DNA of 34,945 nt. Origin: an uncultured bacterium. Lineage in GTDB: Bacteria; JAJVIF01; JAPKYR01. Below the pieces are notes generated by a model. The model was not told where the DNA came from, searched no databases, and saw nothing but the letters and a program-made list of their open reading frames with translations. The position numbers and the translations under genes are program-made. Below, piece by piece: positions 1 to 34,945 of this stretch. How positions within the stretch are numbered: the first letter of the stretch is position 1; every line of letters starts with the position of its first letter. The DNA lies in NCBI GenBank assembly GCA_965370205.1, contig CBDUUJ010000002.1:1-34945 (forward strand), given 5' to 3'.

Positions 1-1306
1 GAGGAGGAGGCGGTGGCGGCGGCCATCCTGGAGGATCAAGCCAGAAACCATCTACCAGAACATCCGGGCAATATGGCACTTCCGGGAACGGCGGCAGATG
101 ATATCGCTGCTTCACGGTGAGGTACTCATCCCAGCAATCGTTCTGCACATCGAATTCATTGGAGTAATCGTATGCCTCATACACGCAGATTACCCAGAAT
201 TCGTTACAGGTGGGTTTCTCGATGAAGTCAACCGGGATGTCGAAGTAATACGTTGAAGTGTGAGCCGTTCCACCTGTGACGACCGTTGCAGGATCATAGC
301 AATGCACTGTGTTGAACAGGTCTTTGGACTCGACGCAGATAGTCGAGGGCTGTTGATCCCAGCCGAACAGCTCGAGATCGAATTTGAGGTTTCCGCCCCA
401 GTGTGTTGCATCAAGGAACCACAGATCCGGAGTCACGAGCGCGTTGCACGCGACAATCTCGGGCGCGTTCGCGGGATGGGTTGCCTCGTCAATCCAGGAA
501 GCTATAACCGCATACTGGAACACCACTCCCGGATCCGGAACCGGGAATCGGAGATAGTAGTTTCGGGTGTTGGTTGAGCCGGCTTTGAATACACCGTTAT
601 CCGTCGTACCCTTGAGGAAAGTAAGGGCGTCATCACAGGCTCCCAACCCGTCTGCAAAGTACTTGTAAGAGTTGAATGTTGCGGTGCCGACATAACCCGA
701 GGTCGCCAATGCCCCAACCGTGTAGCTGAGGACATCCATGCCCCCATTGAACTCTACAGGGTTAAACCATCTGGTATACCCGTCACTGTTGCCACATAAT
801 TCTTCATGCAGTGTCAGGTCGAAATCCTCGTGGATCTGGTCAATGTCCCGATCTGCAACTTTCTCGTTGGGAGAATCATGCATCATCGTCTGGTGACCGT
901 TACCAATGAAGACTCCACGTACGTCATAGCCATTGTAGTCGGTCATTCCGGGGAACGGATGTGTGATGCTGACATCGAGATCAACATCAATGTGTGTCGT
1001 GCCAAATGTTGGGGTTCCGTAGATATTAAAATCAAGGTTCGCAGGATCGCTGTTTACAAAACAGGTAACATTCGCTGTAAACATCATGCTGCGGTTCGGA
1101 ACCGCCTCTACGGTCTGGTTCTCTATGTCGACATAGCAATCATAGAAACCCCAGAGGTGGGTTTGTACTTGTCCTGAATGATTTGTTCCGGATGTAATTT
1201 CCGGACCGGCAGTCGGCCCCACGGGATTTTCGCCGCTGCCAGAACAGCCCAGTGTGACCAATGCCATCAAGAGCATTGTCACAAAGAGCACAGCCCATCG
1301 ATTCAT
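1..1306 (-). CDS. Putative secreted lipoprotein of an unrecognised family; the C-terminus runs off the window; paralog of 7914..9788
   Basis: Absent from the ORF track, probably because it has no stop in the window. My minus-strand translation from the ATG at 1306 stays open to position 1 (MNRWAVLFVTMLLMALVTLGCSGSGENPVGP...PPGWPPPPPPP). AGGAGG lies at 1313-1318, 6 nt upstream. It has a signal peptide followed by Cys. It shares blocks with 7914..9788: THPFPGMTDYNGYDVRGVF vs QHPFPGLDKFTGFDVLGVF, YKYFADGL in both, and YYLRFP..VVFQYAVIASW vs YNLRFP..IKFQYAVIANW. Confidence 0.75.
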   Translation of the reverse strand, partial: MNRWAVLFVTMLLMALVTLGCSGSGENPVGPTAGPEITSGTNHSGQVQTHLWGFYDCYVDIENQTVEAVPNRSMMFTANVTCFVNSDPANLDFNIYGTPTFGTTHIDVDLDVSITHPFPGMTDYNGYDVRGVFIGNGHQTMMHDSPNEKVADRDIDQIHEDFDLTLHEELCGNSDGYTRWFNPVEFNGGMDVLSYTVGALATSGYVGTATFNSYKYFADGLGACDDALTFLKGTTDNGVFKAGSTNTRNYYLRFPVPDPGVVFQYAVIASWIDEATHPANAPEIVACNALVTPDLWFLDATHWGGNLKFDLELFGWDQQPSTICVESKDLFNTVHCYDPATVVTGGTAHTSTYYFDIPVDFIEKPTCNEFWVICVYEAYDYSNEFDVQNDCWDEYLTVKQRYHLPPFPEVPYCPDVLVDGFWLDPPGWPPPPPPP

Positions 1307-1561
1307 TCTTTGCCTCCTTGATGTTATTAATATTTTTTGCTGTTAAGTTCAGCCATCTGTATCATACCACTGTATAACAAAGCACATATATTTCAGGATG
1401 TATCCTATCAAATAATAGCATTTTTTAATCAAATATTAAATTGATAATAGATAACCTATGGGGAAAGGGGGACCATTTATTTAGGTTGATATCTATGCAA
1501 GTTGAATCTCAAATCAAGTCATAGCCCGGGATTTCCCTTGCTAGGATTAGCAGTGCGCTAA

Positions 1562-3265
1562 TTACTTCACATCGACTTCTGTTGCCTGCGGGGTTTCTTT
1601 TTTCGACGGTTCCTCTGCGCCTGCTTTATCCTTAGCTCCTGCCTTGTCCTCCGGATCGCCGTTGTCTTCCTTTTCCTTTTCATACGGATCGGCGGACGAT
1701 TTTACCGACTGGTTCCTTCCGCCCTCTTTCGCGATATACAAAGCATGGTCCGACGCCTCGATCAGCGATGCCTTGTCGCCTGCATTCAGCGGGTAGGTCG
1801 CCACACCGATGGAGATGGTGACCGTAACACGCTTTGAGTCCACCGGGAAACTCAGATTTTCAATCGCCTGGCGGATTTTTTCTCCCGCTATATACGCTCC
1901 CTGCAGATCGGTGTCCGGGAGGATCGCGACAAGCTCCTCGCCTCCGTACCGGCACGCGACGTCACTATCGCGCAGGTTCCGCCGGATCGCCCGCGAAACC
2001 AGCTTCAGGACTTCGTCGCCGACCTGGTGGCCGTAGGTGTCGTTGAATATTTTGAAGTGATCGATATCCATATACAGCAGGCTGACCGGCGCGCCGTACC
2101 GTCGAGACCTCGAAATCTCGCGTCCGAGCGCCTCCTGGAAATACCGATGGTTGAAAAGTCCGGTCATACCGTCGGTCGTGGCAAGCTGCACCTGCTTTTC
2201 GTAAAGCTGGTAGTTCTTGATGATGGTCATCATACTGGCCGCGAGGGTCTCGACGAACTGCTTGTCCTCGTTTGAGAACGGCGGCGGGGTCTTTCTTGCC
2301 AGCAGGAAAAATCCCTTTTCGCCGGCCTGTCCAAGCTGATGACACAGGAATGTATGAACCCTGATGGATTGAAGGATGGGGCAGTCGATGGTTCCCCGGA
2401 TGCTGGTCACAAGCTCATTGCGGTAAGGGCATCTCGGACAGTTCTGGCTCCTGAGATCATCGACCAGATCGGGATTCCAGAAATTTTTCAATACCGCGCG
2501 GTCGACAACATGGCTGAAAGCGATGAGCACGTTTGGATCGAACTGGCCTTCCTCATCCTCAAGGGTCTTCTGCTTGACCCGTTCCTGGTCGAATTCGGCG
2601 GGAGCATCGGCGAACTGCACAACCACCTTATGTGCACCGTCCATGTTGAACGCCAGAACGCCGTCGGTGGCTCCGAGCACATACATCGCGTTTTCCAGGG
2701 TCAGTTTCAGAAGCTCAATGGGGTCTCTCGAAGGCTCCATATCCCCGTCCCCGTCATAATCGACCTTATCTTCACCGACCAGGTCGGTTCCGGAGACATC
2801 GTTCAGGACCTCAAGCTCGTCGATCTGCCTTGAGAACAGCTTCTCCTGCTCACCCACATAGATTTCGTTGAGATCGTCTTTGAGAGTGCTGTTGCGAAGG
2901 TCGTCCACCAGTTGGGCAATCGTGGATTTGTCGTGGTCGGACAGATCGCTTGCGGTGATGAATTCCTTCAGGAGCATGAGATAGACCGGTTCCAGGTTCA
3001 TGAGGTCCCTGAAGCTGTTCTTGAGAAGAATCCACTCCTGGAACTCGATCTGGAGGTGATTGAAGAGGTAGGAGAAACTCTTTTCGATAAGCGATCTCGC
3101 CAGCAGGAGATGGCTTGCGCGGATTTTCCGGAACACATCGCGTGGATCGGTGTCGGGATAGTAATCCTGAAGTGTCTCAGCCCAGCATTCACTGAACTCG
3201 TCCACATTATTCCGGATCAAATGTGCAAGTTTTCTATACATCGGCACTAAACAAGGGGCATCCAC
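1562..3265 (-). CDS. Diguanylate cyclase (GGDEF domain) with a large N-terminal sensory region
   Basis: C-terminal GGDEF-domain motifs: FNHRYF, DIDHFKIFNDTYGH and RYGGEELV (a GGEEL active-site variant). RDSD lies five residues upstream of GGEEL, which fits the RxxD inhibitory I-site. There is no TM segment, and the C-terminal tail is K/E/D-rich. Confidence 0.9.
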   Translation of the reverse strand: MDAPCLVPMYRKLAHLIRNNVDEFSECWAETLQDYYPDTDPRDVFRKIRASHLLLARSLIEKSFSYLFNHLQIEFQEWILLKNSFRDLMNLEPVYLMLLKEFITASDLSDHDKSTIAQLVDDLRNSTLKDDLNEIYVGEQEKLFSRQIDELEVLNDVSGTDLVGEDKVDYDGDGDMEPSRDPIELLKLTLENAMYVLGATDGVLAFNMDGAHKVVVQFADAPAEFDQERVKQKTLEDEEGQFDPNVLIAFSHVVDRAVLKNFWNPDLVDDLRSQNCPRCPYRNELVTSIRGTIDCPILQSIRVHTFLCHQLGQAGEKGFFLLARKTPPPFSNEDKQFVETLAASMMTIIKNYQLYEKQVQLATTDGMTGLFNHRYFQEALGREISRSRRYGAPVSLLYMDIDHFKIFNDTYGHQVGDEVLKLVSRAIRRNLRDSDVACRYGGEELVAILPDTDLQGAYIAGEKIRQAIENLSFPVDSKRVTVTISIGVATYPLNAGDKASLIEASDHALYIAKEGGRNQSVKSSADPYEKEKEDNGDPEDKAGAKDKAGAEEPSKKETPQATEVDVK

Positions 3266-3477
3266 GGCCCCTCGACAATGAATATTGTACCACTGAATGT
3301 GGAAAAATGCTCAATCAGGCCGTATATCATCAATGTCGGCACAAATGGCTCGACTCTTACTTATTTAGATGATAAAACCGTCCGGAAGGTTTAAATATAA
3401 CTAAGCAAACCAGGGAAATGAAGCATTATTACAGCCGATACTATTAATGAACAGCCCTGAAGCCGATCCGCAGTGGT

Positions 3478-3506
3478 TTGACCGGATTTGGGTTTGGTAG
3501 TATAAT
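3478..3506 (+). promoter_or_regulatory. Sigma-70-type promoter upstream of the sigma factor gene
   Basis: TTGACC (3478-3483), an exact 17-nt spacer, then TATAAT (3501-3506). It sits about 95 nt upstream of the ATG at 3600. Confidence 0.5.
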
Positions 3507-3599
3507 TTATCATCGCGTTGGTATATCGACGCGGAAGGTTAATATTCCTCAAAAACCCGGGTCAAGCCTTCAGGATCTGCAGGGAAGAGGATCCCCGTA

Positions 3600-4700
3600 A
3601 TGCATGACCTGGATTTAATTGGGTTCGAATCAGACGTGGCCAAAAAAACGCCAAAACCTCCAACTCGCAGGAAGAAACGATCGGGCGAATCGAAGGCATC
3701 CGATGATGCCGGGAAAGAATCGCCGCCTGCCGACGAGAAAGATCGGGCGCAACCTGCCGCCAATACAAAAAAGAGCACAAAATCAAAAAAAACAAAACTG
3801 GAAAAGGCAAAGCCCCGGAAGCGAAAAAAAGTCAAGCCTTCCGAGCCTGACTTCGAAGACAGCGTGCGCTACTTCCTCAGCGAGATAGGACGTATTCCCC
3901 TTCTGTCGCCGGAGGAGGAGCTTCATCTCGCTCGCCAGGTCAGGCATTCGAGCGATGAGGATGCGGTTCGCGCAGCCAAGGAAAAACTCATCCGCTCGAA
4001 TTTACGGCTGGTGGTATCCATCGCGAAAAAATACCTCGGACGCGGTGTCGATTTCCTCGACCTGCTCCAGGAAGGCACGATGGGCCTGATAAAAGCGGTC
4101 GAGAAGTTCGATCCGTCCCTCGGCTGGAAATTCTCCACCTACTCATCATGGTGGATACGCCAGAGGCTCTCCAGGATGATCGCCGATCACGGCTCGCTCA
4201 TCCGCAAACCGGTCTACATGGTCGACATCATCAACCGCTTCCTCCGCACGATGCAGGTACTTCAGAAGGATAACAACGATGAAATACCTATCGAGCGTGT
4301 CGCGAGGGAGATGGATATCTCAATCGAGAAAGCCGAGGAGCTTCGCAAGATAAGCCTTCGAATCCTCTCGCTCGACACTCCTGTCACCGGCGAGGATGAC
4401 GGGAGCAGCCTGAAGGAGATTGTCGCGGACTCCGATATCTCATGCCCCGAGCTTGAGACCATGGTCAACATCCGCAACGAGGAGATCATGAAAGCGCTCT
4501 CGGTTGTCGATGAGCGCGAGCGGCGGATTCTGTCCTACTGTTTCGGCCTGTTCGACCGTCCGGTGCTGACACTCGACGAGATCGGCAAGATGGAGGGCGT
4601 CACGCGCGAGAGGGTGCGGCAGATACGAAACCGCGCGGTCGCGAAGATCAAACAGAGCGATTTCGGCCAAAGCATGAAGGATTTTCTGTATCTGGATTAA
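3600..4700 (+). CDS. RNA polymerase sigma-70 family factor (RpoD/SigA-like, group 1/2) with a lysine-rich N-terminal extension
   Basis: Region 1.2/2 motifs: FLSEIGRIPLLSPEEELHLARQV, NLRLVVSIAKKY, DLLQEGTMGLIKAVEKFDP and FSTYSSWWIRQ. Region 4.2 HTH: TLDEIGKMEGVTRERVRQIRNRAVAKIK. The first ~90 aa are K/P/S-rich low complexity. Confidence 0.9.
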   Translation: MHDLDLIGFESDVAKKTPKPPTRRKKRSGESKASDDAGKESPPADEKDRAQPAANTKKSTKSKKTKLEKAKPRKRKKVKPSEPDFEDSVRYFLSEIGRIPLLSPEEELHLARQVRHSSDEDAVRAAKEKLIRSNLRLVVSIAKKYLGRGVDFLDLLQEGTMGLIKAVEKFDPSLGWKFSTYSSWWIRQRLSRMIADHGSLIRKPVYMVDIINRFLRTMQVLQKDNNDEIPIERVAREMDISIEKAEELRKISLRILSLDTPVTGEDDGSSLKEIVADSDISCPELETMVNIRNEEIMKALSVVDERERRILSYCFGLFDRPVLTLDEIGKMEGVTRERVRQIRNRAVAKIKQSDFGQSMKDFLYLD

Positions 4701-4736
4701 CCACCAACCCCATTATTTTTCTTGATACCTGGGTGC

Positions 4737-4761
4737 GCCGCTTTTCCAAGCGGCATTTATT
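4737..4761 (+). terminator. Rho-independent terminator after the sigma-70 gene (first of two adjacent hairpins)
   Basis: GCCGCTT-ttcc-AAGCGGC forms a perfect 7-bp stem followed by ATTTATT. A second hairpin, GCCGGCT-ggaa-AGCCGGC, follows. The two arms (4731-4756 and 4767-4792) are also inverted copies of each other. Confidence 0.6.
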
Positions 4762-4890
4762 CATGGATGCCGGCTGGAAAGCCGGCGCACCCGCTAAAGC
4801 AACAAATTGTCACCGTTGTAGTCTCTAATGAAGGGTGGTCATGCACATAGATGTGATAGTATTCAAGTAATGCAAATTGGAGGCACGAAA

Positions 4891-6111
4891 ATGCGCAAGT
4901 TAACCTCGGTCCTGTTCATTCTGATTGTCGCAGCCCTCTTGGCAGGTTGTGGATGCGGAGCCGGAGATAAAAAAGATGCTCCCACTGTCGTCGACCATAG
5001 CCGCACCGTCGACTATGATAACCCCACGATGGATGACCTGCCACTACTCCTTGAGCAACTGGAAAGCGACGATGTCTCCGTGCACAACAGAGCCGTCGAA
5101 GCTATCGCGATCTTGTTGGAGGATTATGAAGTAATAGATGAGCTTTTTGAAGCGCGTCAGCACGGCGATCTCCAGGAGCGCGAGAATGCTGAAATGGCTT
5201 TCCGTTATATGGGCGCAAGGAGAATATCAGACGCTCTCGTCAAAGCGCTATGGGGTAATGAACTTGACGTGCTGTACAGGGGCGATATTTGGCGTTCCGA
5301 TCTGGGCCTCGATGCTGCGGTCGCTGTGCCCGTGTTAGTTGAGGCGATGCAGGATGAAGACAAGGATATACGCTGGGATGCAATCGACATCCTGAGCTTG
5401 CTTGGGACCGACGCTGCAGTCGCTGTTCCCAATGTTATTGAGGCACTGAAGGATCCGGATGAATCTATCCGAAATTCTGCGGCAAAAGCTCTTTGCCATA
5501 TTGGAGGCAATGTTTCGGAAATCGCCCCGGCACTGCTTGTCGCGCTGGAGGACGATTACTGGCAGATACGCGGACACGCAGCCCAATCGCTGGTGAGAAT
5601 CGACCCCTACAACGAAAACCTCCCACCTGCTCTCACCAAACTATTGGATGATGAGTTTGATTCTGTGCGCTGGTCCGGCGCGAATGGCCTCGTGGAGATC
5701 GGACACGGCTCCAGTGAGTTGGTGCCGTTCTACGTCGAGCAACTGGGGGATGACAAGACATACATTCATAACTCCGCCGCCTTCTATCTCGGTATGATTG
5801 GCCCGGAGGCAAGCGACGCTCTTCCCGATCTCAACGAAGCACTCCAAACTCAGGACGCAAATTTCAAGGAAATAGTACAGCTCGCAATCCAGCGGATAGA
5901 AGGAAACAATGAGGGTGTCGTAGATAAATTGATCGGCTTTCTCGCCAATGAAGACCACGTTATCAGACGGGACGCGATCATTGCCCTGGCTGTTCTTGGT
6001 CCGGAGGCGATTGATGCGATACCCGCTCTCGCTCCATTGCTTGAGGATGAAGAAAGGAAAGTCAGAGAACTCGCCGGGCAAGCGATTGAGAAAATAGAAG
6101 GTTCAAACTAG
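4891..6111 (+). CDS. HEAT-repeat (PBS-lyase-like) lipoprotein
   Basis: I prefer the ATG at 4891 (GGAGG at 4878-4882) over the track start at 4828. That gives MRKLTSVLFILIVAALLAGCGCG, a signal peptide with a lipobox Cys. Repeated HEAT-like units follow: D.S/D.(V/I)R..A..AL..(I/L)G (DKDIRWDAIDILSLLG, DESIRNSAAKALCHIG, DHVIRRDAIIALAVLG, ERKVRELAGQAIEKI). Confidence 0.8.
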   Translation: MRKLTSVLFILIVAALLAGCGCGAGDKKDAPTVVDHSRTVDYDNPTMDDLPLLLEQLESDDVSVHNRAVEAIAILLEDYEVIDELFEARQHGDLQERENAEMAFRYMGARRISDALVKALWGNELDVLYRGDIWRSDLGLDAAVAVPVLVEAMQDEDKDIRWDAIDILSLLGTDAAVAVPNVIEALKDPDESIRNSAAKALCHIGGNVSEIAPALLVALEDDYWQIRGHAAQSLVRIDPYNENLPPALTKLLDDEFDSVRWSGANGLVEIGHGSSELVPFYVEQLGDDKTYIHNSAAFYLGMIGPEASDALPDLNEALQTQDANFKEIVQLAIQRIEGNNEGVVDKLIGFLANEDHVIRRDAIIALAVLGPEAIDAIPALAPLLEDEERKVRELAGQAIEKIEGSN

Positions 6112-6215
6112 AAGCGTTTCTTACAACCCTTCAATGCAATTCCTCATCTCCTAACCGCCGTGACAGCTACGGGGACATTTTATTTTTGCTCTATGCAACA
6201 ACGAAATAATAATCC

Positions 6216-6287
6216 GGGGACACCTTGTTTTTGCATGCTGTGATCTTGAATTATTCAATGATCTGCGGGGCAAAAAAAGGTGTCCCC
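6216..6287. repeat. Nested palindrome (GGGGACACCT..TTTTTGC arms) in the HEAT/pentapeptide intergenic region
   Basis: The left arm ggggacaccttgtttttgc (6216-6234) pairs with gcaaaaaaaggtgtcccc (6270-6287) with one bulge. The loop holds a second palindrome, gatcttgaat-t-attcaatgatc (6242-6263). A third, direct half-copy ggggacattttatttttgc lies at 6171-6189. Confidence 0.6.
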
Positions 6288-6467
6288 TTTCCCCTGCAAC
6301 TACTCAACGCAACTACTCACGATCTAACCTCGTCATATCTTCAGGACCGGATTATTTCATCAAATACATTGATATAATGTACCGACTCCGTTTATCCTCT
6401 TCAGGATTGTTTTATTACAATCGTTAAAATCCGCACTTATCCGGAAGACAATGCAGGAGATTGCGTA

Positions 6468-7796
6468 ATGGCTGTACCAACTGATGAACAGATTCAAAAA
6501 TGGCGCGAGCGGTGGGAGAAACATCCCAAACTTGTTGATGAAATAGTCAGCATCCTGATGGAGGGTGACCGTCCGCCTGAGAATACCGAGGAAGCCGCAG
6601 ACAGACTCTGGCGGGTTAATGCAATTCTCCCTCAAGAAGATTTTGATGTATATGAAGGAGAAGGTGAAGAACTTGGCGAGTATGAAGGAGAGTTTGTTAT
6701 TGGGCCAGTACTCTACTTGCGGGGAATAGATCTGTCTGGTAAGAGTTTAAAAGGTGTTTATCTTGGAAAGGCGCATCTGGAAGGGGCATACCTGAGTTTG
6801 ACGCATCTGGAAGGGGCGTACCTGATTTATGCGCATCTGAAAGGGGCGAACCTGAGTTTGGCGCATCTGGAAGGGGCGTGCCTGATTGATTCGCATCTGG
6901 AAGGGGCGGACCTGAGTCATGCGCATCTGGAAGGGGCGAACCTGATTTATGCGCATCTGGAAGTGGCGAAAATGTGGAGTGCGCATCTGGAAGGGGCGAA
7001 ACTGGGGAGCACGCATCTGGAAGGGGCGTACCTGAGAAGGGCGCATCTGGAAGGGGCGGAACTGATTGAGGTGCATCTGGAAGGGGCTAATTTGAGTTAT
7101 GCAAAAGTCGGGAAACTGGAAAAATTCGATGAGGAATGTAACCTCGATGATAAGATAAAAGAGCAGCTCATAGGTCGTACAACCACATTCGCAGATACTG
7201 AGTTCCTTCCGAAATGGCGGGATTTCGCTTTCCTGAAATGTGTTTGCCGGAAGGATTGGTGGCTTTTTAATATTCAGAGATGGTTTTATACGGATTTCAA
7301 AGGTGTTCGTATCGATGACGCTGATACGGTCATGGCTGCCGACCTGAGACGATATGTAAACGACCAGCACTATCTAAGGCGCATAAAAACAAAGAATCCC
7401 CCCTTATATTGGTTGTGGACGATTTTATCCGGCTGCGGGAATAATATCTGGCTTCTTCTTATCTGGGCATTTTTACTTATCTGCTTGTTTGCCTGGTTCT
7501 ACTGCACTATCCCATGGACCGTGCCGGAATGGATGATGTCCATTACCCCTGACTTTATGTTTATCGCGGACCCGCCCATCGATCCTAAGCCCTATGTCAA
7601 TCATTATCCTTCGCTCTCCGAAGCAATGAAATGGTTCTTTGTGTCGTTCGACATCTTCACGAACCTGGGTATCCGCAACACGCATCCGCAGAACAACATC
7701 GGCGTGATACTCGTGTTCCTGGAAACCGTTCTGGGTTTTTCCACCCTTGGCGTGTTGATCGCGGTCGCGACGAATAAATGGGTACGGAGATCGTGA
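6468..7796 (+). CDS. Pentapeptide-repeat protein fused to a C-terminal two-TM pore-loop (ion-channel-like) domain
   Basis: The central region is a run of A(H/D)L.GA.L pentapeptide pairs (AHLEGAYLSLTHLEGAYLIYAHLKGANLSL...). The C-terminus shows TM (NIWLLLIWAFLLICLFAWFY), then a pore-helix-like segment MKWFFVSFDIFTNLG, then TM (IGVILVFLETVLGFSTLGVLIAVA). This resembles the Ion_trans_2 architecture, with FTNLG in place of a TxGYG filter. Confidence 0.85.
   Translation: MAVPTDEQIQKWRERWEKHPKLVDEIVSILMEGDRPPENTEEAADRLWRVNAILPQEDFDVYEGEGEELGEYEGEFVIGPVLYLRGIDLSGKSLKGVYLGKAHLEGAYLSLTHLEGAYLIYAHLKGANLSLAHLEGACLIDSHLEGADLSHAHLEGANLIYAHLEVAKMWSAHLEGAKLGSTHLEGAYLRRAHLEGAELIEVHLEGANLSYAKVGKLEKFDEECNLDDKIKEQLIGRTTTFADTEFLPKWRDFAFLKCVCRKDWWLFNIQRWFYTDFKGVRIDDADTVMAADLRRYVNDQHYLRRIKTKNPPLYWLWTILSGCGNNIWLLLIWAFLLICLFAWFYCTIPWTVPEWMMSITPDFMFIADPPIDPKPYVNHYPSLSEAMKWFFVSFDIFTNLGIRNTHPQNNIGVILVFLETVLGFSTLGVLIAVATNKWVRRS
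6771..7100 (+). repeat. Eleven phased 30-bp tandem units (coding, inside the pentapeptide-repeat gene)
   Basis: (g/a)cgcatctggaaggggcg.acctga...... recurs exactly every 30 nt, starting at 6771, 6801, 6831 ... 7071. Confidence 0.9.
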
Positions 7797-7818
7797 AGGA
7801 TATTTATCTTGGATCGGA

Positions 7819-7857
7819 GGGGACACCTGCATTTCGAGGACGAAATGAGGTGTCCCC
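7819..7857. terminator. Long hairpin between convergent genes (possible bidirectional terminator; member of the GGGGAC hairpin family)
   Basis: ggggacacctgcatttcg-agga-cgaaatgaggtgtcccc forms a 17-bp stem with one bulge. It lies between the stop of 6468..7796 (+) and the stop of 7914..9788 (-). There is no clear U-tract. Confidence 0.45.
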
Positions 7858-7913
7858 GGGAAGGCTGTATCAGAGCCGCGACTGTCAGGGAGCGGTACTT
7901 TTTTCCATGCCGC

Positions 7914-9788
7914 TCAATTTTCTATCGGTGACTTACAGATCAATGTCAGTCCTTCGTCGTTTCTGACCAGGCTGACCGCGTCGCCCGCGATATCGAAACA
8001 TCCCGCCGCGCTTCCGCACAATTTTGTAAGCCCCTCGGTAATCGGATCCTCGGTAAAATCATCGACGGCATACTGGCCGTAAGGGTCTACAGGGATTGTC
8101 GGGCATGAGAAATCCACTCCGAGATCGTCGATGAGCTTGTCGAGAATGACGGTGTCGTTATAGGCGCCGGAATATTCGATTAAAATCACAACAATCCCAC
8201 CGCCGTTGACCATGTCTTTTATCCCCTGGACCTCCTCCGGAGTGAAATAATTCGGCTCGTCCGGCGGATGAGGCGTGAAGATGACCAGCATTTTCAGGCC
8301 GGTTACATCGAGAGGCACGAACGGCGTATCCGGGATGTATTCATAGGTATAACCCAGACCCGTGACAAGGCTTCCGAATTCCGATGGATTAACATTTCCC
8401 TTGGAATGACCCTCATGCCACACAACCTTGTCGTTATCGGCGAAAGCCCCTGTCAGCGGAAGGTTCAGCATGTTGGTAATCAGCATGCTGTTGTCGCAGT
8501 CGTCGGCCCAGTGGAAATACGCGCCGTCGCCGATGCCGTAGATCCAGGCAGGCTCCTCGTTAACATTCACCACGGTCAGAAAATACGACGCGAGCGTTCC
8601 AGCGGCATTGTTCGGGACTCCAAACGGATTTGCGTAATTCAGTCCGGGATAATAAATCTCGATGAATACCGGCAGCAGATCGTATGATGTCAGAACTTCC
8701 ACAGGTTTACTTGCAAGGAATTTATGATAATGATCGCCTTTTTCAGTCGGAGTCATGTCAACCTCAAATGCGCCGCTCCACGCCGAACAGTAAATTTTAA
8801 TCCCGTATTCCTCCATCGTATCGTCGCAGGTCGCCGACCAGTCCCAGACGGTAATTTCGAAACATATATCCCCGCCGAAGTTATTTTCATCGATGAAGTA
8901 CGCGGAGCTGTAATCCAGAATATCGACAACCACCGTCTCCTCCGAATTGGCGTTTATCGGAAAGTCATCGAGAGAATTTGGCGGGTCGGGATGATTTGCG
9001 TTAAGCTCCCAGTTGGCAATGACAGCGTACTGGAATTTTATCCCTGTGGTGTGGGGAAAGCGGAGGTTGTAACATCGATGGTTAACGCTACCGGGAGAGA
9101 AAGCGCCGCGACTCTCAGGATTTGACATCAGAAAATCAAGTGCGTCGTCATCCAGCGTGAGGCCATCGGCAAAATATTTATATGGATTAAGAACCGCCGT
9201 CGGTGTGTAACCGGGCGTGCCTTTGCTGCCGGGATAATAACCCTGGAGAGGCATTATCTCTCCGGCACCCGTGAATTCGGGAGCATTGAACCGCCTTGTG
9301 TATCCGTCGGGATTGAGAATCCGCTGGTCATTCAGACCCGGCATCGTGAATCCACCGGGACCCGGATAGATCGACGAGCCTTGTCCCATGAAAACACCCA
9401 GCACATCGAAACCGGTGAATTTATCGAGTCCGGGAAACGGATGCTGGATACCCACATCTATCAGGAAATCCGTATAGTCAGGTTCCGGATCGATACTGAG
9501 AATATTAATGACAAGATTTGACGGCGATCCGTCGATGAATTTGACAACATTGCATGCCAGCTCAGCGCTTCTCAAAGGCGTAATCTCGAATTCTTCCGTC
9601 CCGGAATTCCATTCGATATCCCAGAGTCCCCAGAGACCGGAGCTTCCGGCTGTGGAAGTGCTTCGGTCGGCTGATAATTCCGGGTTTTGATGTGGATCGG
9701 GAGATATCGATTCCGGGGATGATCCTGAGCAGGACAGGATAAGTAAGGCAGCGAAAATTGCCATAATACCAAGATTAAATCGATTCAT
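7914..9788 (-). CDS. Putative secreted lipoprotein of an unrecognised family; paralog of 1..1306
   Basis: MNRFNLGIMAIFAALLILSCSGSS is a signal peptide followed by Cys. The conserved core is shared with 1..1306 (motifs listed there). The extra C-terminal ~150 aa (LKMLVIFTPHPPDEPNYFTPEEVQGIKDMVNGGGIVVILIEYSG) looks like a flavodoxin-like / DUF4350-type alpha/beta module. Confidence 0.85.
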   Translation of the reverse strand: MNRFNLGIMAIFAALLILSCSGSSPESISPDPHQNPELSADRSTSTAGSSGLWGLWDIEWNSGTEEFEITPLRSAELACNVVKFIDGSPSNLVINILSIDPEPDYTDFLIDVGIQHPFPGLDKFTGFDVLGVFMGQGSSIYPGPGGFTMPGLNDQRILNPDGYTRRFNAPEFTGAGEIMPLQGYYPGSKGTPGYTPTAVLNPYKYFADGLTLDDDALDFLMSNPESRGAFSPGSVNHRCYNLRFPHTTGIKFQYAVIANWELNANHPDPPNSLDDFPINANSEETVVVDILDYSSAYFIDENNFGGDICFEITVWDWSATCDDTMEEYGIKIYCSAWSGAFEVDMTPTEKGDHYHKFLASKPVEVLTSYDLLPVFIEIYYPGLNYANPFGVPNNAAGTLASYFLTVVNVNEEPAWIYGIGDGAYFHWADDCDNSMLITNMLNLPLTGAFADNDKVVWHEGHSKGNVNPSEFGSLVTGLGYTYEYIPDTPFVPLDVTGLKMLVIFTPHPPDEPNYFTPEEVQGIKDMVNGGGIVVILIEYSGAYNDTVILDKLIDDLGVDFSCPTIPVDPYGQYAVDDFTEDPITEGLTKLCGSAAGCFDIAGDAVSLVRNDEGLTLICKSPIEN

Positions 9789-9869
9789 GAGTTATACCTC
9801 TGGTTGTCCTGCGAATCCTGAGCTGATTGTAATATATGGCAGCAAATAATTTTATGGATGCCGATTGAT

Positions 9870-9898
9870 ATCTTAATATTTTACTGTCGCTGTGTCAA
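9870..9898 (-). promoter_or_regulatory. Sigma-70-type promoter for the 7914..9788 lipoprotein gene
   Basis: On the minus strand: TTGACA (9898-9893), a 17-nt spacer, then TAAGAT (9875-9870). It sits about 80 nt upstream of the ATG at 9788. Confidence 0.4.
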
Positions 9899-9989
9899 CA
9901 GCTTATTTAATTCCACATGCAATGCTTCTATAATTCTGAAATTACTTTTAACCGGCAAGTTTGAATTAGCGTCTTTATATCAATCCTGT

Positions 9990-11369
9990 CTAATCAGCAG
10001 CGCCCTTCAATTTGGAATTTGCGGAGATGAAATTATCTACCAGTTCGCCGGCGATAGTGAAATAACTCTGACCATCCTGCGTGGCATAGTAATTACCGTT
10101 TTCATCCGTTGATCCCAGATAAATGAAAGCCTTGCCCATGTCGCGCTCGCGGTAGACCTCGATCTTCATGAAAAAAACAGGCTCGAGCCCGTAATCCTCC
10201 ACGTGCTCAGGTATTGGCACTCTATCCTCGGGTTGAAGCGCTAAAAGGGCATTGATGAAGTTCTCGAAACTACCCGGATCGGTGTAGAGCCGTCCTTCAG
10301 GTTTGAGAATTTCCCAATCCTCGATACCCGCTCCGGTTCGGATAAATTCAAGATTTTCGGAACCCGGCAGTCGTATGTGAATACGCTCGATCGACTCGGT
10401 GGGGAATTCGATGAGCAGCACATGGAAAAACACACCGGGATCGAGCGCAAGACGGTCGTATATGTATGCGTCGACAATAAACGGCGACGGCTGCCATGAC
10501 GAGCTTGCGAAAATACCACGCGTATAGTCCTCACCGTGAAGCGTAAGCTCACCGGTGACTCCGTCAGCGGACGTTACTACAAGTTTCACCGATTTCATCC
10601 TCAGCTCCGGATCGTCGGCGTCATCCGGCAGAAATTCAACCGCACAAAGCTCCCGGATATTCTGGAAGAGGATGCCAAGCCGCGCCGGACTTGCGGGGAA
10701 AGTCTGCGGTCTGGTCACCATCCATGTGGAATCATCCTTCTCGAAGTGTATGTCAGCCTCGACACTCGACAACTGAATCGCGACCAGATTATCCGGATCA
10801 AACACCAGGGCGCGTGTATCGCGGAGAGTATCGGGATTAATATCGAATGGTTCAATATAGTAAATCGGAATGAGGAAAGCGGAGGTCGAGTCGGCGAAAG
10901 CGCCGTATCTTGCCGTGCCGGAAGCGTTTTTGTGGCCAATCGCGAGGTCCATCAGGATCCTGCCTGATGTTGACGCAAGCCTGAGACGAAATTCCGGGTC
11001 CGTAAGACCGTATTCGGATTTCCGATCCTCAGTAACATCCGCGATGTCGCGTTCCGATTCGACGGCGAATATCCCGTCGATCAATCCAGCGAGAGACATA
11101 GGGTCGCAGCCGGCTTCATAGGGCTGAGTCATGCGCCAGTCCTCGGCTGTGCCGGCGCCACTCTCACCGGATGCGCCGGTCTTCTCGATCCGGATTGTCT
11201 CATCCGGTCGTATCAGTTCGATGATATCAAGTTCCTCGATGTTGATCAGTGAACGGTCGGCAAGTCTCCTTGCGGCTGCCACTTTCTCCTCGCGGAACCC
11301 AAGGTACCATACTGCGAAACCGCAGATTATAAGAAGGGGTATGAATATTGTATTGTATCTGATTTTCAT
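9990..11369 (-). CDS. DUF4340-like membrane-anchored protein, last gene of the GldG-type ABC operon
   Basis: It has a single N-terminal TM (IFIPLLIICGFAVWYLGF) and then a large soluble domain. The assignment rests mainly on context: in the gene clusters I recall, ABC ATPase / ABC-2 permease / GldG-like genes are followed by a DUF4340 gene. Confidence 0.65.
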   Translation of the reverse strand: MKIRYNTIFIPLLIICGFAVWYLGFREEKVAAARRLADRSLINIEELDIIELIRPDETIRIEKTGASGESGAGTAEDWRMTQPYEAGCDPMSLAGLIDGIFAVESERDIADVTEDRKSEYGLTDPEFRLRLASTSGRILMDLAIGHKNASGTARYGAFADSTSAFLIPIYYIEPFDINPDTLRDTRALVFDPDNLVAIQLSSVEADIHFEKDDSTWMVTRPQTFPASPARLGILFQNIRELCAVEFLPDDADDPELRMKSVKLVVTSADGVTGELTLHGEDYTRGIFASSSWQPSPFIVDAYIYDRLALDPGVFFHVLLIEFPTESIERIHIRLPGSENLEFIRTGAGIEDWEILKPEGRLYTDPGSFENFINALLALQPEDRVPIPEHVEDYGLEPVFFMKIEVYRERDMGKAFIYLGSTDENGNYYATQDGQSYFTIAGELVDNFISANSKLKGAAD

Positions 11370-11402
11370 GACTCAACCCTTCAATCGAAAGGATATGATT
11401 CT

Positions 11403-11499
11403 AGCGGCGTCTCCACCAGACCAGTCCGCCAAGCCCGGCAATTAACAGCGGCGTCTCCACCAGACCAGTCCGCCAAGCCCGGCAATTAACAGCGGCGTC
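11403..11499. repeat. Perfect 44-bp tandem duplication (2 copies plus 9 bp) spanning the stop codon of the GldG-like gene
   Basis: agcggcgtctccaccagaccagtccgccaagcccggcaattaac occurs at 11403-11446 and again at 11447-11490. The next 9 nt (agcggcgtc) start a third copy. Confidence 0.95.
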
Positions 11500-13901
11500 A
11501 GGATAACACTGATCGCGAAGATGATATTCTGCTGTGTGTTGGTGAGATCGAGAGTGCGGTGCTCACGCTGAGCCGGACGGATACTGATGAGATCGTGCTG
11601 AACGGTGAGATAGTTCACAGCGTTCAGGGCGAAATCCTTGTTGTAATAGCTGTCGTAGTTTGAGTTCTGTATGAAACTGCCGTCGCCGACCACCAGAACC
11701 TGCGCGATGCGTGTCGGAGCGGAAGCCTCATCAATCTTAACGGGTTCTGGTGCTTCTCCGGTCTCATCCCCGCTGTTTTCAGGGGTCTCCGGCGATACCG
11801 GTTCTTCCTTTGCAGCATCAAGGATTCGCTTTGCTATAACCGCAAGTTCGAGAGCTTCCCTTGTATCGGAATCCTCGTTGAATACCAGGTCATCCGATAT
11901 CTCGTTCCAGCTTGACGCACTCGAGCGTACCAGAGTGTCCGTCTCGACATCCGGAAGCCGTCCGCGGTTTGTGAAACTGAGACTTCCTGCGTTGAAGAAT
12001 ACCATTCCATCCTCGAAGAAAGGCGCGGTTATCGAGTGCTCCGGATTTCCGGTAACGATCGGGCTGAGCGGATCATCATAGAAATTATTCTTATCGTCAA
12101 GAACAAAACCGTCATTGAATCTGATACCGTACGTGCGCAATAATGCTGACAGCCCGGCATCCTCTCCCGGCTCCAGGAAACACATGATACTTCCGCCGTC
12201 GTCAAGATAATCCCCGATTGCATCAAGCTCCTGCGACTCAAGGTCTCTGTTGGGTGATGCAATAATCAGGAGGCTTGTCTCCGGAGGTATTCCGTTCGCC
12301 TCGGGAACTCTTAAAATGTTGACATCGTATCCCTCAAGCTCAAGCTGGGAGCGGAATTTGCTCAATCCGGCCTGGAAACGATCATCGGAGAATGGATCGG
12401 GTTCGCCGTGTCCGCCCAGGAATGAAACAAGCCTGAGATGAGTCTGCCTGACCGCAAGCAGTGCCGATGTAAAGTGTGGCTCATCAATATCGACAGCAAC
12501 TGCGCGGTTTTCACCGAGTTCGAAAAGCACGGACGGGTTCCGTGTGATGCCTTTGCTCTCGGCAAGTTCGCGCTGGATATCAGGATCGATATAATTGAAT
12601 TCAAGATTGTGCGAGTGATAGAGATACAAATCCATCAGTTTGTCGATGACATCCCGGTAGCCGCTGGTCGGTGAGGCGAAAGCTGTCACGGCTATCGGTT
12701 CCCCCGCGCGGTTGATATCATCAAGAACGCTCAATGTCTGCGGTGATAATGAATGCAGACCCTCCGATGAGAGATCGAGCCGGTAGGGATACCTGTAGGC
12801 AATGATATTAACGAAAATCAATATGCCAAGCAGGCTGAAAATGATTATGCTTACATTTGCCGAGTAGCGCATACTCCTGCCTGACAGGGCAACTTTCAGC
12901 CAGTCTCTGCATGCAATAACGAAAGTGCCCGCAAGAGCAAGCCCGATACCTCCCAGAGCTGTAATCGCCGTACCTGTATATCCTATGGAGAGAGCGATTG
13001 AAGCTCCCAAAAGGGATATGGCACTGGCTATTAGTATCAAAAAAGCAAGAGGTGACGGAGGATTTATTTTTTTAGGGGCTTTGGGTTTCCCGGATTTACG
13101 CCTGCGGCGTTTTTTCATCCTGTCGGATTCGCTCTCTTCTTCCGATTTATCAGCGATATTTTCTGCCGCCCCGGCATTTTCTTCGGCAGCAGTCTCATCA
13201 GGAGTTTGCGTTGCATTCGACATAACAGCCTGCCGCAGAGGGGCGTAGTCGCCCGTAGGTGCATTCTCAAGCTCTTTCGGCGGCTCTATGCCATCCGATG
13301 GCGGCTCGGGATCAGGATCGGGTTCCGGTTCTTTGGATGGCTGTTCGGATCGTACAGGTTCCGCACGATGGGCTTTCTGCTCCGGATGATCATCCGCTGT
13401 ATTCCTGCCACTGTCGTCCGACTTTTCCAGCGGTTGATCGCTCTTTATTTCAGCGGCGACAGGAGTCCGCTGCCATTCGGGGATATCGGCAGGCCAGGTC
13501 GGTTCCTGGCTTTGAGCAGGCTCGCGATCAGCCTGTGATTCAATTTCCTCTGAAAGCTCACGTATTGCGGAGGATTCGGGAATCTGCTCCACCGGCGCAG
13601 GCTCGGGAGCCGATGTTTCCTGCTCCGCTGAATCTCCGAGTGAATCCGATTCTGTAAATGATATGAATTCAGCTTCCGCCAGATCGGATTTTTTCTTATC
13701 TTCGACCGGCTTCCGGGGTTCTGTGGGTTCAGAATCATCTGCCGGTGATTCGTGTTCTTTTTCCGGAGTCTCTGCATGCTTTTCTGCAGTCTGAGGAGAT
13801 TCCTCCTCATGTGGATGCATCTTTTCCGGTTCCGGTGTTTTTTCCTCGTCGGAATCCGAGCCTAGGATTGCTTGTCGTAATTTTTCGGGATCGTATGTCA
13901 C
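11442..13901 (-). CDS. GldG-like ABC-transporter auxiliary protein with a ~260-aa acidic disordered N-terminal extension
   Basis: The C-terminal ~530 aa look GldG-like: a basic patch (KKRRRRKSGKPKAPKK), TM helices, a large ABC_transp_aux-like domain (EFNYIDPDIQRELAESKGI, IMCFLEPGED) and a C-terminal TM followed by WWRRR. Residues 1-261 are E/P/S/D-rich. The track start is GTG; an internal ATG at 13118 (MKKRRRR...) is an alternative start. Confidence 0.8.
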   Translation of the reverse strand: MTYDPEKLRQAILGSDSDEEKTPEPEKMHPHEEESPQTAEKHAETPEKEHESPADDSEPTEPRKPVEDKKKSDLAEAEFISFTESDSLGDSAEQETSAPEPAPVEQIPESSAIRELSEEIESQADREPAQSQEPTWPADIPEWQRTPVAAEIKSDQPLEKSDDSGRNTADDHPEQKAHRAEPVRSEQPSKEPEPDPDPEPPSDGIEPPKELENAPTGDYAPLRQAVMSNATQTPDETAAEENAGAAENIADKSEEESESDRMKKRRRRKSGKPKAPKKINPPSPLAFLILIASAISLLGASIALSIGYTGTAITALGGIGLALAGTFVIACRDWLKVALSGRSMRYSANVSIIIFSLLGILIFVNIIAYRYPYRLDLSSEGLHSLSPQTLSVLDDINRAGEPIAVTAFASPTSGYRDVIDKLMDLYLYHSHNLEFNYIDPDIQRELAESKGITRNPSVLFELGENRAVAVDIDEPHFTSALLAVRQTHLRLVSFLGGHGEPDPFSDDRFQAGLSKFRSQLELEGYDVNILRVPEANGIPPETSLLIIASPNRDLESQELDAIGDYLDDGGSIMCFLEPGEDAGLSALLRTYGIRFNDGFVLDDKNNFYDDPLSPIVTGNPEHSITAPFFEDGMVFFNAGSLSFTNRGRLPDVETDTLVRSSASSWNEISDDLVFNEDSDTREALELAVIAKRILDAAKEEPVSPETPENSGDETGEAPEPVKIDEASAPTRIAQVLVVGDGSFIQNSNYDSYYNKDFALNAVNYLTVQHDLISIRPAQREHRTLDLTNTQQNIIFAISVILTPLLIAGLGGLVWWRRRC

Positions 13902-13935
13902 GGTTCAATCACTGCGGGATGTCGACCCGCTGAAT

Positions 13936-14646
13936 TTATTTCCATCTGTTTATTTCCACAACCCGAACGGCTGCAAAAAGTGAAAACACAATAAATGAAA
14001 GCAGGTAGATAATGTCACGGGTATCGATGAGGCCGTTTACAAAGTTATTGAATTGGCCGGAGAATGAAAGGTAATGGAAAGTCTTGCCCAGCGGACCGCC
14101 CATAATGCTGCCTGCAGCAAGGAATTTCAATCCAAACAGCACCAGAAGACAGATTATCGCCGCCACCACAGCGCTCCTTGACAGCGCACTTGAAAGAACA
14201 CCCATTGAAAGGAATGCGGCGCCGAGAAGCAGCGCTCCAAGATATCCGGTCAGTATGATTCCCCAGTCCGGTTCGCCGAATATTCCCAGGAAAAGCGGGA
14301 ATTGAAGTGTGAGCGCAATAGAGAACGCGTAAAGCATGAAGCTGGCGAAATATTTGCCCAGGACAACCTCCCAGTCGTTGATCGGGTAGGTCATCAGAAG
14401 CTCGATCGTTCCGCTTCTGCGTTCATCGGAGAAAAGGTGCATCGTAATAACCGCTGCCATTGGAATTGATAAATAGCCGAGCACCTCAAATGCCCCGCGA
14501 AGGCTGGCGTCATGAAGTGTTTTAACCGTGATGAAATAGAACCAGCCCCCGAGAATCAGAAGGAAGAAAAAAGCAACCGAATATGCCACAGGACTGACAA
14601 AGTATGATTTTAACTCGCGTGACGCGATTGTAGTCATATTCCTCAA
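13936..14646 (-). CDS. ABC-2 type transporter permease (GldF-like)
   Basis: A 236-aa protein with about six hydrophobic segments. Its start overlaps the ATPase stop by 4 nt (ATGA overlap at 14643-14646). Confidence 0.85.
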   Translation of the reverse strand: MRNMTTIASRELKSYFVSPVAYSVAFFFLLILGGWFYFITVKTLHDASLRGAFEVLGYLSIPMAAVITMHLFSDERRSGTIELLMTYPINDWEVVLGKYFASFMLYAFSIALTLQFPLFLGIFGEPDWGIILTGYLGALLLGAAFLSMGVLSSALSRSAVVAAIICLLVLFGLKFLAAGSIMGGPLGKTFHYLSFSGQFNNFVNGLIDTRDIIYLLSFIVFSLFAAVRVVEINRWK

Positions 14647-15611
14647 TTCAATCGCCTCCGTTTATTTCCGGTACCCTCGTTGGTTAACATGAGGAAGATA
14701 TCCTCCAGTGACAGGGAATATGGGTGCATTTCGTGAAGCCCGAATCCTCCCTGCACTATTGCTCTTGCGATCTCCTCCCGCACATCGGAATCTATTTTCG
14801 AGTGCACCACGAACATATTTCCGCCGTCCGCGAGATCCGCCTGAGGTTTTTTATCCACTGCAAGAACGCCCAGCACCTTCTTCAGAGCCTCTATAATTCT
14901 ATCCGGATCGCCTTTAACGTTCACTTGCGTCATCTGGGTCTTGGTGAGTTCCCTGGTCAGGTTCTTAACGGAATCGACCGCGACCAGTCGCCCGTTATTG
15001 ATAATGATGATCCTGTCGCAAATCATCGAAACTTCGGGAAGGATATGTGTCGATAAAATTACAGTATGCCCCAGGCCAAGCTCCTTGATCAGATCGCGGA
15101 TCTCGTGAATTTGTCGCGGGTCGAGCCCCGTTGTTGGCTCATCCAGCATCAGAACCTCGGGATCTCCCAGAAGCGCCTGGGCGAGTCCGACTCGCTGACG
15201 GTATCCCTTGGAGAGCGTGCTGATAATTCTCATTTTTACATTGTCAAGACCACACTGCCCGATTGCCCGGTCTACAACTTTTTTTCGCTCGTGGGGATCA
15301 ATCGATTTCACCCGGGCAACAAAGTTGATGTAGTCCAGTATTCGCATGTCCATGTAGAGCGGAACCTGCTCCGGGAGATACCCAAGTCGCTTGCGGACCT
15401 CAAGTGAGTCATCGAAAATGTCGTACCCGGCTATCGTGGCTGTGCCGCGGGTCGGCGGGATATAGCAGGTGAGCATTCTCAGGGTCGTTGTCTTGCCCGC
15501 GGCGTTTGGTCCGAGAAATCCCAGTATCTCGCCGCGCTCGACATGAAAACTCACGTCGTCCACTGCGGTCACACTGCCATACTGCTTTGTCAGGTGTTTA
15601 ACCTCTATCAT
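14643..15611 (-). CDS. ABC transporter ATP-binding protein (GldA-like)
   Basis: Walker A GPNAAGKTT, signature LSKGYRQR, Walker B VLMLDEPTTGLD, and H-loop TVILSTH. Confidence 0.95.
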   Translation of the reverse strand: MIEVKHLTKQYGSVTAVDDVSFHVERGEILGFLGPNAAGKTTTLRMLTCYIPPTRGTATIAGYDIFDDSLEVRKRLGYLPEQVPLYMDMRILDYINFVARVKSIDPHERKKVVDRAIGQCGLDNVKMRIISTLSKGYRQRVGLAQALLGDPEVLMLDEPTTGLDPRQIHEIRDLIKELGLGHTVILSTHILPEVSMICDRIIIINNGRLVAVDSVKNLTRELTKTQMTQVNVKGDPDRIIEALKKVLGVLAVDKKPQADLADGGNMFVVHSKIDSDVREEIARAIVQGGFGLHEMHPYSLSLEDIFLMLTNEGTGNKRRRLN

Positions 15612-15790
15612 ATTTATATACCCTAAATTCAGCTATTGCGGCATATCCTTCCGGATCGCCATAATAGCGGTCTGAATTATTATCAGAGCAAATGCGTTAC
15701 TTTTCGCTTAATAAGAATAGAACTTTGCCAAATATTAAAGATGGTTAAATCCGAAGAAAGGTTTAAATCTGATTAAATTATACACAATCC

Positions 15791-15871
15791 GGAGGGGTGA
15801 TCTCACATGGAAGGGCGATCTCACATGGAGGGGTGATCTCCGGTCACCCGGCGTGATGACGTCCCGTCATC
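15791..15871. promoter_or_regulatory. Direct 18-nt repeats plus two small palindromes upstream of the ABC operon
   Basis: ggaggggtgatctcacat (15791-15808), ggaagggcgatctcacat (15809-15826) and ggaggggtgatctc... (15827-). Then the palindromes GGGTGA-tctccgg-TCACCC (15831-15849) and GATGACG-tcc-CGTCATC (15855-15871). The block lies 180-260 nt upstream of the ATPase start on the minus strand. Confidence 0.5.
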
Positions 15872-15884
15872 ATCTCTTGCTATA

Positions 15885-15915
15885 GATAAAAAAACCCGCC
15901 CAAAATGAGCGGGTT
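15885..15915 (-). terminator. Rho-independent terminator of the S8 protease / lipoprotein operon
   Basis: On the minus strand: AACCCGC-tcattttgg-GCGGGTT followed by TTTTTTTAT, about 30 nt after the stop of 15944..16999. Confidence 0.7.
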
Positions 15916-15943
15916 GAAAAATTCGCGATTAATAATTCGACAA

Positions 15944-16999
15944 TTACAACTGCGGGAACGGGTTGTAATTAATAATATCAGGCATGATCTCCAGAAGCTG
16001 CAGGGAGCCCTGGTTCAGATCGGGGGATGTCGACAGGGCGTTGACATCATCGACCGTAACCTGCTGCCCCTGCATCCATTTCAGGAATAATATGGTCGCT
16101 CTCAGATCATTGGCACAGATTTTGTCATGCGAGCATTTGTAGTCGGGATCAAGAATCAGGGCTTTCTCAAGAGCACTCTGGGCATCATCGAAGTAATAGC
16201 TGATGAACCCGTAATATGGAATCCATGGACCGACAAGCACCGGGTCCTTGTTGGACTGACCGAGCAGGGTGAGATATGTGCCACCCATTCCGACCCACGC
16301 GTCAACATCGTTTAGATTGGCTGTCGCATGGTCGAAATTCAGGATCGCCTGGTCCCACTCATATGAATTCATTGAATCGACCCAGCCTGAATCATCGACG
16401 TAATAAAGACTCGTGGTGCAGTCCTTGCCGCGTTTGGCGTATACCCATCCAATGCCGGTATAGGCGGAGGATGAATATGTGAGGTCAGCCTGGAGGAAAC
16501 GATCCTCGAACGCTCGGTTGAAGTTGATAAGCGCCAGGGTGTAATCCTTGGCGAGGTACGAGTTCCAGCCGTTGTCCAGAAAATCGTTCTCGAGGACGAT
16601 GTCGCCGAGATCGTAAGTTCCAACCGTTGTCAGTGTGAGCTTATGGATGTAGCCGAGATTCCTGCCAATGGAAACCTGGAACAGCCCGATCTCAAGAGTC
16701 ATCGGTATGCCCATCGGCAGTCCGATGAACCGGAACACGCCGGCATCCGGACCGGAATCCTGGGGCTGCAGAGCCGGCGAGATGTCTCCGCCGCCGCTGA
16801 CGGTCAGCTTGATATCAACCCAGGGTTTTCCAACCGGGTTTCCCTCACGGTCGAGAATTCGGCCGGTGAGCGTGGCTCCGCCGGTGTTTCCGGATACGCC
16901 CGGATCGTTGACTACCGGGTCACTCCCGCCGCCGCAGGCAAACGCCCCAGCGGCCAGGAGGATGACGATTATTATCATTGAAATGTGTCGGATATTCAT
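15944..16999 (-). CDS. Lipoprotein with a carboxypeptidase-regulatory-like beta domain and a TPR-like C-terminal region
   Basis: MNIRHISMIIIVILLAAGAFACGGGS is a lipoprotein signal. GATLTGRILDREGNPVGKPWVDIKLTV is a CarboxypepD_reg-like strand pattern. TPR-like helices follow (YLAKDYTLALINFNRAFE, FDDAQSALEKALILDPDY). AGGAGG lies 9 nt upstream, and the gene starts 33 nt after the S8 gene stop. Confidence 0.7.
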   Translation of the reverse strand: MNIRHISMIIIVILLAAGAFACGGGSDPVVNDPGVSGNTGGATLTGRILDREGNPVGKPWVDIKLTVSGGGDISPALQPQDSGPDAGVFRFIGLPMGIPMTLEIGLFQVSIGRNLGYIHKLTLTTVGTYDLGDIVLENDFLDNGWNSYLAKDYTLALINFNRAFEDRFLQADLTYSSSAYTGIGWVYAKRGKDCTTSLYYVDDSGWVDSMNSYEWDQAILNFDHATANLNDVDAWVGMGGTYLTLLGQSNKDPVLVGPWIPYYGFISYYFDDAQSALEKALILDPDYKCSHDKICANDLRATILFLKWMQGQQVTVDDVNALSTSPDLNQGSLQLLEIMPDIINYNPFPQL

Positions 17000-17032
17000 T
17001 TTCTTATTTCCTCCTTGTTTATCTACCGGGGC

Positions 17033-18988
17033 TTAGCCGGGCAAATCATAATTGAACTCGTCAATTTGTATTGTCGTGGAGGCCGATACGGTCTCCGGGA
17101 GAGTTGTGTCGATCTTTCTGTCAGCCGGTACCCCGATGAACTCGATTACAAGCTGCCCCATGGGATGTGGTTCCGGTGTCAGGCTGAGGTTCAGATCCTG
17201 CGGGAAATGAACGTGTCCTATGTAGGTGGCGCTGTCAACCTCGGTAAGGAGTATCTCGTGGCGCCAGTAGTAGCTGTCAAGCAGGTAAACATACGGGAAT
17301 TCATAGTCGACATGACCGTCGATATCGTAATCCCAGCCGATGATATAACGGAATGGATATCCGTCATTTATCGGTGGTGAGAACGGGTCGTCCGGGTCCT
17401 CATTCGGCGGGAAATCGGTTGCGGCCAGTAAGTTGTAATGACTTCGGATGATAAAGATGATATCGCCGTGCAGAATTGGATTGGTGAACGCCCTGATGAT
17501 CATCGGATCGTTCGAGGGATTCGGTGTGTAGTTCTTCTGCAGACTCTTAAGAGCATTTATCAATCCGTGACCGCTGACCAGGTCGGCTCCAAGTTCTCCG
17601 ATAAGATCGGCGTCAGCGCCGTCAACCAGGGTCTGGATAACTTCCGACGGAACCAGGAACGGGTTCTCGCTCCATATCAGCGCGATGACACCCGTTACGC
17701 ATGCGGCGGAGAAGGATGTTCCCGAGCCGACCGCGTAACCCTGTGAGAGGGCCATCGGATAGGTAGAGACCATATCGATTCCCGGCGCCACGAAGAACGC
17801 GGCGGTATCGGGATCGGCCGATAGCGGCAGCGAATTTGAATCGGGTGAAAGCGCGTTCGCCTGATCGGTGCATCCAACCGCGATTACCCCGATATAGCTG
17901 GCCGGGTAAACCGTGGTGTTTCCGTCATCAAGCGGCCTTGCGCCGTCACCGGCAGCCGCGACAAGCAGCGCGCCATGATTGATCGCGTACTTCACCGCAT
18001 TAAGCTCCATCTGGCTCGGTCCAATGGCGTTCGGCGTTTCGTACATGTAGCTCATATTGATGATGAGCCTGGCGTTGAACGGATTGGCGAAGATGTTGCC
18101 CTCGGTGTCGTACGGGTCGAGCTTGTCCCTCTGCTCCATGAACGTGTTCATCGCGCACAGGATGCCATCTGTGGTCAGTACGCTGTTACCGTTGCCTTCC
18201 TGGTCAAGAACCTTGATCGGTATAAGCCGTGCGTTCCAGCTTACCGAGGCAATTCCGGTAGCGTTTCCGGTTCTGGCCGCGATGATACCCGCGATCATGG
18301 ATCCGTGACCATTATCGTCCTGCGGGTCGGCATCACCGTTCACAAAGTCGAAACCCGGGAGAATCTTAAAATTCTCGTACTTGTTCTCAATATCAGCCGG
18401 GTTCGGCATCAGGTCGTCGTGGAAGTAGTCGATACCCGTATCGAGAACGGCCACGGCGACATCACTCGCCTGTGGCACCGGCTCAATTGAAGGGTCCCCT
18501 GGCTCGATTACCCATGCCTCGGGGACATCCATGTTCTCAAGGTACCACTGTTCGCCGGCCAGAAAATTTGGATCGTTTGGCTCCACACGGAGCGCGCACA
18601 TCGATGTGCGGAAAATCGGCTCGGCAACAGCTACCCTTTCATCCTCACGCAGTTCCGCCACTGTTAATGCCAGATCGGCGCCGGGTGAAAGAGCAAAATG
18701 ATAGAAATCAATAAATTCCTTGTAGTCGATTAAAGTGAGGTTCCACTCTTCGACAATGGCGTCGATGTCCTCACCTTCAACTAATTGGAGTGAAAGTTCG
18801 CCTGGAACGATCCGATCAGCGGTATCCAGCTCGCGTATTGCAGCTTCGATCTGGCTTGCAGTGAGAGAAGTTCCTATCACTGTCTCCAGTCCGCGCTCAG
18901 GGACCGAAGGTCCGTTTGCGGTGCAACCCGCGGTCAGAAGTATTGCGACCGGGATCATCAGGAGGATTACACGTATACAGGGGATCAA
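17033..18988 (-). CDS. Subtilisin-like serine protease (peptidase S8), probable lipoprotein
   Basis: Catalytic triad contexts: VAVLDTGID (Asp), HGSMIAGIIAA (His) and GTSFSAACVTG (Ser). The track ORF starts at GTG 19045. I prefer the TTG at 18988, which has GGAGG 7 nt upstream (18996-19000) and gives (M)IPCIRVILLMIPVAILLTAGC, a signal peptide with a lipobox. Confidence 0.9.
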   Translation of the reverse strand: MIPCIRVILLMIPVAILLTAGCTANGPSVPERGLETVIGTSLTASQIEAAIRELDTADRIVPGELSLQLVEGEDIDAIVEEWNLTLIDYKEFIDFYHFALSPGADLALTVAELREDERVAVAEPIFRTSMCALRVEPNDPNFLAGEQWYLENMDVPEAWVIEPGDPSIEPVPQASDVAVAVLDTGIDYFHDDLMPNPADIENKYENFKILPGFDFVNGDADPQDDNGHGSMIAGIIAARTGNATGIASVSWNARLIPIKVLDQEGNGNSVLTTDGILCAMNTFMEQRDKLDPYDTEGNIFANPFNARLIINMSYMYETPNAIGPSQMELNAVKYAINHGALLVAAAGDGARPLDDGNTTVYPASYIGVIAVGCTDQANALSPDSNSLPLSADPDTAAFFVAPGIDMVSTYPMALSQGYAVGSGTSFSAACVTGVIALIWSENPFLVPSEVIQTLVDGADADLIGELGADLVSGHGLINALKSLQKNYTPNPSNDPMIIRAFTNPILHGDIIFIIRSHYNLLAATDFPPNEDPDDPFSPPINDGYPFRYIIGWDYDIDGHVDYEFPYVYLLDSYYWRHEILLTEVDSATYIGHVHFPQDLNLSLTPEPHPMGQLVIEFIGVPADRKIDTTLPETVSASTTIQIDEFNYDLPG

Positions 18989-19566
18989 GGCCTGGCCTCC
19001 ATCTTCTTTTGATCTTGCGTAATGTTCCCGCCCAAATCTTGCCACTCACCATCCTTATGGACAACTCCATACGGCATACGTTGCCAGATAGCAGCACACG
19101 TCTAAATACGCCGAACAGCGGCCACTGATGTGAGGGCCAAAGTAAGACAGTGAGTATACCGACGGGTCTGGTGAAAGTCAACCGAAACCGTCCTTCTATA
19201 TTTCATATGCCAACACTCCGGCCTTCGATTGTATGAGCTTAACGGCAAGCTACAAATAGATACCATAATATTCAATTAGTGTCAAGGGCTTAATGCATGG
19301 TTTCCATTTAAAAAAACAAAAAAAATCACGTGATGTTCGTTTCTGAAATTGGGCTGAGTAACCTGTACTGTCATCTGATAACACGGAATTCGCCCTTTTT
19401 TCCGTTCCGATGTTCTGTACACTTCGATCATCGCGATACTATGTATGCGACATTGGCGGTTTATTGACTGATTGAAAAATCATTTCCCGACATGGCTGCT
19501 ATTGTTTGCGTACGTTAAGACCTTTATAATTAGTTGTGAAGCGGAGTGAACCTGTATCTCTCCAAA

Positions 19567-21252
19567 ATGAAAATCGGACTGAAAATTGCCCCAAGACAAA
19601 TCCAGACTCTGAAGCCGACACTGCAACAGCTTCAGTACTACCGCCTTCTCCAGCAGACCAACCTCGAGCTTGAGCTGGATATCCGCGAGGAGGTTTCCCA
19701 GAATCCCGCTCTGGAAGTTGAAGAGATCCGCCGATGCCCCCAATGCGGAGAGATTCTCCTTGACGGACAACCGTGCGTTACATGTATGTCCAGAAAAGCT
19801 GAGGATGCGGACCGGGAAAAAATCCAGACCGAAAAACTCGACATGATGGAGGAGATATATAACTCCTCGCAGGGGCAGTACGAGGCAAGCACATATGAGG
19901 CGGTTCCGGATGACGAACTTCCCGATACATTCGCCACCGTTGTCCGTTCCATCACTCTCGAAGACCATCTCAAGCGTCGTCTTGCGATCGACTTAATCGA
20001 CCTGAGTGACGATGACTCTTTCATCGCCGAGGAGCTTATAGATCGAATCGACTCGGGTATGTACACGCGTACATCGGATGTAGAAGAGGATTTCGAGCGT
20101 GCCGCGATAAAACGATCCAGAATCGACAATCCGGGATTTATCCGCGCGACCGACGAGGAGCTTGCCGGGGAATTCAACATTTCCATTGAACGTCTGGGGA
20201 AAATAAGACGGCGGATCGCAGAGATCGATCCTGTTGGAAGCGGCCTGCAAAGCTCAATCGAGGTCCTCGCGTTCCAGGCTGAGATATCCGGGGACCTTCC
20301 CGATGACGAACGTGTCGCCCTCGCTGAAATCATTCGCGAGCACCTTAAAGACATCACAAGAGAGCACTTCGCGCGGGTCGGCAAGAAAGTCGGGCTTCCC
20401 GCGAAACGAGTGAAAGAACTCATCGAATACATGCGTCGCAATTTCCATATTCACCCGCGACGCAGATTCGAGGAACAGGAAACAAACGCCGCGACTGAAA
20501 ACCCGTATATTTCCGCCGACGTTCGGATACGCGAGATCGACGGTAAATACATTGTCGAAATTCTGGACTCGGGTCTTCCGCAGTTGAAGATCAACAGGTT
20601 CTACGTGGAGAGTTACCGAAGATTAAAAAAAGACCGCAATTCGTTCAATGCAGATGAGCGAAAACATATCAGGGAATATTTCGAGCGCGCGAGCGGTTAT
20701 ATCGAAAACCTGAACTCGCGGCGAAACACGATGCTCGAAATCACCGAGGAGATAATCAGGCAGCAGGAGGGGTTCCTGCGAAAGGGTCCGCTGTACCTGA
20801 AAAAACTGACTCGTAAACAGGTGGCGGAGACAATCGGCGTGCACCCGTCCACGGTCAGTCGCGCACTCGCGGTGAGATACTGCTGGCTTCCCGATAACTC
20901 CATCGTCTCGTTCAACGTTTTTTTCAATCCGTCCGCATGCTATATCGAAATGATAAAGCAGATTCTCCAGGACGAGACTCCGGAGAAGGTTTTCTCGGAC
21001 GAGGAAATCCGCGACAGAATGGCTGAGCAGGGGCACGATCTGTCGAGGCGTGTAATAACCAAGTACCGCAAGAAGGGCCGCATACCGCCGTCGGGCCGCA
21101 GAAAACGCATATTGATGAAAGAATGGACCGATCAGAAGGAAGAACTCGCTATTCAGACAGAGGAAGCTGAAGAATCTGTAGACGATGAAGAGATCATTCT
21201 TGGAATGGAAATCGAGAATGATCAAGACATCCAGGAGGAGCATGTTAATTAA
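19567..21252 (+). CDS. rpoN: RNA polymerase sigma-54 factor
   Basis: Region I: MKIGLKIAPRQIQTLKPTLQQLQYYRLLQQTNLELELDIREEVSQNPALEV. HTH: QVAETIGVHPSTVSRAL. RpoN-box-like: RRVITKYRKK. The ATG at 19567 gives the canonical MK.GL N-terminus; the track uses the GTG at 19546. Confidence 0.9.
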   Translation: MKIGLKIAPRQIQTLKPTLQQLQYYRLLQQTNLELELDIREEVSQNPALEVEEIRRCPQCGEILLDGQPCVTCMSRKAEDADREKIQTEKLDMMEEIYNSSQGQYEASTYEAVPDDELPDTFATVVRSITLEDHLKRRLAIDLIDLSDDDSFIAEELIDRIDSGMYTRTSDVEEDFERAAIKRSRIDNPGFIRATDEELAGEFNISIERLGKIRRRIAEIDPVGSGLQSSIEVLAFQAEISGDLPDDERVALAEIIREHLKDITREHFARVGKKVGLPAKRVKELIEYMRRNFHIHPRRRFEEQETNAATENPYISADVRIREIDGKYIVEILDSGLPQLKINRFYVESYRRLKKDRNSFNADERKHIREYFERASGYIENLNSRRNTMLEITEEIIRQQEGFLRKGPLYLKKLTRKQVAETIGVHPSTVSRALAVRYCWLPDNSIVSFNVFFNPSACYIEMIKQILQDETPEKVFSDEEIRDRMAEQGHDLSRRVITKYRKKGRIPPSGRRKRILMKEWTDQKEELAIQTEEAEESVDDEEIILGMEIENDQDIQEEHVN

Positions 21253-21261
21253 TAAGTAATT

Positions 21262-21291
21262 TTGACTTGAGGCATTTAAATAGAATATAAT
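21262..21291 (+). promoter_or_regulatory. Near-consensus sigma-70 promoter at the left edge of the low-GC island
   Basis: TTGACT (21262-21267), an 18-nt spacer, then TATAAT (21286-21291). It sits about 58 nt upstream of the ATG at 21349. Confidence 0.5.
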
Positions 21292-21348
21292 CTCAGTCAG
21301 GTAATGGAAGCTAGGTGAGGACTGGAGACTGGATATAAGTTTAAACCT

Positions 21349-22044
21349 ATGGGGCAAAAAATTTCTGTAATTGAATCCAGTCGTCAAAGGCGGGAAGGAC
21401 CTGAAGAAGAATTAATTCAAAAATTTCTTGCTTCGGTAAAATTTTACGTGCCGCATGGCTGTGCACTTACATTTTTTAAATAGCCATCTCTCGATTCTGG
21501 TTTTCCAGACCTAGTTGCCGTAATTTGGAGGATTACTATAGCTCGCAAATGGCCAAACGAGCGAAACGATATAACCTCAAAAGATATCCGGATTTTACAC
21601 TATCTAGCTACAAATGGACCCTCTGAAATAAACCAGCTACAACAAATATTTAGGGATCCAATAATGGGCAACATTAACCAGCTTAAGAAAGCAAAACTGG
21701 TTGTTCAGAATAATACTTCTCTCAAAGCGAAGCCACTAAAGACAATATTCGCTGTTCGAAACATTATTGCAATCGAAGCTAAAATTCGAGATTGGAAAAG
21801 AGCTCTACATCAAGCATGGCTGAATCAGTGGTTTTGTTCAGAGTCTTATATTCTTATACCACATATGCCAAAAGGGACTCAGCTTACCGATTCAGCAAAA
21901 AAAACGGGAATAGGGATTTATGTAATGAGTGACGATGTGCAACAATGGATTCTAAAAATTAATAATAATCTCCCAAAGTCATACGCTTCCTGGCTTTTCA
22001 ATGAATGGGCATGGAAAACTGCTCACTCATCTGGGATAATCTAA
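21349..22044 (+). pseudogene. Interrupted ORF (one in-frame TAG at 21481-21483) with weak PD-(D/E)xK-like motifs around a wHTH-like segment; only 21664..22044 has a canonical start
   Basis: My frame-1 translation reads: MGQKISVIESSRQRREGPEEELIQKFLASVKFYVPHGCALTFFK * PSLDSGFPDLVAVIWRITIARKWPNERNDITSKDIRILHYLATNGPSEINQLQQIFRDPIMGNINQLKK...IIAIEAKIRDWKRALHQAWLNQWFCSESYILIP... There is no ATG/GTG/TTG between 21484 and 21663. FPDLVAV and AIEAK look like PD and ExK nuclease motifs. ILHYLATNGPSEINQL looks like a wHTH. The fold assignment is weak. Confidence 0.5.
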
Positions 22045-22059
22045 GGAAAATAGAGGGAG

Positions 22060-22902
22060 ATGATGGATCTAACTTGGCTTGAAAATCAATTCCCGTATTT
22101 ATCCTCAATTGCACCTCTAGCAAAGGGAGGGCAAAAATTTGTCTTTTCTGCAATACATCCAGATGAAGGAAATGTCGTTCTTAAGCTAATTCTAGGTTCT
22201 GATAATATTGAGCGAGTTCCACGAGAAAAACTAGCTGTACAACGTGTCAATTCTCCTCGCGTGCCTCGCATCATCGATACAGGAACTGGAAGTACTCCCC
22301 TCGCTCCTTGTGTGTGGATTCTTGAGCAATGCATTCTTGGTGAGAATCTTAGGGAAATCCTCAATAAAGGTATTTTTCATGTAGATGATCTTGTTCGTTT
22401 AGGCATACAAATGCTGGAAGCTTTAGTAGATGCAGAGAAGGAGAAAGTAGTACACAGGGACATCAAACCTGAAAACATAATTATGGATCAATCTGGTAGC
22501 TTCTGGCTTCTTGATTTTGGATTGGCTCGTCTACTTGACCTTGAGTCGCTTACTCCGACTGGAAATCCATTCGGTGTCGGGACCCTGGGTTACTGTGCAC
22601 CAGAGCAACTACGAAACAGAAAGAAAGATATCGATTCAAGGACAGATTTATTTTCCATTGGCATAGTTCTTTATGAGTGTGCTACTGGTGTGAATCCTTT
22701 TCGTGATGGAGCACGAGATCCACTTGAGATAGCTGATCGGACTGAGAATCAGCCATTGCCACCATTGCGTCTGTCCTGTGACTCTAAAGGTGAATTGCAG
22801 GATTTTATTGCAGCACTGACACAAAAATTTCAGGATCAACGACCACGAAATGCGGCGGAAGCTCTTGATTGGATGAAGGAAATAGAGGATTCACTTAAGT
22901 AA
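22060..22902 (+). CDS. Hanks-type Ser/Thr protein kinase, catalytic domain only
   Basis: Motifs: G-loop-like LAKGGQKFVF, VVLK (Lys42), HRDIKPEN (Asp134, Asn139), DFG (152-154), GTLGYCAPE and DLFSIGIVLYE. At 280 aa there is no room for sensor, TM or PASTA domains. GAGGGAG lies directly upstream, and the gene starts 15 nt after the previous stop. Confidence 0.9.
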   Translation: MMDLTWLENQFPYLSSIAPLAKGGQKFVFSAIHPDEGNVVLKLILGSDNIERVPREKLAVQRVNSPRVPRIIDTGTGSTPLAPCVWILEQCILGENLREILNKGIFHVDDLVRLGIQMLEALVDAEKEKVVHRDIKPENIIMDQSGSFWLLDFGLARLLDLESLTPTGNPFGVGTLGYCAPEQLRNRKKDIDSRTDLFSIGIVLYECATGVNPFRDGARDPLEIADRTENQPLPPLRLSCDSKGELQDFIAALTQKFQDQRPRNAAEALDWMKEIEDSLK

Positions 22903-22984
22903 CATAAAAATGCAATTCGGAATTTCAAGTTTGAATGTATTGCGTTTACCTTATATGTAAATAAGTAGACATTAGGAGTAATAG

Positions 22985-24202
22985 ATGGACCTTTATCTGC
23001 AATTTGGCTGGGGAATGATGGAGCACTGTCGGGCTCTTATTAGCGAATGGAACGGTGGAACCGTGGTCCTTAGTCCGCGGGACCTTGAACCTGAACAACT
23101 GGTTCGTTTCTCGGAAGACATTCGGGAATTGCCGGGCGGACAAATTCTGTTTGACCCACAGTTTTTTCTGCCAAGGTGTGACCATTCCAGACTAACAAGA
23201 CATGCTTTCTGGCCAGACAACTACGATTCAGGAACTTATTTGCATGGTGAAGGACAAGCCAGATTGCTTAATGATTTAATCAACCTGAATGCTGAGCTCG
23301 GATGCGAGAAATTTATTTTACCAGGTCTTCTTGGAAGCAGAGTGAATGATCTCTGGCTGGAATTTCATTCCAGTTGTATTAATACTGTTAAAACACTTGG
23401 ATCAGATATACCTTTGTTAGTGACTCTAGCATTAGAATCAAGCGCTGTTAGCGATCCAGATCAAATCCATGACCTTTTAACCGTTGCTGAGGATTGGGAT
23501 GTTGATGGATATTACATTGTATGTGAACATCCGAATGGAAGTTACCTCGTTGATGAACCACTATGGTTGGCGAATATTCTTGATTTAACAGCAGGCCTAA
23601 GAATCATGGGTAAAAAAGTAATTCTAGGCTATTGCAATCATCAGATGTTAATTGCTGCAAATTCATTGACAAACGCTATTTGTTCAGGTACCTGGATGAA
23701 TGTTCGTTCATTCCCCCCTGCGAAGTTTTTTTCAGAATATCAAGAAGAAATCAGGAAGCGTAGTATTTGGATCTACAGTCCAGATACTCTGACAGAATAC
23801 AAAATCCCATTTCTTGATATAGCATGGAGGCAAAGGATTCTACACCTTATCAATCCTAACCCTGAGTATGAAAGCGAATATGTTGAAAGTATTTTTTCTG
23901 AAGTACAACCAACAACCGTTGGGTTGTCAGAACGGGATGCTTTTCGTCATTATCTGCATTGCCTTAGAAAACAGGTTCTTGAAGCAACACATAAGACATT
24001 TATGGAAACAGTCGAATTCCATGAATCGATTCTTAAAAAAGCTGAAGCGTTGTTAATTGATTTAAAAAAGAAAGGCGTTACAGGACAAAATAGAGACTTT
24101 TCTGATATTATTGACGTCAATCGATCGGCTCTTGCTGTTCTTGAGAGCAATCGCGGAGCCATGCTTAGACGGAAATGGACAAATCTTTGGGATGAAAAAT
24201 AA
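22985..24202 (+). CDS. Hypothetical 405-aa protein; the N-terminal ~240 aa alternate strand and helix (barrel-like), and the C-terminal ~150 aa are helical
   Basis: AGGAG lies 7 nt upstream. Candidate strands: LYLQFGWG, TVVLSPRD, ILFDPQFF, KFILPGLL, LLVTLALE, GYYIVCEH, KVILGYCN and NAICSGTW, each followed by an amphipathic helix. I recognise no catalytic signature, and there is no CxCxxC zinc site as in TGT enzymes. Confidence 0.8.
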   Translation: MDLYLQFGWGMMEHCRALISEWNGGTVVLSPRDLEPEQLVRFSEDIRELPGGQILFDPQFFLPRCDHSRLTRHAFWPDNYDSGTYLHGEGQARLLNDLINLNAELGCEKFILPGLLGSRVNDLWLEFHSSCINTVKTLGSDIPLLVTLALESSAVSDPDQIHDLLTVAEDWDVDGYYIVCEHPNGSYLVDEPLWLANILDLTAGLRIMGKKVILGYCNHQMLIAANSLTNAICSGTWMNVRSFPPAKFFSEYQEEIRKRSIWIYSPDTLTEYKIPFLDIAWRQRILHLINPNPEYESEYVESIFSEVQPTTVGLSERDAFRHYLHCLRKQVLEATHKTFMETVEFHESILKKAEALLIDLKKKGVTGQNRDFSDIIDVNRSALAVLESNRGAMLRRKWTNLWDEK

Positions 24203-24228
24203 ATAGTCAGTTTAATATGCATAAATAA

Positions 24229-24258
24229 CGCGCCCTTGTTACAGGGCGCGTCGTTTTG
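24229..24258 (+). terminator. Rho-independent terminator closing the island (usable from both strands)
   Basis: ACGCGCCC-ttgttaca-GGGCGCGT followed by CGTTTT. On the minus strand the same stem is followed by TATTTAT, downstream of the HD-GYP gene. A second small hairpin, ATCTCCACG-aat-CGTGGAGAT, lies at 24275-24295. Confidence 0.75.
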
Positions 24259-24296
24259 AGATACGATCGAGGAATCTCCACGAATCGTGGAGATCA

Positions 24297-25457
24297 TCAG
24301 TCGCTCATTTCATCCCCGTCGTAATTCTCCCCCTCAACAAGCTCACAGGATATGGATTCAGCACTGATTTCGCCGCTGTCGATACCCAGCAGGTCGATCC
24401 CTGCGCTCTCGTTCGAGGCCATCGGCGCGAGGAGATTGCAGAGGGTCTCGACAATTTCCGGATCGAACTGAGTCCCTGCATTCCTCCGAAGCTCCTCGAA
24501 AGCCTCTTCCGGCGGAAGACTTCTCCGATACGGTCTCTCGTTCGTCATCGCGTCATATGCGTCCGCGACGAATGTTATTTTTACCTCAATGGGAATCTCA
24601 TCGCCCGTGAGGCCATCCGGATATCCCTTCCCGTCGATCCGCTCGTGATGCCATCTCACGATCTGCCGTGGGATTTTAAACAGCGGATGCTGCATGGGTT
24701 TGAGAATTTCCTCGCCGATCACCGGGTGACGCATCACAATCTTGAATTCTTCAGGAGTCAGATCACGGGGTTTTTTCAGGATATCGTCCGGCACACCGAT
24801 CTTGCCGATGTCATGCATCATCGCGCCGATCTCGACCGCCTGAATCCTCTTCGGCTCAAGTCCGACCTTTCGAGCGATCGCGACGGCATAGGCGGTCACC
24901 ATGTTTGAATGTCCCCTGGTGAACGAGTCCTTAGCCTCAAGCGCGACCGCCAGGGTCTCGATCGCGTCGAGATAATTCGAGAGGAGAATTTCCTGAAGTA
25001 CCGCGCTCTCGAAAATGGGAATCAGATAGTGCGTGAGTGCGAGGAGTTCGTTGAAATGCCCCTCGCGGACCCCTTCTCCATCTGTCCCGGCCAGAACCAG
25101 TCCGCCAAGGTACTCATTATTTTTTACAAACGGAATACCGACGATGGAATACTGCATCTCGCCGGGAATATAATTCGAATACTCGACCGGAACGCAGACA
25201 GGAACACGATCCTCCGCAAGCTGCTCGAAAATCGAGTCCACGACCGGATTGTTCCGCCCCCGACTGACCGCAATCGGTTCCATGTATCGATCCGCGATGT
25301 AATGGTAGAGGCGTATAAATCCGCTGCCGGTTGTCAGCCGGTTATTGATATACTCCAGAAGATCGCCGAAACCCTCGCGCCAGTTAACGGCCTGGGATAT
25401 CTTCTCGGCGATGAAGTCAATCATCTCACTAGAATTTAACGTGTTCGGTTTTACCAT
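24297..25457 (-). CDS. HD-GYP domain c-di-GMP phosphodiesterase with an N-terminal GAF-like domain
   Basis: HDIGKIGVPDDIL and HHERIDGKGYPDGL are the HD and GYP signatures. About 170 aa of sensory region lie N-terminal to them. Confidence 0.85.
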   Translation of the reverse strand: MVKPNTLNSSEMIDFIAEKISQAVNWREGFGDLLEYINNRLTTGSGFIRLYHYIADRYMEPIAVSRGRNNPVVDSIFEQLAEDRVPVCVPVEYSNYIPGEMQYSIVGIPFVKNNEYLGGLVLAGTDGEGVREGHFNELLALTHYLIPIFESAVLQEILLSNYLDAIETLAVALEAKDSFTRGHSNMVTAYAVAIARKVGLEPKRIQAVEIGAMMHDIGKIGVPDDILKKPRDLTPEEFKIVMRHPVIGEEILKPMQHPLFKIPRQIVRWHHERIDGKGYPDGLTGDEIPIEVKITFVADAYDAMTNERPYRRSLPPEEAFEELRRNAGTQFDPEIVETLCNLLAPMASNESAGIDLLGIDSGEISAESISCELVEGENYDGDEMSD

Positions 25458-25577
25458 AATCGCGCCGGTCAGAAACGTATTGGTCTCGCATCAGTAATAC
25501 TATCGGGGATATGCGCCGGGATGTGATTTATCAGGATATAAGAGGCTGATAACGATTATAGGATTTTTAATAAAAAA

Positions 25578-26324
25578 TCAGATTGAAATTTCCACATCGG
25601 ATGCTGCCACACTTAATTCCGGCGTTCCGGTAACCATGACGGTTATATTGTAAATTCCCGGCGAAAGCCCGTCCTCGGAAACGGGCACGGTGATCTCATG
25701 AGGCCATGTCTGGCCCGGTGTGATGTCCAGGCTGTTTACCACCTGGGCAAATCGAATCCCTCTCGACCATTGATACACCACATTTCCTGCAGCGTCCGTG
25801 AATAGCGCGTCCAGTTTCTGGGAGTTCGCAAAAACTATGCTTTGAGCTTCAGCAGTGTTATTCACAATGGTGCACTGGATATCCAGCGAATCGGCTACAT
25901 GGATTGAAATCCCGTCCGTCAATGTGACCGGCTCATCGACACCGCTTAAACTGACCACGAGTGCGAGTTCTCCGACGGGAACTTCATCGCTTCCCTCGGC
26001 AGGTTCCGCAGACGGCGCGAGAGGCTTTTCCTGTGTAGGTGTAAACGGCTCATCAGTAGAATCGGTGTCTGTTATTTCCTCATCGTCGCCATTTTCAGCA
26101 TCGGCGGTTTCCTTTTCGTTATCCTCATCAATCCGGTTCATTTCATTCTCCTCAACAGCCTGATCGACCCCGGTAAGCCCGGTATCATTATTCGAGGGGG
26201 TGTCGCTTTCATCGGTTTGAGTGTCGGTACTGTCCCCAATGCATCCTAAAAATGAGATAATGCAGATTACCGAGAGAACAAGGATCAATAAATTCATGCG
26301 TGTCGTTATTTTAAATCGTGTCAT
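25578..26324 (-). CDS. Lipoprotein with an acidic linker and a C-terminal BsuPI-like (intracellular proteinase inhibitor fold) domain
   Basis: Signal and lipobox: LILVLSVICIISFLGC. A D/E/T-rich linker follows. The C-terminus LDIQCTIVNNTAEAQSIVFANSQKLDALFTDAAGNVVYQWSRGIRFAQVVNSLDITPGQTW...PGIYNITVMVTG follows the pattern I recall from B. subtilis Ipi (N.S...F.F..GQK....D.....Y..S....F.Q....L..GET...PG.Y.V.V). Confidence 0.6.
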   Translation of the reverse strand: MTRFKITTRMNLLILVLSVICIISFLGCIGDSTDTQTDESDTPSNNDTGLTGVDQAVEENEMNRIDEDNEKETADAENGDDEEITDTDSTDEPFTPTQEKPLAPSAEPAEGSDEVPVGELALVVSLSGVDEPVTLTDGISIHVADSLDIQCTIVNNTAEAQSIVFANSQKLDALFTDAAGNVVYQWSRGIRFAQVVNSLDITPGQTWPHEITVPVSEDGLSPGIYNITVMVTGTPELSVAASDVEISI

Positions 26325-26478
26325 TCCATTGCCTCGCTTGTGTCGACACTTGATTGGAATAAAGCATTTATTTTATCAGACTTAGGAGCATTTAGCCCTG
26401 GTTCGACTGGTTTTAATATCGCCATCCAGCCCACATCGGGATACTCCCGACCCGAACGGCCTGCCCCTTGGACTCTGC

Positions 26479-27711
26479 ATGCTCGCGGCGGTGTCGAGAG
26501 AACTTGCCGATGTGGAAATAATCGACTCGTATTCCCACGCGCTTTCCATTGATGGAACCGTATCGGCCGCACTCCAATTCAAACCGGATATTGTCGGGAT
26601 CGGGATGCCGTTTTCATTCAGCGCCGGACCGGGTCTCACAATTGCCGAACGTATTAAGTCCGAGCGCATCAGGTCTGAACACAGCGATGTAAAAATAATT
26701 GCCGGCGGTATCCAGGCGACACTGAACGCGGATCGAATCATAAAAAATCCCGCTGTCGATGCTGTCGCGCTGGGAGAGTCGGAGCTGACTATAGTCGATT
26801 TGCTGAAGAGATTTACAAAAGGCGGATGGAATGAAATTATCGATGATCCACCGTCGGGATTGATGACAGTTGATCCGAACGGGAAGGTTACAATAGAACG
26901 AAGACCGTTCATCGACGATCTCGACCTCCTCCCGATGCCGGCGTTCGATCTGCTGCCGGGGTTCCCCGAAAAATACGCGGCAAGAATTCTTACATCGCGA
27001 GGCTGCAAATTCCGATGCCCCTACTGCGCGTCGGCGGCATACTGGGGACATTCATATCGTATACATTCACCGAAACGCGTCCTCGACGAAATCCAAAATC
27101 TCAGAGACCGTTTTGGAATCCGTCGCGTGAGTTTCTCCGACGACACGTTCAACCTGGATCGGAGCAGGGCAGGAGAGATCGCTGTCTTATTGAAAGAAGC
27201 GAATACAGGTGTCGAATGGGGAGCGAGCTGCCGTCCGGAACTTCTGAGCGAGGATGATCTCCGGCTCTACGCAGGCGCTGGAATGACCGGGCTTTTCCTC
27301 GGGCTTGAATCGGGATCTTCTGCAATTCTGAAAAAAATCAGCCGCGCACACGATCTTGAAAAGACGCGCGACCTTGTCGGGCTTGCAGTGGAGCTTGGAG
27401 TCGAGGTACACGCGTCGTTCATGATCGGACTTCCGGATGAGCGGGACGAGGATATCGAGATGACCCTGGAATACGCGCGGAACCTTCCGGCGAGCACATT
27501 GGGCTTTCACATTTTCCATCCATTGCCGGGAAGCGAGTACGGGGAACATCCCGACAAATACGGAATAGAGTGGGAGCTGTCCGATTCCCAACTGGAAAGC
27601 ATCGGAGCGATAGACAGCGTCGCACCGATCAGAACGAAACATCTAAGCCCGATGCGTATTCTGGATTACTATTACATCGCGAGAGGAATTGCAGAGAAAA
27701 GACGAAGGTAG
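26479..27711 (+). CDS. B12-binding-domain radical SAM protein (probably starts upstream at CTG 26398)
   Basis: The CxxxCxxC cluster is at SRGCKFRCPYCAS. The N-terminus looks like a B12-binding domain (DIVGIGMPFS). The frame is open back to 26386, and the upstream peptide VRLVLISPSS...PNGLPLGLC looks like the usual N-terminus of this family. Confidence 0.85.
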   Translation: MLAAVSRELADVEIIDSYSHALSIDGTVSAALQFKPDIVGIGMPFSFSAGPGLTIAERIKSERIRSEHSDVKIIAGGIQATLNADRIIKNPAVDAVALGESELTIVDLLKRFTKGGWNEIIDDPPSGLMTVDPNGKVTIERRPFIDDLDLLPMPAFDLLPGFPEKYAARILTSRGCKFRCPYCASAAYWGHSYRIHSPKRVLDEIQNLRDRFGIRRVSFSDDTFNLDRSRAGEIAVLLKEANTGVEWGASCRPELLSEDDLRLYAGAGMTGLFLGLESGSSAILKKISRAHDLEKTRDLVGLAVELGVEVHASFMIGLPDERDEDIEMTLEYARNLPASTLGFHIFHPLPGSEYGEHPDKYGIEWELSDSQLESIGAIDSVAPIRTKHLSPMRILDYYYIARGIAEKRRR

Positions 27712-27792
27712 CTGCCATCGGGGACAGGCTGCGAAGACTCCGCTTGTCCCCGGCACCCGGGAGGAGTCTGTCTCAGAATTATGTTTCCTACT

Positions 27793-28104
27793 GTAGCGCG
27801 GACGTCCCGTCGGCTGTTGAAAAAAAATAATATTTCTCAATTTATCAATATATTAAATTATGCCGCCCACAAACTTAATCCTGTCTCGACCGGTTTTTTA
27901 ATAATCTACGGGTTTGTGGGTGTCCTTTTCTGGATGATTGACGATAGAAAGGACATCCACAAACCCGATGGTTATCAGGGAATTGACCACATATGCATCA
28001 AGTTTGTGGGCGGCATAGATGTGTTTCTGGTTGCTAATTATATTAGTGCGGGAATATAAGCTGTTTGATGTTAAAAATCTGATGCGCGGGACGTCCGCGC
28101 TACA
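27793..28104. repeat. Nested-palindrome intergenic element A (MITE-like, 18-bp perfect terminal inverted repeats)
   Basis: Outer pair: tgtagcgcggacgtcccg (27792-27809) / cgggacgtccgcgctaca (28087-28104). Middle pair: tatgccgcccacaaactt (27859-27876) / aagtttgtgggcggcata (28000-28017). Inner pair: cgggtttgtgggtgtccttt (27909-27928) / aaaggacatccacaaacccg (27948-27967). The 5' module is related to element B at 31514-31547. Confidence 0.6.
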
Positions 28105-28170
28105 ATATTTCCGAATTGTGAGACAACTTCAGGAGATGCAGGGCTATTGAATCTACTGGATCATGAATAA

Positions 28171-28827
28171 CTATCCCGTTCCGCCGGTGAGGAGGTCGGG
28201 GTGTTTCGTGAAGGGGTTGTGTTGTTTCTCCCGTCCGATCGTCGTGTCGGGACCGTGTCCGCAGTGGACGACAGTCTCATCGGGGAGCTTGTACAGCACT
28301 TCCACGATGGACTTCAGGAGATCGGGACCGCTCGACCGGGGGAAATCAATTCGTCCGACAGATCCCTGGAACAGTGTGTCGCCGACAAATACCAACCCTT
28401 TCCCGTAATAGAATGAAAAACCGCCCGGCGTGTGACCGGGAGTCGCGAGGGCTGAGAGTGTAATTTCACCCGCTGTGAACGTGTCGCACTCGTTGATCGG
28501 ACCATCCACCTTAAACGGACCCACTCCCCCCATGCCGGTCATCATCGCGGTGGACCCTCCAACTGACTCAAGCAGAAATTCATCCAGCGGCGACATGTAC
28601 ACGAGCGCTCCGGTCATCTCTTTCAATTTTCCGACTGCGGAGATATGGTCGAAATGCCCGTGAGTGAGCAGGATGGTGGTTTTTTCGATCCCGTGATGCT
28701 TGAGAACATGCTCGATCCGATCGTGATCCCAGCCGGGATCGATCACAAAACCCTCCTTCGTCTTTTCATCGGCGATAACGAAGCAATTTTCCTGCAGCGG
28801 TCCTGTGACAATGGTTTCGAGAATCAT
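28171..28827 (-). CDS. MBL-fold metallo-hydrolase (glyoxalase II / hydroxyacylglutathione hydrolase-like)
   Basis: It has the LLTHGHFDH metal-binding motif, later TPGHTPG and GD motifs, and a C-terminal H. At 218 aa it is the usual size for this family. Confidence 0.85.
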   Translation of the reverse strand: MILETIVTGPLQENCFVIADEKTKEGFVIDPGWDHDRIEHVLKHHGIEKTTILLTHGHFDHISAVGKLKEMTGALVYMSPLDEFLLESVGGSTAMMTGMGGVGPFKVDGPINECDTFTAGEITLSALATPGHTPGGFSFYYGKGLVFVGDTLFQGSVGRIDFPRSSGPDLLKSIVEVLYKLPDETVVHCGHGPDTTIGREKQHNPFTKHPDLLTGGTG

Positions 28828-28919
28828 GGTTATGGAAGATGCAATTCGATTTATTTACGGTGAAAGTATAGCACACGGAAATCGATTGTCGCTGTGATTG
28901 TGTGGATGAATATCCTTGG

Positions 28920-29108
28920 CAGGCGAGGATTGGCACACTATTTTTGCAGGCGGGGACTGGCACACAATTTTATCAGGCGGGGACTGGCACACAATTTTAT
29001 CAGGCGGGGACTGGCACACTATTTTTGCAGGCGGGGACTGGCATACAATTTTATCAGGCGGGGACTGGCACACAATTTTATCAGGCGGGGACTGGCACAC
29101 AATTTTGC
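28920..29108. repeat. Seven head-to-tail 27-bp repeats without spacers
   Basis: Units begin at 28920, 28947, 28974, 29001, 29028, 29055 and 29082. The consensus is caggcggggactggcacacaattttat, with the variant ...cactatttttg in units 1 and 4. An inverted, diverged copy cggcaaaattgggtgcctgtcccc lies at 29145-29168. Confidence 0.95.
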
Positions 29109-29178
29109 CGCTCCATAATTATCAGTGCATCCTTAATGTTCGTGCGGCAAAATTGGGTGCCTGTCCCCAGCCAGTACC

Positions 29179-29565
29179 TCATAGCTTTCCCTCTATACAG
29201 GTTGTATCGATGCCGCCTCGGGTGTTGTATTTCGTGGTGATTTTTATCCTGCCGGTTTTCAGGATTTCCTTCAGGTCCTCATAAATCCTTTTCGTCAACG
29301 CCTCCTGGTAGATTCCCACATTTCTGAAGGTGGCAAGGTAATACTTGAGCGACTTCAACTCGATACACAATCCGCCTTCCGGGTAATATTCGATTTTCAG
29401 ATATCCAATGTCGGGAAGTCCGCTGAACGGACACAACGCTGACAGCTCCGTGGTTTCGATCTGAATCAATTGATCGGGGGAGTCGAACTCAAATGTCTCA
29501 AGGTAATCGGTTCGTATCTCGCTTACCGGTTGTAATTCAAATATCCTGCCTTCGGGTTCCGCCAT
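29179..29565 (-). CDS. queF: NADPH-dependent 7-cyano-7-deazaguanine (preQ0) reductase, type I
   Basis: [37 protein letters not shown] and TRGGI align with B. subtilis QueF as I recall it ([37 protein letters not shown], PRGGI). I prefer the ATG at 29565, which has AAAGGAG 8 nt upstream. The track start at 29613 is a TTG. Confidence 0.9.
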
Positions 29566-29613
29566 GGTGATGACTCCTTTCTGCACTGCTATTGAATCGG
29601 GTATGTCACTCAA

Positions 29614-30159
29614 TCAACCCGTCGCTTCTGCATGCATATTTACCGGGACCTTCCGTCCGGTTCCCTTCCCTTTATATCTTGTGAGAATGTAACCCCAGAT
29701 TGCGCCGCCGATTATTTTCGCAAGGATCTGCGCAACTATTACTTTCCAGTCCAGACCAAAAGCAATGCCAATGAACATAATGCTGTCCACGACCGCCGAT
29801 ACCGCATTGCTTCCGTTGATTTTTACAAGCCGTGATTTTTCTCCAAGTACCCAGTAAATAACCGTGTCAGCGAGTCCCGCAGCCATGAAAGCGGCGGCGC
29901 TCGCAATTGCTACCCTGGCAGCTTCCTGATTGATAAGATAGGAAATAATCGATCCGGCGCATATCAGGAGCAGCATCTTCCACCATAATCCCCGACCATG
30001 CCAGCTCTCATGCAGCGAATCCCGCGCGGTGAGGTCGAACCCGATAAAAACCAGACAGACAGGGATAACAGCAGGGGTACCGTATTTGGCAATGATCAGA
30101 TTGGCCAGCACTGCACTTGCCAGGTAAACAAAAACCAGGATCGTGTTGGCATATCTCAT
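29614..30159 (-). CDS. VUT-family (DUF165, YhhQ-like) membrane protein, probable queuosine-precursor transporter
   Basis: The protein is polytopic. FIGFDLTARD and ARVAIASAAAFMAAGLADTVIYWVL....NGSNAVSAVVDSIMFIGIAF parallel E. coli YhhQ as I recall it (FLATDLTVR, ARIATASFMAYALGQILDVHVF...FGNVSDTLAFFFIAF). It lies directly upstream of queF. Confidence 0.7.
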   Translation of the reverse strand: MRYANTILVFVYLASAVLANLIIAKYGTPAVIPVCLVFIGFDLTARDSLHESWHGRGLWWKMLLLICAGSIISYLINQEAARVAIASAAAFMAAGLADTVIYWVLGEKSRLVKINGSNAVSAVVDSIMFIGIAFGLDWKVIVAQILAKIIGGAIWGYILTRYKGKGTGRKVPVNMHAEATG

Positions 30160-30213
30160 CCCCGTAATGTTATAGGCAGAAAGCGGTAAGAGTCAAATTA
30201 TTAAAATATTTTT

Positions 30214-31467
30214 TCAGCCCGGTATCAATCCAAATGGAAGCGATATCTGGTCCGCTCTCTGAATTTTCGCGTGAGCCATTTCCAGAAATCCGGCGCGACC
30301 GTTCACAAGGATGTATTTAAGCGACTTCCTTGAATACCGTCCCAGTTTTTTATAATCATCAATCGATTTGAGATGCCCATCGGTTCTCGCCTTGAGGATT
30401 CTTTTTGCAAAAATGGGACCGATGCCGGGAATTCTCAGGAGTTCAGTCGGTTCGCATTTTGTTATTTCGACCGGGAACAGTTCCGGATGCGCATCCGCCC
30501 ATGCCTCTTTCGGATCGGTGTCCAGATCGAAACGACCATTATCATCGAAAATAAAATCATCCAGCTTGAAACCATATTGAGCAACAAGCCTGTCGGCCTG
30601 GTACAATCTGAGCGATCTTTTGGGGTTCTCCGGAGGGCGATCCTGAAGAGGTGTTCCAGGGATCGGGTTAAAAGCGGAATAATATACTCGTCTAAAATCC
30701 AGTTCATCATATAAGTAATGCACTGCTGTCATCAGCGCTCTGTCATTCGCGCCGGGATCATCCGAGCTTCCCACGACAAACTGCGTTGTCTGACCCACCC
30801 GTCTTGGAATCTTTCCCTGCCGGCGGAGCGTTTCAATCCACTGCATCTGTTTCAGAATATTCGTCTTGATGTTCTTATTCGGAGCGATATCGCCAAGCGC
30901 GGATTCGCTGGGAGCCTCCATGTTGATACTGAGACGGTCGGCGTATTGTCCGGCGGCCTCGATCAGATCGATTGACGCACCGGGCAGGATTTTCAGGTGA
31001 AGATAACCCGGATAGAGATATTTCTCGCGAAGAATCCGCGCCGTGTCGACAATCTGTGTCATCGTGGACTTGAGATTTTTTCCGATCCCCGATGAGAGAA
31101 ACAAGCCCTCGACAAGCCCCGCTTGCGCCATTTCCATCGTGACACACGCAAGTTCGGATGGTGTCATGCTTTCGCGCTGACGGTCGGAACCCTTTCTGAA
31201 AGCGCAATACTTGCAGTTGAATTCGCAGTGGGATGTCTGCAGCACTCTCAGAACCGGCATCGGACGTCCGCAGTTGTTCACATACGACACACCGGGAATT
31301 TTCCGGGACGGGTCGGTCGGATGCGGCTCGGTGTCGATCAGATCTGAGCTTTCGCCTTTTGTTAATGCCCGGACCTGGGACGGATCAGGCTTCTGATCGG
31401 CGCAGGTGAGATCGAATACCGCACCCCGGGAGAGGTGATCGAGCTTGTTCAGACGAGAGGACGCCAT
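30214..31467 (-). CDS. Putative DNA modification/repair radical SAM protein with a C-terminal helix-hairpin-helix
   Basis: The CxxxCxxC cluster is at SHCEFNCKYCAF. The N-terminus (KLDHLSRGAVFDLTC) and the C-terminal HhH (LLRIPGIGPIFAKRILKAR) match my recollection of the TIGR03916-type family. I prefer the ATG at 31467 (MASSRLNKL...), because the 42-codon extension in the track ORF runs into palindromic element B. Confidence 0.8.
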   Translation of the reverse strand: MASSRLNKLDHLSRGAVFDLTCADQKPDPSQVRALTKGESSDLIDTEPHPTDPSRKIPGVSYVNNCGRPMPVLRVLQTSHCEFNCKYCAFRKGSDRQRESMTPSELACVTMEMAQAGLVEGLFLSSGIGKNLKSTMTQIVDTARILREKYLYPGYLHLKILPGASIDLIEAAGQYADRLSINMEAPSESALGDIAPNKNIKTNILKQMQWIETLRRQGKIPRRVGQTTQFVVGSSDDPGANDRALMTAVHYLYDELDFRRVYYSAFNPIPGTPLQDRPPENPKRSLRLYQADRLVAQYGFKLDDFIFDDNGRFDLDTDPKEAWADAHPELFPVEITKCEPTELLRIPGIGPIFAKRILKARTDGHLKSIDDYKKLGRYSRKSLKYILVNGRAGFLEMAHAKIQRADQISLPFGLIPG

Positions 31468-31510
31468 ACTTAAAGTATGTTTAGCATACGGGGAGAATAA
31501 AGTCAAATCA

Positions 31511-31718
31511 GTTGTAACACGGACATTCTTGGGGCTGTTGAAAAAACAAGTTTTTTCTGGTACCCCACCCTTTAGGGTGGGTGGAAGGCGCATGGTTACC
31601 AGGATCGCCCACCCTAAAGGGTGGGGGATTATTTTTCCATTTTTTCAACAGTCCCATTCCTGTCCGTGGTATCCTGTCGAACGGACATTCAAATTTGTCG
31701 CCGCAGTCCGTGTTACAC
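31511..31718. repeat. Nested-palindrome intergenic element B (related to element A)
   Basis: Outer pair: gttgtaacacggac (31511-31524) / gtccgtgttacac (31706-31718). Next pair: ctgttgaaaaaa (31535-31546) with its reverse complement ttttttcaacag near 31643. At the centre are two mutually inverted palindromes, cccaccctttagggtggg and cccaccctaaagggtggg. The cggac/gtccg motif occurs four times. Confidence 0.6.
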
Positions 31719-31825
31719 AGAAAAAAGTGCAACCTTTCGATGTTTTTTCCATCTTCTTGGGTGCCAGATGTTGCGAATGTCGGGCAAATCTGATTTATTG
31801 TGTCTTAATTAGACCGGAGGCGCAC

Positions 31826-32161
31826 ATGACTTACATATGGTGGATAACATGGGTAGTCGGCGGACTTGCGGTGCTTCTTCTGGCCACCCTGTTCATTACA
31901 GCATGGATGGCGAAGGAATATTTCTCGCTCAAGGGGCATTTCGATCCGACCGAGGATCTCATCGGGCAATTTGGCACGGTCAAAAGAGAGTGCACACCTC
32001 ACAAGCGTGGCAAGGTGTATGTCGCGGGCGCGTACTGGGACGCTGTCAGCGTGTTCGGCGCGCTACATGAGGGAGATGACATCAAGGTTATTGAGACGAA
32101 GGAGAAGTTTCTGATTGTAAGCAAGGTGGATTTGATTGATAATCCGACCAGTGTTACATGA
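31826..32161 (+). CDS. NfeD-family membrane protein (short form: TM plus a C-terminal OB-fold-like domain)
   Basis: The ATG at 31826 has GGAGG 5 nt upstream. The product begins MTYIWWITWVVGGLAVLLLATLFITAW (TM) and continues GQFGTVKRECTPHKRGKVYVAGAYWDAVS...GDDIKVIE. It lies directly upstream of an SPFH gene, which is the classic NfeD-stomatin pairing. The upstream part of the track ORF (31445-31825) crosses element B and is unlikely to be coding. Confidence 0.75.
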   Translation: MTYIWWITWVVGGLAVLLLATLFITAWMAKEYFSLKGHFDPTEDLIGQFGTVKRECTPHKRGKVYVAGAYWDAVSVFGALHEGDDIKVIETKEKFLIVSKVDLIDNPTSVT

Positions 32162-32223
32162 AGAAATATTTATAAAAAAAATAAATTAGCAGTTATCCCT
32201 GAAAAAGATGAGGAGTCAAGCCA

Positions 32224-32994
32224 ATGCCAACCGGAATTGTCGGTGTAGTAATCACGATTGTCGCTGTATTATTTGTAATAAGCTGGTTTATCAAGATGGC
32301 CTATCAGTTTGAGCGGATCGTTCTGTACACGCTTGGAAAATTCCAGGGTGTCCGCGGACCGGGACTTATTTTTGTCGTCCCTGTTTTTCAGACCATCCGG
32401 AAAGTCGATATCCGTGTGAACACACGCGATGTACCGTCGCAGGAAGTCATCACGCGCGATAATGTCACCATACGGGTCAACGCGGTTATTTACTTCCAGG
32501 TCATGGACCCGGACAAAGCGATCAATAATGTCCGCAACTTCCACCAGGCGACCATCCAGATCGCCCAGACCACTCTACGGAGTGTGCTCGGTGAGCATGA
32601 ACTCGATGAGCTTCTCACCGAGCGGGAGAAGATCAACCAGACCCTGCAGTCCATCATCGATTCCCAGACCGACCCGTGGGGAGTCAAGGTCAGCATGGTT
32701 GAGATCAAGGATGTCGAGCTTCCTGAAAACATGAAGCGCGCGATGGCGAAACAGGCCGAGGCCGAGCGCGAAAAGCGAGCGAAGATTATTGCCGCTGACG
32801 GTGAGTTCCAGGCGTCGCGGAAACTTGCCGATGCCGCCGATGTTATGAGCCGGAACGAGATCACTCTGCAGTTGAGGTACCTTCAGACGCTTGTGGAGAT
32901 AGCTGCTGAGAAGAATTCCACAACGATATTCCCGCTACCGATGGATCTCATCAAACCATTCCTTCAGATGGCGGAAAAAAACAAGAAAGAATAA
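32224..32994 (+). CDS. SPFH/Band 7 (stomatin-like) protein
   Basis: An N-terminal TM is followed by ERIVLYTLGKFQGVRGPGLIFVVP, TRDNVTIRVNAVIYFQV and AQTTLRSVLGEHELDELL..REKIN. A coiled-coil region AEAEREKRAKIIAADGEFQAS follows. Confidence 0.9.
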   Translation: MPTGIVGVVITIVAVLFVISWFIKMAYQFERIVLYTLGKFQGVRGPGLIFVVPVFQTIRKVDIRVNTRDVPSQEVITRDNVTIRVNAVIYFQVMDPDKAINNVRNFHQATIQIAQTTLRSVLGEHELDELLTEREKINQTLQSIIDSQTDPWGVKVSMVEIKDVELPENMKRAMAKQAEAEREKRAKIIAADGEFQASRKLADAADVMSRNEITLQLRYLQTLVEIAAEKNSTTIFPLPMDLIKPFLQMAEKNKKE

Positions 32995-33031
32995 CCGGGT
33001 TAAGACAGGTAATAAGAGAGATAATAACTGA

Positions 33032-33057
33032 CCTCACCGCATATGGTGGGGTTTTTT
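33032..33057 (+). terminator. Rho-independent terminator after the SPFH gene
   Basis: CCTCACC-gcatat-GGTGGGG (7 bp including one G-U pair) followed by TTTTTT. Confidence 0.75.
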
Positions 33058-33142
33058 CTGGTGCATCGTTTACTCAGGCAAAAAAAATGCCGGCTTGCAA
33101 ATCGGCGCATGGGGTACGTAGTTTTATTTTTCCTGGGTTGAC

Positions 33143-34318
33143 CTAACTGATCGAAACTTGCGATTCTTCCATGACCGTTGATTTATCGGTCCAGTATTTT
33201 GTGGCCTTGATAATTTCACGAATCAAACCTTCGCTCATGTAATTCCCCAGTGGTGGTCTCAATCCGATGCGACTCATCAGTTCGGCAATCTCGTCATCAT
33301 CGGCGAGTGGAATTTGACCTTCAGGACATGCGTACCCGATGCGTGAAACTATGTAGTCTGACAGCCAGATTACGGCAGCCAGCGGATCGAAAGGCTCCAC
33401 CATCGGAGAATGATGCTTGCCTATCGCGCTTGAGATCTCCTCGGGAAGCCGCCACGCGCTTATAAAGCACTCACTCCATATCTGGTGATTGAATCCAAAG
33501 ATATGGTGCTCGTGATCGATCAGCATTTCGTTTGATTCCATTGATGAGTCAAGCGCGCTCTTGAGTTTACGGTTCTCCAGCATCAGCAACAGGAGCAGAC
33601 CGATATTGTGCAGCAGACCCGCTGTGGCGGCGACATCTGATTCAACACCATGAGCTGAGCGGCCCAGGTGTTTCGCAGTTACACTTACAGCAGCGGCGTG
33701 TCGCCAGATTGTCTCGGGGGATAAAAAGGGAATCCCTTTCAGCCTGGGATCGCGGTTCAGAGAATCCTCAAGGACCAGCGAGCGAACGGTATCCATTCCA
33801 AGGATCACCACCGCCCGTTTCAGGCTTGTGACATCGCTCTCAAGTCCGAAAAGGCTGGAGTTTACCCAGCGAAGCATCCGCGCGGCGGTCGTCTGGTCCG
33901 TCTCGATTACCTGGGCGACCTCCTTCGCGCCTGCCCCGGGCTGAGCCAGAATCGGCAGCAGGTTCATTGTGACATTCGGCAGTTTCGGAAGTGCCCGGGC
34001 TAATTCCTCAAGGTTGGCGAGGTTTTCCTCCGAAATATCCTGAATTGTGGGATATTCTGTATAGATGCTTGTTGTAGCTTCAGGTGGAGACTCGCTTGGT
34101 TGCTCTTCCTCCTGACCGGTTTCCACATCTTCGCCGGTTTCCGCATCCGATTTTGACGGACTGGGCGTAGTGGATTCGGACAGTTTCTCCTGGAGAATAT
34201 CATCGCCTGATTCATCAGATGAAACCGGTTGTTCGGTTTTTGACGAAATGAAATACCATAGCGTGCCAATTACCATGACAATCAATACAATGGTGACAGG
34301 TATTATCAATATCTGCAT
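33143..34318 (-). CDS. HDOD-domain signalling protein with an N-terminal TM anchor and an acidic linker
   Basis: TM: ILIIPVTIVLIVMVIGTLWYFI. The HDOD-like core reads LPKLPNVTMNLLPILAQPGAGAKEVAQVIETDQTTAARMLRWVNSSLFGL...LKRAVVILGMDTVRSLVL...HNIGLLLL. AGGAAAGGA lies upstream. Confidence 0.85.
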   Translation of the reverse strand: MQILIIPVTIVLIVMVIGTLWYFISSKTEQPVSSDESGDDILQEKLSESTTPSPSKSDAETGEDVETGQEEEQPSESPPEATTSIYTEYPTIQDISEENLANLEELARALPKLPNVTMNLLPILAQPGAGAKEVAQVIETDQTTAARMLRWVNSSLFGLESDVTSLKRAVVILGMDTVRSLVLEDSLNRDPRLKGIPFLSPETIWRHAAAVSVTAKHLGRSAHGVESDVAATAGLLHNIGLLLLLMLENRKLKSALDSSMESNEMLIDHEHHIFGFNHQIWSECFISAWRLPEEISSAIGKHHSPMVEPFDPLAAVIWLSDYIVSRIGYACPEGQIPLADDDEIAELMSRIGLRPPLGNYMSEGLIREIIKATKYWTDKSTVMEESQVSIS

Positions 34319-34655
34319 ATTCCTTTCCTCTGGAAAGTCTTATCTTATTATCGTGCTTTCTCCATATTTTTGAAACTATTTTTCTTAATCAATCCAAGCA
34401 TATACTGTCAAGCTACTTGACAGTTTATGAGGTTAAATATCAGTATGTGCCCACTTACTAGTTTAGAACAATACAGTTAACGGGAATTAGCCATATGTCG
34501 TCAGTATTGATGCGCTATACGCATTATTGTAATCATAGTGGCAATAAAGATATTAACCAGTTAAGGAATGGTGCGATATCTGTCGCGGGATAATGAACCC
34601 TTATTCATTTTTCGGGAACACTGTTGGAAAATTTGTGAAATGTTTCGCATAATGG

Positions 34656-34684
34656 TTGACTCAGGGTAACTTATTCGTTATATT
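34656..34684 (+). promoter_or_regulatory. Sigma-70-type promoter for the ArsR-family gene
   Basis: TTGACT (34656-34661), a 17-nt spacer, then TATATT (34679-34684). It sits about 40 nt upstream of the ATG at 34724. Confidence 0.5.
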
Positions 34685-34723
34685 GCTTTTACGAATTTGT
34701 AAATACATTGCTTTGGAGGCGCC

Positions 34724-34945
34724 ATGGAAATTATTTACTCATCAGTAAAAGACATCGAACGGCTTTACAAAGGACTTGCGGATGAGAGCCGGCTGAAGAT
34801 TCTGTTCCTTCTGAACGATCTCGGTGAGGCTTGTGTCCGCGACATTCAGCAGGTTCTTCGTGTCCCGCAGCCTACTGTTAGCCGGCATCTCGGTCTCCTG
34901 AAGAGAATGGGTCTGGTGGACAACCACAGAAGGGGTAAGTGGAAT
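34724..34945 (+). CDS. ArsR/SmtB-family transcriptional regulator (3' end runs off the window)
   Basis: My translation from the ATG at 34724 (GGAGG at 34715-34719) reads MEIIYSSVKDIERLYKGLADESRLKILFLLNDLGEACVRDIQQVLRVPQPTVSRHLGLLKRMGLVDNHRRGKWN. This matches the ArsR wHTH pattern (R..IL..L....CV.D......Q..VS.HL..L...GLV). It is absent from the track because it has no stop in the window. Confidence 0.85.
   Translation, partial: MEIIYSSVKDIERLYKGLADESRLKILFLLNDLGEACVRDIQQVLRVPQPTVSRHLGLLKRMGLVDNHRRGKWN

Follow-up and report, generated by a model that had tools for sequence, protein, structure and literature searches.

The window, by which we mean the whole 34,945-nt stretch of DNA analysed, contains a three-gene island between rpoN and an HD-GYP signalling gene (Table 1). 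The three genes, here called orf1, the kinase gene and p405, share one orientation. They are separated by gaps of 15 and 82 nt, values given in a first-pass annotation of this DNA and confirmed from the ORF coordinates. GC content is 0.36–0.45 over positions ~21200–24300, compared with 0.49–0.57 in the flanks. For orf1, the kinase gene and p405 it is 0.38, 0.43 and 0.41, with GC3 values of 0.31, 0.30 and 0.33, respectively, whereas the other long ORFs of the window (n = 20) have GC contents of 0.48–0.55 and GC3 values of 0.52–0.68. The compositional contrast pointed out in the first-pass annotation is thus real and strong, but the flank figure given there (58–63%) was too high, the actual flanks being about 50–55%. 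Together with the shared orientation, a promoter-like site and a hairpin, the GC and GC3 contrast supports the earlier description of the island as a discrete, compositionally foreign block resembling a transcription unit.

Table 1 Features of the island, in window coordinates
Feature	Position	Strand	Remarks
Sigma-70-type promoter-like site, TTGACT-18-TATAAT	21262..21291	+	11/12 positions match
orf1, PD-(D/E)xK-type nuclease-like protein with inserted winged helix (predicted)	21349..22044	+	231 codons, one nonsense codon
In-frame TAG, codon 45 of orf1	21481..21483	+	At conserved Glu of F-R/K-E-P motif
Minimal Hanks-type Ser/Thr protein kinase, 280 aa	22060..22902	+	Pfam Pkinase PF00069
p405, predicted TIM barrel (~residues 1–270) and C-terminal helical domain, 405 aa	22985..24202	+	AlphaFold2 model
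G+C-rich hairpin ACGCGCCCT-loop-AGGGCGCGT, then TTTT	24229..24258	.	Candidate terminator between convergent genes

The promoter-like site, correctly described before as near-consensus, is the top-scoring one across 21000–24500 and lies 58 nt 5' of orf1; the count of promoter-like sites in the region was not above expectation from shuffled sequence. A comparable site (TTGACA..TATACT) lies upstream of an orthologous cassette in a relative, L017. At the other end of the island, the hairpin has a stem of 9 bp (24229–24251) and was also recovered as inverted repeat I8, and the fold of 24200–24300 gave z = -3.85 against shuffles. L017 keeps the hairpin stem plus the downstream GAGATACGATCG. The first-pass annotation had called this a strong terminator. 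The hairpin itself held up, but its T-run is only TTTT and a simple terminator scan did not detect it at 24229–24251. We consider it a probable terminator, and its position between convergent genes may allow it to serve both transcription units. Searches for tRNAs and Rfam families gave no match, and no direct repeats were found flanking the island. In line with the first-pass annotation, no integrase is present among the neighbour genes syntenic with the annotated relative L017.

The middle gene encodes the kinase. Pfam Pkinase (E = 1.3e-30; 107.1 bits, cut-off 31.7) spans residues 23–265, so the protein carries no extra domain, and the absence of a sensor domain claimed before is borne out. 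The catalytic motifs that had been listed as present (K42, HRD134, N139, DFG152 and APE) are part of a complete set comprising a GGQKFV G-loop, K42, E56, H132-R-D-I-K-P-E-N139, D152-F-G and A180-P-E; the G-loop, K42, E56, HRDxKxxN, DFG and APE are conserved across 21 cassette kinases. In PADLOC, the top match was the PD-T4-6 model PDLC04042 (1.3e-42; positions 16–273 of the 292-position model), and at least 20 further PD-T4-6 models also matched, although such models respond to generic kinase domains too. NCBIfam returned partial kinase-domain matches to MAD6 (1.3e-29; 103 vs 460 bits) and PglW (4.8e-21; 74 vs 990 bits), both far under the curated cut-offs. The statement that the island corresponds to no named system therefore stood for orf1 and p405, neither of which has a PADLOC match, but not for the kinase. 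Automatic annotation with PADLOC would be likely to report the kinase as PD-T4-6 while overlooking both partners.

From its motifs and predicted topology, the orf1 family appears to be nuclease-like, of the PD-(D/E)xK type. We found 573 homologs of 206–285 aa, none of them interrupted, and the invariant residues of the family read E..P-D..E-A-K..Q, with a Trp-rich C-terminal helix. An AlphaFold2 model of one homolog, P0123 (pLDDT 93.7), has the order alpha-beta-beta-[wHTH]-beta-alpha-beta, which fits the alpha-beta-beta-beta-alpha-beta core with a winged helix inserted after the second strand. In the model this insert has a wHTH fold: local Foldseek matches included MarR, YodB, Z-alpha and ScpB (probability 0.95–1.0, rmsd 1.3–3 Angstrom over 57–75 residues), and weak sequence matches were to MarR, HTH_24 and TrmB. 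For the whole protein, Foldseek gave weak matches to VC1899, Card1 and BsaWI (probability 0.2–0.33, TM about 0.2). A Pfam search matched no family, nuclease families included, and a PADLOC-DB v2 search returned 0 families at E ≤ 1.

The interruption of orf1 noted in the first-pass annotation is a single in-frame TAG. L017 reads TTC AAA GAA CCC where the window reads TTT AAA TAG CCA. The replaced Glu (E58 in P0123 numbering) is present in at least 90% of 39 aligned sequences, in all of which P66-D67 and E156-A157-K158 are invariant, and is probably a catalytic residue. TAG is a normal stop in the window, where it ends 5 of 23 ORFs. The next in-frame start lies at 21664, with none before codon 106, and translation from there would give 126 aa and lose the E and D residues. 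With the TAG on a conserved and probably catalytic Glu, this copy of the cassette has probably lost full function.

The third gene, p405, encodes a protein whose AlphaFold2 model (pLDDT 88.4, pTM 0.89) contains eight beta/alpha units plus helices. Pfam, NCBIfam and PADLOC searches gave no match (PADLOC-DB v2, 0 families at E ≤ 1), which answers the earlier concern that it might belong to a housekeeping enzyme family. Homologs are nevertheless plentiful: one search recovered 1217, and a separate one 908 clusters at 50% identity. Among the 150 matches listed, full-length homologs are about 400 aa long. The family has ~90 invariant residues, the polar ones tracking the barrel strands, and its only conserved cysteines, C15, C217 and C265, are isolated. 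We take p405 to be a stand-alone TIM-barrel enzyme of a new family, the barrel being modelled with confidence.

Like the model of p405, the tRNA-guanine transglycosylases (TGTs) and DpdA combine a TIM barrel with extra helical elements. TGTs were the top fold matches of p405 in the PDB (Foldseek; TM 0.43–0.51, rmsd 7–10 Angstrom), and phage 'queuine tRNA-ribosyltransferases' were among its top matches in BFVD. However, no similarity to TGT/DpdA was detectable by sequence or profile. A sequence search of p405 against the PDB gave no match, one against the Pfam TGT family (PF01702) gave nothing at E ≤ 1, and hhalign of a 45-sequence p405 profile with eight bacterial TGTs returned a probability of 0.14%. 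The CxCxxC...H motif, which forms the zinc site of the TGT C-terminal subdomain, is absent from the invariant and near-invariant columns of p405. We accordingly keep p405 apart from TGT/DpdA, as a TIM-barrel family of its own.

The three genes travel together. Every locus found from p405 (15/15) keeps the kinase upstream, and orf1 too wherever enough DNA is present. When loci were found from orf1, 52 of 57 carried the kinase and then p405 in the same order. The hosts include dozens of bacteria that are not related to one another, as well as some archaea, and are patchily distributed over at least 12 phyla. The trio also occurs on Bacillus plasmids and on a haloarchaeal Natribaculum plasmid, with p405 identity down to 24–28%, and cassette GC is mostly lower than that of the host flank. 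At other loci the cassette genes adjoin or overlap, which fits co-translation and a single functional unit. Judged from their sequences, all three products look catalytically competent and under constraint. We therefore see the island as one representative of a three-gene module, in the order orf1-kinase-p405, that is widespread and moves horizontally. Incomplete copies also exist: L088 and L094 have orf1 but neither of its partners, L043 and L074 have just a kinase remnant besides orf1, and decay comparable to that in the window is seen in L013, L015, L030, L043 and L074. The cassette was absent from the 50,697 phage records searched and was found in only three contigs of IMG/VR.

The relative L017 carries its orthologous AT-rich cassette at the identical site, between rpoN and the HD-GYP gene. 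In a related planctomycete, L039, a gene with an HSDR_N nuclease domain and an ion-channel gene lie between the same two genes; the insertion site is variable in cargo. The first-pass annotation proposed horizontal acquisition; given the copy at the identical site in L017, the island need not have entered this genome recently. In these two genomes the cassette looks vertically inherited at an ordinary chromosomal site, which would also suit a domesticated regulatory role.

Elsewhere, an integrase adjoins the cassette in four loci (L016, L018, L022 and L028) and IS elements lie next to it or inside it in four (L016, L023, L025 and L013). Within 10 kb of the cassette, L022 carries BilABCD, an MmeI-type RM and PLD-SNF2, and L025 carries SNF2-NOV_C, AAA_15, DUF1156 and DUF499. 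A DUF1156 methylase with a PLD helicase lies within the same distance in L010, and HKD-SNF2 in L001; further neighbours are PIN-MazE, IetA, PDC-S02, BrxHI, AbiEi/AbiEii and mad2. Defence and mobile genes thus recur around such loci, with defence genes within 10 kb in many loci and none in many others, a result that describes occurrence and not enrichment over background. Many loci, the window included, have housekeeping neighbours only. No recurrent metabolic partner genes or transporters were found near the cassettes, and no preQ0/queuosine or other precursor-synthesis genes were linked to them. Frequent decay is usual for costly defence genes, and we counted that of the cassette in favour of a defence role; the lack of a PADLOC model for orf1 and p405, the housekeeping-only loci, the absence from the phage records and the scarcity in IMG/VR were counted against it.

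Several known systems share parts with the cassette. PD-T4-6 is a single-gene Ser/Thr-kinase phage defence system of E. coli (Vassallo et al. 2022, PMC9519451), and the same paper cites Stk2 of Staphylococcus epidermidis as a case of kinase-mediated abortive infection. PD-T4-6 and the cassette both have a Hanks-type Ser/Thr kinase, and the PD-T4-6 models were the best match in the defence library. The PD-T4-6 reference (RRM76169.1) is, however, one gene of 1311 nt that acts alone; its product of 436 aa has a kinase domain at ~residues 10–284 and a C-terminal extension. The cassette kinase is a bare 280 aa and sits between two further conserved genes in essentially every case. Defence has been demonstrated for PD-T4-6 and is inferred for the cassette. 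Stk2 also acts alone, triggered by the phage protein PacK, and is not known to involve a nuclease or TIM-barrel partner. It provides the logic that we propose for the cassette (a trigger, a kinase and phosphorylation that stops infection), but its sequence relation to the cassette kinase is that of the general kinase fold only.

In its E..PD..ExK set, its predicted alpha-beta-beta-beta-alpha-beta order and its winged helix, orf1 resembles Card1/VC1899-type effectors, Mrr-like enzymes and BsaWI-type type II enzymes. It differs in that its winged helix is predicted to interrupt the nuclease core, after the PD strand and before the ExK strand, and in that a CARF or other sensor domain is absent. 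Pgl/BREX type 2 (PglW), MADS (Mad6) and TerY-P likewise place a Ser/Thr kinase within a multi-gene, island-borne system, but the cassette lacks their partner genes: none of PglX/Y/Z, the other Mad proteins, TerY or PP2C is part of it.

Because the trio stays together in unrelated hosts, often beside anti-virus genes, our best explanation is a hitherto undescribed anti-phage or anti-mobile-element (conflict) system, which we give about an even chance of being correct. The defence reading of the first-pass annotation also came through the checks that were run on it, in that the genes co-localise, p405 does not belong to a housekeeping family and defence or mobile neighbours recur. In such a system the three products would act jointly, probably as a complex. 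The sensor-less kinase may be the switch: binding to its partners or to a protein of the invader would restrain it or set it off, and once active it might phosphorylate one of the partners or targets in the host, by analogy with the kinase activity of Stk2. The PD-(D/E)xK/wHTH protein would be the DNA-binding and DNA-cutting arm and p405 a second catalytic arm, perhaps acting on nucleic-acid bases or nucleotides. In a bolder version, which we find rather doubtful, the trio would be a new kinase-governed immune system of Bacteria and Archaea, whose bare kinase serves as a switch between a nuclease with an embedded wHTH and a transglycosylase-like TIM-barrel enzyme that attacks or exchanges tRNA or DNA bases. 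If this were true, two of its three components would come from families without described relatives, and the effector chemistry of p405 would be one not yet known in defence.

The position of the cassette on plasmids and integrative islands and beside other toxin–antitoxin (TA) pairs, its tight linkage, its compact and AT-rich build and the frequent inactivation of single genes could also be explained by a selfish addiction module, in which one product is toxic and another neutralises it, stabilising islands or plasmids without conferring immunity. Yet the kinase and p405 persist without an intact orf1 in the window, and orf1 survives elsewhere without the two or with a kinase remnant; since partial cassettes of both kinds survive, no simple obligatory antidote relation is visible. 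Three conserved enzymes also exceed the needs of a TA pair. We think such a module improbable, bearing in mind that TA and defence roles can coexist. The structural matches of p405 to TGTs and TGT-like phage proteins, and a nuclease-like partner that is always present, would suit a modification-restriction system, with a TGT/DpdA-like p405 marking host DNA, the wHTH nuclease cutting unmarked DNA and the kinase tuning the balance. This seems very unlikely to us: the TM values are low and the rmsd large, the profile and Pfam comparisons with TGTs failed, the zinc motif is missing and queuosine-type precursor genes are not linked to the cassettes.

An ordinary signalling or metabolic cassette, spread horizontally and serving a stress or nutrient response, would combine orf1 as regulator with the kinase and a metabolic TIM barrel. 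It would suit the window and L017, where the cassette, set between rpoN and the HD-GYP gene, has neither mobile nor defence genes near it and seems vertically inherited, as well as several other loci with metabolic neighbours only, and TIM barrels are mostly metabolic enzymes. The invariant E/D/ExK residues of orf1, however, point to catalysis beyond DNA binding, metabolic partners and transporters do not recur, p405 matches no curated enzyme family, and the spread is patchy, over islands and plasmids, with frequent pseudogenes; we rate the chance of this explanation as small.

Whether the module serves defence, as we favour, or another role, the copy in the window may be a non-functional relic, a view compatible with all of these readings and one that we hold to be somewhat probable. 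Its nonsense codon at the probable catalytic Glu, in a genome segment where TAG is an ordinary stop and with no restart early in the frame, would leave the cassette probably disabled or decaying, much like the decayed copies elsewhere. On the other hand, the kinase and p405 might work without orf1. Moreover, the TAG codon is the only loss among the invariant residues of orf1, and the other two genes are undamaged, so the lesion may be very recent, may reflect a mistake in sequencing or in the consensus, or may be a polymorphism in the population.

The three genes orf1 (nuclease-like), the Hanks-type kinase gene and the gene for the 405-residue protein p405 form a unit that is conserved far beyond the window. 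At all 15 genome loci found through p405, a kinase gene lies immediately upstream, and orf1 is present wherever DNA is available. An independent search with orf1 gave 65 loci. Downstream DNA of 2.3 kb or more is available at 57 of them, and at 52 the kinase and p405 genes follow with the order unchanged; the other five are remnants or lone copies of orf1. The first-pass annotation had made its proposal of a foreign anti-phage module depend on such co-localisation, and the trio does stay together.

The hosts include Acidobacteriota, Planctomycetota, Desulfobacterota, Myxococcota, Gammaproteobacteria, Campylobacterota, Actinomycetota, Armatimonadota, Gemmatimonadota, Zixibacteria, Latescibacterota, Binatota and Clostridia, with Desulfosarcina widdelii, Thioalkalivibrio denitrificans and Nannocystis punicea among the isolates. 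One trio-bearing contig was binned as Promethearchaeota (Asgard archaeon). The same trio occurs, at 24-28% p405 identity, on two Bacillus plasmids and on a plasmid of the haloarchaeon Natribaculum breve. Intact copies are carried by D. widdelii (AP021875, at 5.75 Mb), T. denitrificans (NZ_MVBK01000051) and the Bacillus mycoides plasmid NZ_CP128131 (65.2-67.9 kb). We found no description of the orf1-kinase-p405 trio in the literature. A search for further copies of the strain found no other record of the exact window kinase and p405 proteins.

A constant fourth gene was considered and rejected, as no gene is universal beside the trio. Genes found now and then next to the trio encode an M78 peptidase (in some cases along with an HTH gene), a metallophosphoesterase and an uncharacterised protein of about 210 residues. 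The last adjoins the trio, on either side, at four independent loci and could be an occasional accessory gene. On the plasmid CP095393 (locus L029), the calcineurin-like metallophosphoesterase follows the trio and could serve the kinase as a phosphatase partner; an 843-residue Eco57I/type IIG-like methyltransferase is encoded upstream. The Peptidase_M78 (ImmA/IrrE-like) genes precede the cassette at two loci, at one of them with an HTH_3 gene, and Peptidase_M78 with HTH_3 is a type of regulator pair known on mobile elements.

Positions of the trio, its signals and associated features in the window and in comparison loci (L numbers) from other genomes and contigs
Locus	Feature	Position	Strand	Remark
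Window	orf1	21349-22044	+	ORF with a single in-frame TAG (nonsense codon) at 21481-21483
Window	kinase	22060-22902	+	ORF
Window	p405	22985-24202	+	405-aa ORF
Window	promoter-like site	21262-21291		TTGACT-18-TATAAT, 11/12 consensus positions
Window	hairpin, G+C-rich	24229-24251		between convergent genes; fold z = -3.85; only four trailing T residues
Window	second hairpin	24270-24296		GGAATCTCCACGAATCGTGGAGATCATC; directly 3' of HD-GYP gene, on that gene's strand
Window	HD-GYP stop codon	24297-24299	-	
Window	rpoN	19546-21252		CxxC...CxxC segment at about residues 63-81
Window	short GC dip	19100-19550		GC 0.38-0.42; intergenic, between divergent S8-peptidase and rpoN genes
Window	short GC dip	27800-28100		GC 0.38-0.42; between radical-SAM and metallo-beta-lactamase-fold genes
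L017	trio	8402-11212		between rpoN and HD-GYP gene
L039	other cargo	8617-11015		contig CAYGZQ010000016; between rpoN and HD-GYP gene
L013	damaged trio	8798-10084		IS3-like insertion within p405
L025	damaged trio	8710-9873		DDE transposase between kinase and p405
L067	damaged trio	5690-7352		insertion between orf1 and kinase
L030	damaged trio	5995-7182		p405 split
L015	damaged trio			frameshifts
L043, L074	damaged trio			kinase present as remnants only
L005	~210-aa protein	1921-2568		adjoins trio
L041/L042	~210-aa protein	9268-9891		adjoins trio
L058	~210-aa protein	7870-8493		adjoins trio
L077	~210-aa protein	7960-8586		adjoins trio
L029	metallophosphoesterase	7159-7848		Metallophos_2, 3.7e-27; 22 nt after trio, same strand
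L022	Peptidase_M78	7801-8328		overlaps orf1
L025	Peptidase_M78	5487-6501		with HTH_3 gene

In the window, the three genes lie between the sigma-54 gene (rpoN) and an HD_5/HD (HD-GYP-type) gene. Translation places all three ORFs, and the gaps of 15 and 82 nt between them, where the first-pass annotation had put them. The low G+C content it described is a strong contrast, although its flank values of 58-63% were too high: the GC profile gives 0.36-0.45 at about 21200-24300 and about 0.50-0.57 on either side, and GC3 is 0.30-0.33 in the three island genes compared to 0.52-0.68 in the 20 other long ORFs of the window. Short GC dips also occur at two other places in the window. The near-consensus promoter proposed upstream of orf1 is present, but promoter-like sites across the island region show no excess overall. 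Likewise, the proposed strong terminator is indeed a strong hairpin, but its stem is followed by just four T residues. A second, distinct hairpin lies just 3' of the HD-GYP gene, as read on that gene's strand. No tRNA, flanking direct repeats, Rfam element or nearby integrase marks an integration event around the island.

The insertion site has a history within the lineage. The closest p405 homolog (59% identity) is encoded on a JGI contig, L017, where the trio occupies the identical place. Flanking proteins of the window and L017 are 67-79% identical (about 75% for the two genomes), with two neighbours at only 42-46%, and the cassette proteins are 41%, 65% and 59% identical. The L017 cassette is equally AT-rich (GC3 0.29-0.34), so that in both genomes a GC3 of about 0.30 (window 21349-24202) stands against 0.50-0.68 in the flanks. 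The hairpin and its adjacent sequence are common to both. In L039, a relative from a Planctomycetota MAG (rpoN 76% identical to that of the window, flanking proteins 71-78%), the same two genes enclose a different cargo of 2.4 kb, encoding a 291-residue HSDR_N_2 nuclease-domain protein and a 266-residue ion-channel protein (TTVGYGD). Because other cargo is found there, the site is variable, and the rpoN/HD-GYP junction behaves as a hot spot with no visible integrase. Either the trio was gained before the window and L017 lineages split and has kept its composition without amelioration, or AT-rich alleles have replaced one another at this site more than once. The rpoN product itself carries a CxxC...CxxC segment (RRCPQCGEILLDGQPCVTC) between its activator-interacting and core-binding regions, which is kept in L039 (RRCPRCGEILLDGQPCTTC) and may be a zinc-ribbon insert.

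The kinase of the window consists of a Hanks-type Ser/Thr kinase domain and nothing more (Pfam Pkinase over residues 23-265 of 280, at 107 bits). Its catalytic motifs are complete, as had been claimed, and are conserved across 21 cassette kinases. Its best PADLOC matches are the PD-T4-6 kinase models (1.3e-42), and this profile would give it that label. The PD-T4-6 reference, however, is one gene whose 436-residue product has a C-terminal extension, an architecture the trio does not have. The NCBIfam models MAD6, PglW and PknB cover the kinase domain only, with scores far below their cut-offs, and none of the partner genes of Pgl/BREX-2, MADS or TerY-P is present with the trio.

The two partners fall outside every library searched. 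For orf1 there was no Pfam, NCBIfam or PADLOC family match, and for p405 no such family and no PDB sequence match; searching PDB sequences with both families, and Pfam with all alignment members (E ≤ 0.5), gave weak wHTH matches only. The homologs of orf1 are 206-285 residues long. They share an (F/C)-R/K-E-P motif, then two strands marked by F-P-D-(L/I)-V and I-E-A-K, and after these a Q/N helix and a C-terminal helix rich in Trp (SYASWLFNEWAW). An AlphaFold2 model of an intact homolog, P0123 (pLDDT 93.7), runs helix, strand (E), strand (D), winged helix, strand (ExK), helix, strand. Foldseek confirmed the wHTH locally; whole-chain matches to VC1899, Card1, Csa3 and BsaWI came at low probability only. 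The model and motifs suggest that orf1 has a PD-(D/E)xK core into which a wHTH is inserted.

None of these homologs is interrupted. The TAG in the window coincides exactly with a conserved Glu, encoded by GAA in L017, the closest relative, and is 60 codons upstream of the next start in frame. We rejected pyrrolysine or read-through, because TAG is a normal stop in the window, where it terminates 5 of 23 ORFs, and because homologs have Glu at this place. All the other invariant residues are still there, which makes the lesion recent, polymorphic or an error; a 34-mer across it was not found in JGI metagenome contigs. With a nonsense codon in its nuclease gene, the copy in the window is probably disabled, independently of what the family does.

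The p405 family is large, with 1217 matches in one search and 908 clusters at 50% identity in another. Among the 150 homologs listed, those of full length have about 400 residues and no fused domain. In a model of p405 (pLDDT 88.4, pTM 0.89), an eight-fold beta/alpha barrel leads into a helical domain. Since about 90 residues are invariant across 40 sequences (about 55% identity), among them D33, D57, Q59, D66-H67, E181-H182 and H219-Q220, p405 is a predicted enzyme. The loop S234-GTWMNVRSFPP is also invariant, yet poorly modelled. The nearest folds are tRNA-guanine transglycosylases (TGTs; TM 0.43-0.51), and the top BFVD matches include TGT-like proteins of phages. These structure searches hinted at a TGT/DpdA member, but profile-profile comparison by hhalign with eight TGTs (E. 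coli tgt plus seven more from phage-collection records) gave a probability of 0.14%. As the TGT zinc motif is also absent, we take p405 to represent a new TIM-barrel family, with TGT as its closest known fold and not as its identity.

Cassette GC is below flank GC in most loci, and several copies sit among mobile or defence genes. Tyrosine integrases or recombinases lie beside the trio in L016, L018, L022 and L028, and IS elements adjoin or interrupt it in L016, L023, L025 and L013. Neighbours include a BilABCD system, an MmeI-type RM gene and a PLD-SNF2 helicase in L022; SNF2-NOV_C, AAA_15, DUF1156, DUF499 and ThiF genes in L025; a DUF1156 methylase with a PLD helicase in L010; HKD-SNF2 in L001; PIN-MazE in L026; and an Eco57I-like methylase in L029. 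A further 227 neighbours include IetA, PDC-S02, BrxHI, AbiEi/AbiEii and mad2. Housekeeping genes are the sole neighbours at many loci, and the association is suggestive, not statistical. Damaged copies of the trio are common (see table). A phage origin was rejected: the trio has no match in 50,697 phage records, and in the three IMG/VR contigs that carry it the adjoining genes are not clearly viral.

The trio is thus a mobile, fixed set of three apparently active predicted enzymes that often lies among defence genes or mobile elements. A defence or conflict module (anti-phage or anti-plasmid) is the leading reading, and we give it about even odds. The anti-phage reading of the first-pass annotation finds partial support in the conserved synteny and the neighbourhood; function is not part of that support. 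Stk2 and PD-T4-6 (PMC9519451) are precedents of kinase-dependent defence. The kinase has no sensor domain of its own; its partners or a protein of the invader might control it, and it might then turn on a nucleic-acid-directed activity of the wHTH nuclease, of the TIM-barrel enzyme, or of both; any such specific wiring is much less credible than the module itself. Competing with defence are a toxin-antitoxin-like addiction module, a signalling or metabolic cassette outside defence, and a TGT-like modification-restriction system. For the last, the fold of p405 speaks in favour and the negative profile comparison against; the housekeeping-only loci fit the non-defence cassette, and the occurrence on islands and plasmids speaks against it.

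The trio resembles known multi-gene systems that are carried on islands and combine a Ser/Thr kinase with a nuclease; two of its protein families are orphans. Should the trio act in defence, it would be a widespread module with a minimal eukaryotic-like kinase at its centre. Immunity controlled by phosphorylation could then be readily studied with defined partners, which the single-gene Stk2 and PD-T4-6 do not allow. It would also give a role to two orphan families, a TIM-barrel family of about 900 clusters (50% identity) and several hundred nuclease-like sequences. Present annotation tools would probably tag the kinase alone as PD-T4-6 and mask the three-gene unit. The trio is a good candidate, open to experiment, for a new defence module of wide distribution; for the window itself the consequence is less dramatic, as the first gene of its copy is broken.
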